Assembly: GCA_964016885.1 (NCBI GenBank) | Contig: CAXHJY010000151.1 | Location: 1 to 64,000, forward strand | Source of the DNA: Eledone cirrhosa | Lineage: Eukaryota | DNA length: 64,000 nt | Direction: 5' to 3' | Shown: one piece after another, positions 1-64,000 of the stretch | Layout of the letters: each line of letters starts with the position of its first letter | Numbering within the stretch: the first letter of the stretch is position 1 | Made by a program: the position numbers and the translations under genes | The notes under the pieces: generated by a model | What the model was told of the DNA's origin: nothing | The model's input: the letters and a program-made list of their open reading frames with translations, nothing else | Databases searched by the model: none

Positions 1-174
1 CAAATTTATTGAGGAAATTTTGTGAGTTCAAACTTAATTTTGATACAATTGTGTAGCTTGACCCTCCGTCTGAACTGTCAGGCGGTGGGTCAGCTCATCT
101 TTACCCCTCCTAGAGGTGAAAAACCTGTTTTAAAAAAAATTTTGTGTAAAAAAAATTTCAATCGTCTAACAGAA

Positions 175-2052
175 ATGTTAAACGCAGCGAACGAAAATAG
201 TGGTGGGGGGACAGCGGTAAGAGTTGTAAGCTCGCACGCTTTAGTCCTCCCTTCCTTCCCAACTAACGTCATAGAGAAGGAAGGAAAAATGAAAATAAAA
301 ACGGACGAATCTGCGGAGAAAAAATTAAATGTCGAAAACAACGAAGAAAAAAAATTTGAAAAATTGCATGACAATACTAATAACACAAACAAAGACACAA
401 CAAACAAAAAAATAACAGTTGAAAATAACATAACATCAGAAAACAAAGCAGACGACAAGATTTCATTTGCACAGAAAACAAAGAAATCTTTGACTTATAT
501 AGCGGAAAACATTTCAGATGTGGTACGAAGGATCACGGACGCAAAACAATACATAAGTGAAGGTGAGAATGGTATTTTATTGGTAAAAATGCCTCAAGAA
601 TTCACGAAAGACATTGAAAGCCGAACGGTCAAGTTTCGGACCATCAACAACAGTACAAAAAAACCTGAACAGCCTTCTCAAGCAGATATCAAAACAGTAC
701 TCGCAGAAGTACTGAATGAAACAACTTTCATAAGAAAAGACAGACTGTATGGAAGCCTAGCAATTATCATGAAGAACGAATCGGCGGCAAAAAAATGTGC
801 TTTGTCACCGATTCGTTCGAAAAATTTCACCTTTTATCCATCTTATATGGGAAAAAAAACTCAACGCATATGGCTGGATGCAATGATGCCAGATGTGGAC
901 TACTGCTGGCTCATAGCTGGCTTCATCGATCCAGTGAATGACAACGTGATTTCCATTGGGAAAACCACAGGCAATGCGTTCAGTGGAACAGGTATAGAGC
1001 TGGTAGTACAAATGAAGCCTGAACGCATCGCCCAAATACCCGACAGAATCCTATTAGAGGACCACGGGTATATAAACATTAGCGTGGAGGGGAGAAGGCC
1101 GTCCTGCCATATCTGTGCAGGCAGAGGGCACCTGAAGGCCGCTTGTCCCCAACTCAACAAAAAGAAAACCCTGCTACCAACACCAGCTCCACCACCACCA
1201 CCACAACAGATAAACAAACAACAAAACTCAGTCCCACCCAACCCGTCCCTCAGTAACACCACAACACCACCACAACACAAACAGTCACAACACATTACCC
1301 CAAAACAAAATACAGGCCCACCCAACCTCTCACTCAATAAAACAACACAACCACCGCAGACACAACACACAACACAGTCTAACATAGTGACATCCATCTC
1401 CCCCACAAAGAAAACCAACACGGAAACATTACCAGCAAACATACCTCTTCCCTCCAACACTGAAGATAACCCAACGAATTCGGAGGAAGAAACGGAGTCC
1501 TTCAGACAGATTAAAAGGAAAAAAAGAAAACATGTGCAAAACACACAAGGACAAACAACCCCCACCCAAATCGCAACACAATCTAACAAAACAGAAAACA
1601 CCCCTCCAGCAACAAACAAAACCAAACCTGCCCCTCCCCTCTTCGAAACACTCACACCATCGGAAAAAAAGACATTACACTATACTTACATCAACAGAAA
1701 CAATAATAAATTAAATGAACTCATATACAATAATCCTTCGGTACAAACCGAAGGTGTAAACTTTGTTTCATCAGAAAACCACCCACATTTAAAACTAATA
1801 AAAATCCCAATGAACCTCTACCAAAAACTAAAAAAGGATTTTAAGGAGGACGTAGGACCACCCTCTGTCAAACCCATAAACCGCGTCCTACTAAAAAGCT
1901 TTCCCCCTCCCCTTCCCCTCCCCAACACAACTCCAAACACCCCAACCCCACCACACACCGACGACCCCACACCACCACAAGACACCCCTTCACCCAACAC
2001 CCCCGACCCCATGGAAGTCGTGCAACCCGAACCCCGGGAAGCGGAAAGGTAG
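175..2052 (+). CDS. ORF1p, gag-like nucleic-acid-binding protein of the Tx1/L1 element
   Basis: Frame open from 22, first ATG at 175. Contains the CX2CX4HX4C knuckle CHICAGRGHLKAAC and a Pro/Thr/Asn-rich C-terminal half. Ends 33 bp before ORF2. Confidence 0.85.
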   Translation: MLNAANENSGGGTAVRVVSSHALVLPSFPTNVIEKEGKMKIKTDESAEKKLNVENNEEKKFEKLHDNTNNTNKDTTNKKITVENNITSENKADDKISFAQKTKKSLTYIAENISDVVRRITDAKQYISEGENGILLVKMPQEFTKDIESRTVKFRTINNSTKKPEQPSQADIKTVLAEVLNETTFIRKDRLYGSLAIIMKNESAAKKCALSPIRSKNFTFYPSYMGKKTQRIWLDAMMPDVDYCWLIAGFIDPVNDNVISIGKTTGNAFSGTGIELVVQMKPERIAQIPDRILLEDHGYINISVEGRRPSCHICAGRGHLKAACPQLNKKKTLLPTPAPPPPPQQINKQQNSVPPNPSLSNTTTPPQHKQSQHITPKQNTGPPNLSLNKTTQPPQTQHTTQSNIVTSISPTKKTNTETLPANIPLPSNTEDNPTNSEEETESFRQIKRKKRKHVQNTQGQTTPTQIATQSNKTENTPPATNKTKPAPPLFETLTPSEKKTLHYTYINRNNNKLNELIYNNPSVQTEGVNFVSSENHPHLKLIKIPMNLYQKLKKDFKEDVGPPSVKPINRVLLKSFPPPLPLPNTTPNTPTPPHTDDPTPPQDTPSPNTPDPMEVVQPEPREAER

Positions 2053-2085
2053 GTCTCTACACTCTCCTTTGGCTCTGCCGCCCAC

Positions 2086-5000
2086 ATGGATGTGTTAAGA
2101 GTAGGATGTTTGAATGCACGTGGCCTGGGCTCAACTTGGAAGCAAGCAAAGCTTCTAAATGACCTCAGGTCATGTAGTATAAATGTAATGGTTATCTGTG
2201 AGACTCGAATCAGCGTCATGCGGCAGCTGGCCCCCACCTTCGATGACTTTGAGGTGCATGCATCTCTCTGTCAACCTGGAGGTGGGGGTGGGGTTGTCGT
2301 GCTGATGCAAAAACACCTGGGTCTTGCCGTACAGGTTGTGCACTCGGACCCGGAGGGTCGTTTGTTGGTGCTAGACGTTGGCAGTAGTGAAAGTGCGGCC
2401 TTGAGACTGGTCGCCGTCTACTCCCCTTTCGGAGCTGAACGGCCCGACTTCTTCCAGCGTTTGGAGACTTTTCTGGGAACGTCGCGTTCCCTGCTTCTAG
2501 CGGGGGATTGGAATGACATCCTAGATGCACGTTGGGACTATGCAGGAGCATGTCCTAATAGAGGGGGGTGTAACAGCCTCAAGGGGTTACTCGACCGTTT
2601 TAACTTGGTCGATAGATATCGACTAGATTTTCCAACTGTGCCTACCTGGACTTGGAGAAACCACAGTGGTCAATCTAGATCGTACTTAGATAGATTCTTA
2701 GTTAGAAGTAAGGATAGGGACATATTAAGCTGTCCAGAAATGCGCACGGTTGGCTACACGGATCACAAATTAGTGACCTGCGTGGTCAATCTCGAGAAAA
2801 CACATAGACAGGGTCCCGGTTACTGGAAACTTAATTTGTCTTTACCGGCAAAAGAGACTTACAGAAACCGGATTAGCAGATTAGTTAAGGAGAGGTTGAC
2901 GGGTGCAATCGTCAACAACCGATGGTGGGCATCTCTCAAAAGAGAGATTAGAACAGAATCAATAAGTTATAGCAAGATGTTAGCTGCCAATAGGAATAGA
3001 AACGAGAAAGAATTAACAGGTAAATTAGAAGAGGCAATCAAGAGCGAAGATGTGGCCAGAGTGCTGGCATCGAGGACGGCCTTGAACCAGTTTTTCGATG
3101 CAAAGCATGAAGGCTGCGTCATTCGAAGTAAAATACGTGCTCTAGGTAATGAGGGGGCCAAAGCCGTTGGATGGGCCCGCGTGACAGAAGCTAAAAGTGG
3201 AAATCGATCCACCATCCGGTCGTTGCAAGACGAAGATGGACGAGTGATCCGGGAGCCTAAGCAGATGTGCGAGGCCTTTCAAAAGCACTTTGCCCGATTG
3301 TTCGGGGGAGGCGAGGGTCCGGGCCGGGGCGTGGATTTCGGTCCATACCTCGACGGCCTGCCGCGTCTCTCGAACAAAGAGGCGGAGTCCTGCGAGGGAC
3401 CAATCTCGGCTGATGAGATCGGAGATGCGCTGAGCCAATGCAGCAGACGCAAATCTCCAGGTCTCGATGGTATACCTTACGAACTTTATTTAGCAATGCC
3501 GGTCTTCTTCTCCGAACTCCTCGAAGCGGTCTACTGCAATTGGCAGCAGAACGGGAGAATTCCTTGTTCTGTAGCCAAGGGCGTAGTCACGCTGGTGAGG
3601 AAGGACGAGAACAAGGGGGATAGTATAAATAATTTTCGGCCCATAACCCTGCTAAACACAGAGTTAAAGATTTTGGCCAAGGTGTTAGCAAAGAGGTTGG
3701 CGCTTGTCGTGGGTGGCCTGGTGGGAGATGCGCAGACATGTGCTATCCCATCCAGGTCCATTCACGATAACCTCCACCTCATGCGATACATCATAGAGAG
3801 GGTTGGCAACAAACCCGGCTTCGGTGGGGCCCTGATCAACTTGGATCAGTCTAAGGCCTTCGATAGGGTCGACCATGGTTACCTGGATGCGGTGCTAGCG
3901 GCGGCTGGGTTCGGTCCTGTTTTCAGAGGCTGGATCACTGCCCTACATAGCAACCACATCTGTTCTAGGATCAAGGTGAACGGCTACCTTTCGAAGCCGT
4001 TCGAAATCACACGATCCATTCGACAGGGGTGCCCTCTCTCCTCCCTTCTGTACGTATTGACTCTCGAGCCTTTACTGAGGAAGTTGGAGTTGTTGCAGGG
4101 TATCCCCCTGGAACCAGGATTGAGCAAAGCGGTGTCGGCCTACGCCGATGACGTAACAGTAATGGTATCAACCGACTCGGAGATCGAGGCGATCGGTACC
4201 TTACTGGAGGAGTACGAAAGGTTGTCAGGAGCGAAACTGAACCGGGAAAAATCCATAGGGCTGCAACTCGGAACGTGGAGAGGCAGACCGATGCCTCCCG
4301 ATGGTGTCGTCGGACACTGGACGGAGGGCCCGGTAAAGTTGCTTGGGGTCTGGTTTGGACCGGACCTCCAGGTGGAAAAGAACTGGAACGAGGTTACGAA
4401 CAAGGTGTTTGCACTAACCCAGAAATGGGCCAAGTGTAAGCTGTCCCTAAAAGGCCGGGCGGAGGTGGCGAACATTTACATAGCGTCCGTCACTTACTAC
4501 CGCCTGACTGTCGTGCCTTGCCCTAAGGAAACACTCACCACCATGGAACGCATGCTCTTCCAATTTCTTTGGAAGAAGCGTCCTCCTATGGTGAGAAGAT
4601 CCATCTGCTGCCAACAACCTTCGAAAGGAGGGCTGGGGATGCCGTGGTTGATGATGCGTAGGCACGCATTAAGGCTACGGCACCTACAGGTATTCCTCAC
4701 TGGTCAACCGGTGTGGGCTCCGTTCGTGAAACGAGCCTTTCCGAGACTCGTCTCACTCACCGAGCTACAGTCCTGGGTCAAGCAAAGATCCGGAAAACTG
4801 GGAGACTGGCACACTGAGTGTGCTCAGGCGCTCAGGGCTCTCTGGCAAGCGGGCCGGGCCATCGGTGGAGAATCCACCTCATCATTCTATAGAGGGCTGG
4901 TGGCTAGCAGGGGCGATGACACCCTTGGAGAGTCGCTGGACATGGAAGAAGACGAACTGGCCAGCCTGTTCGGTAGGACTTTCGGCCCAGGACCAATGGA

Positions 5001-5523
5001 CAACTTCCAGAAGTCACTGGCCTGGCAGTGCTACCGAGGGGCTCTACCCGTTCGAGAGAGGCTCTACAGACACGGGCGCCCGGGCAGGGATCCCTCAAAA
5101 AAGATTTGCCCTAGATGCGTGCGTCACGAAGAAACCGTGGCGCACGCATTGGTGCAATGTCCGGGCGTGGCTGATCTGTGGGGCTACGCCGAACAACTGC
5201 TGTCGCGGGTGGCGCCGATTAAATTGACGGCCGAGTCCGTGATGACAATCAAACCGCCTCCCCTCTTCACAAAGGAAGCAAAGGCGGTTTTTCTGTGCGT
5301 AATAGCCATGTTGAAAGAGGTTGTTTGGTGGACACGATTGAAAGGTCTGAGGTCAGGCAACTTCCTCTCTGGCCATAGTCTGGTCTACTTCTTCCGATAT
5401 CACTTCGGAAGAAGGATAAGAATGGAGAGAGAGGTGCTTGGCCACAGGCAGTTTTATGAAAGGTGGGTGATAGTGGCGAGAATGGCTCGTGTAAATGGGC
5501 CTTCTCTGTATACCATCCTGTAG
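2086..5523 (+). CDS. ORF2p: AP-like endonuclease, reverse transcriptase and C-terminal zinc finger (1145 aa)
   Basis: APE motifs LNARGL, ICETR, GDWN, YLDRF, TDH. Linker GPGYWKLN. RT motifs NFRPITLLN, DQSKAFDRV, RQGCPLS, YADD. C-terminal CPRC...ETVAHALVQC. Confidence 0.96.
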   Translation: MDVLRVGCLNARGLGSTWKQAKLLNDLRSCSINVMVICETRISVMRQLAPTFDDFEVHASLCQPGGGGGVVVLMQKHLGLAVQVVHSDPEGRLLVLDVGSSESAALRLVAVYSPFGAERPDFFQRLETFLGTSRSLLLAGDWNDILDARWDYAGACPNRGGCNSLKGLLDRFNLVDRYRLDFPTVPTWTWRNHSGQSRSYLDRFLVRSKDRDILSCPEMRTVGYTDHKLVTCVVNLEKTHRQGPGYWKLNLSLPAKETYRNRISRLVKERLTGAIVNNRWWASLKREIRTESISYSKMLAANRNRNEKELTGKLEEAIKSEDVARVLASRTALNQFFDAKHEGCVIRSKIRALGNEGAKAVGWARVTEAKSGNRSTIRSLQDEDGRVIREPKQMCEAFQKHFARLFGGGEGPGRGVDFGPYLDGLPRLSNKEAESCEGPISADEIGDALSQCSRRKSPGLDGIPYELYLAMPVFFSELLEAVYCNWQQNGRIPCSVAKGVVTLVRKDENKGDSINNFRPITLLNTELKILAKVLAKRLALVVGGLVGDAQTCAIPSRSIHDNLHLMRYIIERVGNKPGFGGALINLDQSKAFDRVDHGYLDAVLAAAGFGPVFRGWITALHSNHICSRIKVNGYLSKPFEITRSIRQGCPLSSLLYVLTLEPLLRKLELLQGIPLEPGLSKAVSAYADDVTVMVSTDSEIEAIGTLLEEYERLSGAKLNREKSIGLQLGTWRGRPMPPDGVVGHWTEGPVKLLGVWFGPDLQVEKNWNEVTNKVFALTQKWAKCKLSLKGRAEVANIYIASVTYYRLTVVPCPKETLTTMERMLFQFLWKKRPPMVRRSICCQQPSKGGLGMPWLMMRRHALRLRHLQVFLTGQPVWAPFVKRAFPRLVSLTELQSWVKQRSGKLGDWHTECAQALRALWQAGRAIGGESTSSFYRGLVASRGDDTLGESLDMEEDELASLFGRTFGPGPMDNFQKSLAWQCYRGALPVRERLYRHGRPGRDPSKKICPRCVRHEETVAHALVQCPGVADLWGYAEQLLSRVAPIKLTAESVMTIKPPPLFTKEAKAVFLCVIAMLKEVVWWTRLKGLRSGNFLSGHSLVYFFRYHFGRRIRMEREVLGHRQFYERWVIVARMARVNGPSLYTIL

Positions 5524-6744
5524 GTAAAGAAGTAAAGGAGAGGGGAGCACCTTCTCCATGTGCTCCCCGGGCAAAGGATTGCACACTTTTTCGGGGGTGT
5601 GTGCAACCCCCATCACGTCCCCTCCCTTTTGAGGTTATTTTCGATTATTTTCATGTTACACCCTTTTTACTCGATTATATGTAAACTCCCCCTTTGTATT
5701 TGTCCCTTCTTTTTATGCCTTTATGGTAAATAAAGAAATCTATCTCTCTCTCTGGAGATTTTTTAACACAAAGTCACACAAGGATTAGAAAAATGGCGAT
5801 AATCACTTTGAAAGTAACAATTATGCAATAAATAGTTGTTATTGCCACGTCTCGTATCCTCCTTTGGCAATGTGTAAAATGTTAGCGAGATCGAGTGAAC
5901 AATACACAAGTTATAATACTTTACAGACGGGACTTATACAGTAGATGTAGCAAAATGCGTAGATTACGATTCTTGAGACGAGATTAAAATATACGATTAT
6001 GGGATACTTTAAGAAGACGAGTAGATGTTTGAGTAGATTTAGCTGCTTTTTCTAGCATTTTTAGTTATACTTTGAAGCACATTTTTTTTGTTACTATTAT
6101 ATTAAAAGTTATCTGGTTACGTTATTTGACTGGTATTTCTAGCATTTTACAAGGACCACGTGTGTGTTTTATTTAAGGAAGATCTAGTTGTTATTTCTGA
6201 TATTTTCTTCATCAAGTTAGTTGCTATTTCCTGCATCCTCTTGAAGACAAGAAATAATAATGAATTAGCTGCTGTTTCTAGTAGGTTCTATGGTAGTGAT
6301 GAGCGTGGGAGGGAGGTTTGACTGCTATTTTTAGCAGGTTCTAAGGCATTGAGGTTTATGTTTTACGAGAGATTTGGCTGTTATTTCTAACATGTTATAA
6401 TGGAGAGAGAGAGAGAGTATAAGATATACAGAGAGAGGGAGTATAAGATATAGAGAGAGGGGAAACGGCCGATGTTTACGTTGAGAAAACCTAATAAAAT
6501 GTTATAAATGGGTTTATAAAGAATAGAATGAGATAAACAAGACAAAGTTAGATAAAATAAATCAGCTGTAAGGATATTATACGATATATTTATAATATTT
6601 TAATATATTTTTCCTGGTCGTCTGCTGCCATTGATAGAGAGAGGAGTGGTGGGAGGTAGCCATAACAACCGTGGTAGCAGCACTGAGGTTTGTTTTTAAA
6701 GAAGTGAATACAAGAAAAACAAGCAACTAAGAATATTAATCTCT

Positions 6745-7357
6745 TAAACCCTTCAAGATGTGTATGACAAGAAAGAAGACGTTTTAGAGTCGTATGACAT
6801 AGATGATAACTGGAAATTCTTACGTGACAACTTACTGCAGGCTACTGAAGAAACTTGTGGCTGGAGCAGAGCTCCGACCAGACAGAGAGTGACCTGGTGG
6901 TGGGACAACACGGTAGATAAGGCCATTAGAGACAAAAGACTAGCATGGAACACTTGAAAAAATGGTGGGAGTAGAGACCGATACACAGCTGCTAAGAGAG
7001 AAGCTAGACGTCAGATGTACTTAGCACGCACGGAGGCTGAGAGTAGGAGGTTTGCCAATGTTCTGTGATGGGAAGATCAGAGGCGTGCGGTGTTCCACAT
7101 TGCAAGGCATGGTGTCAGTGTAAATCAGGATGTTGTTGGAGATAAGTGTATCCGGAATGATGCCAGTGTACTTGGTGTCACGAATGATCAAAAAAAGGAG
7201 GCCTGGAAATATCATTATGAGAGGCTGATGAATTGTGGAGAATGAATGGGAGAGAGGGAAACTATCCCCAGTAGACTCAACAGAGGGACCAGCTATTGAG
7301 ATTGGGGAATATAGGGTACAAGAGGCAATTAAGGAAATGAAGAATGGCAAGGCTACA
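6745..7357 (+). pseudogene. Decayed RTE-like LINE ORF fragment (EN-RT linker)
   Basis: Peptides EETCGW...RVTWWWDNTVDKAIRDKR and EAIKEMKNGKA, with stops and frameshifts. Copy at ~48282-48894. Confidence 0.75.
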
Positions 7358-7362
7358 TTTAA

Positions 7363-7583
7363 CCCTTTAGCATTTAAACCAGCCATACCTAGCCAGAATA
7401 CTCTCACATCTTTCTGTTCAAACCAGCCATAACTGGCCACTCATACTGACGTTAAGGTATTGTTCTCAATATAAATAATATCAAAATCTCATAGATTCGA
7501 TATTATATGAGATAATTATGTAAGATAAAGCCTTTACCACAAAAATACAATAGTATATATAGAGTAATAAAAATGCTAAAGGG
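7363..7583. mobile_element. piggyBac-type MITE
   Basis: Terminal inverted repeats CCCTTTAGCATTT / AAATGCTAAAGGG, flanked by TTAA on the left and TAAA on the right. Confidence 0.75.
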
Positions 7584-7989
7584 TAAAAGTAGCTTATTAT
7601 TTTGTGAGCTCTTGCTACTTATTGCTCTTGTGCATCAAGAACATACACAGCTTACATTTTGTTGCTAATCTCACTGAGATCCAACTACATCTCTTGTTTA
7701 TCCATAGTTTGGAATTTCTACCTACTCCTTTCCTTTAGAATGATCAAGGCCATTTTCTTGTGGGGATCTAGGCCCTGTTTTCCTTTCTATTTTGCCAAGT
7801 TATCTTACATCACTTTCATTCTAGACCATGCTTCCAGGTTTGGAATTTCTCCTCTAATTTTACCACAGATTAAGTGACAAGGGTTCAATCATGTGCATAC
7901 AGGAGTTCCCATGGACAGCCAGTAATATGTAATAGCCTGCAGGATGATAATAAACAGAAGAGGGTTAATTACAGAGCCCTGATAGAGGG

Positions 7990-9520
7990 TTAATAACAGA
8001 GCCCTGATAGACTTGTTCACTCAACTCCTCACTATAGCCATCATTACTTTTAACCTTACTGACTGCTCCTCCATACATGGCTTTTACTGCTCTCACAAGC
8101 CACTCATATACCCCTAGTTTTCTAAGTTATACACCAGATTAGGGAAGGGGGAAGTCTCACAGAAGCTCTCTCTGGGTCAACAAATGCCAAGTAGAGGGGC
8201 TTATTTTAGCTAGGTACTACTCTTGCAGTTGCCACACAAGGAAGAGGACATCAGTGGTACTTTTACCTGGCACAAATCCAAACTTCATCTCATCTAGGTT
8301 AACTTGGTCCCTAATCAGCTGTGTTATAAATCTAACACCTTCATGAAGTGGTCCATCTAATATCTCTATAGTTTTCTAGCTCTAGTACATCTCCTTTGCC
8401 CTTGTAGCAGTTGATGATGATGATACTACACCATTTATTTGGTATGACACCATTTTGTATTACATGCTGTACGATACCAGTGGTTAAGATGTGACCCACC
8501 ATCCCAGATACTTTCAGTATCTCAGCAACTATCACCAATGGACAAGATACTTTCTCTGTCTTCATATCCTTAATTACCTTACTTCATATCCTTAATTACC
8601 TTACTGCTTACTTGTATGGCTGGACCCTCTGTTGGGCCCACTTTCCGTAGACTATCTTCCTCCCATGCATTCTCCTCATTCAGTAATCTTTCATAAAGGC
8701 ATTTCCATGTTACAAAGGTTGGCTGAAAAGTTCATAGACTATCAATGATAGCATGATGCTAGAGCTGTGAAATCTTGCCTGCATTAATTTCAACTCTTCT
8801 TATTAATAACTGCATTGTTTCCTTCCAGGGACTATGTTGAAAAATAAACCTCATTTGGTCATTCCATGAGTGTATCTTGGTCTGCCTATGAACTTTTCAG
8901 CTGACCCTATTCAGCATCAGTGAGCCCAAATGCCCCATTATCATCCTGGACACACTTTACCCCAACATCACAATTTGCCCTCACACACTGCCTCACAATC
9001 CTGAACATCTCATGTATTTCATCCTCACATCATAAAACCAACTGAAATTATATATTCTCTGCTTCCCTCCTTGCAAAGAATACTTCTTGCCTAGCTTCCT
9101 GTAGTGTACCCTCCAGCTGCCTCCATTCTGCCATTATTCCATGCCTGTCTCTTGGCCTTAACTGTCTCATCTACCCTAGTGTTTCACCACCAAGATACTC
9201 TCCTCTCTGAAGCCCTGCTCCAGCCACAGATCTAGTTTGACACCTTCAGCAAAGGTTCTTTAAGGAACTCCCACTGTTCCCCTATATTGTATGTTTCTAT
9301 TTGTTCTTCCTTACTGTTGTAAAGATCAAACAAAATATCTCTAAATTTGGAACTGGCTGAGGGGTCCTTTAACTTCCATATCCTTCTCCTCCAAGTTGCC
9401 CTCAGTCTTCAAGTTCATCTAAGTCTATGAAATCACTAACTACTGGGTTATGTTGGGAGGTGCATTCTTCCCCAGGGGGTGGGGATTGTGTGTTTACAAA
9501 TGTCAATATCTCATCTTCTG
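7990..9520 (-). pseudogene. Decayed RTE-like LINE fragment interrupted by a MITE
   Basis: Minus-strand GVIPNKW...CYKGKGDVLELENYRDI (start of RT) and related linker sequence. Confidence 0.7.
8711..8910. mobile_element. Tc1/mariner-type MITE
   Basis: Imperfect TIRs GGTTGGCTGAAAAGTTCATAG / CTATGAACTTTTCAGCTGACC, starting at TA. Confidence 0.7.
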
Positions 9521-9622
9521 GTGAGGATAAAAATCTGACTGGCATGCTCCTCTGACCAATAGGTGTTGAAGTGGTTGTCGGGTAAACGTTAAGACCCTCT
9601 GATATACATATATATATATATA

Positions 9623-9880
9623 CTAGCAGTGGTACCCGGCGTTGCACGGGATAACGTATTTCGGAACGCGGGCCGCCATCTTCCACTTCAGCCGGTCGCC
9701 CTAAAGTGTTGGCTATTCAGTCTACTTGAGGCCAGTTGGTGAGGGGGGGTAAAGCTTTCAGTGTGCTACTACCCTCACGGTCAAATAGAAAGGGAGAGGA
9801 AGAAAAGTCAGCGTTAATATCGTGCTACACGTTTGAAAGGTTGGATGACCTTAGAGTTCACCAGGGTGGGGGGTTCTAAA
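9623..9880 (-). mobile_element. Helitron-like 3' terminus fragment (far boundary uncertain)
   Basis: Minus strand reads CCCG-TGCAACGC-CGGG hairpin, 8 nt, then CTAG followed by T, inside a (TA)n tract. This is the canonical Helitron 3' signature. Confidence 0.6.
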
Positions 9881-9959
9881 AGTATCTATCTTGGTATTTT
9901 ATCTTAGAAGTAATCATTACAGAGTGTACTGGGTGTATTTTAGTGGGCAGTAATTCCAT

Positions 9960-10745
9960 AAAGAACACAGTATAATCTGTGGACACAAGCCTTGCAGTGT
10001 GATTACAGGCAGGTTAATGGGAAAGATAGATTATATATGTGACATGATGTACATGAGAAGTGAGGACACAGACCACACATGAAATAGATTCCTACAACTG
10101 TCAGGGAGGCTCCCTAGAATTACAGATGACATATTTCAATATCTCGGTGATCAAGTTAGCAGTGGAGGAAGAATCTCTAAAAGTGTAATACCCAGGATAA
10201 GGACAGGCTGGAAGAAGTTTAGAGTACTGTTCCATCTGTTGACAACAAAGGGCTTCTCTCTCAGAATGGAGGCTAGACTGCTTGATACTTATGTGTGGTC
10301 TGCAATCTACACCCCAGCCATGCCCCTTCCACTACCACTCCTTAGCTATTTCTCTCCATTAATACTCCTCACATTTCAAGCAGTTTTCTCATCTCAATGA
10401 AAGAAAAATATTGGGCTCAAGAGAAGTCTTCAGTTATGCCATGGTGTGGCAACCTCCCTAGGGTTGGGCAGAGTGTAAATGAGAGTGAAATTAGGTATGA
10501 GAGGGATCATATGCAGTATACAAGAGAGTAGATTACATTGGTATGGTCATGTGATGGGTATAAAGGATGACAGCTGTATAAAAATGTGCTGGGCAATCAA
10601 AGTTGATGGAAGTTATGAAGGCGGAAGACCCAGGATGACCTGGGATGAGGTGATAAAAGATGACTTTGCACAATTGCAACTCTCAAAGACAATGACACAG
10701 GATAGAGATCTTGAGATGTATGCAGCAATACAGAAGGCCTGCTTT
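9960..10745 (+). pseudogene. Decayed RTE-like LINE C-terminal region
   Basis: RLHWYGHVM...GGRPRMTWDEVIKDD, typical of RTE ORF ends. Confidence 0.75.
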
Positions 10746-10844
10746 CCAATGTGCACGGACTCAAACATACATCTAGTAGGCCCCTCCTAACCACTATACT
10801 CCTTTCCAAACTCCCACACTCCCACTTCTGTACACACCACCTTT

Positions 10845-11555
10845 AGACTGTAAAGTGGTAGTGTACAAGTCACAACAAAAGCACCCAGTCCACTCTGTAA
10901 AGTTGATGTGTTGGTGTCATAACAAAAGGCACTCAGTCCACTCTGTAAAGAGGTTGTGTAAGTGTCACAACAAAGACATCTAGTCCACACTGTAAAGTGG
11001 TCATGTAGGTGTCACAACAAAAAGTACCAGTCATTATTGTAAAGTGGTTGTATAGGTGTCATAACAAAAAGCACCCAGTCGACACTGTAAAGTGGTTGTG
11101 TAGGTGTCAGAACCAAAAGCACCCAGTCCACACTGTAAAGTGGTTGTGTAGGTGTCATGACAAAAAGCACCTAGTCCACACTGTAAAGTGGTCATGCAGG
11201 TGTCATGACAAAAAGCACCCAGTCCTCACTGTAAAGTGGTCATGTAGGTGTCATGTCAAAAAGCACCCAGTCCACCCTGTAAAGTGGTTGTGTAGGTGTC
11301 ATGATAAAAAGCACCCAGTCCACACAGTAAAGTGGTCATGTAGGTGTCACTAAAAAAGCACCCAGTCTACTCTGTAAAGTGGTCATGTAGGTGTCATGAC
11401 AAATAGCACCCAGTCCACCCTGTAAAGTGTTCATGTAGGTGTCATGATGGAGAGTAACCAGTCCACAATGTAAAGTAGCCATGTAGCTGTCACAACAAAG
11501 CACCCAGTCCACACTGTAAAGTGGTCATGTAGGTGTCATTTCAAAAAGCACCCAG
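10845..11555. repeat. 48-bp minisatellite (~15 copies)
   Basis: Unit ~AAAAAGCACCCAGTCCACACTGTAAAGTGGTCATGTAGGTGTCATGAC. Copy 2 (~52380-52948) is 144 bp (3 units) shorter. Confidence 0.92.
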
Positions 11556-11599
11556 GTCCATGGCTTGGCCTGCTAACCGACGCTATACCCAAGTCGGTC

Positions 11600-11745
11600 G
11601 CCATGCTTTCCAGCATAGAGTTACGTCTCTTTATGGTCTGAGTTCAAATCACGCCGAGGTTAACTTTGCCTTTCATCCTTACGGGGTCGATAAAATAAAG
11701 CACCAGTAATGTACTGGGGTCGATTTAATCGACTTTCCCCTCCTC
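11600..11745 (+). mobile_element. tRNA-derived SINE of the octopus type (Nin/Deu-like core)
   Basis: B-box-like GAGTTCAAATC at 11640, followed by TTAACTTTGCCTTTCATCCTTACGGGGTCGATAAA...GTACTGGGGTCGAT. Related fragments at ~23265-23340, ~26685-26770, 35421-35480 (-) and 35708-35765. Confidence 0.75.
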
Positions 11746-11785
11746 TGCCAAATGACACACACATGCATGGTTCGGGGGAACCTAC

Positions 11786-11847
<62 letters not shown>

Positions 11848-12722
11848 GTAGGTCACTGGTTGAGTCGGTATTAACCACAGTAACTAAGGTACTCAATACA
11901 TATTAGATATAGGTGTCTTTCTAATTGCTGGCCTTGTTCATAAGGTATACACAAGTATGATGTGTGTCTGTTTAACTGTACGTGTGAAAACATCGCGAAA
12001 TTGCGCCTTTTAATATTTGAATATAAACAGTTAAAAAATAATTATTTTAGTAATTTTTAAATATCGATAATGTGTATATAAATATTAGAAATCAATTTAA
12101 TTAGTTCAGTAACATTACTCGGAGTTAAGATAAACCTTCATTTGAAGAAATTCGAGATTTGACCAAATAAATAGATTATGTGATCAATAAAAAAAATATG
12201 TATACGCGCTTGAACGACGGGTTGCAGACAGTCAGGCATACAGACACATATTTTAAAGCGTGCGACGTTAAAAGTGTTACTCTCTCTCTTTTTAGATAGA
12301 TAGACTTAATTAAAGCAGTTTCACTCTCTCTATATTTCATCAGCTCTCTCTTAAATTGAAAGATTCATTAAGGCTGAAATAATCTAAACAGTAACATCAT
12401 TTTTCGCCAGCTCTAGCTTGCGTCCAGAGATATACACACACATATATATATATTTTTTTTGTTATCGAGTTGAGCTTTGCCAAGCATAGAATTCCAAATT
12501 TGACCATCTCCACTGAAAATGTTCGTGAAATAGTCTTTAAGAAGCAATTTAATTTTTTCCAACTGAAACTGTAAGTATTTTAAAATTTATTTCAACATGG
12601 TCTTAAAAGATTGTTGGCTTTTTTTAAATTCATAACTATTTACTATGAAATATAAATTATTAAATCCAATTTATTTGATAACCATGATTTGATTTTATAA
12701 TTACCTGAATCACGTTAACATG

Positions 12723-12769
<47 letters not shown>

Positions 12770-13022
12770 GTGTGTGTATATATATATATATATAATAATT
12801 GTTTCTACGTTACGCAGTGTATTACTGGTACTGTATTTTACGATATTAAATATTAAATATTAACTATTAGATATTAAATATTAAATATTAGATATTAGAT
12901 ATTAAATATTAAATATGATATCCCTGAAATATATATAATGAAATAAATATGGTTTTATAAATGTAATTTCCATTTGTTTAATACCAAATATATATATATA
13001 TATATATATGTATTTATGTATA

Positions 13023-13082
<60 letters not shown>

Positions 13083-13308
13083 GCAGACACAGACACAGAA
13101 TATCGTATATATCACACACACACAATTAAGATTTGACGTGTTGCAGACAGCCAGACATACAGAGAGATATTTTAAAGCGTGCGACCTTAAATGCCTTACT
13201 CTTTCTCTTATCAAAAGAGAAAGAGTAATGCTAACACTTACGTCTACTTCACGCTCTCTTGAACCGTTACAGAAATTGCATCACATCTAATTATAACTTT
13301 GTACGTTT

Positions 13309-13934
<626 letters not shown>

Positions 13935-13935
<1 letters not shown>

Positions 13936-16900
13936 TAATAATAATAATAATAATGAAATGATTGTGTACAGTGCTCAGGTGCACTACAACTCATCAAAGG
14001 TGCATGTATAGTACATAGAATAATGTACAAATGTCAGGAAAATAAACAGTGTATGAGTCATGATATAATAACAATAACAATAATGAAATATTGTGCACAG
14101 TGCCCAGGTGCACCACAACCCATCAAAAAAGTGCATGTACAGTACATAGGGCAATGCACAAACATCAGTAAAATGAACAGTGCACACATGTGTGCATGTG
14201 TATGGAAGGGGCACATCAGGTGTAGTTTTGGCGTATTTCGGGAAGCATGAGTGTCTTAAAGGATGCAGTGTCTCGGCAGCTAACAATTGACGCAGGCAGT
14301 TTGTTCCATGTTTCAGCAACTCTGAGCGTGAAAAAATGTCTGCGAAAGTCATGGGAGCTGTGCTGTTTTCTTATCTTGTAGGCATGTCCACGTGTGTTAG
14401 ACACATGGAGATCAAAGAGGCGCTCAGGGTTGCAGTTGGCGAGATGGTTAAAAACTTTGTGGGTATTCACCAAGTCCACTGCCAGATGTCGGAGCTTCAA
14501 TGAATCCATGCCCAGGGAAGCAAGGCGTTCAGAGTATGGTAGGTGTCTGATGGAGGGTATGCGCTTGGTTGCACGTCTCTGAACAGCTTCCAGGAGGTCA
14601 ATGTTCCGAGCAAGATAGGGGTTCCAGACTGATGATGCGAATTCCAAGTGTGGTCGCACCATAGCTGTATACAGTTTTAAATAGATGGCTGGAGAGCGGC
14701 TAACAAAGGTCTTGCTGAGTGATGCCAAGACACCCTCGGCCTTCTTGACAATCTTAGAGACATGCTTTGTCCAACGCAAATCGTTGCCGACAGTAATGCC
14801 CAGGTCACGTTCACAAGAGGACTTTTTGATGTCAGTGTTGTGGAGGGAGTATGTGGACGCTGGATTTTTCCTTCCAAAATGCATGGTGGTACACTTGTCC
14901 ACAGCCAGCTTCAGTTGCCAGTCTGTGATCCATTGCTGCATTGTGTCCAGGTCTGATTTTAGGAAAGAGTTGTAAATTTCAGGATCAGTCCTTTTGATTT
15001 CAAGGTACAGCTTGATGTCATCTGCATATTTTAGTACCGTGGCATTCTGTAAGTTGGCATCTATGTCATTAATATATGCCACAAACAAAAGAGGACCAAG
15101 AACAGATCCCTGTGGTACACCAGATGACATCTCATATGGTGAAGAATGCTGTCCTAGAACCGTGACTACTTTCCTTCGGCTGAGAATGAAGGATTTCAGC
15201 CAGTCGAAAAGATCATCCCTCACACCCATTGCAGAGAGTTTTGCCATAAGTCTTTTGTGTGGCACAGAATTAAAAGCCTTAGCAAAGTCAAGGTAAACAA
15301 CATCCACCCATGAGCCGCTGTCAGTGATCCGGGTGATGTCCTCAAGGAACTCGATAAGCTGATCACAGCAGCTGGAGTTAGGGATAAATCCAAACTGTGA
15401 GGGCCGGATGAGGCTGTGAGAGCTCCAGAAGTTCCAAAGTGTTTCTCTGACACAGGATTCCATCAGTTTGGCCATACAGCTAGTAAGACTGACTGGACGA
15501 TAGTTGACAGGTGACATGCGGTTGCCCTTTTTGAACAGGGGAATGACACTGGCAGTTTTCCACTGCTCCGGAGTAGCACCATTGCTGAGACAGTATTGAA
15601 AGAAAAAAGAAAGCTGGCGCAAAAGGAAATCCCCGCCACGTTTGAGAAGCAGGTATGTCACACCATCAAGACCAGGGGAGGCATAGTTGCGCTTATTCTT
15701 AAGGTGACGTCGCAACATTGCAGGTGTAAATTCCATAGTTGTTATGGAATTTGATGTTAGAGATGGTGGAGATGGTACATTCTGGTTTTCAACAGTAAAA
15801 ATACTTGCATAGCACTCAGCAATGAGTTCTGCGCATTCCTTGGGATCGTCAGTGATCTGGCTTGTGTGGGGATTGCGAAGAGGACCAACTGGAGAGTGAG
15901 GTCTCTGCTTTGAATGAACATATTTCCAGAACACCTTACTGTCAGGATTGGTTGCGATGCACTGTTCAAATTCAAGCACTGCCTTCTTTGTCACTTGCTT
16001 GAGATGGTTAGAAGATTTATTCCGCTTTTTTCTGTTGGCATCTGATCTATGCAGTTTATATTCCCGTTCAGCGTTCCGACGTTCTTTCCTGGCAAGTCGG
16101 ACTGCTGAAGTTTCCCAGATTGCACTTTTGGGGTGGTTATTTTTCCGCTTCCGTGGCACTGATGCTGCACACGCTATCCATATTGAGTCCAGGATGCTCT
16201 GGAGTATAGAGTTCACATCTCCAGAGTTATACATCTCATGCCAGTTTGGGCGCTGTAGCTCAGTGCAGTACAAGTTCCAATCCGCCCTCTTCCAATCAAA
16301 GCAAGCAGATTGGAGATGGCTCTGGTTTTTGTTGCTGCCCTCAAGTGCCAGATTGGCAATGATCATAGCATGATCAGAGTCGCCTAGAGGTTCCTCAGTA
16401 GTACAACTGATAACCACTTCAGGAGTAGTGGTGAAGATCAGGTCCAAAGTGTTGTCACCTCTTGTTGGAGAGGTGACTACTTGTGACCAGTTTGAGTCCA
16501 GCACTAGTTCAAGGAAATCGTTTGCACCCTGTGGCCAACGAAAGGTTTCCCAATCGATCTCAGGATGATTGAAGTCACCTGCAATAAACACATAAGTGGC
16601 TGTTTTCTTGGCAGCAACTCTGAGGATATCGCAAAGCTGTGTGTCCTGATGGTAGTTTGGGGGGCGATAAACAACACCAAGCAGAAGTGTTGACATGGTC
16701 ATACGTATGTCACAGAAAAAAACTTCTTCCTGTGATTCGTTCAAATCAACGCAAGGAATTACCGAAAAGTTTGAACGAACGTAGACCATCACACCACCAC
16801 CACGGCGGTTAATGCGGTCCTTGCGGAAAAGGTTGTACCCAGTAATGGTGAAAACCCCATCACAGAGTAAGGAATGTGCCCATGTTTCCGTGACTGTGAT

Positions 16901-17192
16901 GAAGTCAGGGTCGATGCTTCTGACGTAGGATTCGAACAGATGTATCTTGTTGCATAAACTGCGAGCATTTAAGGACAACAATTTGTACCCTGCTCGCAGT
17001 CTATGATGGTGTGTAGAGGGTGGCAGGTTGTTCTGGTTTAGTTTCCCAGAGTTGTAGCAGTTTTTACATTGCCAGTTATTGTGGGTAGATCACACTCAGA
17101 CCAGCTGGTATCTCTCTTCCACGTTTCACCCGCCTTGACAAACCTCCAGATCTGCCCATCATCACGCAGACTGAAACTTTCATCTTGTGCTG
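13935..17192 (-). mobile_element. CR1-clade LINE, 5'-truncated within the end of ORF1, ORF2 intact
   Basis: (ATT)n tail at 13935-13953 on the minus strand. ORF1 tail ends ...TTLGN* at 17038. Absent from copy 2. Confidence 0.92.
14216..16981 (-). CDS. CR1 ORF2: AP endonuclease plus reverse transcriptase (921 aa, no upstream ATG)
   Basis: Motifs LNARSL, TETW, GDFNHP, LDL, SDH, NYRPVSLTS, YLDFAKAF, SGVPQGSVLGPLLF, YADD and the CR1-typical ERDLG, VRPHLEF, FFTLRV. Confidence 0.95.
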   Translation of the reverse strand: MLSLNARSLCNKIHLFESYVRSIDPDFITVTETWAHSLLCDGVFTITGYNLFRKDRINRRGGGVMVYVRSNFSVIPCVDLNESQEEVFFCDIRMTMSTLLLGVVYRPPNYHQDTQLCDILRVAAKKTATYVFIAGDFNHPEIDWETFRWPQGANDFLELVLDSNWSQVVTSPTRGDNTLDLIFTTTPEVVISCTTEEPLGDSDHAMIIANLALEGSNKNQSHLQSACFDWKRADWNLYCTELQRPNWHEMYNSGDVNSILQSILDSIWIACAASVPRKRKNNHPKSAIWETSAVRLARKERRNAEREYKLHRSDANRKKRNKSSNHLKQVTKKAVLEFEQCIATNPDSKVFWKYVHSKQRPHSPVGPLRNPHTSQITDDPKECAELIAECYASIFTVENQNVPSPPSLTSNSITTMEFTPAMLRRHLKNKRNYASPGLDGVTYLLLKRGGDFLLRQLSFFFQYCLSNGATPEQWKTASVIPLFKKGNRMSPVNYRPVSLTSCMAKLMESCVRETLWNFWSSHSLIRPSQFGFIPNSSCCDQLIEFLEDITRITDSGSWVDVVYLDFAKAFNSVPHKRLMAKLSAMGVRDDLFDWLKSFILSRRKVVTVLGQHSSPYEMSSGVPQGSVLGPLLFVAYINDIDANLQNATVLKYADDIKLYLEIKRTDPEIYNSFLKSDLDTMQQWITDWQLKLAVDKCTTMHFGRKNPASTYSLHNTDIKKSSCERDLGITVGNDLRWTKHVSKIVKKAEGVLASLSKTFVSRSPAIYLKLYTAMVRPHLEFASSVWNPYLARNIDLLEAVQRRATKRIPSIRHLPYSERLASLGMDSLKLRHLAVDLVNTHKVFNHLANCNPERLFDLHVSNTRGHAYKIRKQHSSHDFRRHFFTLRVAETWNKLPASIVSCRDTASFKTLMLPEIRQNYT

Positions 17193-17255
17193 TATATATA
17201 TATATATACACACGTGTGTGTGTATTTATGTATATATATATATATACACACACAC

Positions 17256-17297
<42 letters not shown>

Positions 17298-17414
17298 GTG
17301 TGTGTGTGTATATATATTTATATATATATACACACACGTGTGTGTGTATATATATATATATATATACACGTGTGTGTGTATTTATATATATATATATATA
17401 CACACACACGTGTG

Positions 17415-17445
<31 letters not shown>

Positions 17446-17465
17446 GTGTGTGTATATATATATAT

Positions 17466-17815
17466 CTGTCTCTCTCCCTGTCTCTCACTCTCCCTCTATC
17501 CCCCCTCTCTCTCTCTGTCTCTCTCTCCCCCCCCCTCTCTCTCTCTAGTAGTAGAGAGAGACAAAGAGAGAGAGATATAAACGTATAACCCTAACCAAAC
17601 CCTAACCCAACCCTAACCCCAACCCTAACCCTAACCTAACCCTAACCCATCTCTCTCTCTCTCTCACCCCCTCTCTCTCTCTCTAGTAGTAGAGAGAGAG
17701 ATATAAACGTATAACCCTAACCCAACCCTAACCTCTCTCTCTCTTCTCTCTCTCTCTCTCCCCTCTCTCTCTCTATTCCCCCCTCTCTATTTCCCCCCCC
17801 TCTCTCTCTAGTAGT

Positions 17816-17846
<31 letters not shown>

Positions 17847-17900
17847 TATAAACGTATAACCCTAACCCAACCCTAACCCTAACCCAACCCCAACCCTAAC

Positions 17901-17932
<32 letters not shown>
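17466..17932. repeat. Composite repeat (CT)n-AGTAGT-(AG)n-ATATAAACGTATAA-(CCCTAA)n
   Basis: About 3 modules here and about 5 at 55059-55755. Contains short telomere-like tracts. Confidence 0.85.
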
Positions 17933-17935
<3 letters not shown>

Positions 17936-18059
17936 TTTTTAACATTGTTTTGTTTTTCTTTTCTTTTCTTATTCAGATGACAAACGGCAGAGGATACAAC
18001 AGAAGAAAAGAACAAAGATAATTATTATTATTATTACTATTATTATTTGTTTTATTATA

Positions 18060-18790
18060 ATCAAAATATGCTGTTAGTTAGATCTGCATTGTGTACATTT
18101 TATATAATTTATGCCAGTTCCTTTTCTGCATATCGAACATGGCCATTTCCCTGACGGAATAGAGTTTTGTCCTCTTTCGTGACACAAAGTACAGCCAGCG
18201 GCATCATTGCGGACAGACTTAATCCCGAATTGCACTGACACACTGCCTCGCAATACGGAACACCGCACGTCTTTGATCTTCTTCCCGTCGATCAGCCTCC
18301 TTGCCATGCTAAGTACACCTGACGTCTAGCTTCTCTCTTAGCGGCGGCTTTATATTCTTCTCTACTCCCACTAATTTTCCAAGCATTCCATGCTAGCCTT
18401 TAGTCTCCAATGGCCCGATCTACCGTGCTGTCCCACCACCATGTCACTCTCTGTCTGGTTGGAACTCTGATCCAGCCACAAGTTTAATCAGTAGCCTGCA
18501 ATAAGTTGTCACATAAGAAAATCGAGTTCTCATGTATGTCATACGACTGTGAATCGTCTTCTTTTTCGTCATACACATATTGAAGGGCTTTCCTAAATTT
18601 CTATTTTAGTGAAATCTCTTTTAGCTTCCAGACCTTTCTTTTTTCCACATCTTCCTGTATGTCTCAATCATACCTGGAGCTGTCCAACATGACCATTGAA
18701 ATCCCCTGCTAGCATAACGATGTCTCCGTCCTGTCATTGTGGCTGTTTGTAAAAATTGCTTGTAAATGAAGTCTTTCTTTTCTTTACCTA
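18060..18790 (-). pseudogene. Rearranged RTE-like LINE fragments
   Basis: GKWPCSICRKG peptide, and the reverse complement of the same linker region seen at 6745-7040. Partly re-duplicated at 19960-20350. Confidence 0.7.
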
Positions 18791-19509
18791 GCAGAAGCAA
18801 TTAACACTAACCCAACTGTAACACTAACCCTAACACTAACTTATGCAGGCCTAGGTAAAGACAAGAAAGATAAAACAAGGAGTGATGCTTCTTGAATTTT
18901 GTGATGCAAGTGTTTTAACCATTTGCAAAACCAACTTCCACAAACCTGCCTCACTGCCGCCTAATAACCTACAAATCAGGCAAGCACAGAAGCCGGATTT
19001 CTCGGTAGTTAGGCAGCGAGACAGACAGATGGGGTGTGAAGTACCAGGGTGTGCCCCGGGGAGGAATGTTTCCCACAGCGTGGGTTGGTTGTTGGTGATG
19101 TCTCGGTTATCTTGAGACGGAGTGAGACGTGCAGGAATACTCTCACGGAATCGCCAAATGAGGTTTATTTTTCAACATAGTCCCTGGAATGAAACAATGT
19201 GGTTATTAAGAAGAATTGAAATTAATGTAAGATTTCACAGATCTATGATCAATCCTTCACAGTCAGCTTACAAAGTTTTCAGCCAAACCTTGTGTATTTC
19301 CAACATTTCAAACCCTATCTAGGACTACATTATCTAATGTACAGTACAGTAGTTAGTATTAGTGGCTATCAGACATAGTGTATCTAAATGCAACATTTTT
19401 AACATTGTTTTTTTTTTCTTTTCTTTTCTTTTCTTATTCAGATGACAGACGGCAGAGGATACAATAGAAGAAAAGAACAATGATAATTATTATTATTATT
19501 ATTGTTGTT

Positions 19510-19905
19510 ATTCCTTGAATCTCAGTCATTGATGTTGGTTAACTGGAAAGTCCGTTGGAATGAATATCAAGCCACTACCTGCAGCCTCAGATATTCAGGA
19601 CGTATCGGAGGGTTCTTGCTGTTCCAAGCAAGCATGCCTTTTGAAGCGTTCCAAAAAGCGTGAAGGGGCCGATTTTCTTTAACCATCCCTGGAAACTTTT
19701 GGAGATGGACAAAAAACTGGAACACAATAGACCTGACCTGGTGGTTGTGGACAAAGAAAAAAGATCGTGTCTGATTGTGGATGTGGCCTGCCCGTTCAAC
19801 ACGAGAGTGCAAGAGAAGGAGAGGGAGAAAATTAACCGATACCAGGACCTAAAGTGGGAGGTGAAAAGGATTTGGAACTTCCATGAAGTCAAAGTGATCC
19901 CGATT
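19510..19905 (-). mobile_element. Short R4/Dong-like (restriction-like endonuclease) non-LTR insertion with 5' inversion
   Basis: Plus strand encodes HNRPDLVVVD...IVDVACP...EKINRYQDL...VIPI. Minus strand encodes the following C-terminus SISKSF...LQKACLLGTARTLRYVLNI*. Flanked by (TAT)n on both sides. Confidence 0.8.
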
Positions 19906-19906
19906 G

Positions 19907-19947
<41 letters not shown>

Positions 19948-20504
19948 TATTATTTGTTTTATTATAATCAAAATATGCTGTTAGTTAGATCTGCATTGTG
20001 TACATTTTATATAATTTATGCCAGTTCCTTTTCTACATATCGAACATGGCCATTTCCCTGACGGAATAGAGTTTTGTCCTCTTTTCTACTCATCAACACT
20101 CATTCGTGACACAAAGTACAGCCAGCGGCATCATTGCGGACAGACTTAATCCTGATTTGCACTGACACACTGCCTCGCAATACGGAACACCGCACGTCTT
20201 TGATCTTCTTCCCGTCGATCAGCCTCCTTGCCATGCAAAGTACACCTGACGTCTAGCTTCTCTCTTAGCGGCGGCGGCTGTATATTCTTCTCTACTCCCA
20301 CTAATTTTCCAAGCATTCCATGCTAGTCTTTAGTCTCCAATGGCCCGATCTACAGTTTCTGTCTCAACTCGTCTATGCTTGGTCGTTCCCGCACATTGAC
20401 ATTGCACATCCAACGGAGCATGCTTGCTTCATTTCTCTCCAGCCGTCGCATGTCCTCTGCAGTTGCTGCCCGTGTCTCACTACCATGCAGCATCGCGCAT
20501 CTAA

Positions 20505-21382
20505 ACCTGGCCCTTACCCTAACCCCAACCTCTTTGGTTTTCGTTTTCTCGACGGCTAGCCGCATTTCGTGATCCGCCTTTCGATTGCGCTTCCGTCGCG
20601 GCAAAAGAATTGCCTTTCCAGACCGCCGTCGCCCGACCGGACCCATGATAGAAGACGTTCGTTACCGTTGGAGCAACGCAAATTACTCCTCGGTTGACGC
20701 CAAAAACGAACGCCTTCCCGCCTCGCGCCGCCTTCTCCTCGCCGACCCTCGGCCTCGACGATTAGCCACTTTCCGTCACAGCAGTAGATACGCGTCCGTC
20801 GTAATAGCCGTCATTTTAACGCAGGAGAAACGCCTAATTGCCCTGCACCGCGTTTGACGGCGATCTACGACGGCGACGATGCGCGCACTCTTCCTTGCTG
20901 CGACGAAGGTTTCGGCTTTTCGTCGTGGACCCGGTCAGGTCATGCCGCTGACCTCGCGTTACGGCGACGCGAGAAGACGTTCGTTACCGCTGGAGCAACG
21001 CAAATTACTCCTCGGTTGACGCCAAAAACGAACGCCTCGCGCCGCCGCTTCCTCCTCGGCCTCGACGATTAGCCGCTTTCCGTCACAGCAGTAGATACGC
21101 GTCCATCGTAATAGCCGTCATTTTAACGCAGGAGAAACGCCTTGACGACGATATACGACGGGTCGACGACGCGCGCACTCTTTCTGCTGCGACGAAGGTT
21201 TTGGCTTTTCGTTGTGGACCCGGTCGGGTCATGCCTCTGACCTCGCGTTGCGTCGCCACCGCCGCGGCGGGCTTGGGTTTAGCCGTAGCTACCCTCGTTT
21301 TGCCAACGGCGACGCGAGAAGACGTTCGTTACCGCTGGAGCAACGCAAATTACTCCTCGGATGAGGCCAAAAACGAACGCTG
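20505..21382 (+). repeat. Diverged copies of the rDNA-spacer/ETS-like sequence, without the 18S piece
   Basis: Shares long blocks with 27491-28900, including 3 copies of GACGTTCGTTACCG.TGGAGCAACGCAAATTACTCCTCGG. Preceded by a short CCCTAA-like tract. Copy at ~58327-59204. Confidence 0.9.
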
Positions 21383-21459
21383 AAGAGATATTGTCCATGG
21401 ATATCGGGAATTTTACCCGCCCTAGATAGATAGATAGATAGGGATGTATGTATGTATGT

Positions 21460-21501
<42 letters not shown>

Positions 21502-21880
21502 GTATGTATCTTTCTCATTCTCTCTGTATGTATGTATGTATGTATATATATATAATTATATATTTATAGACATCCTGAAAGCTTTTTAAATGTCTGAGAG
21601 ATTGGCTAAATATGTTTTGCAGGTATGACCAGTAAGAGAGAGGTAAGTTATTTCAAAACAATTCTTTGACCATTATTTTAAGGTACTATCTCAGTGTATT
21701 TTTAAATTGACCTCTTGATAGGATGAAATGACCTGTATAATTTTTTTCATATTTAGATGGAATAGAAGAAAAACAAGAAAAATGAAATGAATTCAAACAG
21801 AAAATATACACCAATGCCAATGGAGGTATGATTTCAGTTTAATCTTAACCTAATGACCACTTTACAGAGTGTACTGGATA

Positions 21881-21961
<81 letters not shown>

Positions 21962-22399
21962 AGGAAGCTCCAACCGTTAAGGTTGTCTTTCCATTTATTA
22001 ATATATTGTGTATTTACTCCACTAAACTGTTGAGTGCTTTATATCAGTTATAAAAAAATTTCAGCTTGTTGAATCCCAAAATAGTTGTTGAAACAGCCAC
22101 AGCTCAGCCGTCGGGGTCCTGAATATTTATCATATATATATACGTATGAGTGTGTGTGTTTTGAGAATTAATAATTATATAAACAAGTTTGTAATGAACA
22201 ATTTATTTCTTATCAAAACTGTATAAACATGATATTATTTACAGTAAGAATAACAATAATAATGATGGTTTCTAGTAAAGGTGGAAGGCCAGTAATTTGG
22301 GGGAGGGGAAAGTTGATTAAATCGAAGAGAGAAAGAAAGAAAAAACAGAACGGGAAGGAGAGGGGATGGCAAGAGGTCCGGTGTCGCAGGAGAGAGGGG

Positions 22400-22910
22400 A
22401 GGGTGGTTGAGCTTTGAGTCTAGGGCAAGAGGGCAGAAATGCTGCGCCCCACGGATAAGACGGCAAAAATATTCTCGCGGACGATGGCCAGAGATACCCA
22501 ATGCAACAACCACCCAACCTCGCGGTGTTCCCTCCTCAGATGGGCTGCTGACTCTCCGATCTTTTGGAGGAGCTCGGCAGTACAAGGTCCAAGTACTCCT
22601 GGGGTCTCGACGTTGACTGGTGCAGAGAGGAAGTGGCCGGACAATCCTCGGTATTTGTTTATTTTACGTTCTTCTGCGAGGTGGGCTGCGATGCCGGGGT
22701 TTGTGACCGAAACGACTTGGAAACGAAGTTGTAGGCGGAGATTGTGTCGTAGCTGGTGGTGTCCCAGATGAGGGACCTACGTCCTTCGAATGGGAAGAGA
22801 GTGATTCCGTCGGGGCGCTTGCCATCTCCGGGACCTGTTGGCCCCAGTTGTGATGGGAAGCCAGCTGCGTCCAGGCTTCTTCTCAATATGTCGTTGACAA
22901 CGACGTGTAT
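22400..22910 (-). pseudogene. CRE-like non-LTR retrotransposon RLE-domain fragment
   Basis: DGKRPDGITLFPFEGRRSLIWDTT and downstream F.APVNVET.GVLGP...LAI.R.N motifs, frameshifted. Confidence 0.7.
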
Positions 22911-23454
22911 CTATTCAATAATTATTTGAATATTGAAATTTTAGGTTTAACTACCTTTTAAACCAAATACATTAAGAAAGGCATGACCAACACCACATCA
23001 TTTTTATTTCTATTTTGAAAGTAGGTTTATAAGTATTAAATTTCAGTAGATTCTTATATCCTTCATGGTGGTCTGGTGGGAGATACGAGAGATGGTGGAG
23101 GTTCTGGTCTGGGGTTCAATCCTGCTCAGGAGATACTCTAAGGGGGTTCATACTAAACTTCTTCAGTGTTTCTTATCTCTAGAGACAAATATATATACAT
23201 AAGGTAATCTGGTAAAGTTGTTAGAACATCACATAGAATTCTTTGTAGTATTTTTTCCAGTTCTTCAATCTGAGTTCAACTTTACTTTTCTTCCATTCGG
23301 GGTTGATAATAACGTACCAGTCAAATACTAGGGGTTAATTCTTCCTCTATATCTCTTTCTCACTCTCTGTCTGTTTTATTAAGACCTGGAGAGGTGATGT
23401 ACTCTACCAGGTTTTATAATGAGTGATGGGGTCATACCTGCCTGCTACACCTCT

Positions 23455-23775
23455 GTGTACTAAGTGTAGCATATTATATCCTTGTTCAGGGCCTTCCTGA
23501 CATTACTGTGTACTAAGGGTAGCATTTTATATCCTTGTTCAGGGCCATCTTAACATTGCTGTGTACTAAGTGTAGCATATTATATCCTTGTTCGGGGCCT
23601 TCCTGACATTAGTGTGTACTGAGTGTAGATTTTAACATCCTTGTTCTGGGCCTTCCTAACATTACTGTGTACTGAGTGTAGATTTTAACATCTTTGTTCA
23701 GAGCCTTCCTTACATTACTGTGTACTAAGTGTAGCATTTCATATACTTGTTCTGGGCCTTCCTAACGTTACTGTG
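23455..23775. repeat. 53-bp minisatellite (~6 copies)
   Basis: Unit ~TGTGTACTAAGTGTAGCATATTATATCCTTGTTCAGGGCCTTCCTGACATTAC. Confidence 0.9.
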
Positions 23776-23779
23776 GAAA

Positions 23780-24555
23780 TAGTAGTTTATATCCAATATG
23801 TAATATAGATATGGATTCTACAGGACTAAAACTCATTAATATGAGGGGTATTAGTAGATTATATGCCATATTTAATAGAGAAATGGCTTCTACAAGACTA
23901 AAACTCATTAATATGAGGGGTATTACAGTTTATATGCCATATTTAATACAGAAATGGCTTCTAAAGGACTAGAACTCTTTAAATTGAATAAAATAGTAGT
24001 ATATATCCTATGTTTAATACAGAAATGCCTTCTAAAGGACTCATTAATATGAGGGTATTAGTAGATTATATAACATATTTAATACAGAAATGGCTTTTAA
24101 ATTCAGGGACTCGTTAATTTGATGGAAATAGTAGTGTCTATGCAATATTTAATACAGAAATAGCTTCTACAGGACTAAAACTAATTAATATGAGGGGTAT
24201 TAGTAGTATATGTGCCATATTTAATACAGAGATGGCTTCTAAATGGAGGTATCTCATTAATTCGATTGAAATGGTAGTGTATATGCAATATTTAATACAG
24301 AAATAGCTTCTACAAGAATAAAACTCATTAATATGAAGGTTATTATTACATTATATGCCATATTTAATACAGAAATCGGTTCTAAAGGACTAGAACTCTT
24401 TAATTCAAATCAAATAGTAGTATAAAGCAATATTTACTACAGAAATGGCTTCTACAAGACTAAAAATCCTTAATATGAGGGGTATTGTTAGATTATATAC
24501 CATATTTAATACAGAAATGGCTTCTAAATGAAGAAATCTCTTTAATTCGATAGTA
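23780..24555. repeat. ~71-bp AT-rich minisatellite (~10 copies)
   Basis: Recurrent ATATTTAATACAGAAATGGCTTCTA...ATTAATATGAGGGGTATT. Confidence 0.88.
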
Positions 24556-25207
24556 ATAGTAATAATAATAATAGTAATAGTAATAATACAGCCAATTTTC
24601 CACGCAATACTTTTAGTTAGCACCCCGAACGCATAATTGGGAATATAATCACTTATTTCCTAATGTTTGTTGAGTGAGTTGGGAAAAAAAACTTGGGAAA
24701 TATATTTTCAGGGTCTCAAAATCTTAAAGAGAAAAAAAAGTCCTGTGGAAGGTAGCAAAACAATTAGGAAGAAAATGGTTTGAAGTTGGTTGGTGAGTAT
24801 AAGATTACAGTATCTTGTTGATTTCTATAAAGTTTACTTTTAACTGAATTGGTAAAAATGGATAAATTAGAAGACACAATATAATAACTAATATTGTCTT
24901 CTAAAACAGGGAATAAAAATATGTTGGTGTATTGGGGGGGGGGGGGGGTAAACATGTGAGTTAATGGGAATGTTTTTGTTTGTTTTTATTGAAACATATT
25001 CAATCTACAGATAGGTTGTTATAGTTATTTAGTCTCGGGTCTGCCATTATCTGCAGATTTATAATTGAGGGGTGTTCCAGGTGTGACCACCCTACATTAT
25101 TCCTAGAGATTGTTACTCCTTCATTCTTCAGTCATCTTGGTCTTCTTATGAGATGGTGGTGTAGTCTTATTTATTGTTAAGGTTATGGTCTTCCTTTGTC
25201 CACACTC

Positions 25208-25249
<42 letters not shown>

Positions 25250-25519
25250 AAAGGCTTCCTTCTCTGGAAAAAGATGATTTAATATTCACAACCATCTGTC
25301 TAATTGTTTTCTGATGAGAATAAAGTTAATCTTGCTTGTATGTCTACCTGATCAAATGACTGGCTGATATCTTGAAGTCATTTACACCACAGAACTGTAG
25401 GAGTCTTGATCCCTCAAGCCATACCTCTAGCCATCATGTACTCCAAAAGAGTCTCACCTTGGTGCTACTCAACATGTCCATTAAATTTAGCAGCAAGGAT
25501 GCCCTCTTCTTAGTGAGAG

Positions 25520-26280
25520 ACAACTACAAGAGAGGTTCTTAGAGAAGAATAAGCCACTATAGTTAACTTTTGTTGACATAGAGAACCCCGATCTGTCATC
25601 TGGTGGTCCTTAAGGAAACTAGGTGTAGGGGAATGGCTTGTGAGGACAGTGCAAGCTATGTACAAGGGTGCTGTCAGTAAAGTGAGAGGAGGAATTCCAG
25701 AAACAAAGTAGGTGTACATCAGGGTTCGGTCCTCAGTCCGCTCTTGTTCATTATAGTCCTCCCTCCCTCCCTCCCTCCCTCCCTCCAAGCCATAACAGAG
25801 GAGGAGTAGTTTAAGACTGGATGCCCATGGGAACTTCTCTATGCTGACGATCTGGTTCTTATAGCAGAATCAGTAGAGGAGCTAGCTAGAGAATAAATTC
25901 TGGCTATGGAAACAGCAGTAGTTGGAATCAAGAAGACTGAGAGTGAACCTAGCTAAGACAAAAGTGTTTATAAGTAGAAGAGAGGACAAAACTCTGATTC
26001 TGTCAGGGAAATGGCCATGTTCGATATGTAGGAAAGGAGTTGGCATAAATTCTATGAAATGTAGTACGCAATGCAGATCTTGGCTACACAAGAGATGTAG
26101 TGGGATAGCAGGAAAACTGACTGACAGGTAGGGAGAAATACGTATGCAGTAGATGTACAGGGAAATTTGACAGAGATTGCAGTGATAGACACATTTTTCA
26201 AATGCAGGTGGGATCTATAGAGGGAGTTGATAGCTTCTGATACCTAGGTGATCAGATTAGTAAGGGAGGAGGGTGATATA
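25520..26280 (+). pseudogene. Decayed RTE-like RT core followed by a PHD-like Cys/His domain
   Basis: HQGSVLSPLLFIIVL, CPWELLYADDLVLIAES, then PCSICRKGVGINSMKC.TQCRSWLHKRC. Confidence 0.8.
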
Positions 26281-26804
26281 AAATATATTGTTATCATGAC
26301 TGTCTTTATTATTTAAATTACCTCTGTCTATTTACAGATTTTACAGAGTGTACTGGGTGCTTTTATGATGGGAGCAGCAACTCTATACGATTTTACAGAG
26401 TGTACTTGGTGCTTTTATCATGGCACATGGCAGCAGCAGCAGCAGCAACTACGATTTTACAGAGTGTACTTGGTGCTTTTTACTCTGACATCAGCACTGA
26501 GGAAGTTGTCATATTTTCAGCTAAATTAATGAGTAGAAAAACCAAGTTTCTGCTACAAAAAATTCTCAGATTCAAGGGAGACATTCAGTTTAAGTATGGT
26601 ATACTGTCACTAAGGCAGCAAATTGGCAGAGTCGCTAGAATATCAGATAGCATTCTTTACATTATTTGTTTCAGCTCTCTGTTCTCTCAATTCAAATCCT
26701 GCTCAGGTCAACTTTGCCTTTCATCCATACAAAATAGATTAATAAAAGTACCAGTGTATTACTGGGGTCAATTCTTCTTCTAACTCTTCTGCACTTCCAT
26801 TCTC

Positions 26805-26841
<37 letters not shown>

Positions 26842-27403
26842 GCTTCTTTAGAACACATCTGCTGTATTCAGACCTGGAGCGGAGATGGGCTCCACCAAGT
26901 TTTAAAAATTGCCCTTTAAGCGCTGTATGTCAATATGGTGCCCCTATGATTCCCTCCCTCAGGAGTTATGGGACCATAGATACTGTCAATTGTAAAGAAT
27001 AACAGAGATATTCAGTGCTAGTGTGGTGTTCTGTCAGTTGTGGAGATTGATGAATCTAAACAGAAATATCAACAGCACTTTTCATTTCTGAGTAACACAT
27101 TTGTTACCAAGTGCTGCATGGCTGGAATGAAAATCAGTGCTGTGAAAACCAAGACATTCATCCTCTCAAGGAAGCTTGTGCAGTGCACTCTACATGTAAA
27201 TGGAGTCCCACTGAAGCAGGTAGAAAAGTTCATGTATCTCGAAGCTGTGTTCACGAGTGATGACAGAGACGGCAAAGGCACAACACACAACAGAAGAAAA
27301 GAACAATGACAATTATTATTATTATTATTATTATTATTATTTGTTTTATTAGTTTTATTATAATAAAAATTGTGCTGTTAGTTTGCTTGCTATACCATCA
27401 TGT

Positions 27404-27490
27404 ACCCTAACCCTAAACCTAACCCCAACTCCAACTCTGACCCTAAACCTAACCCCAACCCCAACCCTAACCCTAACCCTAACCCTAACC
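27404..27490 (+). repeat. Interstitial telomere-like tract, C-strand (CCCTAA/CCCCAA)
   Basis: About 14 hexamers, ending in near-perfect (CCCTAA)n that abuts the 169-bp array. Confidence 0.9.
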
Positions 27491-28580
27491 CACGATAGAA
27501 GACGTTCGTTACCGCTGGAGCAACGCAAATTACTCCTCGGTTGACGCCAAAAACGAACGCCTTCTCGACGGCTAGCCGCATTTCGTGATCCGCCTTTCGA
27601 TTGCGCTTCCGTCGCGGAAAAAGAATTGCCTTTATAGGCCGCCGCCGCCCGACCGGACCCACGATAGAAGACGTTCGTTACCGCTGGAGCAACGCAAATT
27701 ACTCCTCGGTTGACGCCAAAAACGAACGCCTTCTCGACGGCTAGCCGCATTTCGTGATCCGCCTTTCGATTGCGCTTCCGTCGCGGAAAAAGAATTGCCT
27801 TTATAGGCCGCCGCCGCCCGACCGGACCCACGATAGAAGACGTTCGTTACCGCTGGAGCAACGCAAATTACTCCTCGGTTGACGCCAAAAACGAACGCCT
27901 TCTCGACGGCTAGCCGCATTTCGTGATCCGCCTTTCGATTGCGCTTCCGTCGCGGAAAAAGAATTGCCTTTATAGGCCGCCGCCGCCCGACCGGACCCAC
28001 GATAGAAGACGTTCGTTACCGCTGGAGCAACGCAAATTACTCCTCGGTTGACGCCAAAAACGAACGCCTTCTCGACGGCTAGCCGCATTTCGTGATCCGC
28101 CTTTCGATTGCGCTTCCGTCGCGGAAAAAGAATTGCCTTTATAGGCCGCCGCCGCCCGACCGGACCCACGATAGAAGACGTTCGTTACCGCTGGAGCAAC
28201 GCAAATTACTCCTCGGTTGACGCCAAAAACGAACGCCTTCTCGACGGCTAGCCGCATTTCGTGATCCGCCTTTCGATTGCGCTTCCGTCGCGGAAAAAGA
28301 ATTGCCTTTATAGGCCGCCGCCGCCCGACCGGACCCACGATAGAAGACGTTCGTTACCGCTGGAGCAACGCAAATTACTCCTCGGTTGACGCCAAAAACG
28401 AACGCCTTCTCCACGGCTAGCCGCATTTCGTGATCCGCCTTTCGATTGCGCTTCCGTCGCGGAAAAAGAATTGCCTTTATAGGCCGCCGCCGCCGCCCGA
28501 CCGGACCCACGATAGAAGACGTTCGTTACCGCTGGAGCAACGCAAATTACTCCTCGGTTGACGCCAAAAACGAACGCCTT
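27491..28580 (+). repeat. 169-bp GC-rich tandem array (6 full plus 1 partial), rDNA spacer/ETS-like
   Basis: Units start at 27491, 27660, 27829, 27998, 28167, 28336 and 28508 and are nearly identical. Lies ~360 bp upstream of an 18S 5' end. Confidence 0.93.
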
Positions 28581-28938
28581 CCGGTTCGGGCGACGTAAAA
28601 GTCTGTAGCCTTTTCGCCGATCCTCGACGATTATCCGCCTTCCGAACAACCGCCTTTCCGCCGTCACAGCAGTAGGTACTCGTCCGTCGTAATAGCCGTC
28701 ATTTTAATGCAGGAGAAACGCCTAAATGCACTGCGATTGACGACGATCTACGACGCGCTTACTCTTCCTTGCTGCGACGAAGGTTTCGTTCGGCTTTTCG
28801 TCGTGGACCCGGTCAGGTCATGCCGCTGATCTCGCGTTGCGTCGTTACCGCTGGAGCAACGCAAATTACTCCTCGTTTAACGCCAACATCGAACGCGCTT
28901 CGGTTCTCGGTCGTCGTTGTTTTGTTTCGTGCGGAAGA

Positions 28939-29124
28939 TACCTGGGTGATCCTGCCAGTAGTCATATGCTTGTCTCAAAGCTTAAGCCATGCAAGTGGAA
29001 GTTCATGCCGTAAACGAAAATGGTGAAACCGCGAATGGCTCAGGAACCGGATCTAATCCTCGGGACCGTATTCCTCACCGCGAGGAGAGGATAACTGTGG
29101 CAATTCTAGAGCTAATACATGCAA
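28939..29124 (+). rRNA. 18S rRNA 5'-terminal fragment (~185 nt); not a complete gene
   Basis: TACCTGGGTGATCCTGCCAGTAGTCATATGCTTGTCTCAAAG.TTAAGCCATGCA ... GTGAAACCGCGAATGGCTCA ... GGATAACTGTGGCAATTCTAGAGCTAATACATGC matches the universal eukaryotic SSU start. Confidence 0.93.
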
Positions 29125-29130
29125 TTGAGA

Positions 29131-32100
29131 TCGGAGAGGGAGCGATCCGTCTGCTTGATTCCGATAACGAACGAGACATTCGTATCCGAAAGAACGTTTG
29201 TCTGGAAACTGGTGCAGTCAGTGAGTCGAAAAAAAAATATCTCGGTGGTAGTAGCAAATATTCGAACGAGACATTCGTATGCGAAAGAACGTTTGTCGGT
29301 GGTAGTAGCAAATATTCGAACGAGACATTCGTATGCGAAAGAACGTTTGTCGGTGGTAGTAGCAAATATTCGAACGAGACATTCGTATGCGAAAGAACGT
29401 TTGTCTGGAAGTGGCGATCCATGCCCGGTGGATAGTTGGTTCCGGGTTTTACTATGATTGTTGCAAAACAAAAACTTAAAGGGATTGACAGAATTTGCGA
29501 TTCCGGAGAGAGGGCGATCCGTCTGCTTGATTCCGATAACGAACGAGACATTCGTATCCGAAAGAACGTTTGTCTGGAAACTAGTGAGTCAGTGAGTCGA
29601 AAAAAAAATATCTCGGTGGTAGTAGCAAATATTCGAACGAGACATTCGTATGCGAAAGAACGTTTGTCGGTGGTAGTAGCAAATATTCGAACGAGACATT
29701 CGTATGCGAAAGAACGTTTGTCTGGAAGTGGCGATCCATGCCCGGTGGATAGTTGGTTCCGGGTTTTACTATGATTGTTGCAAAACAGAAACTTAAAGGG
29801 ATTGACAGAATTTGCGATTACGGAGAGGGGGCGATCCGTCTGCTTGATTCCGATAACGAACGAGACATTCGTATCCGAAAGAACGTTTGTCTGGAAACTG
29901 GTGAGTCAGTGAGTCGAAAAAAAAATATCTCGGTGGTAGTGGCAAATATTCGAACGAGACATTCGTATGCGAAAGAACGTTTGTCGGTGGTAGTAGCAAA
30001 TATTCGAACGAGACATTCGTATGCGAAAGAACGTTTGTCTGGAAGTGGCGATCCATGCCCGGTGGATAGTTGGTTCCGGGTTTTACTATGATTGTTGCAA
30101 AACAGAAACTTAAAGGGATTGACAGAATTTGCGATTACGGAGAGGGGGCGATCCGTCTGCTTGATTCCGATAACGAACGAGACATTCGTATCCGAAAGAA
30201 CGTTTGTCTGGAAACTGGTGAGTCAGTGAGTCGAAAAAAAAATATCTCGGTGGTAGTAGCAAATATTCGAACGAGACATTCGTATGCGAAAGAACGTTTG
30301 TCGGTGGTAGTAGCAAATATTCGAACGAGACATTCGTATGCGAAAGAACGTTTGTCTGGAAGTTGCGATCCATGCCCTGTGGATAGTTGGTTCCGGGTTT
30401 TACTATGATTGTTGCAAAACAGAAACTTAAAGGGATTGACAGAATTTGCGATTCCGGAGAGGGGGCAATCCGTCTGCTTGATTCCGATAACGAACGAGAC
30501 ATTCGTATCCGAAAGAACGTTTGTCTGGAAACTGGTGAGTCAGTGAGTCGAAAAAAAAAATATCTCGGTGGTAGTAGCAAATATTCGAACGAGACATTCG
30601 TATGCGAAAGAACGTGTGTCGGTGGTAGTAGCAAATATTCGAACGAGACATTCGTATGCGAAAGAACGTTTGTCTGGAAGTGGCGATCCATGCTCGGTGG
30701 ATAGTTGGTTCCGGGTTTTACTATGATTGTTGCAAAACAGAAACTTAAAGGGATTGACAGAATTTGCGATTCCGGAGAGGGGGCGATCCGTCTGCTTGAT
30801 TCCGATAACGAACGAGACATTCGTATCCGAAAGAACGTTTGTCTGGAAACTGGTGAGTCAGTGAGTCGAAAAAAAAATATCTCGGTGGTAGTAGCAAATA
30901 TTAGAACGAGACATTCGTATGCGAAAGAACGTTTGTCGGTGGTAGTAGCAAATATTCGAACGAGACATTCGTATGCGAAAGAACGTTTGTCGGTGGTAGT
31001 AGCAAATATTCGAACGAGACATTCGTATGCGAAAGAACGTTTGTCTGGAAACTGGTGAGTCAGTGAGTCGAAAAAAAAATATCTCGGTGGTAGTAGCAAA
31101 TATTCGAACGAGACATTCGTATGCGAAAGAACGTTTGTCGGTGGTAGTAGCAAATATTCGAACGAGACATTCGTATGCGAAAGAACGTTTGTCTGGAAGT
31201 GGCGATCCATGCCCGGTGGTAGTTGGTTCCGGGTTTTACTATGATTGTTGCAAAACAGAAACTTAAAGGGATTGACAGAATTTGCGATTCCGGAGAGGGG
31301 GCGATCCGTCTGCTTGAATCCGATAACGAACGAGACATTCGTATCCGAAAGAACGTTTGTCTGGAAACTGGTGAGTCAGTGAGTCGAAAAAAAAATATCT
31401 CGGTGGTAGTAGCAAATATTCGAACGAGACATTCGTATGCGAAAGAACGTTTGTCGGTGGTAGTAGCAAATATTCGAACGAGACATTCGTATGCGAAAGA
31501 ACGTTTGTCTGGAAGTGGCGATCCATGCCCGGTGGATAGTTGGTTCCGGGTTTTACTATGATTGTTGCAAAACAGAAACTTAAAGGGATTGACAGAATTT
31601 GCGATTCCGGAGAGGGGGCGATCCGTCTGCTTGAATCCGATAACGAACGAGACATTCGTATCCGAAAGAACGTTTGTCTGGAAACTGGTGAGTCAGTGAG
31701 TCGAAAAAAAAATATCTCGGTGGTAGTAGCAAATATTCGTATGCGAAAGAAAAGATCTCGGTGGTAGTAGCAAATATTCGAACGAGACATTCGTAGGCGA
31801 AAGAAAAATATCTCGGTGGTAGTAGCAAATATTCGAACGAGACATTCGTATTCGAAAGAACGTTTGTCTGGAAGTTGCGATCCATGCCCGGTGGATAGTT
31901 GGTTCCGGGCTTTACTATGATTGTTGCAAAACAGAAACTTAAAGGGATTGACAGAATTTGCGATTCCGGAGAGGGGGCGATCCGTCTGCTTGATTTCGAT
32001 AACGAACGAGACATTCGTATCCGAAAGAACGTTTGTCTGGAAACTGGTGAGTCAGTGAGTCGAAAAAAAAATATCTCGGTGGTAGTAGCAAATATTCGAA

Positions 32101-34170
32101 CGAGACATTCGTATGCGAAAGAACGTTTGTCGGTGGTAGTAGCAAATATTCGAACGAGACATTCGTATGCGAAAGAACGTTTGTCTGGAAGTGGCGATCC
32201 ATGCCCGGTGGATAGTTGGTTCCGGGTTTTACTATGATTGTTGCAAAACAGAAACTTAAAGGGATTGACAGAATTTGCGATTCCAGAGAGAGGGCGATCC
32301 GTCTGCTTGATTCCGATAACGAACGAGACATTCGTATCCGAAAGAACGTTTGTCTGGAAACTGGTGAGTCAGTGAGTCGAAAAAAAAATATCTCGGTGGT
32401 AGTAGCAAATATTCGAACGAGACATTCGTATGCGAAAGAACGTTTGTCTGGAAGTGGCGATCCATGCTCGGTGGATAGTTGGTTCCGGGTTTTACTATGA
32501 TTGTTGCAAAACAGAAACTTAAAGGGATTGACAGAATTTGCGATTCCGGAGAGGGGGCGATCCGTCTGCTTGATTCCGATAACGAACGAGACATTCGTAT
32601 CCGAAAGAACGTTTGTCTGGAAACTGGTGAGTCAGTGAGTCGAAAAAAAAAATATCTCGGTGGTAGTAGCAAATATTCGAACGAGACATTCGTATGCGAA
32701 AGAACGTTTGTCGGTGGTAGTAGCAAATATTCGAACGAGACATTCGTATGCGAAAGAACGTTTGTCTGGAAGTGGCGATCCATGCCCGGTGGATAGTTGG
32801 TTCCGGGTTTTACTATGATTGTTGCAAAACAGAAACTTAAAGGGATTGACAGAATTTGCGATTCCGGAGAGGGGGCGATCCGTCTGCTTGATTCCGATAA
32901 CGAACGAGACATTCGTATCCGAAAGAACGTTTGTCTGGAAACTGGTGAGTCAGTGAGTCGAAAAAAAAAATATCTCGGTGGTAGTAGCAAATATTCGAAC
33001 GAGACATTCGTATGCGAAAGAAAAATATCTCGGTGGTAGTAGCAAATATTCGAACGAGACATTCGTATGCGAAAGAACGTTTGTCGGTGGTAGTAGCAAA
33101 TATTCGAACGAGACATTCGTATGCGAAAGAACGTTTGTCTGGAAGTGGCGATCCATGCCCGGTGGATAGTTGGTTCCGGGTTTTACTATGATTGTTGCAA
33201 AACAGAAACTTAAAGGGATTGACAGAATTTGCGATTCCGGAGAGAGGGCGATCCGTCTGCTAGATTCCGATAACGAACGAGACATTCGTATCCGAGAGAA
33301 CGTTTGTCTGGAAACTGGTGAGTCAGTGAGTCGAAAAAAAAATATCTCGGTGGTAGTAGCAAATATTCGAACGAGACATTCGTATGCGAAAGAAAAATAT
33401 CTCGGTGGTAGTAGCAAATATTCGAACGAGACATTCGTATGCGAAAGAACGTTTGTCTGGAAGTGGCGATCCATGCCCGGTGGATAGTTGGTTCCGGGTT
33501 TTACTATGATTGTTGCAAAACAGAAACTTAAAGGGATTGACAGAATTTGCCATTCCGGAGAGGGGGCGATCCGTCTGCTTGATTCCGATAACGAACGAGA
33601 CATTCGTATCCGAAAGAACGTTTGTCTGGAAACTGGTGAGTCAGTGAGTCGAAAAAAAAATATCTCGGTGGTAGTAGCAAATATTCGAACGAGACATTCG
33701 TATGCGAAAGAACGTTTGTCTGGAAGTGGCGATCCATGCTCGGTGGATAGTTGGTTCCGGGTTTTACTATGATTGTTGCAAAACAGAAACTTAAAGGGAT
33801 TGACAGAATTTGCGATTCCGGAGAGGGGGCGATCCGTCTGCTTGATTCCGATAACGAACGAGACATTCGTATCCGAAAGAATGTTTGTCTGGAAACTGGT
33901 GAGTCAGTGAGTCGAAAAAAAAATATCTCGGTGGTAGTAGCAAATATTCGTATGCGAAAGAAAAGATCTCGGTGGTAGTAGCAAATATTCGAACGAGACA
34001 TTCGTAGGCGAAAGAAAAATATCTCGGTGGTAGTAGCAAATATTCGAACGAGACATTCGTATTCGAAAGAACGTTTGTCTGGAAGTTGCGATCCATGCCC
34101 GGTGGATAGTTGGTTCCGGGCTTTACTATGATTGTTGCAAAACAGAAACTTAAAGGAATTGACAGAATTT
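29131..34170 (+). repeat. Tandem array of 15 rRNA-mosaic units (typically 317 bp, range 263-518) with an internal 54-bp subrepeat
   Basis: Each unit has 18S-like GATTCCGGAGAGGG, ATTCCGATAACGAACGAGAC and GGTTCCGGG...GAAACTTAAAGG.ATTGAC, plus 28S-like ATCTCGGTGGTAGTAGCAAATATTCGAACGAGA. Confidence 0.92.
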
Positions 34171-34194
34171 TCGAATCGACATCAACTCGGCTAC

Positions 34195-34550
34195 GGCTAT
34201 CCCGTCGAGTACGAGAGTATCGCGGGATCAGAGCAACGGTTTGCTAGGCTGCCTCTGAGCGATAACGGCTGAACGCCTCCTCTAAGCCGGAACCCTAGCC
34301 GGACCCGAGTTGTTTTTCGACAAGCGTCTCGACCTTCTTAAGGCCCATGCCTTAGTTTGGCGATTGCCGTCCGTTCGCCGACGGCGGCAGCGTCAGCGGA
34401 AATGCCATTCTGTGACGACTACGACGATTCGTCGTCGTCGTCGTCCATTCGATTTCCTGAAAGAGATAGAGACTAAAGTGATCAAATTGTTCGGAGTTAC
34501 GTGCTTAGTAGAGCAGCTACCACACTGCAATCTATTGAGAGTTTTCTGAC
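34195..34550 (+). rRNA. Diverged 28S rRNA 3'-terminal fragment (sarcin-ricin loop to 3' end)
   Basis: AGTACGAGAG (34208-34217), CTGAACGCCTC..TAAG, and AGAGCAGCTACCACACTGCAATCTATTGA occur in the order expected for the metazoan LSU 3' end. Confidence 0.82.
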
Positions 34551-35574
34551 GAACGATACAATCCGCCCACGTGGCGCCAGAAAGGGAGAAGAAAAGAAAA
34601 GTTAGACGCCGCCGATCGATCGGTTCGTTGTTTTACGTGTACACAGCTTGTGTGTGTGTCTGTATGTGATACAAGCCGCCTATCCGTCTTCCAAGTAAGT
34701 TTTGTGTGTAGACTGCGGAAAGAAATCCAATCCGCCGTCTAGGCGGTTCTGCCGCCGACCCATACTTTTGCGAGTCGCTCCCGGGAAAGACAGGCGGCAA
34801 GACGGCGTGTATACACGACGCCTTCCGTCTTCCGCCTCGAACCCGGGCAAACGTTCCTTTATTCGTCCACGCCTTCCCGCTTCGATCGCGAGAAAGTAAT
34901 CAATCTGTTTTGTGTGTGTGTCTGTGTGTGATACAAATTTGTTTTCTTAATTTGATAACCATGAATTGTTTCAACACCGGCCCTTTTCAGGGCCACTTAT
35001 ATTTTCAATAATCAGTTTAAATGGGTTGCACCGTAGCCACTTGGTAATACACTGCAAATCTCCCGTCAATCTATGAAGGTTTTGTAGTAGATTAGATCAA
35101 AACACAATCAGCAAGACAGTAATGGAATGAATAATATAAACATTTGTTTATAATTAAAGCCTTAAGATGTCCCTCCCTCCCTCCCTTCCTCCCTTCCTTC
35201 CTTCCTTCCTTCCTTCCTTACGATATACACTTTAATAACATTGAAACTTATTTAATAAGTTTAAATTTTAAACACTTTTTATTCAGACGTACCGCGATAA
35301 GTAACTAGATATGTTCTAACGAATAATCCGCGATGTGGCGAGGATTACCGCGATAGGAAATTAGATACGTTCCAAAGAAATATCCGCGAAAAGTGAACCG
35401 CGATATAGCGGGTTCACCAGCCAGTGTATTACTGGTACTTTATTTTATCGACCCCCATAAGGATGAAAGGCAAAGTTAACTGTGCAATAACAAAGGGAGA
35501 TAACCTCGTCTTTTTTTTTTTACGGAGTTATTTCCCTTTAAATTTTATCTATTACTTATGATGATACAATTTAA

Positions 35575-35707
35575 TCAGTTCTTAGCTGTCGAGACACTGC
35601 ATCCTTTAAAACCTCCATGGAACAAGCTACCTGCAACAGTTGTTAGCTGTCGAGACACTGCATCTTTTAAAACCTCCATGGAACAAACTACCTGCATCAG
35701 TTGTTAG
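35575..35707 (+). repeat. Two 61-bp tandem units derived from a CR1 ORF2 3' end
   Basis: TTAGCTGTCGAGACACTGCATCCTTTAA...CATGGAACAA.CTACCTGCA matches the reverse complement of ~14250-14310. Confidence 0.8.
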
Positions 35708-35975
35708 GGTCTGAGTTCAAATCACGCCGAGGAGGTTAACTTTGCCTTTCATCCTTACGGGGTCGGTCGGAAAACGAACCATTCCCGGTTCGCTTTCGAA
35801 GCGGGTTTCCGAAAACAGCGCTTCTCTCGACCGGGCCCGTCGTCCGCTCGGCGGTGGTTTTCATCGTCCCAGGCACGGCTAACAGGCGGAGACGGGACAA
35901 ACGCGCGTGTTCCTTTTTTTATCAGCCGCAGCGCCGTTCGTATATATGCTTAGGTTGTTTTTTTTTTAAATATCC

Positions 35976-36190
35976 TAAGTTAAGTTGGGGCTAAGTTAAG
36001 TTGAGGTTAAGTTGAGTTGGGGTTAAGTTAAGTGGGGGTTAAGTTAAGCTGGGGTTAAGTTAAGTTGAGGTTAAGTTAAGTTGGGGTTAAGTCAAGTTGG
36101 GGTTAAGTTAAGTTGGGGTTAAGTTAGGTTGGGGTTAAGTTAGGTTGGGGTTAAGTTAAGTTGGGGTTAAGTTAGGTTGCGGTTAAGTTA
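35976..36190 (+). repeat. G-rich telomere-variant repeat, 16-bp unit (TTAAG TTA[A/G]G TTGGGG)n
   Basis: About 13 units read directly from the sequence. Confidence 0.9.
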
Positions 36191-39100
36191 CATTCGCCGC
36201 CGGACTTCAGCTTCCTCATTTAGCATGGGCAGTTTTTCTTGAAAATCACACCACACACAGCAAATGTGTGTCCGCACATGTACCAGTAATTACAGATCGA
36301 TTCCGGTGAAAATTCACTGAAAACGGGCCATCCGGCCCTGTGCGTCGATCGTGGGCCGGCCGGATGTTGACGGATCGATGTGTAATTAGAAGTACATGTG
36401 CGGACACTCATTGGCTGTGCGTGGTATGCATTTCAGCAAGATATCTCCGTAACATCAAGAGTTATGGCTGTGGAGGCACACCTAGTCAAACGTAAACAAG
36501 GTCTGGAGCGTTTACGCTTCGCGATTTTGTTTACGTTTGACTAGGTGTGCCTCCACAGCCACAACTCTTGATGTTACGGAGATATCTTGCTGAAATGCAT
36601 ACCGCGCACAGCCAATGAGTGTCCGCACATGTACTTCTAATTACACATCGATCCGTCAACATCCGGCCGGCCCACGATCGACGCACAGGGCCGGATGGCC
36701 CGTTTTCAGTGAATTTTCACCGGAATCGATCTGTAATTACTGGTACATGTGCGGAGACACATTTGCTGTGTGTGGTGTGATTTTCAAGAAAAACTGCCCA
36801 TGCTAAATGAGGAAGCTGAAGTCCGCCGGCGAATGGTGTGCTTCGAAGAAAACTAATTCGAAAATGACCGTTTGCAGGCGGAGTAACCTTTTCGATCGTG
36901 GGCCAGCCGCCCGTGGTGGGATCCATCTGTAATTACTGGTACATGTGCGGACATACATTTGCTGTGTGTGGTGTGATTTTCAAGAAGAACTGCCCATGCT
37001 AAATGAGGAAGCTGAAGTCCGCCGGCGAATGGTGTGCTTCGAAGAAAACTAATTCGAAAATGACCGTTTGCAGGCGGGGTAACCTTTTCGATCGTGGGCC
37101 AGCCGCCCGTGGTGGGATCCATCTGTAATTACTGGTACATGTGCGGACACACATTTGCTGTGTGTGGTGTGATTTTCGAGAAAGACTGCCCATGCTAAAT
37201 GAGGAAGCTGAAGTCCGCCGGCGAATGGTGTGCTTCGAAGAAAACTAATTCGAAAATGACTATTTGCCGGCGGAATCACCTTTTCGGTCCTGGTCCGGCC
37301 GGATCTTGCCGGATCGATCGGAAATTTGTGGACCATGTTCGGAAGGCCATTGTGCATGTGTGGTGAAAAAAATTTGTGTCGAAATCTTCTCGGAAAATAA
37401 CGGATCGCCGGCGGAGATTGCCATTTCGATCGTGGGCCGGCCGGATCTTGTCGGATCGATTCGGACATATGTGCATCGTGTTCGCAAGGCCCTTGTCTAT
37501 GTGTGGTGTGATTTTCATAAAGAAATTCCGAAAAACCCAGTTTTAAATCTGATTTCGCCAAAGAATTTTGGCTATCAGATCGGGTTGAAAGGTATGGTTT
37601 CAGGTCGATCTGAAAGTCTAAAATGGAATTCACTCGGTTAGCTAACTATTGATATTTCGGAGATATCTTTCTGAAAATCACACCACACACTCCCAATGAG
37701 TGTCTGCACATGTACCAGTAATTACAGATGGATCCCACCACGGGCGGCCGGCCCACGATCGAAAAGGTTACTCCGAAGCACACCATTCGCCGGCGGAATT
37801 CATTTAGCATGGGCAGTTTTTCTCGAATATCACACCACACACAGCCAATGAGTGTCCGCACATGTACCAGTAATTACAGATGGATCCCACCACGGGCGGC
37901 TGGCCCACGATCGAAAAGGTTACTCCGCCTGCAAACGGTCATTTTCGAATTCGTTTTCTTCGAAGCACACGATTCGCCGGCGGACTTCAGCTGCCTCATT
38001 TAGCATGGGCAGTTTTTCTCGAAAATCACACCACACACAGCAAATGTGTGTCCGCACATGTACCAGTAATTACAGATCGATTCCGGTGAAAATTCACTGA
38101 AAACGGGCCATTCGGCCCTGTGCGTCGATCGTGGGCCGGCCGGATGTTGACGGATCGATGTGTAATTAGAAGTACATGTGCGGACACTCATTGGCTGTGC
38201 GTGGTATGCATTTCAGCAAGATATCTCCGTAACATCAAGAGTTATGGCTGTGGAGGCACACCTAGTCAAACGTAAACAAAATCGCGAAGCGTATACGCTC
38301 CAGAGCTTGTTTACGTTTGACTAGGTGTGCCTCCACAGCCATAACTCTTGATGTTACGGAGATATCTTGCTGAAATGCATACCACGCACAGCCAATGAGT
38401 GTCCGCACATGTACTTCTAATTACACATCGATCCGTCAACATCCGGCCGGCCCACGATCGACGCACAGGGCAGAATGGCCCGTTTTCAGTGAATTTTCAC
38501 CGGAATCGATCTGTAATTACTGGTACATGTGCGGACACACATTTGCTGTGTGTGGTGTGATTTTCACGAAAAACTGCCCATGCTAAATGAGGAAGCTGAA
38601 GTCCGCCGGCGAATGGTGTGCTTCGAAGAAAACTAATTCGAAAATGACCGTTTGCAGGCGGAGTAACCTTTTCGATCGTGGGCCAGCCGCCCGTGGTGGG
38701 ATACATCTGTAATTACTGGTACATGTGCGGACACACATTTGCTGTGTGTGGTGTGATTTTCGAGAAAGACTGCCCATGCTAAATGAGGAAGCTGAAGTCC
38801 GCCGGCGAATGGTGTGCTTCGAAGAAAACTAATTCGAAAATGACTATTTGCCGGCGGAATCACCTTTTCGGTCCTGGTCCGGCCGGATCTTGCCGGATCG
38901 ATCGGAAATTTGTGGACCATGTTCGGAAGGCCATTGTGCATGTGTGATGAAAAAAATTTGTGTCGAAATCTTCTCGGAAAATAACGGATCGCCGGCGGAG
39001 ATTGCCATTTCGATCGTGGGCCGGCCGGATCTTGTCGGATCGATTCGGACATATGTGCATCGTGTTCGCAAGGCCCTTGTCTATGTGTGGTGTGATTTTC

Positions 39101-42100
39101 ATAAAGAAATTCCGAAAAACCCAGTTTTAAATCTGATTTCGCCAAAGAATTTTGGCTATCAGATCGGGTTGAAAGGTATGGTTTCAGGTCGATCTGAAAG
39201 TCTAAAATGGAATTCACTCGGTTAGCTAACTTTTGATATATCGGAGATATCTTTCTGAAAATCACACCACACACTCCCAATGAGTGTCTGCACATGTACC
39301 AGTAATTACAGATGGATCCCACCACGGGCGGCCGGCCCACGATCGAAAAGGTTACTCCGAAGCACACCATTCGCCGGCGGAATTCATTTAGCATGGGCAG
39401 TTTTTCTCGAAAATCACACCACACACAGCCAATGAGTGTCCGCACATGTACCAGTAATTACAGATGGATCCCACCACGGGCGGCTGGCCCACGATCGAAA
39501 AGGTTACTCCGCCTGCAAACGGTCATTTTCGAATTAGTTTTCTTCGAAGCACACCATTCGCCGGCGGACTTCAGCTTCCTCATTTAGCATGGGCAGTTTT
39601 TCTCGAAAATCACACCACACACAGCAAATGTGTGTCCGCACATGTACCAGTAATTACAGATCGATTCCGGTGAAAATTCACTGAAAACGGGCCATTCGGC
39701 CCTGTGCGTCGATCGTGGGCCGGCCGGATGTTGACGGATCGATGTGTAATTAGAAGTACATGTGCGGACACTCATTGGCTGTGCGTGGTATGCATTTCAG
39801 CAAGATATCTCCGTAACATCAAGAGTTATGGCTGTGGAGGCACACCTAGTCAAACGTAAACAAGCTCTGGAGCGTATACGCTTCGCGATTTTGTTTACGT
39901 TTGACTAGGTGTGCCTCCACAGCCACAACTCTTGATGTTACGGAGATATCTTGCTGAAATGCATACCACGCACAGCCAATGAGTGTCCGCACATGTACTT
40001 CTAATTACACATCGATCCGTCAACATCCGGCCGGCCCACGATCGACGCACAGGGCCGGATGGCCCGTTTTCAGTGAATTTTCACCGGAATCGATCTGTAA
40101 TTACTGGTACATGTGCGGACACACATTTGCTGTGTGTGGTGTGATTTTCACGAAAAACTGCCCATGCTAAATGAGGAAGCTGAAGTCCGCCGGCGAATGG
40201 TGTGCTTCGAAGAAAACTAATTCGAAAATGACCGTTTGCAGGCGGAGTAACCTTTTCGATCGTGGGCCAGCCGCCCGTGGTGGGATCCATCTGTAATTAC
40301 TGGTACATGTGCGGACACTCATTGGCTGTGTGTGGTGTGATTTTCGAGAAAGACTGCCCATGCTAAATGAGGAAGCTGAAGTCCGCCGGCGAATGGTGTG
40401 CTTCGAAGAAAACTAATTCGAAAATGACTATTTGCCGGCGGAATCACCTTTTCGGTCCTGGTCCGGCCGGATCTTGCCGGATCGATCGGAAATTTGTGGA
40501 CCATGTTCGGAAGGCCATTGTGCATGTGTGATGAAAAAAATTTGTGTCGAAATCTTCTCGGAAAATAACGGATCGCCGGCGGAGATTGCCATTTCGATCG
40601 TGGGCCGGCCGGATCTTGTCGGATCGATTCGGACATATGTGCATCGTGTTCGCAAGGCCCTTGTCTATGTGTGGTGTGATTTTCATAAAGAAATTCCGAA
40701 AAACCCAGTTTTAAATCTGATTTCGCCAAAGAATTTTGGCTATCAGATCGGGTTGAAAGGTATGGTTTCAGGTCGATCTGAAAGTCTAAAATGGAATTCA
40801 CTCGGTTAGCTAACTTTTGATATATCGGAGATATCTTTCTGAAAATCACACCACACACTCCCAATGAGTGTCTGCACATGTACCAGTAATTACAGATGGA
40901 TCCCACCACGGGCGGCCGGCCCACGATCAAAAAGGTTACTCCGAAGCACACCATTCGCCGGCGGAATTCATTTAGCATGGGCAGTTTTTCTCGAAAATCA
41001 CACCACACACAGCCAATGAGTGTCCGCACATGTACCAGTAATTACAGATGGATCCCACCACGGGCGGCTGGCCCACGATCGAAAAGGTTACTCCGCCTGC
41101 AAACGGTCATTTTCGAATTAGTTTTCTTCGAAGCACACCATTCGCCGGCGGACTTCAGCTTCCTCATTTAGCATGGGCAGTTTTTCTCGAAAATCACACC
41201 ACACACAGCAAATGTGTGTCCGCACATGTACCAGTAATTACAGATCGATTCCGGTGAAAATTCACTGAAAACGGGCCATTCTGCCCTGTGCGTCGATCGT
41301 GGGCCGGCCGGATGTTGACGGATCGATGTGTAATTAGAAGTACATGTGCGGACACTCATTGGCTGTGCGTGGTATGCATTTCAGCAAGATATCTCCGTAA
41401 CATCAAGAGTTATGGCTGTGGAGGCACACCTAGTCAAACGTAAACAAGCTCTGGAGCGTATACGCTTCGCGATTTTGTTTACGTTTGACTAGGTGTGCCT
41501 CCACAGCCACAACTCTTGATGTTACGGAGATATCTTGCTGAAATGCATACCACGCACAGCCAATGAGTGTCCGCACATGTACTTCTAATTACACATCGAT
41601 CCGTCAACATCCGGCCGGCCCACAATCGACGCACAGGGCCGGATGGCCCGTTTTCAGTGAATTTTCACCGGAATCGATCTGTAATTACTGGTACATGTGC
41701 GGACACACATTTGCTGTGTGTGGTGTGATTTTCACGAAAAACTGCCCATGCTAAATGAGGAAGCTGAAGTCCGCCGGCGAATGGTGTGCTTCGAAGAAAA
41801 CTAATTCGAAAATGACCGTTTGCAGGCGGAGTAACCTTTTCGATCGTGGGCCAGCCGCCCGTGGTGGGATACATCTGTAATTACTGGTACATGTGCGGAC
41901 ACACATTTGCTGTGTGTGGTGTGATTTTCGAGAAAGACTGCCCATGCTAAATGAGGAAGCTGAAGTCCGCCGGCGAATGGTGTGCTTCGAAGAAAACTAA
42001 TTCGAAAATGACTATTTGCCGGCGGAATCACCTTTTCGGTCCTGGTCCGGCCGGATCTTGCCGGATCGATCGGAAATTTGTGGACCATGTTCGGAAGGCC

Positions 42101-45100
42101 ATTGTGCATGTGTGGTGAAAAAAATTTGTGTCGAAATCTTCTCGGAAAATAACGGATCGCCGGCGGAGATTGCCATTTCGATCGTGGGCCGGCCGGATCT
42201 TGTCGGATCGATTCGGACATATGTGCATCGTGTTCGCAAGGCCCTTGTCTATGTGTGGTGTGATTTTCATAAAGAAATTCCGAAAAACCCAGTTTTAAAT
42301 CTGATTTCGCCAAAGAATTTTGGCTATCAGATCGGGTTGAAAGGTATGGTTTCAGGTCGATCTGAAAGTCTAAAATGGAATTCACTCGGTTAGCTAACTA
42401 TTGATATATCGGAGATATCTTTCTGAAAATCACACCACACACTCCCAATGAGTGTCTGCACATGTACCAGTAATTACAGATGGATCCCACCACGGTCGGC
42501 CGGCCCACGATCGAAAAGGTTACTCCGAAGCACACCATTCGCCGGCGGAATTCATTTAGCATGGGCAGTTTTTCTCGAAAATCACACCACACACAGCCAA
42601 TGAGTGTCCGCACATGTACCAGTAATTACAGATGGATCCCACCACGGGCGGCTGGCCCACGATCGAAAAGGTTACTCCGCCTGCAAACGGTCATTTTCGA
42701 ATTAGTTTTCTTCGAAGCACACCATTCGCCGGCGGACTTCAGCTTCCTCATTTAGCATGGGCAGTTTTTCTTGAAAATCACACCACACACAGCAAATGTG
42801 TGTCCGCACATGTACCAGTAATTACAGATCGATTCCGGTGAAAATTCACTGAAAACGGGCCATTCGGCCCTGTGCGTCGATCGTGGGCCGGCCGGATGTT
42901 GACGGATCGATGTGTAATTAGAAGTACATGTGCGGACACTCATTGGCTGTGCGTGGTATGCATTTCAGCAAGATATCTCCGTAACATCAAGAGTTATGGC
43001 TGTGGAGGCACACCTAGTCAAACGTAAACAAGGTCTGGAGCGTTTACGCTTCGCGATTTTGTTTACGTTTGACTAGGTGTGCCTCCACAGCCACAACTCT
43101 TGATGTTACGGAGATATCTTGCTGAAATGCATACCGCGCACAGCCAATGAGTGTCCGCACATGTACTTCTAATTACACATCGATCCGTCAACATCCGGCC
43201 GGCCCACGATCGACGCACAGGGCCGGATGGCCCGTTTTCAGTGAATTCTCACCGGAATCGATCTGTAATTACTGGTACATGTGCGGAGACACATTTGCTG
43301 TGTGTGGTGTGATTTTCAAGAAAAACTGCCCATGCTAAATGAGGAAGCTGAAGTCCGCCGGCGAATGGTGTGCTTCGAAGAAAACTAATTCGAAAATGAC
43401 CGTTTGCAGGCGGAGTAACCTTTTCGATCGTGGGCCAGCCGCCCGTGGTGGGATCCATCTGTAATTACTGGTACATGTGCGGACATACATTTGCTGTGTG
43501 CGGTGTGATTTTCAAGAAGAACTGCCCATGCTAAATGAGGAAGCTGAAGTCCGCCGGCGAATGGTGTGCTTCGAAGAAAACTAATTCGAAAATGACCGTT
43601 TGCAGGCGGGGTAACCTTTTCGATCGTGGGCCAGCCGCCCGTGGTGGGATCCATCTGTAATTACTGGTACATGTGCGGACACACATTTGCTGTGTGTGGT
43701 GTGATTTTCGAGAAAGACTGCCCATGCTAAATGAGGAAGCTGAAGTCCGCCGGCGAATGGTGTGCTTCGAAGAAAACTAATTCGAAAATGACTATTTGCC
43801 GGCGGAATCACCTTTTCGGTCCTGGTCCGGCCGGATCTTGCCGGATCGATCGGAAATTTGTGGACCATGTTCGGAAGGCCATTGTGCATGTGTGGTGAAA
43901 AAAATTTGTGTCGAAATCTTCTCGGAAAATAACGGATCGCCGGCGGAGATTGCCATTTCGATCGTGGGCCGGCCGGATCTTGTCGGATCGATTCGGACAT
44001 ATGTGCATCGTGTTCGCAAGGCCCTTGTCTATGTGTGGTGTGATTTTCATAAAGAAATTCCGAAAAACCCAGTTTTAAATCTGATTTCGCCAAAGAATTT
44101 TGGCTATCAGATCGGGTTGAAAGGTATGGTTTCAGGTCGATCTGAAAGTCTAAAATGGAATTCATTCGGTTAGCTAACTATTGATATATCGGAGATATCT
44201 TTCTGAAAATCACACCACACACTCCCAATGAGTGTCTGCACATGTACCAGTAATTACAGATGGATCCCACCACGGGCGGCCGGCCCACGATCGAAAAGGT
44301 TACTCCGAAGCACACCATTCGCCGGCGGAATTCATTTAGCATGGGCAGTTTTTCTCGAAAATCACACCACACACAGCCAATGAGTGTCCGCACATGTACC
44401 AGTAATTACAGATGGATCCCACCACGGGCGGCTGGCCCACGATCGAAAAGGTTACTCCGCCTGCAAACGGTCATTTTCGAATTCGTTTTCTTCGAAGCAC
44501 ACGATTCGCCGGCGGACTTCAGCTGCCTCATTTAGCATGGGCAGTTTTTCTCGAAAATCACACCACACACAGCAAATGTGTGTCCGCACATGTACCAGTA
44601 ATTACAGATCGATTCCGGTGAAAATTCACTGAAAACGGGCCATTCGGCCCTGTGCGTCGATCGTGGGCCGGCCGGATGTTGACGGATCGATGTGTAATTA
44701 GAAGTACATGTGCGGACACTCATTGGCTGTGCGTGGTATGCATTTCAGCAAGATATCTCCGTAACATCAAGAGTTATGGCTGTGGAGGCACACCTAGTCA
44801 AACGTAAACAAGCTCTGGAGCGTATACGCTTCGCGATTTTGTTTACGTTTGACTAGGTGTGCCTCCACAGCCACAACTCTTGATGTTACGGAGATATCTT
44901 GCTGAAATGCATACCACGCACAGCCAATGAGTGTCCGCACATGTACTTCTAATTACACATCGATCCGTCAACATCCGGCCGGCCCACGATCGACGCACAG
45001 GGCCGGATGGCCCGTTTTCAGTGAATTTTCACCGGAATCGATCTGTAATTACTGGTACATGTGCGGACACACATTTGCTGTGTGTGGTGTGATTTTCACG

Positions 45101-46165
45101 AAAAACTGCCCATGCTAAATGAGGAAGCTGAAGTCCGCCGGCGAATGGTGTGCTTCGAAGAAAACTAATTCGAAAATGACCGTTTGCAGGCGGAGTAACC
45201 TTTTCGATCGTGGGCCAGCCGCCCGTCGTGGGATACATCTGTAATTACTGGTACATGTGCGGACACACATTTGCTGTGTGTGGTGTGATTTTCGAGAAAG
45301 ACCGCCCATGCTAAATGAGGAAGCTGAAGTCCGCCGGCGAATGGTGTGCTTCGAAGAAAACTAATTCGAAAATGACTATTTGCCGGCGGAATCACCTTTT
45401 CGGTCCTGGTCCGGCCGGATCTTGCCGGATCGATCGGAAATTTGTGGACCATGTTCGGAAGGCCATTGTGCATGTGTGATGAAAAAAATTTGTGTCGAAA
45501 TCTTCTCGGAAAATAACGGATCGCCGGCGGAGATTGCCATTTCGATCGTGGGCCGGCCGGATCTTGTCGGATCGATTCGGACATATGTGCATCGTGTTCG
45601 CAAGGCCCTTGTCTATGTGTGGTGTGATTTTCATAAAGAAATTCCGAAAAACCCAGTTTTAAATCTGATTTCGCCAAAGAATTTTGGCTATCAGATCGGG
45701 TTGAAAGGTATGGTTTCAGGTCGATCTGAAAGTCTAAAATGGAATTCACTCGGTTAGCTAACTATTGATATTTCGGAGATATCTTTCTGAAAATCACACC
45801 ACACACTCCCAATGAGTGTCTGCACATGTACCAGTAATTACAGATGGATCCCACCACGGGCGGCCGGCCCACGATCGAAAAGGTTACTCCGAAGCACACC
45901 ATTCGCCGGCGGAATTCATTTAGCATGGGCAGTTTTTCTCGAAAATCACACCACACACAGCCAATGAGTGTCCGCACATGTACCAGTAATTACAGATGGA
46001 TCCCACCACGGGCGGCTGGCCCACGATCGAAAAGGTTACTCCGCCTGCAAACGGTCATTTTCGAATTCGTTTTCTTCGAAGCACACGATTCGCCGGCGGA
46101 CTTCAGCTGCCTCATTTAGCATGGGCAGTTTTTCTCGAAAATCACACCACACACAGCCAATGAGT
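36191..46165. repeat. CpG-rich palindromic satellite: 1584/1780-bp units, 196-bp subrepeat, six dyad centres
   Basis: Mirror-image ORF pairs place centres at 36513, 38293, 39877, 41461, 43045 and 44825. Arms are ~480 bp around a 27-bp spacer. Confidence 0.95.
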
Positions 46166-46204
46166 TTAAAATACTCACCGTTTGATTTGGAAAAACTTAA
46201 AATG

Positions 46205-46240
46205 CTCACATATATATGTGTATGTATTTATCTATGCATG

Positions 46241-46286
<46 letters not shown>

Positions 46287-46762
46287 TATGTATTTATCTA
46301 TGTATTTATCTATATGCATGGATATATATATATATATATATATTTATCTATGTATTTATCTATATGCATGGATATATATATATATATATATGTATTTATC
46401 TATGCATGTATGAATATATAAAATATATATATATATATATGTGTGTATGTATTTATCTATGCATGTATGAATATATAAAATATATATATATATATATATG
46501 TATGTATTTATCTATGCATGTATATATATATAAAATATATACATAAATATATATATATATGTATTTATCTATGCATGTGTGCATACATATATATATATAT
46601 ATGTATTTATCTATACATGTATGTATATATATATATATACATATATAAGTATTTATCTATACATGTATGTATATATATATATACATATATATGTATTTAT
46701 CTATACATGTATGTATATATATATATATATATATGTATATAAGTATTTATCTATACATGTAT

Positions 46763-46795
<33 letters not shown>

Positions 46796-46830
46796 AGTAT
46801 TTATCTATACATGTATGTATATATAAAATA
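46205..46830. repeat. (TA)n-rich minisatellite with core TATTTATCTAT[G/A]CATG
   Basis: Core repeated more than 12 times, separated by variable (TA)n. Confidence 0.9.
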
Positions 46831-46919
46831 TTGTCATGTTTACAAAAATATTTTTCTAATATCGTGTTTAATATTTTATATTGTCGTCTGCTTCTCTTCT
46901 CACGTGGTTACTTACTCTC

Positions 46920-47288
46920 TCACCCTCTCTCTCTTTCCCCTCTCATACAACCCCTTCTTTCTCTTTCTTTCCCCTCTCACACAACCTCTTCTTTCTCTCT
47001 CTTTTTGCCAGTCCCTTCTCTCACTCTCTCTCCCTCTTCCTTTTTTATCTCTTTCTTTCTGTCTCTGTTTCCCTCCTATAGACATTCTCTCTCTCTCTTT
47101 CTGCTCTCACTCAGCCTTCTCTCTCTTTCCCCTCTCACACAGTCTTCTCTCTCTCTCTTTCCCCTCTCACACAGCATTCTCTCTCTCTCTCTCTCTCTTT
47201 CCCCTCTCACACAGCATTCTCTCTCTCTCTCTCTCTTTATTTCCCCTCTCACACAGCCTTCTCTCTCTATCTATCTATCTCTCTCTCT
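46920..47288. repeat. Pyrimidine-rich repeat (CT)n with TTCCCCTCTCACACAGC cores; contains the empty Tx1 site
   Basis: Ends in CTATCTATCTATCTCTCTCTCTGGAG, matching the Tx1 3' flank at 5738. Confidence 0.85.
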
Positions 47289-50200
47289 GGAGATTTTTTA
47301 ACACAAAGTCACACAAGGATTAGAAAAATGGCGATAATCACTTTGAAAGTAACAATTATGCAATAAATAGTTGTTATTGCCACGTCTCGTATCCTCCTTT
47401 GGCAATGTGTAAAATGTTAGCGAGATCGAGTGAACAATACACAAGTTATAATACTTTACAGACGGGACTTATACAGTAGATGTAGCCAAATGCGTAGATT
47501 ACGATTCTTGAGACGAGATTAAAATATACGATTAGGGGATATTTTAAGAAGACGAGTAGATGTTTGAGTAGATTTAGCTGCTTTTTCTAGCATTTTTAGT
47601 TATACTTTGAAGCACATTTTTTTTGTTACTATTATATTAAAAGTTATCTGGTTACGTTAATTGACTGGTATTTCTAGCATTTTACAAGGACCACGTGTGT
47701 GTTTTATTTAAGGAAGATCTAGTTGTTATTTCTGATATTTTCTTCATCAAGTTAGTTGCTATTTCCTGCATCCTCTTGAAGACAAGAAATAATAATGAAT
47801 TAGCTGCTGTTTCTAGTAGGTTCTATGGTAGTGATGAGCGTGGGAGGGAGGTTTGACTGCTATTTTTAGCAGGTTCTAAGGCATTGAGGTTTATGTTTTA
47901 CGAGAGATTTGGCTGTTATTTCTAACATGTTATAATGGAGAGAGAGAGAGAGTATAAGATATACAGAGAGAGGGAGTATAAGATATAGAGAGAGGGGGAC
48001 AACCGCCGATGTTTACGTTGAGAAAACCTAATAAAATGTTATAAATGGGTTTATAAAGAATAGAATGAGATAAACAAGACAAAGTTAGATAAAATAAATC
48101 AGCTGTAAGGATATTATACGATATATTTATAATATTTTAATATATTTTTCCTGGTCGTCTGCTGCCATTGATAGAGAGAGGAGTGGTGGGAGGTAGCCAT
48201 AACAACCGTGGTAGCAGCACTGAGGTTTGTTTTTAAAGAAGTGAATACAAGAAAAACAAGCAACTAAGAATATTAATCTCTTAAACCCTTCAAGATGTGT
48301 ATGACAAGAAAGAAGACGTTTTAGAGTCGTATGACATAGATGATAACTGGAAATTCTTACGTGACAACTTACTGCAGGCTACTGAAGAAACTTGTGGCTG
48401 GAGCAGAGCTCCGACCAGACAGAGAGTGACCTGGTGGTGGGACAACACGGTAGATAAGGCCATTAGAGACAAAAGACTAGCATGGAACACTTGAAAAAAT
48501 GGTGGGAGTAGAGACCGATACACAGCTGCTAAGAGAGAAGCTAGACGTCAGATGTACTTAGCACGCACGGAGGCTGAGAGTAGGAGGTTTGCCAATGTTC
48601 TGTGATGGGAAGATCAGAGGCGTGCGGTGTTCCACATTGCAAGGCATGGTGTCAGTGTAAATCAGGATGTTGTTGGAGATAAGTGTATCCGGAATGATGC
48701 CAGTGTACTTGGTGTCACGAATGATCAAAAAAAGGAGGCCTGGAAATATCATTATGAGAGGCTGATGAATTGTGGAGAATGAATGGGAGAGAGGGAAACT
48801 ATCCCCAGTAGACTCAACAGAGGGACCAGCTATTGAGATTGGGGAATATAGGGTACAAGAGGCAATTAAGGAAATGAAGAATGGCAAGGCTACATTTAAC
48901 CCTTTAGCATTTAAACCAGCCATACCTAGCCAGAATACTCTCACATCTTTCTGTTCAAACCAGCCATAACTGGCCACTCATACTGACGTTAAGGTATTGT
49001 TCTCAATATAAATAATATCAAAATCTCATAGATTCGATATTATATGAGATAATTATTTAAGATAAAGCCTTTACCACAAAAATACAATAGTATATATAGA
49101 GTAATAAAAATGCTAAAGGGTAAAAGTAGCTTATTATTTTGTGAGCTCTTGCTACTTATTGCTCTTGTGCATCAAGAACATACACAGCTTACATTTTGTT
49201 GCTAATCTCACTGAGATCCAACTACATCTCTTGTTTATCCATAGTTTGGAATTTCTACCTACTCCTTTCCTTTAGAATGATCAAGGCCATTTTCTTGTGG
49301 GGATCTAGGCCCTGTTTTCCTTTCTATTTTGCCAAGTTATCTTACATCACTTTCATTCTAGACCATGCTTCCAGGTTTGGAATTTCTCCTCTAATTTTAC
49401 CACAGATTAAGTGACAAGGGTTCAATCATGTGCATACAGGAGTTCCCATGGACAGCCAGTAATATGTAATAGCCTGCAGGATGATAATAAACAGAAGAGG
49501 GTTAATTACAGAGCCCTGATAGAGGGTTAATAACAGAGCCCTGATAGACTTGTTCACTCAACTCCTCACTATAGCCATCATTACTTTTAACCTTACTGAC
49601 TGCTCCTCCATACATGGCTTTTACTGCTCTCACAAGCCACTCATATACCCCTAGTTTTCTAAGTTATACACCAGATTAGGGAAGGGGGAAGTCTCACAGA
49701 AGCTCTCTCTGGGTCAACAAATGCCAAGTAGAGGGGCTTATTTTAGCTAGGTACTACTCTTGCAGTTGCCACACAAGGAAGAGGACATCAGTGGTACTTT
49801 TACCTGGCACAAATCCAAACTTCATCTCATCTAGGTTAACTTGGTCCCTAATCAGCTGTGTTATAAATCTAACACCTTCATGAAGTGGTCCATCTAATAT
49901 CTCTATAGTTTTCTAGCTCTAGTACATCTCCTTTGCCCTTGTAGCAGTTGATGATGATGATACTACACCATTTATTTGGTATGACACCATTTTGTATTAC
50001 ATGCTGTACGATACCAGTGGTTAAGATGTGACCCACCATCCCAGATACTTTCAGTATCTCAGCAACTATCACCAATGGACAAGATACTTTCTCTGTCTTC
50101 ATATCCTTAATTACCTTACTTCATATCCTTAATTACCTTACTGCTTACTTGTATGGCTGGACCCTCTGTTGGGCCCACTTTCCGTAGACTATCTTCCTCC

Positions 50201-53178
50201 CATGCATTCTCCTCATTCAGTAATCTTTCATAAAGGCATTTCCATGTTACAAAGGTTGGCTGAAAAGTTCATAGACTATCAATGATAGCATGATGCTAGA
50301 GCTGTGAAATCTTGCCTGCATTAATTTCAACTCTTCTTATTAATAACTGCATTGTTTCCTTCCAGGGACTATGTTGAAAAATAAACCTCATTTGGTCATT
50401 CCATGAGTGTATCTTGGTCTGCCTATGAACTTTTCAGCTGACCCTATTCAGCATCAGTGAGCCCAAATGCCCCATTATCATCCTGGACACACTTTACCCC
50501 AACATCACAATTTGCCCTCACACACTGCCTCACAATCCTGAACATCTCATGTATTTCATCCTCACATCATAAAACCAACTGAAATTATATATTCTCTGCT
50601 TCCCTCCTTGCAAAGAATACTTCTTGCCTAGCTTCCTGTAGTGTACCCTCCAGCTGCCTCCATTCTGCCATTATTCCATGCCTGTCTCTTGGCCTTAACT
50701 GTCTCATCTACCCTAGTGTTTCACCACCAAGATACTCTCCTCTCTGAAGCCCTGCTCCAGCCACAGATCTAGTTTGACACCTTCAGCAAAGGTTCTTTAA
50801 GGAACTCCCACTGTTCCCCTATATTGTATGTTTCTATTTGTTCTTCCTTACTGTTGTAAAGATCAAACAAAATATCTCTAAATTTGGAACTGGCTGAGGG
50901 GTCCTTTAACTTCCATATCCTTCTCCTCCAAGTTGCCCTCAGTCTTCAAGTTCATCTAAGTCTATGAAATCACTAACTACTGGGTTATGTTGGGAGGTGC
51001 ATTCTTCCCCAGGGGGTGGGGATTGTGTGTTTACAAATGTCAATATCTCATCTTCTGGTGAGGATAAAAATCTGACTGGCATGCTCCTCTGACCAATAGG
51101 TGTTGAAGTGGTTGTCGGGTAAACGTTAAGACCCTCTGATATACATATATATATATATACTAGCAGTGGTACCCGGCGTTGCACGGGATAACGTATTTCG
51201 GAACGCGGGCCGCCATCTTCCACTTCAGCCGGTCGCCCTAAAGTGTTGGCTATTCAGTCTACTTGAGGCCAGTTGGTGAGGGGGGGTAAAGCTTTCAGTG
51301 TGCTACTACCCTCACGGTCAAATAGAAAGGGAGAGGAAGAAAAGTCAGCGTTAATATCGTGCTACACGTTTGAAAGGTTGGATGACCTTAGAGTTCACCA
51401 GGGTGGGGGGTTCTAAAAGTATCTATCTTGGTATTTTATCTTAGAAGTAATCATTACAGAGTGTACTGGGTGTATTTTAGTGGGCAGTAATTCCATAAAG
51501 AACACAGTATAATCTGTGGACACAAGCCTTGCAGTGTGATTACAGGCAGGTTAATGGGAAAGATAGATTATATATGTGACATGATGTACATGAGAAGTGA
51601 GGACACAGACCACACATGAAATAGATTCCTACAACTGTCAGGGAGGCTCCCTAGAATTACAGATGACATATTTCAATATCTCGGTGATCAAGTTAGCAGT
51701 GGAGGAAGAATCTCTAAAAGTGTAATACCCAGGATAAGGACAGGCTGGAAGAAGTTTAGAGTACTGTTCCATCTGTTGACAACAAAGGGCTTCTCTCTCA
51801 GAATGGAGGCTAGACTGCTTGATACTTATGTGTGGTCTGCAATCTACACCCCAGCCATGCCCCTTCCACTACCACTCCTTAGCTATTTCTCTCCATTAAT
51901 ACTCCTCACATTTCAAGCAGTTTTCTCATCTCAATGAAAGAAAAATATTGGGCTCAAGAGAAGTCTTCAGTTATGCCATGGTGTGGCAACCTCCCTAGGG
52001 TTGGGCAGAGTGTAAATGAGAGTGAAATTAGGTATGAGAGGGATCATATGCAGTATACAAGAGAGTAGATTACATTGGTATGGTCATGTGATGGGTATAA
52101 AGGATGACAGCTGTATAAAAATGTGCTGGGCAATCAAAGTTGATGGAAGTTATGAAGGCGGAAGACCCAGGATGACCTGGGATGAGGTGATAAAAGATGA
52201 CTTTGCACAATTGCAACTCTCAAAGACAATGACACAGGATAGAGATCTTGAGATGTATGCAGCAATACAGAAGGCCTGCTTTCCAATGTGCACGGACTCA
52301 AACATACATCTAGTAGGCCCCTCCTAACCACTATACTCCTTTCCAAACTCCCACACTCCCACTTCTGTACACACCACCTTTAGACTGTAAAGTGGTAGTG
52401 TACAAGTCACAACAAAAGCACCCAGTCCACTCTGTAAAGTTGATGTGTTGGTGTCATAACAAAAGGCACTCAGTCCACTCTGTAAAGAGGTTGTGTAAGT
52501 GTCACAACAAAGACATCTAGTCCACACTGTAAAGTGGTCATGTAGGTGTCACAACAAAAAGTACCAGTCATTATTGTAAAGTGGTTGTATAGGTGTCATA
52601 ACAAAAAGCACCCAGTCGACACTGTAAAGTGGTTGTGTAGGTGTCAGAACCAAAAGCACCCAGTCCACCCTGTAAAGTGGTTGTGTAGGTGTCATGATAA
52701 AAAGCACCCAGTCCACACAGTAAAGTGGTCATGTAGGTGTCACTAAAAAAGCACCCAGTCTACTCTGTAAAGTGGTCATGTAGGTGTCATGACAAATAGC
52801 ACCCAGTCCACCCTGTAAAGTGTTCATGTAGGTGTCATGATGGAGAGTAACCAGTCCACAATGTAAAGTAGCCATGTAGCTGTCACAACAAAGCACCCAG
52901 TCCACACTGTAAAGTGGTCATGTAGGTGTCATTTCAAAAAGCACCCAGGTCCATGGCTTGGCCTGCTAACCGACGCTATACCCAAGTCGGTCGCCATGCT
53001 TTCCAGCATAGAGTTACGTCTCTTTATGGTCTGAGTTCAAATCACGCCGAGGTTAACTTTGCCTTTCATCCTTACGGGGTCGATAAAATAAAGCACCAGT
53101 AATGTACTGGGGTCGATTTAATCGACTTTCCCCTCCTCTGCCAAATGACACACACATGCATGGTTCGGGGGAACCTAC

Positions 53179-53216
<38 letters not shown>

Positions 53217-54095
53217 GTAGGTCACTGGTTGAGTCGGTATTAACCACAGTAACTAAGGTACTCAATACATATTAGATATAGGTGTCTTTCTAATTGCTGG
53301 CCTTGTTCATAAGGTATACACAAGTATGATGTGTGTCTGTTTAACTGTACGTGTGAAAACATCGCGAAATTGCGCCTTTTAATATTTGAATATAAACAGT
53401 TAAAAAATAATTATTTTAGTAATTTTTAAATATCGATAATGTGTATATAAATATTAGAAATCAATTTAATTAGTTCAGTAACATTACTCGGAGTTAAGAT
53501 AAACCTTCATTTGAAGAAATTCGAGATTTGACCAAATAAATAGATTATGTGATCAATAAAAAAAATATGTATACGCGCTTGAACGACGGGTTGCAGACAG
53601 TCAGGCATACAGACACATATTTTAAAGCGTGCGACGTTAAAAGTGTTACTCTCTCTCTTTTTAGATAGATAGACTTAATTAAAGCAGTTTCACTCTCTCT
53701 ATATTTCATCAGCTGTCTCTCTCTTAAATTGAAAGATTCATTAAGGCTGAAATAATCTAAACAGTAACATCATGTTTCGCCAGCTCTAGCTTGCGTCCAG
53801 AGATATACACACACATATATATATATTTTTTTTGTTATCGAGTTGAGCTTTGCCAAGCATAGAATTCCAAATTTGACCATCTCCACTGAAAATGTTCGTG
53901 AAATAGTCTTTAAGAAGCAATTTAATTTTTTCCAACTGAAACTGTAAGTATTTTAAAATTTATTTCAACATGGTCTTAAAAGATTGTTGGCTTTTTTTAA
54001 ATTCATAACTATTTACTATGAAATATAAATTATTAAATCCAATTTATTTGATAACCATGATTTGATTTTATAATTACCTGAATCACGTTAACATG

Positions 54096-54136
<41 letters not shown>

Positions 54137-54389
54137 GTGTGTGTATATATATATATATATAATAATTGTTTCTACGTTACGCAGTGTATTACTGGTACTG
54201 TATTTTACGATATTAAATATTAAATATTAACTATTAGATATTAAATATTAAATATTAGATATTAGATATTAAATATTAAATATGATATCCCTGAAATATA
54301 TATAATGAAATAAATATGGTTTTATAAATGTAATTTCCATTTGTTTAATATCAAATATATATATATATATATATATGTATTTATGTATA

Positions 54390-54453
<64 letters not shown>

Positions 54454-54482
54454 GCAGACACAGACACAGAATATCGTATATA

Positions 54483-54540
<58 letters not shown>

Positions 54541-54767
54541 GCAGACACAGACACAGAATATCGTATATATCACACACACACAATTAAGACTTGACGTGTT
54601 GCAGACAGCCAGACATACAGAGAGATATTTTAAAGCGTGCGACCTTAAATACCTTACTCTTTCTCTTATCAAAAGAGAAAGAGTAATGCTAACACTTACG
54701 TCTACTTCACGCTCTCTTGAACCGTTACAGAAATTGCATCACATCTAATTATAACTTTGTACGTTTG

Positions 54768-54842
<75 letters not shown>

Positions 54843-54848
54843 GCACAC

Positions 54849-54879
<31 letters not shown>

Positions 54880-54882
54880 CAC

Positions 54883-54934
<52 letters not shown>

Positions 54935-54967
54935 GTGTGTGTGTGTATATATATACACACACACGTG

Positions 54968-54998
<31 letters not shown>

Positions 54999-55003
54999 GT
55001 GTG

Positions 55004-55036
<33 letters not shown>

Positions 55037-55402
55037 GTGTGTGTATATATATATATATCTGTCTCTCTCCCTGTCTCTCACTCTGCCTCTATCCCCCCTC
55101 TCTCTCTCTGTCTCTCCCCCCCCTCTCTCTCTCTCTAGTAGTAGAGAGAGAGAGAGATATAAACGTATAACCCTAAACCTAACCCATCTCTCTCACTCTC
55201 TCTCTCCCCCTCTCTCTCTCTTCTCTCTCTCACTCTCCCTCTACCCCTCCCTCTCTCTATTTCTCTCTCTCTCTCTCCAGTAGTAGAGAGAGACAAAGAG
55301 AGAGAGAGAGATATAAACGTATAACCCTAACCAAACCCTAACCCAACTCTAACCCAACCCTAACCCTAACCCCAACCCTAACTCTAACCTAACCCTAACC
55401 CA

Positions 55403-55433
<31 letters not shown>

Positions 55434-55722
55434 ACCCCCTCTCTCTCTCTCTAGTAGTAGAGAGAGAGACAAAGAGAGAGAGAGAGATATAAACGTATAA
55501 CCCTAACCCATCTCTCTCTCTCTATTTCTCCCCCCCTCTCTCTCTCTCTAGTAGTAGAGAGAGAGAGACAAAGAGAGAGAGAGATATAAACGTATAACCC
55601 TAACCCAACCCTAACCTCTCTCTCTCCCCCCTCTCTCTCTCTATTCCCCCCTCTCTCTCTCTCTCTAGTAGTAGAGAGAGAGAGAGATAGATATAAACGT
55701 ATAACCCTAACCCAACCCTAAC

Positions 55723-55757
<35 letters not shown>

Positions 55758-57728
55758 TTTTTAACATTGTTTTGTTTTTCTTTTCTTTTCTTATTCAGAT
55801 GACAAACGGCAGAGGATACAACAGAAGAAAAGAACAAAGATAATTATTATTATTATTACTATTATTATTTGTTTTATTATAATCAAAATATGCTGTTAGT
55901 TAGATCTGCATTGCGTACATTTTATATAATTTATGCCAGTTCCTTTTCTGCATATCGAACATGGCCATTTCCCTGACGGAATAGAGTTTTGTCCTCTTTC
56001 GTGACACAAAGTACAGCCAGCGGCATCATTGCGGACAGACTTAATCCCGAATTGCACTGACACACTGCCTCTCAATACGGAACACCGCACGTCTTTGATC
56101 TTCTTCCCGTCGATCAGCCTCCTTGCCATGCTAAGTACACCTGACGTCTAGCTTCTCTCTTAGCGGCGGCTTTATATTCTTCTCTACTCCCACTAATTTT
56201 CCAAGCATTCCATGCTAGCCTTTAGTCTCCAATGGCCCGATCTACCGTGCTGTCCCACCACCATGTCACTCTCTGTCTGGTTGGAACTCTGATCCAGCCA
56301 CAAGTTTAATCAGTAGCCTGCAATAAGTTGTCACATAAGAAAATCGAGTTCTCATGTATGTCATACGACTGTGAATCGTCTTCTTTTTCGTCATACACAT
56401 ATTGAAGGGCTTTCCTAAATTTCTATTTTAGTGAAATCTCTTTTAGCTTCCAGACCTTTCTTTTTTCCACATCTTCCTGTATGTCTCAATCATACCTGGA
56501 GCTGTCCAACATGACCATTGAAATCCCCTGCTAGCATAACGATGTCTCCGTCCTGTCATTGTGGCTGTTTGTAAAAATTGCTTGTAAATGAAGTCTTTCT
56601 TTTCTTTACCTAGCAGAAGCAATTAACACTAACCCAACTGTAACACTAACCCTAACACTAACTTATGCAGGCCTAGGTAAAGACAAGAAAGATAAAACAA
56701 GGAGTGATGCTTCTTGAATTTTGTGATGCAAGTGTTTTAACCATTTGCAAAACCAACTTCCACAAACCTGCCTCACTGCCGCCTAATAACCTACAAATCA
56801 GGCAAGCACAGAAGCCGGATTTCTCGGTAGTTAGGCAGCGAGACAGACAGATGGGGTGTGAAGTACCAGGGTGTGCCCCGGGGAGGAATGTTTCCCACAG
56901 CGTGGGTTGGTTGTTGGTGATGTCTCGGTTATCTTGAGACGGAGTGAGACGTGCAGGAATACTCTCACGGAATCGCCAAATGAGGTTTATTTTTCAACAT
57001 AGTCCCTGGAATGAAACAATGTGGTTATTAAGAAGAATTGAAATTAATGTAAGATTTCACAGATCTATGATCAATCCTTCACAGTCAGCTTACAAAGTTT
57101 TCAGCCAAACCTTGTGTATTTCCAACATTTCAAACCCTATCTAGGACTACATTATCTAATGTACAGTACAGTAGTTAGTATTAGTGGCTATCAGACATAG
57201 TGTATCTAAATGCAACATTTTTAACATTGTTTTTTTTTTCTTTTCTTTTCTTTTCTTATTCAGATGACAGACGGCAGAGGATACAATAGAAGAAAAGAAC
57301 AATGATAATTATTATTATTATTATTGTTGTTATTCCTTGAATCTCAGTCATTGATGTTGGTTAACTGGAAAGTCCGTTGGAATGAATATCAAGCCACTAC
57401 CTGCAGCCTCAGATATTCAGGACGTATCGGAGGGTTCTTGCTGTTCCAAGCAAGCATGCCTTTTGAAGCGTTCCAAAAAGCGTGAAGGGGCCGATTTTCT
57501 TTAACCATCCCTGGAAACTTTTGGAGATGGACAAAAAACTGGAACACAATAGACCTGACCTGGTGGTTGTGGACAAAGAAAAAAGATCGTGTCTGATTGT
57601 GGATGTGGCCTGCCCGTTCAACACGAGAGTGCAAGAGAAGGAGAGGGAGAAAATTAACCGATACCAGGACCTAAAGTGGGAGGTGAAAAGGATTTGGAAC
57701 TTCCATGAAGTCAAAGTGATCCCGATTG

Positions 57729-57769
<41 letters not shown>

Positions 57770-59281
57770 TATTATTTGTTTTATTATAATCAAAATATGC
57801 TGTTAGTTAGATCTGCATTGTGTACATTTTATATAATTTATGCCAGTTCCTTTTCTACATATCGAACATGGCCATTTCCCTGACGGAATAGAGTTTTGTC
57901 CTCTTTTCTACTCATCAACACTCATTCGTGACACAAAGTACAGCCAGCGGCATCATTGCGGACAGACTTAATCCTGATTTGCACTGACACACTGCCTCGC
58001 AATACGGAACACCGCACGTCTTTGATCTTCTTCCCGTCGATCAGCCTCCTTGCCATGCAAAGTACACCTGACGTCTAGCTTCTCTCTTAGCGGCGGCGGC
58101 TGTATATTCTTCTCTACTCCCACTAATTTTCCAAGCATTCCATGCTAGTCTTTAGTCTCCAATGGCCCGATCTACAGTTTCTGTCTCAACTCGTCTATGC
58201 TTGGTCGTTCCCGCACATTGACATTGCACATCCAACGGAGCATGCTTGCTTCATTTCTCTCCAGCCGTCGCATGTCCTCTGCAGTTGCTGCCCGTGTCTC
58301 ACTACCATGCAGCATCGCGCATCTAAACCTGGCCCTTACCCTAACCCCAACCTCTTTGGTTTTCGTTTTCTCGACGGCTAGCCGCATTTCGTGATCCGCC
58401 TTTCGATTGCGCTTCCGTCGCGGCAAAAGAATTGCCTTTCCAGACCGCCGTCGCCCGACCGGACCCATGATAGAAGACGTTCGTTACCGTTGGAGCAACG
58501 CAAATTACTCCTCGGTTGACGCCAAAAACGAACGCCTTCCCGCCTCGCGCCGCCTTCTCCTCGCCGACCCTCGGCCTCGACGATTAGCCACTTTCCGTCA
58601 CAGCAGTAGATACGCGTCCGTCGTAATAGCCGTCATTTTAACGCAGGAGAAACGCCTAATTGCCCTGCACCGCGTTTGACGGCGATCTACGACGGCGACG
58701 ATGCGCGCACTCTTCCTTGCTGCGACGAAGGTTTCGGCTTTTCGTCGTGGACCCGGTCAGGTCATGCCGCTGACCTCGCGTTACGGCGACGCGAGAAGAC
58801 GTTCGTTACCGCTGGAGCAACGCAAATTACTCCTCGGTTGACGCCAAAAACGAACGCCTCGCGCCGCCGCTTCCTCCTCGGCCTCGACGATTAGCCGCTT
58901 TCCGTCACAGCAGTAGATACGCGTCCATCGTAATAGCCGTCATTTTAACGCAGGAGAAACGCCTTGACGACGATATACGACGGGTCGACGACGCGCGCAC
59001 TCTTTCTGCTGCGACGAAGGTTTTGGCTTTTCGTTGTGGACCCGGTCGGGTCATGCCTCTGACCTCGCGTTGCGTCGCCACCGCCGCGGCGGGCTTGGGT
59101 TTAGCCGTAGCTACCCTCGTTTTGCCAACGGCGACGCGAGAAGACGTTCGTTACCGCTGGAGCAACGCAAATTACTCCTCGGATGAGGCCAAAAACGAAC
59201 GCTGAAGAGATATTGTCCATGGATATCGGGAATTTTACCCGCCCTAGATAGATAGATAGATAGGGATGTATGTATGTATGT

Positions 59282-59323
<42 letters not shown>

Positions 59324-59702
59324 GTATGTATCTTTCTCATTCTCTCTGTATGTATGTATGTATGTATATATATATAATTATATATTTATAGACATCCTGA
59401 AAGCTTTTTAAATGTCTGAGAGATTGGCTAAATATGTTTTGCAGGTATGACCAGTAAGAGAGAGGTAAGTTATTTCAAAACAATTCTTTGACCATTATTT
59501 TAAGGTACTATCTCAGTGTATTTTTAAATTGACCTCTTGATAGGATGAAATGACCTGTATAATTTTTTTCATATTTAGATGGAATAGAAGAAAAACAAGA
59601 AAAATGAAATGAATTCAAACAGAAAATATACACCAATGCCAATGGAGGTATGATTTCAGTTTAATCTTAACCTAATGACCACTTTACAGAGTGTACTGGA
59701 TA

Positions 59703-59773
<71 letters not shown>

Positions 59774-62700
59774 AGGAAGCTCCAACCGTTAAGGTTGTCT
59801 TTCCATTTATTAATATATTGTGTATTTACTCCACTAAACTGTTGAGTGCTTTATATCAGTTATAAAAAAATTTCAGCTTGTTGAATCCCAAAATAGTTGT
59901 TGAAACAGCCACAGCTCAGCCGTCGGGGTCCTGAATATTTATCATATATATATACGTATGAGTGTGTGTGTTTTGAGAATTAATAATTATATAAACAAGT
60001 TTGTAATGAACAATTTATTTCTTATCAAAACTGTATAAACATGATATTATTTACAGTAAGAATAACAATAATAATGATGGTTTCTAGTAAAGGTGGAAGG
60101 CCAGTAATTTGGGGGAGGGGAAAGTTGATTAAATCGAAGAGAGAAAGAAAGAAAAAACAGAACGGGAAGGAGAGGGGATGGCAAGAGGTCCGGTGTCGCA
60201 GGAGAGAGGGGAGGGTGGTTGAGCTTTGAGTCTAGGGCAAGAGGGCAGAAATGCTGCGCCCCACGGATAAGACGGCAAAAATATTCTCGCGGACGATGGC
60301 CAGAGATACCCAATGCAACAACCACCCAACCTCGCGGTGTTCCCTCCTCAGATGGGCTGCTGACTCTCCGATCTTTTGGAGGAGCTCGGCAGTACAAGGT
60401 CCAAGTACTCCTGGGGTCTCGACGTTGACTGGTGCAGAGAGGAAGTGGCCGGACAATCCTCGGTATTTGTTTATTTTACGTTCTTCTGCGAGGTGGGCTG
60501 CGATGCCGGGGTTTGTGACCGAAACGACTTGGAAACGAAGTTGTAGGCGGAGATTGTGTCGTAGCTGGTGGTGTCCCAGATGAGGGACCTACGTCCTTCG
60601 AATGGGAAGAGAGTGATTCCGTCGGGGCGCTTGCCATCTCCGGGACCTGTTGGCCCCAGTTGTGATGGGAAGCCAGCTGCGTCCAGGCTTCTTCTCAATA
60701 TGTCGTTGACAACGACGTGTATCTATTCAATAATTATTTGAATATTGAAATTTTAGGTTTAACTACCTTTTAAACCAAATACATTAAGAAAGGCATGACC
60801 AACACCACATCATTTTTATTTCTATTTTGAAAGTAGGTTTATAAGTATTAAATTTCAGTAGATTCTTATATCCTTCATGGTGGTCTGGTGGGAGATACGA
60901 GAGATGGTGGAGGTTCTGGTCTGGGGTTCAATCCTGCTCAGGAGATACTCTAAGGGGGTTCATACTAAACTTCTTCAGTGTTTCTTATCTCTAGAGACAA
61001 ATATATATACATAAGGTAATCTGGTAAAGTTGTTAGAACATCACATAGAATTCTTTGTAGTATTTTTTCCAGTTCTTCAATCTGAGTTCAACTTTACTTT
61101 TCTTCCATTCGGGGTTGATAATAACGTACCAGTCAAATACTAGGGGTTAATTCTTCCTCTATATCTCTTTCTCACTCTCTGTCTGTTTTATTAAGACCTG
61201 GAGAGGTGATGTACTCTACCAGGTTTTATAATGAGTGATGGGGTCATACCTGCCTGCTACACCTCTGTGTACTAAGTGTAGCATATTATATCCTTGTTCA
61301 GGGCCTTCCTGACATTACTGTGTACTAAGGGTAGCATTTTATATCCTTGTTCAGGGCCATCTTAACATTGCTGTGTACTAAGTGTAGCATATTATATCCT
61401 TGTTCGGGGCCTTCCTGACATTAGTGTGTACTGAGTGTAGATTTTAACATCCTTGTTCTGGGCCTTCCTAACATTACTGTGTACTGAGTGTAGATTTTAA
61501 CATCTTTGTTCAGAGCCTTCCTTACATTACTGTGTACTAAGTGTAGCATTTCATATACTTGTTCTGGGCCTTCCTAACGTTACTGTGGAAATAGTAGTTT
61601 ATATCCAATATGTAATATAGATATGGATTCTACAGGACTAAAACTCATTAATATGAGGGGTATTAGTAGATTATATGCCATATTTAATAGAGAAATGGCT
61701 TCTACAAGACTAAAACTCATTAATATGAGGGGTATTACAGTTTATATGCCATATTTAATACAGAAATGGCTTCTAAAGGACTAGAACTCTTTAAATTGAA
61801 TAAAATAGTAGTATATATCCTATGTTTAATACAGAAATGCCTTCTAAAGGACTCATTAATATGAGTGAGGGTATTAGTAGATTATATAACATATTTAATA
61901 CAGAAATGGCTTTTAAATTCAGGGACTCGTTAATTTGATGGAAATAGTAGTGTCTATGCAATATTTAATACAGAAATAGCTTCTACAGGACTAAAACTAA
62001 TTAATATGAGGGGTATTAGTAGTATATGTGCCATATTTAATACAGAGATGGCTTCTAAATGGAGGTATCTCATTAATTCGATTGAAATGGTAGTGTATAT
62101 GCAATATTTAATACAGAAATAGCTTCTACAAGAATAAAACTCATTAATATGAAGGTTATTATTACATTATATGCCATATTTAATACAGAAATCGGTTCTA
62201 AAGGACTAGAACTCTTTAATTCAAATCAAATAGTAGTATAAAGCAATATTTACTACAGAAATGGCTTCTACAAGACTAAAAATCCTTAATATGAGGGGTA
62301 TTGTTAGATTATATACCATATTTAATACAGAAATGGCTTCTAAATGAAGAAATCTCTTTAATTCGATAGTAATAGTAATAATAATAATAGTAATAGTAAT
62401 AATACAGCCAATTTTCCACGCAATACTTTTAGTTAGCACCCCGAACGCATAATTGGGAATATAATCACTTATTTCCTAATGTTTGTTGAGTGAGTTGGGA
62501 AAAAAAACTTGGGAAATATATTTTCAGGGTCTCAAAATCTTAAAGAGAAAAAAAAGTCCTGTGGAAGGTAGCAAAACAATTAGGAAGAAAATGGTTTGAA
62601 GTTGGTTGGTGAGTATAAGATTACAGTATCTTGTTGATTTCTATAAAGTTTACTTTTAACTGAATTGGTAAAAATGGATAAATTAGAAGACACAATATAA

Positions 62701-63021
62701 TAACTAATATTGTCTTCTAAAACAGGGAATAAAAATATGTTGGTGTATTGGGGGGGGGGGGGTAAACATGTGAGTTAATGGGAATGTTTTTGTTTGTTTT
62801 TATTGAAACATATTCAATCTACAGATAGGTTGTTATAGTTATTTAGTCTCGGGTCTGCCATTATCTGCAGATTTATAATTGAGGGGTGTTCCAGGTGTGA
62901 CCACCCTACATTATTCCTAGAGATTGTTACTCCTTCATTCTTCAGTCATCTTGGTCTTCTTATGAGATGGTGGTGTAGTCTTATTTATTGTTAAGGTTAT
63001 GGTCTTCCTTTGTCCACACTC

Positions 63022-63059
<38 letters not shown>

Positions 63060-64000
63060 AAAGGCTTCCTTCTCTGGAAAAAGATGATTTAATATTCACA
63101 ACCATCTGTCTAATTGTTTTCTGATGAGAATAAAGTTAATCTTGCTTGTATGTCTACCTGATCAAATGACTGGCTGATATCTTGAAGTCATTTACACCAC
63201 AGAACTGTAGGAGTCTTGATCCCTCAAGCCATACCTCTAGCCATCATGTACTCCAAAAGAGTCTCACCTTGGTGCTACTCAACATGTCCATTAAATTTAG
63301 CAGCAAGGATGCCCTCTTCTTAGTGAGAGACAACTACAAGAGAGGTTCTTAGAGAAGAATAAGCCACTATAGTTAACTTTTGTTGACATAGAGAACCCCG
63401 ATCTGTCATCTGGTGGTCCTTAAGGAAACTAGGTGTAGGGGAATGGCTTGTGAGGACAGTGCAAGCTATGTACAAGGGTGCTGTCAGTAAAGTGAGAGGA
63501 GGAATTCCAGAAACAAAGTAGGTGTACATCAGGGTTCGGTCCTCAGTCCGCTCTTGTTCATTATAGTCCTCCCTCCCTCCCTCCCTCCCTCCCTCCAAGC
63601 CATAACAGAGGAGGAGTAGTTTAAGACTGGATGCCCATGGGAACTTCTCTATGCTGACGATCTGGTTCTTATAGCAGAATCAGTAGAGGAGCTAGCTAGA
63701 GAATAAATTCTGGCTATGGAAACAGCAGTAGTTGGAATCAAGAAGACTGAGAGTGAACCTAGCTAAGACAAAAGTGTTTATAAGTAGAAGAGAGGACAAA
63801 ACTCTGATTCTGTCAGGGAAATGGCCATGTTCGATATGTAGGAAAGGAGTTGGCATAAATTCTATGAAATGTAGTACGCAATGCAGATCTTGGCTACACA
63901 AGAGATGTAGTGGGATAGCAGGAAAACTGACTGACAGGTAGGGAGAAATACGTATGCAGTAGATGTACAGGGAAATTTGACAGAGATTGCAGTGATAGAC
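47273..64000. repeat. Copy 2 of the duplicated block, lacking Tx1 and CR1; runs off the window
   Basis: Colinear with 5738-26190. Differs only by rare SNPs, micro/minisatellite lengths and the two LINE insertions. Confidence 0.97.

Follow-up and report, generated by a model that had tools for sequence, protein, structure and literature searches.

In this study, a 64,000-bp window (positions 1 to 64,000 of contig CAXHJY010000151.1) of the Eledone cirrhosa assembly GCA_964016885.1 was analyzed. It contains a cassette made of remnants of a 45S rDNA unit, and the order and coordinates given in an earlier note for the repeats, leader, 18S end, array, 28S end and trailer, all on the plus strand, were confirmed (Table 1). 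Rfam recognized both rRNA ends, and the termini kept amount to about 570 of the 10,368 nt of the canonical 18S-28S span. No match to 5.8S or ITS2 was found in the cassette by Rfam or homology comparison, as the earlier note had stated, but its "no ITS" does not extend to ITS1, a 19-nt piece of which is present in the repeat unit.

Table 1. Features of the rDNA-derived cassette in the 64-kb window
Feature	Position	Strand	Evidence or remarks
Degenerate (CCCTAA)n tract	27404..27491	+	TRF: period 6, 14.7 copies
169-bp repeat, 6.5 copies	27488..28581	+	99% matches among copies
5′ ETS remnant	28582..28938	+	Comparison with canonical ETS
18S rRNA 5′ end, approximately nt 1-189, T8G and other changes	28939..29129	+	Rfam SSU, E 4e-4
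Array of 317-bp unit	29132..34167	+	15 unit starts
28S rRNA 3′ end, model positions 3005-3399	34179..34563	+	Rfam LSU (34181-34563), 61.6 bits, E 7e-13
3′ ETS/IGS remnant (trailer)	34564..34936	+	Homologous to sequence 3′ of canonical 28S; duplicated TG motif
Flank: centre and one arm of dispersed palindromic repeat	34935..35007	+	Rfam Histone3, 36.4 bits

The (CCCTAA)n tract occupies the position expected for the rDNA promoter. It shares ACCC with the ETS repeat at the junction, and homology to rDNA begins at 27488. The 169-bp repeats are homogeneous as had been claimed, but they are not spacer; they derive from the canonical 5′ ETS repeat (90-95% identity) and map to canonical positions 3′ of the putative start motif described below. 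Every copy carries the cassette-specific sequence TTTATAGG, and TATAGG was gained in each of six repeats (27633-28478). Most cassettes examined have 3-7 copies; cassette L050, from which leader and 18S have both been lost, has 11. The ETS repeat was amplified twice, independently, within the macro-unit (20538-21380 and 27488-28581). The ETS-like leader is indeed a 5′ ETS remnant, but approximately 75 nt and 810 nt of canonical ETS are missing, the larger loss adjoining 18S. It contains an extra piece of the ETS repeat (28842-28901), and 30 substitutions were found in 449 positions aligned to canonical ETS (28405-28853).

The 18S 5′ end matched the rDNA of the same genome at 221 positions, with 8 substitutions (3.5%). 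In the 28S 3′ end, the sarcin-ricin loop is altered, deletions of 26, 33, and 15 nt are present, and substitutions reach 8.2% relative to the canonical gene. Both rRNA ends are thus in decay, which speaks against the intact processing ends that had been proposed. The junction left by the 26-nt deletion occurs 61 times in the assembly, exclusively at cassettes, and the cassettes have one origin. Homology of the GC-rich trailer, correctly described as bearing a duplicated motif, stops about 60-100 nt short of the first spacer-promoter motif. Just 3′ of it, in the tandem copies, lies a histone H4 3′ stem-loop in sense orientation (34972-34996). It was rejected as a dedicated 3′ end of the cassette, since it belongs to the dispersed palindromic repeat, whose motif had 129 matches, many of them inverted pairs, with an H4 gene source at locus L052. 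A protein-coding cassette was also rejected: a 148-aa ORF had no Pfam match and the ORFs of the repeats track the repeat.

The array had been regarded as new sequence carried between the two rRNA ends. It is the host's own rDNA and not foreign sequence: 242 of the 317 nt of the unit (76%) map without gaps to the 18S, ITS1, and 28S of the same genome, with 0-2 mismatches per piece. The unit is a patchwork of 11-39-nt pieces, and all mapped donors are in sense orientation and out of gene order. The 18S donors are nt 575-592, 1839-1892, 1972-1982, and 2038-2076; 28S contributed two sites and ITS1 19 nt, and an inverted ITS1 piece may also be present. A 40-nt part of the unit is non-rDNA. Length variants lie near 263, 359, and 371 bp, and a 54-bp subrepeat is present inside the unit. 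Folding of the unit was no better than that of shuffled sequences (z -0.27).

Microhomologies of 4-10 nt are present at four joins (overlaps of 5, 10, and 6 nt, and TTCG at the fourth); random pairs reach 4, 5, 6, and 10 nt of overlap in 2.1%, 0.7%, 0.24%, and 0.007% of cases, respectively. The mosaic presumably arose by a repair process using such short homologies, although two of the six measured joins, with a 1-nt overlap and a 2-nt gap, count against this. Six of the seven donors fall in the pan-eukaryote conserved core, which makes up 26-31% of 20-nt windows. This enrichment (P approximately 0.005-0.02; Fisher 0.010, or 0.023 when the motif by which outgroups were retrieved is left out) likewise counts against the explanation favored below. 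Low GC and weak folding were not supported as the basis of donor choice (P 0.24 and 0.30).

Canonical 45S rDNA of the assembly was located on C4, C12, C25, and C6. No canonical 18S marker was found on C28, and no 5.8S among its scored matches. For 17 of the 21 18S copies in canonical rDNA, the motif TATATAGGG lies approximately 1.6-2.3 kb 5′; it also recurs within the canonical IGS. Its position, its duplication in the IGS, and its likeness to TATAGGG-type sites (available text of PMC8928438 and PMC6730533) suggest that it is the Pol I promoter. Its 27 matches in the genome all fall outside cassette-bearing contigs, and no promoter-region homology was found in the window or at any cassette locus examined. 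Canonical 45S rDNA is the direct ancestor of the cassette, with the same order, 92-96% identity in the kept parts, and comparable tandem spacing and copy number; the cassette differs in having neither the putative start motif 5′ of its 5′ ETS nor a 5.8S gene, and it has no complete 18S, 28S, ITS1, or ITS2.

The cassette recurs, as had been conjectured, in a unit of approximately 38 kb. Exact matches in the assembly numbered 59 for the 5′ junction and 61 for the 3′ junction, against none for reversed patterns as a control, and 43-44 cassettes are arranged in tandem on C28 over 1.73 Mb, about 38 kb apart (median 37.8 kb), forming a homogeneous head-to-tail array. All 61 of the 3′ junctions belong to the C28 array, unplaced contigs, or a single macro-unit copy on C18. 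A motif search of the assembly gave 928 unit motifs and no dispersed unit copies on C1-C17 or C19-C27. Length of the 317-bp array in 57 cassettes ranged from 735 to 19,021 bp (median, 5,798), a 26-fold spread. The macro-unit also holds transposon fragments and other satellites, the rDNA part being a fraction of it. Leader plus 18S was identical in 10 of 11 copies, and the non-rDNA parts were about equally uniform (mostly 99.5-100%); the rDNA part is thus no more uniform than the rest, indicating no extra constraint on it. In the public run X1, cassette-type contigs were found at 3,693x and 3,770x, with cassette/canonical rDNA depth ratios of 0.83 and 1.02, i.e., about equal copy number.

These junction counts and X1 contigs bear out a parallel pseudo-rDNA array, as opposed to a misassembly or a lone pseudogene. 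An assembly artefact is extremely improbable, even though the sample with the most cassette words may be the one that was assembled. X1 contigs at approximately 3,700x read through both the ETS deletion and the junction between 18S and mosaic without a single difference, and one X1 contig extends past the last unit into 28S. The unit also occurs in a second sample (X6), and unit number and arrangement differ among copies.

We consider the cassette to be probably a promoterless, recently amplified rDNA-derived macrosatellite, formed by microhomology-mediated deletion and template switching, mostly inert, and spread neutrally or selfishly; the "selfish rDNA derivative" listed in the earlier note fits. 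One orphaned 45S rDNA copy would have lost its promoter, a telomere-like tract taking its place. Repeated microhomology-mediated deletions and template switches would have removed nearly the whole interior and left a short rRNA patchwork, which unequal exchange would then have amplified on three nested scales (54-bp subrepeat, 317-bp unit, and ~38-kb macro-unit). The resulting macrosatellite would approach true rDNA in copy number, would most likely have little or no transcription, and would behave as neutral or selfish repeat DNA.

A different origin would be template jumping across pre-rRNA fragments by the reverse transcriptase of a retrotransposon, with the product inserted in a deleted rDNA copy and amplified. 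This seems rather unlikely. The same-strand, out-of-order pieces and the intact LINE ORFs in the window would suit it, and protein-protected core fragments might account for the conservation bias. LINE-1/28S chimeras are mostly sense according to the available text of PMC13174262, but their median there is 269 nt, against 11-39 nt for the mosaic pieces. Moreover, no LINE is attached, the frame contains IGS-type DNA, the possible inverted ITS1 piece points to DNA template switching, and the dispersed insertions typical of rRNA-derived retroposons are absent from C1-C17 and C19-C27.

Transcription was assessed in public runs. RNA-labelled runs contained at most 0.05 of the cassette words. In X6, an RNA-like run available as contigs only, the unit was found at 114x, an ETS-18S contig at 212x, and 18S at 3,903x; cassette-type 18S alleles were absent from this run and the cassette-type leader did not exceed 3.6x. 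Per cassette, the unit reaches at most about 3.5% of the level of pre-rRNA, a value that DNA carry-over could equally produce; this is the sole RNA-like run examined, its library type is unrecorded, and non-polyadenylated, unstable, or tissue-limited RNA would escape it. The proposal of a Pol I-transcribed RNA that keeps its processing signals is unsupported, the start motif and most of the 5′ ETS being gone. The cassette is probably silent and devoid of function. Three observations count against this: the unit is present in X6, TATAGG has been gained in the ETS repeats, and T8G is predicted to extend the pairing with U3 box A from 7 bp to 10 bp (-17.0 vs -14.9 kcal/mol).

A non-ribosomal RNA, transcribed from TATAGG as a re-created start or by read-through and serving, through its repeated conserved rRNA segments, to titrate snoRNPs or assembly factors or to produce small RNAs, is decidedly unlikely. 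Such an RNA would agree with the conserved-core enrichment, the sense orientation of every mapped donor, the 114x contig, the six TATAGG-bearing repeats, the stronger predicted U3 pairing, and the sense stem-loop just 3′ of the trailer, which could supply a non-polyadenylated 3′ end; but this stem-loop is carried by a dispersed palindromic repeat, the unit has no unusual fold, and the lack of promoter-region homology, the X6 leader and 18S results, and the RNA-labelled runs all argue against it. A 9-nt complement to the U3 hinge in canonical ETS, missing from the cassette, was given no weight because chance alone would give approximately 0.5 such matches. For the snoRNA decoy idea, a genome search with SNORD24 gave no match, and a control sequence equally gave none.

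A pseudo-NOR recruits Pol I machinery without transcription. The cassette architecture is compatible with a pseudo-NOR, and the array could act as DNA, as a natural promoterless pseudo-NOR, nucleolar tether, or chromosome-pairing site binding rDNA factors by way of its amplified ETS repeats and rRNA-gene segments. Precedents for such action are UBF-binding arrays built experimentally and, in Drosophila, the pairing sites of the IGS. The copy number equal to that of canonical rDNA in X1, the tandem arrangement without promoter on a chromosome other than that of the assembled canonical units, and the twofold independent amplification of the ETS repeat would fit. In a 38-kb unit rich in junk, however, rDNA sequence accounts for only a fraction and shows no greater uniformity than its surroundings, and we regard such a role as very unlikely. 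A broader reading, in which a promoterless "shadow rDNA" is kept as a multivalent decoy of concatenated conserved segments, either as low-level or tissue-limited RNA or as DNA, is unlikely as well. The RNA may titrate snoRNPs and ribosome-assembly factors or seed rRNA-matching small RNAs, and the DNA may be a nucleolar tether or a sink for rDNA-targeting factors; the array may, in these ways, have a decoy or nucleolar role.

Most known rDNA-derived satellites are of spacer origin. Like other members of this class, the mostly inert macrosatellite favored here descends from rDNA of its host, is amplified in tandem separately from intact rDNA, and has lost coding capacity. Its monomers are not IGS subrepeats, which are usual in plant cases but not universal; as they come from 5′ ETS and 18S/ITS1/28S, it is a variant of the class. 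According to the available text of PMC2679016, the tomato satellite is a tandem repeat derived from the IGS of 45S rDNA in which, as in the cassette, recombination drove amplification, subrepeats expanded, and rRNA coding sequence was lost; its monomer is an IGS subrepeat from which coding sequence was eliminated, whereas the cassette kept both rRNA ends, lost the IGS promoter repeats, and has a coding-plus-ITS1 patchwork as monomer. The Capsicum "mega-satellite" or truncated rDNA monomers similarly form large partial-rDNA blocks outside active NORs, coding parts included, but their fragments are larger and still unresolved, and the available text of PMC13655049 mentions neither a monomer scrambled from short fragments nor a nested array of three levels. 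In the frog satellites PcP190 and 219A (PMC12054243, available text), an animal satellite monomer also contains rRNA-gene sequence, but of 5S origin, from one donor, and with no bracketing 45S ends. SINE28 (PMC10946416) and 28S/LINE-1 chimeras (PMC13174262) reuse sense rRNA fragments in repeats; as far as their available texts indicate, these are dispersed and contain one rRNA segment, whereas the cassette is tandem, draws on many donors, and includes spacer DNA. In the mainly open-access literature covered, no description of such an architecture or of a cephalopod array of this kind was found.

The locus provides a base-resolution case of an rRNA gene collapsing to a satellite with a scrambled monomer of conserved rRNA and then reaching the copy number of true rDNA. 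Near-perfect conserved 18S/28S segments are present in about 930 assembled units, and 18S 5′ and 28S 3′ ends in about 60 copies. In Eledone cirrhosa these can inflate estimates of rDNA copy number, attract universal primers and probes meant for rDNA, and be mistaken for rRNA variants or for small RNAs derived from rRNA. Should the array prove to have a transcript or a nucleolar role, it would represent a new mode of rDNA reuse.

An Rfam search of an inverted-repeat array gave a single match at E 0.71, taken as chance. Ten other organisms contained 0.21-0.28 of the cassette words, against 0.096 of the distinct 31-mers shared with the species' own canonical rDNA. In the two of these ten that were examined, the unit was present at 2.6-17x with 0-1 differences, and other 18S-like contigs reached 13,500x and 372,000x; its presence in these two is probably trace carry-over and not conservation.

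The cassette (18S 5′ end and 28S 3′ end bracketing an array of 317-bp units) was found to have its parts in the order and positions reported in the earlier note, and it recurs, as had been proposed, in a tandem macro-unit of about 38 kb. In the 3.0-Gb assembly, whose contig C178 begins with the window, the exact 18S-array junction occurred 59 times and the exact array-28S junction 61 times; the reversed-pattern controls gave 0 each. Contig C28 carried 43 and 44 of them, respectively, head to tail over 1.73 Mb with a median spacing of 37.8 kb, and the others were on C178, C1185, and four small contigs, with one on C18. Among 8 cassettes fetched together, all had the 169-bp repeats, leader, 18S end, and array, and the 28S end lay inside the fetched stretch for 5. 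Contigs of the public sequencing run X1 spanned the leader, the ETS deletion, and the 18S-array junction with 0 differences (depths 3,614, 3,693, and 3,770); therefore, the misassembly that the earlier note had considered does not explain the cassette. Canonical contigs in this run had depths of 3,633 and 4,526, and cassettes and true rDNA are about equal in copy number (ratios 0.83–1.02) in the X1 sample, possibly the assembled one. The 28S deletion junction was common to all 61 cassettes, which therefore have one origin.

Of 40 scored 5.8S candidates in the genome, 29 were matches, and the canonical 18S marker occurred 21 times in the assembly. Published cephalopod primers (PMC8074623) fitted this canonical 18S better than any of 9 outgroup rDNAs, in line with a cephalopod host. 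Contigs C1–C25 had approximately 21–29 scattered canonical units, no more than 3 in a row and many of them carrying the promoter motif; the assembly showed no long canonical array, and true rDNA is probably under-assembled in it.

The array had been taken for non-ribosomal cargo. Instead, 242 of the 317 nt of its unit mapped to the genome's own canonical rRNA and ITS1, ungapped and with 0–2 mismatches per piece. The seven donors are all in sense orientation and scrambled in order, and the ITS1 piece and one of the 28S pieces make up a 54-bp subrepeat. Of the joins, three overlapped by 5, 10, and 6 nt (chance for random position pairs 0.7%, 0.007%, and 0.24%, respectively), a fourth shared TTCG, and two further joins had 1 nt and a 2-nt gap. 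It is likely that one orphan rDNA copy would have lost its promoter and undergone microhomology-driven collapse, followed by nested tandem amplification as a neutral or selfish satellite. For the origin only, a rival reading, that a reverse transcriptase assembled the mosaic by template jumping, is unlikely. About 75 nt of the unit had no donor match, part of which may be an inverted ITS1 piece, and the unit may contain a scrap of promoter. The unit motif occurred 928 times in the assembly, with none on C1–C17 or C19–C27 among the matches listed. The arrays of 57 cassettes measured between 735 and 19,021 nt, and no unusual fold of the unit was found (z −0.27).

Features of the window, the array unit, and other loci of the assembly
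Feature	Location	Strand	Description
Two-ORF LINE	window 175–5523	+	open 1,145-aa endonuclease/RT ORF
RT ORF	window 14216–16789	−	857 aa; identical copy in L042 on C28
Second 5′ ETS remnant	window 20538–21380, 58360–59202		independently rearranged, in each macro-unit; short telomere-like tract before it; start motif absent
Promoter-like site	window 29493–29508		before 18S helix-12 piece; similar to the promoter region of canonical units, in which an 11-nt word of this helix also occurs
Palindromic repeat	window 34935–35007; L059; L062; many sites on C18:4.9–12.7 Mb		dispersed; histone H4 3′ UTR and stem-loop on each of two arms, as in the H4 gene of L052; motif matched 129 times
28S variable-region piece	window 35770–35976		207 nt
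Telomere-like repeat	window 35976–36190		16 bp; directly after 28S variable-region piece
Inverted-repeat array	window 36191–46162		~1,584-bp units, long inverted repeats, 196-bp subrepeats; in most fetched macro-units
Unit donors, 18S	nt 575–592, 1839–1892, 1972–1982, 2038–2076	sense	ungapped mapping to canonical rDNA
Unit donor, ITS1		sense	19 nt; ungapped mapping to canonical rDNA
Unit donors, 28S		sense	two pieces; ungapped mapping to canonical rDNA
Complete canonical rDNA	C4:352.07 Mb		18S 2,871 nt, 5.8S, 28S 6,206 nt
U3 snoRNA genes	L064–L067		15 matches; six clustered at C7:44.21–44.23 Mb
Rearranged macro-unit	L045 (C18:6.73 Mb)		truncated 28S end, then restart
Rearranged macro-unit	L051 (C28:125.97 Mb)		inverted-repeat blocks repeated at expected cassette position

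On a conservation scale from 17 rDNA loci of metagenomes, each 5.4 kb or longer, mean conservation was 0.59–0.93 in 6 of the 7 donors, and 26–31% of 20-nt windows pass 0.5–0.6. Donor enrichment in the conserved core (Fisher P 0.010, binomial 0.004; 0.023 and 0.013, respectively, leaving out the donor used as search motif) comes from a post hoc test, and unmatched unit bases could be diverged variable-region pieces. GC content (P 0.24) and DNA fold energy (P 0.30) were not supported as causes of donor choice. This preference is the main feature without explanation.

In canonical units, a TATATAGGG motif with conserved context lies about 1.77 kb before the 18S, and every ~700-bp IGS repeat contains it too; a gene promoter and its spacer promoters are arranged in this way. 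The gene-proximal form had 27 matches in the genome, preceding 17 of the 21 canonical 18S copies, and none of the 27 was on a cassette-bearing contig. The motif resembles start sites reported in PMC8928438 and PMC6730533. By sequence, the putative promoter is absent from the cassette. The rDNA homology of the cassette starts approximately 180–200 nt downstream of the motif position, directly after a (CCCTAA)n tract and with a shared ACCC; the join may have arisen when a break was healed by telomere addition, and tracts of this type were present elsewhere in the window too. Because the homology starts downstream of the motif, the 169-bp repeats are amplified 5′ ETS, not the spacer repeats first supposed. 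The leader lacks another 810 nt of ETS, and the trailer ends before the first spacer promoter. Pointing the other way, TATAGG was gained in each 169-bp repeat, without the upstream context of the canonical motif, and with T8G in the 18S end the helix predicted to form with this genome's U3 grows from 7 to 10 bp. The end of the second 5′ ETS remnant was crossed by one contig of the public run X6.

No RNA-labelled public run contained more than 0.05 of the stretch's sequence words. The depth profile of X6 (18S 3,903×; ETS-18S contig 212×), from a different sample of the same species, was read as RNA, its library type being unrecorded and its contigs giving neither strand nor ends. The unit was at 114×, which corresponds to about 7× for each cassette and to 3.5% of the ETS depth, the leader of cassette type reached at most 3.6×, and 18S alleles were canonical only; the cassette-to-canonical ratio in DNA is about 1. 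Either DNA carry-over or weak transcription would account for the unit signal, and many RNAs of such kind would escape a poly(A) library. In two other organisms' runs the unit, identical in sequence, was at trace depth only, read as carry-over. The absent start motif and the X6 level weaken the proposal of a Pol I-transcribed RNA; the tandem pseudo-rDNA array part of that proposal stands. That the cassette gives a decoy or small-RNA transcript is quite improbable.

Of 229 aligned positions in the 18S end, 8 differed from canonical. In the 28S end 34 of 413 did; its sarcin-ricin loop is altered, and it has lost stretches of 26, 33, and 15 nt. Leader and 18S were identical in 10 of 11 cassette copies, and the macro-unit's satellites and LINE pieces were also near identical between copies, which suggests that the macro-unit as a whole was amplified or homogenised recently, not that its rDNA part is under selection. 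A nucleolar or pairing role of the array at the DNA level is improbable. One cassette copy had lost leader and 18S.

The cassette does not qualify as a functional 45S unit, and its array shows the own-rDNA descent, tandem amplification, and coding loss of rDNA-derived satellites. Arrays of like kind are described for tomato (an rDNA-derived satellite, PMC2679016), Capsicum (a proposed mega-satellite, PMC13655049), and frogs (satellites derived from 5S, PMC12054243), and the cassette differs from dispersed rRNA-derived retroposons (PMC10946416, PMC13174262). It is real and unusual, a variant of known rDNA-derived satellites; what is new is that both termini are kept, that the monomer combines short fragments of several donors, and that the repeats are nested on three scales. 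No description of a comparable architecture was found in the open-access papers searched.

Rfam gave no match over the ~1,584-bp unit array, whose inverted-repeat units could form hairpin RNA. The 28S variable-region piece had only 3 substitutions in 195 positions versus canonical and is therefore younger than the cassette.

Follow-up and report, generated by a model that had tools for sequence, protein, structure and literature searches.

The tandem array at positions 29131..34177 (+) of the window, the 64-kb stretch of DNA analysed here, forms the inside of an rDNA unit that has been gutted: 5′ETS repeats and the 5′ end of 18S precede the array, and the 3′ end of 28S and 3′ spacer sequence follow it. 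The array descends from the host's own rDNA; that is, it is an rDNA-derived satellite or pseudogene of unusual build, and its mosaic is real and more complex than first described. The explanation favoured here, if with modest confidence, is that of a silent rDNA relic whose mosaic arose through template switches at microhomologies, with amplification at three nested scales.

Array Architecture and Flanking rDNA Remnants

The array comprises 15 units of 263–575 bp each, with module order a-b-I-x-(c-I)n-f-d-e and a subrepeat of 54/55 bp. A previous sequence-only reading had recognized the tandem array and its 54-bp subrepeat, both of which were recovered; the array lies essentially where it had been placed, but the coordinates took in neither the flanking rDNA nor the outer 38-kb repeat in which the element lies. 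No inserted element was found in 19 arrays parsed, in which the longest unit was of 587 bp. Unique spacers between constant repeats, as in a CRISPR-like array, were absent, since the same modules recur in all units, and the long stop-free frames within the array were repeat artefacts rather than protein-coding sequences. Neither was the array an antisense-strand cluster of box C/D snoRNAs, defined by C boxes flanking antisense elements of 10–21 nt with an adjacent D box: there were no C boxes on either strand of the array, even allowing one mismatch, and no Rfam snoRNA hits. A structured RNA was likewise rejected, the predicted fold of the unit being nothing special (z = 0.12).

Upstream, a telomere-like (CCCTAA)n tract (27404..27491, +) abuts the 5′ end of the element, the junction, as read by eye, sharing 4 nt with the ETS. 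It is followed by 6.5 copies of a 169-bp repeat from the host 5′ETS region (27488..28581, +; 90–95% identity), which begin ~200 nt past the putative Pol I start motif and number 4–8 in other elements. Further 5′ETS pieces (28582..28894, +; 88.7% identity at 28622–28853), with about 800 nt of the ETS deleted, lead to the end of the 5′ETS and nt 1–191 of 18S (28895..29129, +; 18S start at 28947), 94.5% identical to the host. Downstream, the last ~460 host nt of 28S are represented at 34179..34581 (+; RF02543, 61.6 bits), with 29 substitutions in 380 aligned nt and 81 host nt missing, these being 65% GC. Pieces of the 3′ETS and of the first spacer repeat (34629..34945, +) end upstream of the first putative start motif in the spacer. 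The next segment (34935..35018, +) scores as a histone 3′ stem-loop; however, this Rfam match is a fragment of a dispersed palindromic repeat, five of five dispersed copies of which had no histone ORF beside them, and a histone-type 3′ end for an array transcript was rejected.

The in-order rRNA of the element is thus limited to 191 nt of 18S and ~380 nt of 28S, and no match to 5.8S was found in the window. The putative Pol I start motif, assigned by its likeness to a plant motif (available text of PMC6589552) and its repetition in host spacers, was seen in all host spacer repeats examined but nowhere in the 64-kb window. The element cannot encode intact rRNAs and is not a functional rDNA unit of the nucleolar organizer (NOR), given that it has neither the putative promoter nor a complete 18S-5.8S-28S. 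Its flanks differ from the host by 2–8% substitutions, with GC>AT changes numbering 24 against 10 in the opposite direction.

Donor Pieces and Junctions

The modules were mapped against the host's own rDNA, with gene limits set by Rfam. Host rDNA covered 177 of the 263 unit nt in sense orientation at score ≥12 and none in antisense, far beyond the mean of 5.1 and maximum of 34 obtained with 300 dinucleotide shuffles. At least seven main donor pieces of 11–54 nt were identified, four from 18S, two from 28S and one from ITS1, all in sense orientation and scrambled in order relative to the host.

Module a corresponds to host 18S 575–592 (575–593 in the example copy 30449..30467, +), and module b to host 18S 2038–2076, with 38/39 identical positions in the first-unit copy (example copy 30148..30183, +, equivalent to 2041–2076). 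Module I is identical in 19 of 19 positions to host ITS1 275–293 (30185..30203, +), a sequence invariant in the 10 host ITS1 copies aligned. Module x (30204..30243, +) is largely without an assigned donor; its 3′ end is an inverted copy of ITS1 293–305, and in the first unit it includes the seven host bases immediately 5′ of module c. The latter derives from host 28S 2062–2100 (38/39; 30244..30282, +) and module f from host 28S 1375–1392 (17/18; 29412..29429, +). Module d covers host 18S 1839–1892, its middle replaced by unrelated bases (30383..30438, +), and includes what is presumably the 3′ strand of the central pseudoknot. Module e matches host 18S 1972–1982 in 11 of 11 positions (30433..30443, +). 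Bases specific to the host's rRNA and ITS1 are found in the modules, which diverge from the host at about the level of the flank substitutions.

The four pieces previously proposed (a–d) therefore all map to host rDNA, out of their natural order as had been claimed, while the pieces from ITS1, 28S 1375–1392 and 18S 1972–1982 had been missed. The claim that all pieces are in sense holds for the seven main ones but not for a short inverted ITS1 copy of 13–15 nt placed just 5′ of c, whose donor is the sequence directly after module I; the host unit contains the inverted word a single time, on its minus strand. The motif quoted for piece a had an exact match in none of the 15 units, and module c, described as fused back to 18S, actually runs into ITS1.

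Microhomology at the joins, also proposed from the sequence, was borne out: the words common to both sides were of 5 nt at a>b, 10 nt at b/c, 4 nt at c>ITS1, 6 nt at d>e and 7 nt at e>a, whereas only 2.2% of random junctions share at least 4 nt. The GGAGC reported at a>b is indeed such a 5-nt overlap, but is intact only in the first unit.

Outer Repeat and Copy Number

The element belongs to an outer tandem unit of ~38–41 kb, one turn of which (5738..47272, unstranded) is 98–99% identical to the next. In the assembly, 59 element copies were found at a spacing of ~38 kb, 43 of them on one chromosome in a single 1.7-Mb block. Tandem amplification with homogenization is evident from these 59 elements, 864 exact d junctions and a flank divergence between copies of 0.03–0.11% (>99.9% alike). 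The number of units ranges from 4 to over 20 among the elements, and the junction of c or b to ITS1 occurs in ~3100 copies in the assembly. Decay was also observed, since the 18S 5′ part is missing from one C28 unit among those read, and the 28S end is truncated in the C18 copy. The 38-kb block contains no tRNA genes, which were thus rejected as drivers of its amplification. In one DNA-like run, element-type contigs reached a depth of ~4000 against ~3600 for those of true-rDNA type, a depth that is not a copy number.

Conserved-Core Bias and Other rDNA Relics

The proposal that the retained pieces are conserved cores was upheld at p about 0.002: their bias to the conserved rRNA core gave p = 0.0008, p = 0.0017 after GC matching, and p = 0.0027 with ITS1 counted as unconserved. 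Two sources of this bias were examined. Shared words were rejected, as only 3–8% of shared 5–10-mer pairs lay with both members in core, and low predicted pairing was unsupported, the predicted single-strandedness of the pieces being 0.33 against 0.37 for random windows.

The host genome contains at least 12 other rDNA relics, and the 43 deletions of 10–500 nt found in 12 of them avoid the core (core fraction 0.094 versus 0.305 expected, p = 0.0002), a tendency that may partly reflect length polymorphism among once-functional units. Moreover, 4 of 28 relic break ends fell within 3 nt of array junctions (1.7% expected for each, p = 0.0013), in a post hoc comparison in which two of the four may be one event. 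The relic breaks had no common mobile element, and their foreign flanks were mutually unrelated. One copy lacking part of ITS1 (C2) was rejected as a processed pseudogene, being a plain deletion from 18S 2515 to ITS1 307. No intermediates between rDNA and the array were found among the relics mapped.

snoRNA Sites and Transcription

The main idea of the sequence-only reading was that array transcripts could serve as a sponge or scaffold that binds snoRNPs and assembly factors of the ribosome. In its favour, the equivalents of the yeast U24-guided positions Cm1437, Am1449 and Gm1450 (PMC5699541, Table 1) are host 28S 2064, 2076 and 2077, have the same bases and all lie inside module c, as had been claimed; conserved rRNA is favoured among the pieces (p = 0.0008); the c/b-to-ITS1 junction is present in ~3100 copies; and one RNA-like run yielded a consensus unit contig at depth 114. 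Nevertheless, when 98 sites guided by snoRNAs in yeast were placed on host rRNA, the yeast map standing in for that of the host, the six mature-rRNA pieces contained 5 of them, and random core windows would be expected to contain 5.0 (p = 0.52), so that the proposed enrichment was not found within the core; with all mature rRNA as background, the expectation was 2.25 (p = 0.14), and within the core, a count restricted to yeast sites at which the host base is identical gave p = 0.71. None of the mapped yeast sites falls in module a, b or e; of 35 copies of c, 13 no longer have the Cm1437-equivalent base; and module d has a replaced middle.

Furthermore, the putative Pol I start is missing, the apparent histone-type stem-loop is a mere repeat fragment, and in the contig-level data of four runs the array signal in the RNA-like run was ~30-fold under 28S and not above the expected carry-over; it is possible that it represents nothing beyond DNA carry-over. 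The RNA-labelled run X17 contained ordinary 28S pieces only and no array junction; the element flank was uncovered in run X6, but this carries little weight, rare sequence being prone to loss from contigs. Lacking support from start motif, site excess, fold or RNA level, the sponge is very unlikely; the idea is weakened rather than dismissed because the test used the yeast map and contig-level data of only four runs.

Origin of the Mosaic

The alternative offered in the same reading, template-switch recombination followed by amplification, was supported by the junction microhomology, the inverted ITS1 insert and the nested tandem amplification. In this sequence of events, a host rDNA unit was initially severed from its putative promoter, as the flanks show, leaving a remnant from ~200 nt into the 5′ETS through the first spacer repeat. 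Its interior would then have shrunk by repeated microhomology-guided deletions and template switches in DNA replication or repair, events whose junctions are directly readable and whose enzyme is presumed. A deletion reaching into the next tandem rDNA unit would equal a backward jump in the same sense, and the order would therefore be scrambled and the orientation kept, while a single fold-back would account for the inverted ITS1 insert. Judging from the other relics, GC-rich expansion segments may have been lost first, leaving conserved cores. The e>a junction, observed in the array, closed a unit of ~263 bp, and slippage with unequal exchange then amplified the 54-bp subrepeat, the unit and the 38-kb block (at least 59 copies). 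The product would make little or no RNA, have no selected function and persist through tandem homogenization.

Several observations argue for this relic origin: every assigned piece comes from the host's own rDNA, host-specific ITS1 included; five junctions overlap by 4–10 nt; the inverted insert was templated by bases adjoining module I, and fold-back inserts of 5–34 bp are described at yeast DNA breaks in the available text of PMC11724301. In addition, the window has no putative start motif, the flanks show 2–8% substitutions with excess GC>AT and the modules a similar level, copies decay freely, deletions in 12 other relics avoid the core, and there is neither snoRNA-site excess in the core nor a particular fold. 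Against it, the core bias persists after GC matching and is not explained by shared words, the relic deletion bias may partly be length polymorphism, and the retention of 263 of ~11,000 nt as scraps of 11–54 nt implies many events, with no intermediate among the mapped relics. Depth parity with true rDNA would also be a heavy load for pure debris, although depth is not a copy number.

The main rival shares the neutral fate but has the unit made by a reverse transcriptase, of R2 or another LINE, jumping between fragments of rRNA or pre-rRNA, among which protein-protected core fragments would be preferred templates, the cDNA chain being captured in a broken rDNA unit. This is a tentative possibility, consistent with the uniform sense and scrambled order of the seven main pieces and with an R2-like element at the 28S R2 site of the host, whose RT frame of 1214 aa is open; the relic break ends near array junctions could mark RNA ends, and R2 proteins perform template jumping and snap-back inversions, according to the portion of PMC11371274 available. 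However, the element lies away from the R2 site, the R2-site insertion of the host had no match in the window, spacer DNA is kept past the 28S end, and the pieces are predicted to be no more single-stranded than random windows. Junction overlaps of 5–10 nt suit annealing better than end-to-end jumping.

Selection on the array as DNA, whether as a decoy or landing pad that draws nucleases or mobile elements targeting rDNA, or as a site of pairing or chromatin that mimics rDNA, with a copy number near that of real rDNA, is quite unlikely. It agrees with the depth parity, the unexplained core bias, the match of module borders to break ends of other relics, and heavy invasion of the host R2 site, of which only one uninterrupted instance was matched in the assembly; but the R2 site itself is missing from the array, the 19 parsed arrays, with units of up to 587 bp, contained no inserted element, and relic breaks have foreign flanks that bear no relation to one another. 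Unlikely as well, if less so, is that selection maintains the 38-kb block as a false rDNA locus at about the real rDNA copy number, which would soak up nucleases or retroelements as DNA, or snoRNPs or assembly factors as RNA in some tissue, its arrays showing thousands of copies of conserved sites where host rDNA breaks or is bound; it is retained because the core bias is unexplained, depth is on par with rDNA and module borders coincide with relic break ends.

Finally, an assembly artefact or synthetic primer-site construct is largely refuted and scarcely credible. Several array pieces overlap what are taken to be universal primer sites, and runs labelled as 10 other organisms contained 0.28–0.38 of the array words. 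These traces resemble cross-contamination and are not counted as evidence of orthologous arrays: four of four sister runs had none of the words, and run X4, with the unit at depth 17, also contained trace host-type 28S. Array junctions had no matches in metagenome contigs. Moreover, short-read contigs obtained independently from organism A cover the element end to end in tiles with 0–1 differences, the modules hold host-specific bases, and the 59 copies vary in unit number.

Relation to Known Systems and Significance

Satellites derived from rDNA spacers in Nicotiana, potato and legumes are tandem rDNA-born repeats outside the nucleolar organizer, each originating from one spacer subrepeat. 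The amplification observed here is similar, and the 169-bp ETS repeats are of the same kind, but the array unit joins seven pieces of 18S, ITS1 and 28S. As far as they are described in the available text, the dispersed, degenerating rDNA pseudogenes of Robicheau et al. 2017 (PMC5381670) are likewise displaced, decaying units with ETS, gene and spacer parts; they are near-full-length degraded units and scattered short strings, whereas the present relic is a shuffled, amplified micro-mosaic with flanks homogenized to >99.9%. Fragments of rRNA are also reused in the repeats SINE28, 5S SINEs, Cassandra and Pokey IGS repeats, in the excerpt available of PMC10946416. Unlike those mobile elements, the array is undispersed (43/59 copies in the 1.7-Mb block) and has no internal promoter, transposon ends or, by eye, 3′ tail; with its copies clustered, it is not an rRNA-derived SINE of the SINE28 type. 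R2 and short internally deleted R2 elements (parts of PMC3414825 and PMC11371274) are found alongside the array in this genome and could be a source of template jumping and snap-back, but the array is off the R2 site and without R2 ends. Chains of templated insertions by MMBIR, MMEJ or fold-back, as presented in parts of PMC11724301 and PMC8421209, similarly join short pieces at microhomologies with a short local inversion; those are one-off repair scars, whereas here the scar is a germ-line repeat unit in at least 864 copies.

If the array is debris, it constitutes an unusually clear record of a microhomology template-switch chain that became a germ-line satellite, with its donors all still readable in the genome. 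If built by a reverse transcriptase, it would be a natural concatemer of rRNA fragments, and a selected decoy, if true, would represent a new way to protect or regulate rDNA. With hundreds to thousands of copies in the block, the conserved 18S and 28S motifs can bias rDNA FISH, read mapping and estimates of copy number in the species.

Composition of the mosaic array

The tandem array that the sequence-only reading had placed at 29131..34170 was confirmed, with an extent of 29131-34177. Its donors were sought in the rDNA unit of host contig C4, in which the borders of 18S, 5.8S and 28S were set by Rfam on 2 of 20 extracted rDNA stretches; the host, by its features presumably an octopod-like mollusc, has a GC-rich 18S of 2872 nt, and a search with a conserved 18S motif located 21 true-rDNA places in the assembly (3.0 Gb, 1796 contigs). 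Short-word mapping to this unit revealed seven sense donor pieces, namely modules a (18S 575-592), b (18S 2038-2076), I (ITS1 275-293), c (28S 2062-2100), f (28S 1375-1392), d (18S 1839-1892, with its middle replaced) and e (18S 1972-1982). Together they covered 177 of the 263 nt of the minimal unit, against 300 shuffles that averaged 5 nt and never exceeded 34 nt, placing the proposed rRNA origin beyond chance, and antisense cover at the same score threshold was 0. The four pieces originally described (a, b, c and d) do map in sense, but the unit really comprises seven such pieces plus one short inversion. The latter lies in module x, most of which was assigned no donor by mapping to the host unit: at its 3′ end the ITS1 bases immediately following module I recur in inverted orientation, a word occurring once in the host rDNA unit, and the first-unit copy of x includes 7 host bases directly 5′ of c.

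The module order a-b-I-x-(c-I)n-f-d-e was observed in all 19 elements parsed, the parser missing x in some units. The donor pairs at five junctions had words of 5, 10, 4, 6 and 7 nt in common, while 2.2% of random junctions shared 4 nt or more. Joining at microhomologies was thus borne out for these five junctions but not for the remaining ones (into x, out of x, f to d, and both outer ones), which had no clear shared word.

A gutted and amplified rDNA unit

The array fills the middle of an rDNA unit that has been gutted. From 5′ to 3′, this unit comprises a telomere-like tract, 169-bp 5′ETS-derived repeats (90-95% identical to the host), an 18S 5′ end (94.5%), the array, a 28S 3′ end and pieces of the 3′ spacer. 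Every host spacer examined contained a motif similar to the plant Pol I start described in PMC6589552 (12 copies in the C4 stretch, 15 in the C12 stretch and 9 in the C25 stretch), and this putative host start occurred 0 times in the 64-kb window and was absent from the copy of the element on contig C18. In rDNA terms, the element spans from about 200 nt past the last putative start motif to before the first spacer copy. GC-rich stretches were also missing from its own flanks. A second, more diverged block of 5′ETS-derived sequence (84-95%), whose start likewise adjoins a telomere-like tract, was located at 20538-21380 and 58360-59202. Moreover, a lone 28S expansion-segment fragment at 35770-35976, 93% identical to host 28S 684-878, indicated that non-core rDNA pieces survive in the block as well.

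The element sits within a block of about 38 kb bounded on the left by an assembly gap, and the copy counts are therefore lower bounds: at least 59 occurrences of its 5′ junction in the assembly (of which 43 lie on C28 between 124.7 and 126.5 Mb, five small contigs share 15 and C18 has a single one), at least 864 of the d junction and at least 3125 of the b/c-to-I junction. Array length varied from 1.3 to 8.6 kb among the 17 of 19 elements showing both ends, and flanks diverged by 0.03-0.11% between copies.

Among known classes, the array shows the testable features of an rDNA pseudogene turned satellite. The element did not test as a functional rDNA unit, a SINE or an R2 derivative, nor the array as a snoRNA cluster or a CRISPR-like array. 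No satellite of shuffled 18S/ITS1/28S micro-fragments was found in the open literature; a description could still exist in subscription journals or in the repeat libraries of genome-paper supplements.

Other repeats were observed in and around the window. A LINE at 13-5523, which we take to be Tx1/L1-like by its features, has endonuclease, RT and zf-RVT in a frame of 1156 aa and a second long frame, of 679 aa, that is open at its 5′ end; the LINE is confined to its own turn of the outer repeat. A 957-aa endonuclease-RT frame at 14216-17089 (minus strand), inserted in a TA microsatellite, is missing from the next turn but present in a C28 unit. The nested repeat at 36191-46165 (periods of 196 bp and 1584 bp, long inverted arms) had no Rfam or tRNA match. 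A dispersed palindromic repeat at 34935-35018, also found in extracted stretches L175-L179, holds a canonical-looking histone stem-loop in its arms, and 21 of its 36 one-mismatch copies beyond the block lie on C18.

Presence in sequencing runs

Four of the 24 listed runs were compared over 33995-35170, at contig level throughout. In run X1 (organism A), contigs tiled the element with 0-1 differences at a depth of about 3950-4100, near the 3570-3700 or so of true-rDNA-type contigs; hence the element exists, and in depth, which is not copy number, it roughly matches rDNA. X6 (organism A, library kind unrecorded) looks like an RNA run, judged from a 28S depth of 3467 versus about 14 for the 3′ETS. 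It contained the array unit at depth 114, the element-specific flank was absent among its contigs, and the unit, relative to X1, was no higher than a neighbouring dispersed repeat, so that X6 did not demonstrate transcription of the array. In X17 (RNA), ordinary 28S alone was matched.

Trace amounts of the array repeat were also seen in runs X4, X5 and X7-X14, labelled as ten other organisms. Since X4 (organism B) contained traces of host-type 28S as well, and array words were absent from all four sister runs of other trace holders, the traces are read as contamination, and this high-copy repeat could mark cross-contamination between runs.

Origin of the array

The conservation of the pieces was assessed with the 22 of 24 18S and 8 of 11 28S sequences of sufficient length from 80 metagenome loci. 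The six mature-rRNA pieces scored 0.85 versus 0.38 in random windows (p=0.0008), a bias towards the conserved core that persisted after GC matching (p=0.0017) and with the ITS1 piece counted as unconserved (p=0.0027); extra conservation within the core was not clear (p=0.085). Word analysis ruled out shared words as the cause, and predicted pairing did not account for it.

The sequence-only reading had proposed that a transcript would act as a sponge for snoRNAs or assembly factors. Outgroups of yeast length served to fix the register of the yeast modification positions given in PMC5699541 (Table 1) and PMC5199042, with 33-36 of 37 positions matching in eight 18S sequences and 72 of 74 in the sole usable 25S; the positions were then transferred to host rRNA. 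The U24-guided trio did fall in piece c, as that reading had stated. The anticipated enrichment for snoRNA targets was not observed on this map: 5 of 98 guided sites fell within pieces, where chance predicts 4.97 for the core (p=0.52) and 2.25 for mature rRNA as a whole (p=0.14). When padding of 5 nt was allowed, four of the six pieces touched a site (p=0.035 versus all mature rRNA, p=0.36 within the core). Vertebrate-specific sites are presumably located in modules a, b and e. A transcribed sponge is considered improbable, slightly more so than a DNA decoy or rDNA mimic, which we also regard as improbable; an artefact is scarcely credible given the X1 contigs.

Other broken rDNA copies offered a neutral route to core-only remnants, as suggested by their deletions together with the GC-rich losses in the element's flanks. 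Of the 48 deletions in 12 such relics, 43 spanned at most 500 nt, and these avoided the core (core fraction 0.094 versus 0.305 expected, p=0.0002; GC 0.67), some gaps perhaps being old length variants. Moreover, among the 28 break ends of 15 other rDNA copies, four (18S 588, 28S 2099, ITS1 306 and ITS1 307) lay no more than 3 nt from a junction of the array (p=0.0013 in a post hoc test, in which two of the four may stem from a single event); two small fragments were excluded as biased, having been located via motifs of c and d. The coincidence may reflect fragile DNA sites or RNA ends. Foreign flanks at the relic breaks were unrelated to one another. A small relic on C28 at about 97.76 Mb (L034:4659-5309) joins 18S 1712-2080 to 1593-1871, out of order but both in sense, a jump backwards that arose independently.

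We lean towards an origin in which tandem rDNA would have undergone DNA-level microhomology deletion and template switching, nested amplification would then have multiplied the resulting array, and the array would have stayed silent and neutral. Descent from host rDNA, the junctions, the missing start motif, the amplification and the lack of snoRNA-site enrichment are demonstrated, while the enzyme, the order of events, and silence and neutrality are inferred. That a reverse transcriptase made the chain, with the same subsequent fate, is rather doubtful; it is kept alive because the host has a full-length R2-like retrotransposon, a 5-kb or so insertion at the R2 site (L199:1573-6539, on C2 at about 166.89 Mb) with an open frame of 1214 aa bearing zinc fingers and RT, and because R2 proteins can jump templates and snap back, according to PMC11371274. 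The R2 site of most assembled 28S copies carries an insertion of about 1.2 kb (L017:6253-7411; also C12, C25, C2, C3, C4, C6 and C7), probably a short non-autonomous R2 derivative. Only one uninterrupted R2 site was matched in the whole assembly, so it is probable that the assembly has collapsed the working rDNA arrays, or else that the insertion is taken out of the RNA. The structure is real, odd and larger than initially noticed, and it is most likely amplified rDNA debris.

Follow-up and report, generated by a model that had tools for sequence, protein, structure and literature searches.

A palindromic satellite array with one inverted spacer in Eledone cirrhosa, a likely offshoot of a 196-bp head-to-tail satellite

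Organization of the palindrome array

The window, that is, the whole stretch of 64,000 nucleotides of Eledone cirrhosa DNA that was analysed (C178:1-64000 in an assembly of 3.0 Gb and 1796 contigs), contains a head-to-tail array of six palindromic satellite units. The array and its main parts, exemplified by unit 3, are as follows.

36191..46165, + strand: head-to-tail array of six palindromic satellite units, with periods of 1780, 1584, 1584, 1584 and 1780 bp
39349..40414, no strand: example main palindrome (unit 3), arms of ~520 bp made of 196-bp satellite monomers
39864..39890, + strand: normal 27-bp spacer, found likewise at 36500, 41448, 43032 and 44812
39669..39708, no strand: inversion junction within the left arm, with a mirror copy at 40046-40085 and without a match in the parent satellite
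39141..39227, + strand: part of the asymmetric linker between palindromes, without a match in the parent satellite

Palindrome centres start at 36500, 38280, 39864, 41448, 43032 and 44812, and the two unit periods (1584 vs 1780 bp) correspond to differing numbers of 196-bp monomers; units 1-2 recur as units 5-6 at 99.2% identity. The earlier note had described palindromes of about 1 kb around a 27-bp spacer, and this description holds, as the main palindromes of the six units extend over ~1,066 bp at 94-96% identity and the spacer measures 27 bp in 6/6. Arm length across the array is about 480-520 bp, and the inner 259 bp of the arms carry 1-5 mismatches per unit in the window, with inner arms 98-99% identical around the spacer. 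For unit 3, identity is 95.7% overall, with 35 bp perfect beside the spacer.

The normal spacer at 39864..39890 is an imperfect hairpin tip around a 12-bp dyad. This dyad had been called perfect, which is accurate for four of the six spacers, while those at 36500 and 43032 each contain one mismatch. Fold prediction gives a very stable hairpin at the palindrome centre (z about -11 to -12), and Rfam yielded no match inside the array at 36191..46165, one of the two scans reaching only to 38000. The asymmetric linker region has a single polarity throughout the sampled arrays, and the tandem joint between units is also present in contigs of three of four public runs. Logan contigs end at the 35-bp perfect arm of the palindrome. 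Near-identical contigs at a depth of about 2-45 occur in three runs labelled as other organisms (X2, X5 and X7), where they may represent cross-contamination, and these were set aside.

The surrounding macro-repeat

The array is embedded in a larger repeated context that includes two further features of interest.

5738..47272, + strand: one copy of a macro-repeat (~30-45 kb) with the palindrome array, the next copy beginning at 47273
27488..34570, + strand: rDNA-derived cassette with spacer-like 169-bp repeats, an 18S 5' end, a 317-bp array and a 28S 3' end
35976..36190, + strand: block of 16-bp satellite adjoining the array start, a satellite abundant over C28 124.6-133.3 Mb

The sampled macro-repeats are arranged head to tail. 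Fifty-nine junctions of the 16-bp satellite with the array were counted in the genome, 43 on C28 (124.69-126.46 Mb) and 16 on six unplaced contigs, so that about 59 macro-repeats carry the array, and the palindrome arrays on C28 sit in a region rich in the 16-bp satellite. The rDNA-derived cassette is a neighbour within the macro-repeat and not a part of the palindrome. True rDNA loci were recognised by 5.8S hits together with BLAST of the window's 18S and 28S pieces, and the palindromic unit had no match in 150 kb from three of them (on C12, C4 and C25).

Contig depth in three runs of one sample was ~3,800-4,650 for macro-repeat-specific pieces vs ~13,800-15,100 for unit-specific pieces. This amounts to ~3.5 units per macro-repeat, compared with about 4.5-6.5 in the assembly, with no excess of units; contig depth is not copy number, the sample may come from another individual, and palindromes can be under-read. 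The depth ratio thus argues, if weakly, against a free pool of amplified units. Fifteen of the 71 window ORFs of at least 90 amino acids were scanned, six of them inside the array. Among these 15, Pfam returned no match for 13 and LINE domains (reverse transcriptase, endonuclease) for two, and there was no Rep, resolvase or transposase.

The parent satellite

With two or fewer mismatches allowed, 24,638 genomic matches were obtained for a 25-base core of the unit, which is several-fold more than ~407 palindromic units explain. A motif taken from the loose ends of reads led to a 196-bp satellite that forms large one-orientation arrays on three chromosomes among the matches listed.

C1, 279.70-280.11 Mb: parent array
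C2, ~244.2-244.4 Mb: parent array
C4, 211.63 to at least 211.86 Mb: parent array

The main parent subfamily is 86-90% identical to the window monomer, and no inverted repeat of at least 40 bp was found in three of three 10-kb samples of it. The whole window unit matches the parent satellite except for two 40-bp junctions and short pieces of the linker. Judged by this correspondence, the palindromic unit is likely an offshoot, at 88-90% identity, of an ordinary 196-bp head-to-tail satellite.

A variant parent monomer with 577 matches aligns with the left arm in the window up to mid-spacer, and at the position of the palindrome axis it carries 15-bp arms (12/15 paired) around 17 bp. We infer that this short imperfect inverted repeat seeded the long palindrome by fold-back or template-switch synthesis. 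The best predicted fold at the seed site is modest (z -1.9 and -3.1) and lies in a register other than that of the present axis, and the 27-bp spacer is not derivable from the 17-bp parental spacer in a single clean step, further changes being needed.

Genome-wide copies and the frequency of reversed centres

Searched genome-wide, a 24-base pattern that spans the edge of the spacer matches 398 times on the forward strand and 9 times on the reverse strand (347 and 9 for a 32-base pattern), giving at least 407 palindrome centres. Retrieved DNA covered 308/398 forward and 9/9 reverse matches, and centres were oriented by means of the asymmetric linker; a further ~80 were counted by pattern only, as forward-strand matches on contigs whose known arrays are forward. 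In the places examined, centres stand without exception in tandem arrays, which are found on C18, on C28 and on seven unplaced contigs and which start and stop inside palindrome arms. A pure palindrome array of ~106 kb lies on C18 (6.747-6.853 Mb).

Only two of the 329 oriented centres (322 + 7) are reversed. All nine reverse-strand matches are explained: seven belong to two wholly reverse-oriented arrays (C760 and C1549), one is the flip in unit 2 of the window, and one is the terminal unit on C18. In this terminal unit, a complete palindrome of the C28 subtype is turned round with both arms swapped, and the array stops before any second breakpoint is visible; the unit thus counts as an inverted junction and not as a flip of the spacer. 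The genome therefore holds one internal flip (unit 2) plus one inverted terminal unit, which comes close to the single historical inversion with no other flipped copies that the earlier note had set against its own reading.

The flip rate is 1/329 units (0.003 per unit; Poisson range 0.03-5.6 events), and private variants amount to about 0.0005 per base, which places the flip frequency at about the order of a few point mutations, with a wide error. Because the copies are clonally related, the count excludes ongoing resolution but leaves room for an ancient founder.

Exchange between arms

The two arms were compared across the 256 of 322 units that are collinear over 255 bp in both arms, the 66 left out including many terminal units cut inside an arm. 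Mean mismatches per 255 bp were 2.03 between left arms and 3.38 between right arms, and left-right comparisons gave 4.37 between units and 4.38 within a unit. When arm partners were shuffled, the mean was 4.35, with 496 of 500 shuffles at or below the observed 4.38, so this test found no net within-unit homogenisation of arms among the 256 units. Pairing the arms of one unit thus brings no gain in similarity over random pairing, and the left arms and the right arms each form a lineage of their own, homogenised in direct register. Together with the count of reversed centres, this speaks against the active cruciform resolution that the earlier note had proposed.

Inverted-register exchange does occur at a low level. 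At marker 36, 175/175 copies of the parent satellite show the right-arm base, so the left-arm base at position +36 of a right arm is derived, and this base is found in 21 unflipped units, three of them with both sides swapped, on at least three backgrounds; the figure of 21 refers to units, not independent events. A mirror variant, 182G, present in both arms of five units, was considered as proof of conversion and rejected, because these are related C18 units and the right-arm variant also occurs with a normal left arm.

The flipped centre of unit 2

The single internal flip lies in the second unit of the window array and can be compared with two other units in the same array.

38280..38306, - strand: flipped spacer, an exact reverse complement (27/27 bases against the reverse complement of the 39864 spacer)
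38245..38565, - strand: inverted tract at its widest bounds, as estimated from markers +36, +166, +168, +260 and +261
41189..41447, + strand: unit 4 left arm, one representative of the donor type, matching the right arm of unit 2 as reverse complement
44812..44838, + strand: unit 6 centre; this unit is unit 2's unflipped twin and likely shows the pre-flip state

The claim that five centres read one way and the one at 38280-38306 is their exact reverse complement is correct in all 27 bases, and since the two spacer orientations differ at 19/27 positions, this match is not due to chance. The spacer is exactly inverted between intact arms. The symmetrised arm reported for this unit was also recovered: the right arm carries the left-arm base at +36 (38342) and +168 (38474), it is left-type up to +168 and right-type again from +260, and the inner arms are perfect for 165 bp vs 35 bp in the other five units. 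Finally, the right-arm variant said to mirror a left-arm variant near 41275 corresponds to +166 (38472), which mirrors 41282 in the left arm of unit 4.

These markers bound the inverted tract between a minimum of 195 bp (38280-38474) and a maximum of 321 bp. The right switch falls within 38475-38565, and the left switch within 38245-38279, provided that the donor carried the base usual for right arms at +36. Over its first 259 bp, the right arm of unit 2 is identical to unit 4's left arm read as reverse complement, and it differs from unit 2's own left arm at +166, where the variant is present in 42 of the 256 left arms compared. By the +166 base, the template of the flip appears to be another unit type rather than unit 2's own arm.

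Unit 6, at a distance of 6.5 kb from the flipped centre, differs from unit 2 within 300 bp of the centre only in the spacer and at +36, +166 and +168, and it therefore shows the likely earlier state. The arm-to-arm exchange between inverted arms that had been offered as one source of the flip is supported, and the symmetrised arm belongs to the same event as the flip. The flip generates no new 31-mer, and for this reason short-read contigs cannot test it.

Proposed origin of the array and of the flip

We consider it probable that an ordinary 196-bp satellite gave rise once to a palindromic satellite of 1.6-1.8 kb, that this was multiplied head to tail, and that the flip represents one rare inverted copying event. 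In a first step, fold-back or template-switch synthesis at the short imperfect inverted repeat of the variant parent monomer would have produced the long arms. Unequal exchange in direct register may then have spread the unit, both within the 30-45-kb macro-repeat and as a pure array, and such exchange would let left and right arms evolve as separate lineages. In a third step, a stalled fork or a break at the hairpin-prone centre of unit 2 would have freed a DNA end within the innermost 35 bp of the left arm, where the palindrome is perfect. On a second unit, paired in inverted register, this end could have primed backward copying of the spacer and of 168-259 bp of the donor left arm, before synthesis returned to unit 2's own right arm. 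One such event would explain at once why the spacer is flipped, why the arm is symmetrised and where the foreign variant comes from. The mechanism is read from a single event.

In its classical form, a template switch draws on the sister copy of the unit itself, so that the foreign +166 base needs either a donor in a second unit or a second event. Break repair by inverted gene conversion would yield the same product as a template switch, and the two are indistinguishable here.

In an unlikely alternative, the flip arose within unit 2, by a strand switch from leading to lagging strand or by a crossover between arms with conversion, at a time when the left arm had the +166 variant, and this left arm was later overwritten by ordinary direct-register exchange. 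A within-unit switch is the textbook route, as laid out in the available text of PMC8604942; moreover, the left arms of a few units combine the +166 variant with the outer markers of unit 2, and second units of other arrays often carry this variant. Against this sequence of changes stand its requirement for two events and the match of unit 2's left arm to that of the unflipped twin over the inner 300 bp.

Slightly less likely again is that the flipped centre is a consensus or assembly error, in which reads of another unit were laid in reverse and overwrote the centre and part of the right arm. The flip indeed occurs only once, on an unplaced 268-kb contig that consists of this repeat, and its tract exactly reproduces another, common unit type without new 31-mers, as a mis-laid read would leave. 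However, the left arm keeps all its left-type markers, so any overwriting must have been one-sided, and private variants are no more frequent in the array than elsewhere (6 in 10 kb vs about 0.5 per kb). Other inverted-register exchanges, namely the 21 unflipped units with the left-arm base at +36, three of which have both sides swapped, are moreover found in a chromosome-scale scaffold.

We regard it as highly improbable that the array consists of concatenated copies of a replicating element, whether hairpin-ended or foldback, or that it serves the rDNA-like cassette as an amplification origin, with actively resolved flip and flop forms. Such a reading, also raised in the earlier note, would agree with the existence of both spacer orientations, the stability of the predicted hairpin at the centre and the second reversed centre on C18, but it is contradicted by the rarity of reversed centres (2/329), by the fixed polarity of the linker and by the derivation of the sequence from a plain satellite. 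Neither a Rep or resolvase among the 15 ORFs, nor a match in the true rDNA tested, nor a depth excess of units was found, and the suggestion of an amplification origin beside the rDNA-like cassette is likewise not supported. Two further candidates were rejected, a dispersed foldback or MITE transposon, as centres in the places examined lie only in tandem arrays that begin and end inside arms, and an rDNA palindrome, as the unit has no match in 150 kb of true rDNA and the sampled macro-repeats run head to tail. The array gives no evidence for a new replicating element.

Comparison with known systems

Flip and flop forms of an imperfect hairpin tip are known from parvovirus terminal resolution, and the viral flip and flop forms are near-equal in ratio. 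The flip/flop telomeres of poxviruses resemble the window spacers in having an imperfect hairpin tip in two inverted, complementary forms, and in the part of PMC8956199 that was available their concatemers are described as randomly oriented and as needing a resolvase and a resolution site. A hairpin-ended replicon would be expected to leave both forms in quantity and its units in mixed orientation. Unlike these telomeres, the present array has one form in <1% of copies, a fixed polarity and no apparent free ends.

For the flip itself, the closest parallel is intermolecular template switching, for which the accessible portion of PMC8604942 describes spacer inversion and arm homogenisation in one event with two switches. 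Unit 2 likewise combines an inverted spacer with one-sided arm homogenisation. The yeast cases in that source have 9-16-bp arms, 2-5-bp spacers and a donor at the same locus on the sister chromatid, whereas the tract in unit 2 spans 195-321 bp and its donor is apparently another unit. With regard to the origin of the palindrome, ODIRA and foldback priming, as outlined in the sections seen of PMC10766186 and PMC7999016, start from a short inverted repeat that seeds a long palindrome, and here too the axis of the long palindrome lies at a pre-existing short, closely spaced inverted repeat. The likeness to these processes lies in the position of the axis, not in an origin of replication, an extrachromosomal intermediate or an inverted triplication.

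Judged on the features tested at sequence level, the array belongs to the satellites with long inverted subunits of the Tribolium type, showing tandem head-to-tail monomers, inverted segments of hundreds of bp and a shorter basic repeat. Examples given in the available text of PMC13081366 are the 1061-bp satellite of T. brevicornis (~470-bp inverted segments) and TmSat2 of T. madens (~300 bp), in which, as here, the tandem monomer is one long dyad built from a shorter repeat in both orientations, with an arm length similar to the about 480-520 bp found in the window. The same text calls one satellite the most prominent intra-monomer dyad reported so far, and its arms are about as long as those described here. 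The present satellite differs in its copy number, some hundreds of copies mostly nested in a 30-45-kb macro-repeat, in the survival of a non-palindromic parent and the seed repeat on other chromosomes, and in the near-identity of the inner arms (98-99%) around a 27-bp spacer.

A literature search found no published description of this palindromic satellite, although supplementary satellite catalogues could hold one. According to the parts consulted of PMC10766186 and PMC7999016, genomes seldom contain long palindromes that are nearly perfect and have short spacers, and such palindromes are unstable. One satellite family with >400 such palindromes, in which the plain parent and the seed repeat are both extant, forms a natural replicate series both for the frequency of centre inversion (about 1 in 330 units) and for the way in which satellites turn palindromic.

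A more speculative reading, to which we give little credence at present, is that the family is a palindromic offshoot of a candidate centromeric 196-bp satellite and that the ~106-kb pure array on C18 is the centromere of that chromosome. If this were true, hundreds of near-perfect 1-kb palindromes, each around a 27-bp spacer, would be kept stable in an animal germ line, and the plain parent on other chromosomes would provide a built-in control for a suggested role of dyad symmetry in specifying centromeres.

A final comparison concerns the balance between exchange types. For palindrome P6 of the human Y chromosome, the available text of PMC3723533 reports frequent arm-to-arm conversion and rare inversion (146 vs 3), and the same order is seen here, with 21 units converted at +36 vs one internal flip, both counted as units and not as events. 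The Y arms are given in that text as >99.9% identical through conversion, whereas near-fixed differences between the arms are kept in the present satellite, where direct-register homogenisation dominates and conversion is too rare to keep the arms identical.

Arrays of the 196-bp satellite and related sites

Examination of the genome assembly (G000; C numbers denote its sequences and L numbers the DNA pieces taken from them) revealed large arrays of the 196-bp satellite, the non-palindromic parent of the palindromic unit, each running in one orientation:

C1, 279.70-280.11 Mb (L108-L119)
C2, 244.2-244.4 Mb (L127-L131)
C4, 211.63-211.86 Mb (L136-L139)

These three arrays also contain variant monomers, one type of 227 bp and another bearing a short inverted repeat. 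The satellite is a candidate centromeric satellite. Its core motif has >24,000 matches in the genome and, among the matches listed, it occupies one region per large chromosome.

A small composite on C3 (184.746 Mb; L132:6255-6760), bounded on either side by telomere-like repeats, runs from the 16-bp satellite through reversed pieces of the 196-bp satellite and an inversion junction, of which a single occurrence was found, to the short-inverted-repeat variant monomer, a layout reminiscent of the start of the window's array.

Palindrome arrays on C18 and C28

A ~106-kb array on C18 (6.747-6.853 Mb; L011-L017, L100-L102, L008) consists of the palindromic unit only and carries a spacer subtype particular to it. 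Its terminal unit, a C28-subtype palindrome, is inverted, and beyond it the sequence changes abruptly to unrelated DNA.

On C28, three first units exchange the left- and right-arm bases at arm position +36 but retain the usual orientation at the spacer and at +78:

C28, 126055509 (L057)
C28, 126100449 (L058)
C28, 126331582 (L063)

A double inversion could account for this exchange, as could mismatch repair acting reciprocally on an extruded cruciform. At the start of the C28 cluster (124.690 Mb; L018:1-1520), the 16-bp satellite adjoining the first macro-repeat turns direction at approximately position 300, forming a large dyad; the satellite stops at an assembly gap.

Other features of the window

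175-5523, LINE-type element with long open frames
14216-16789, LINE-type element with long open frames
20546-21035 and 58368-58857, second, more diverged rDNA spacer-like piece
34974-35018, histone 3' stem-loop match (Rfam RF00032, 36.4 bits)

Across their open frames, the two LINE-type elements encode reverse transcriptase and endonuclease domains. The element at 14216-16789 is missing from the next macro-repeat copies mapped and is therefore a recent insertion into the copy that holds it. The stem-loop match lies within the macro-repeat, past the 28S-derived piece, with no histone ORF upstream. Elsewhere in the macro-repeat, the spacer-like pieces share 82-95% identity with the 169-bp repeat and upstream part of the rDNA-derived cassette.
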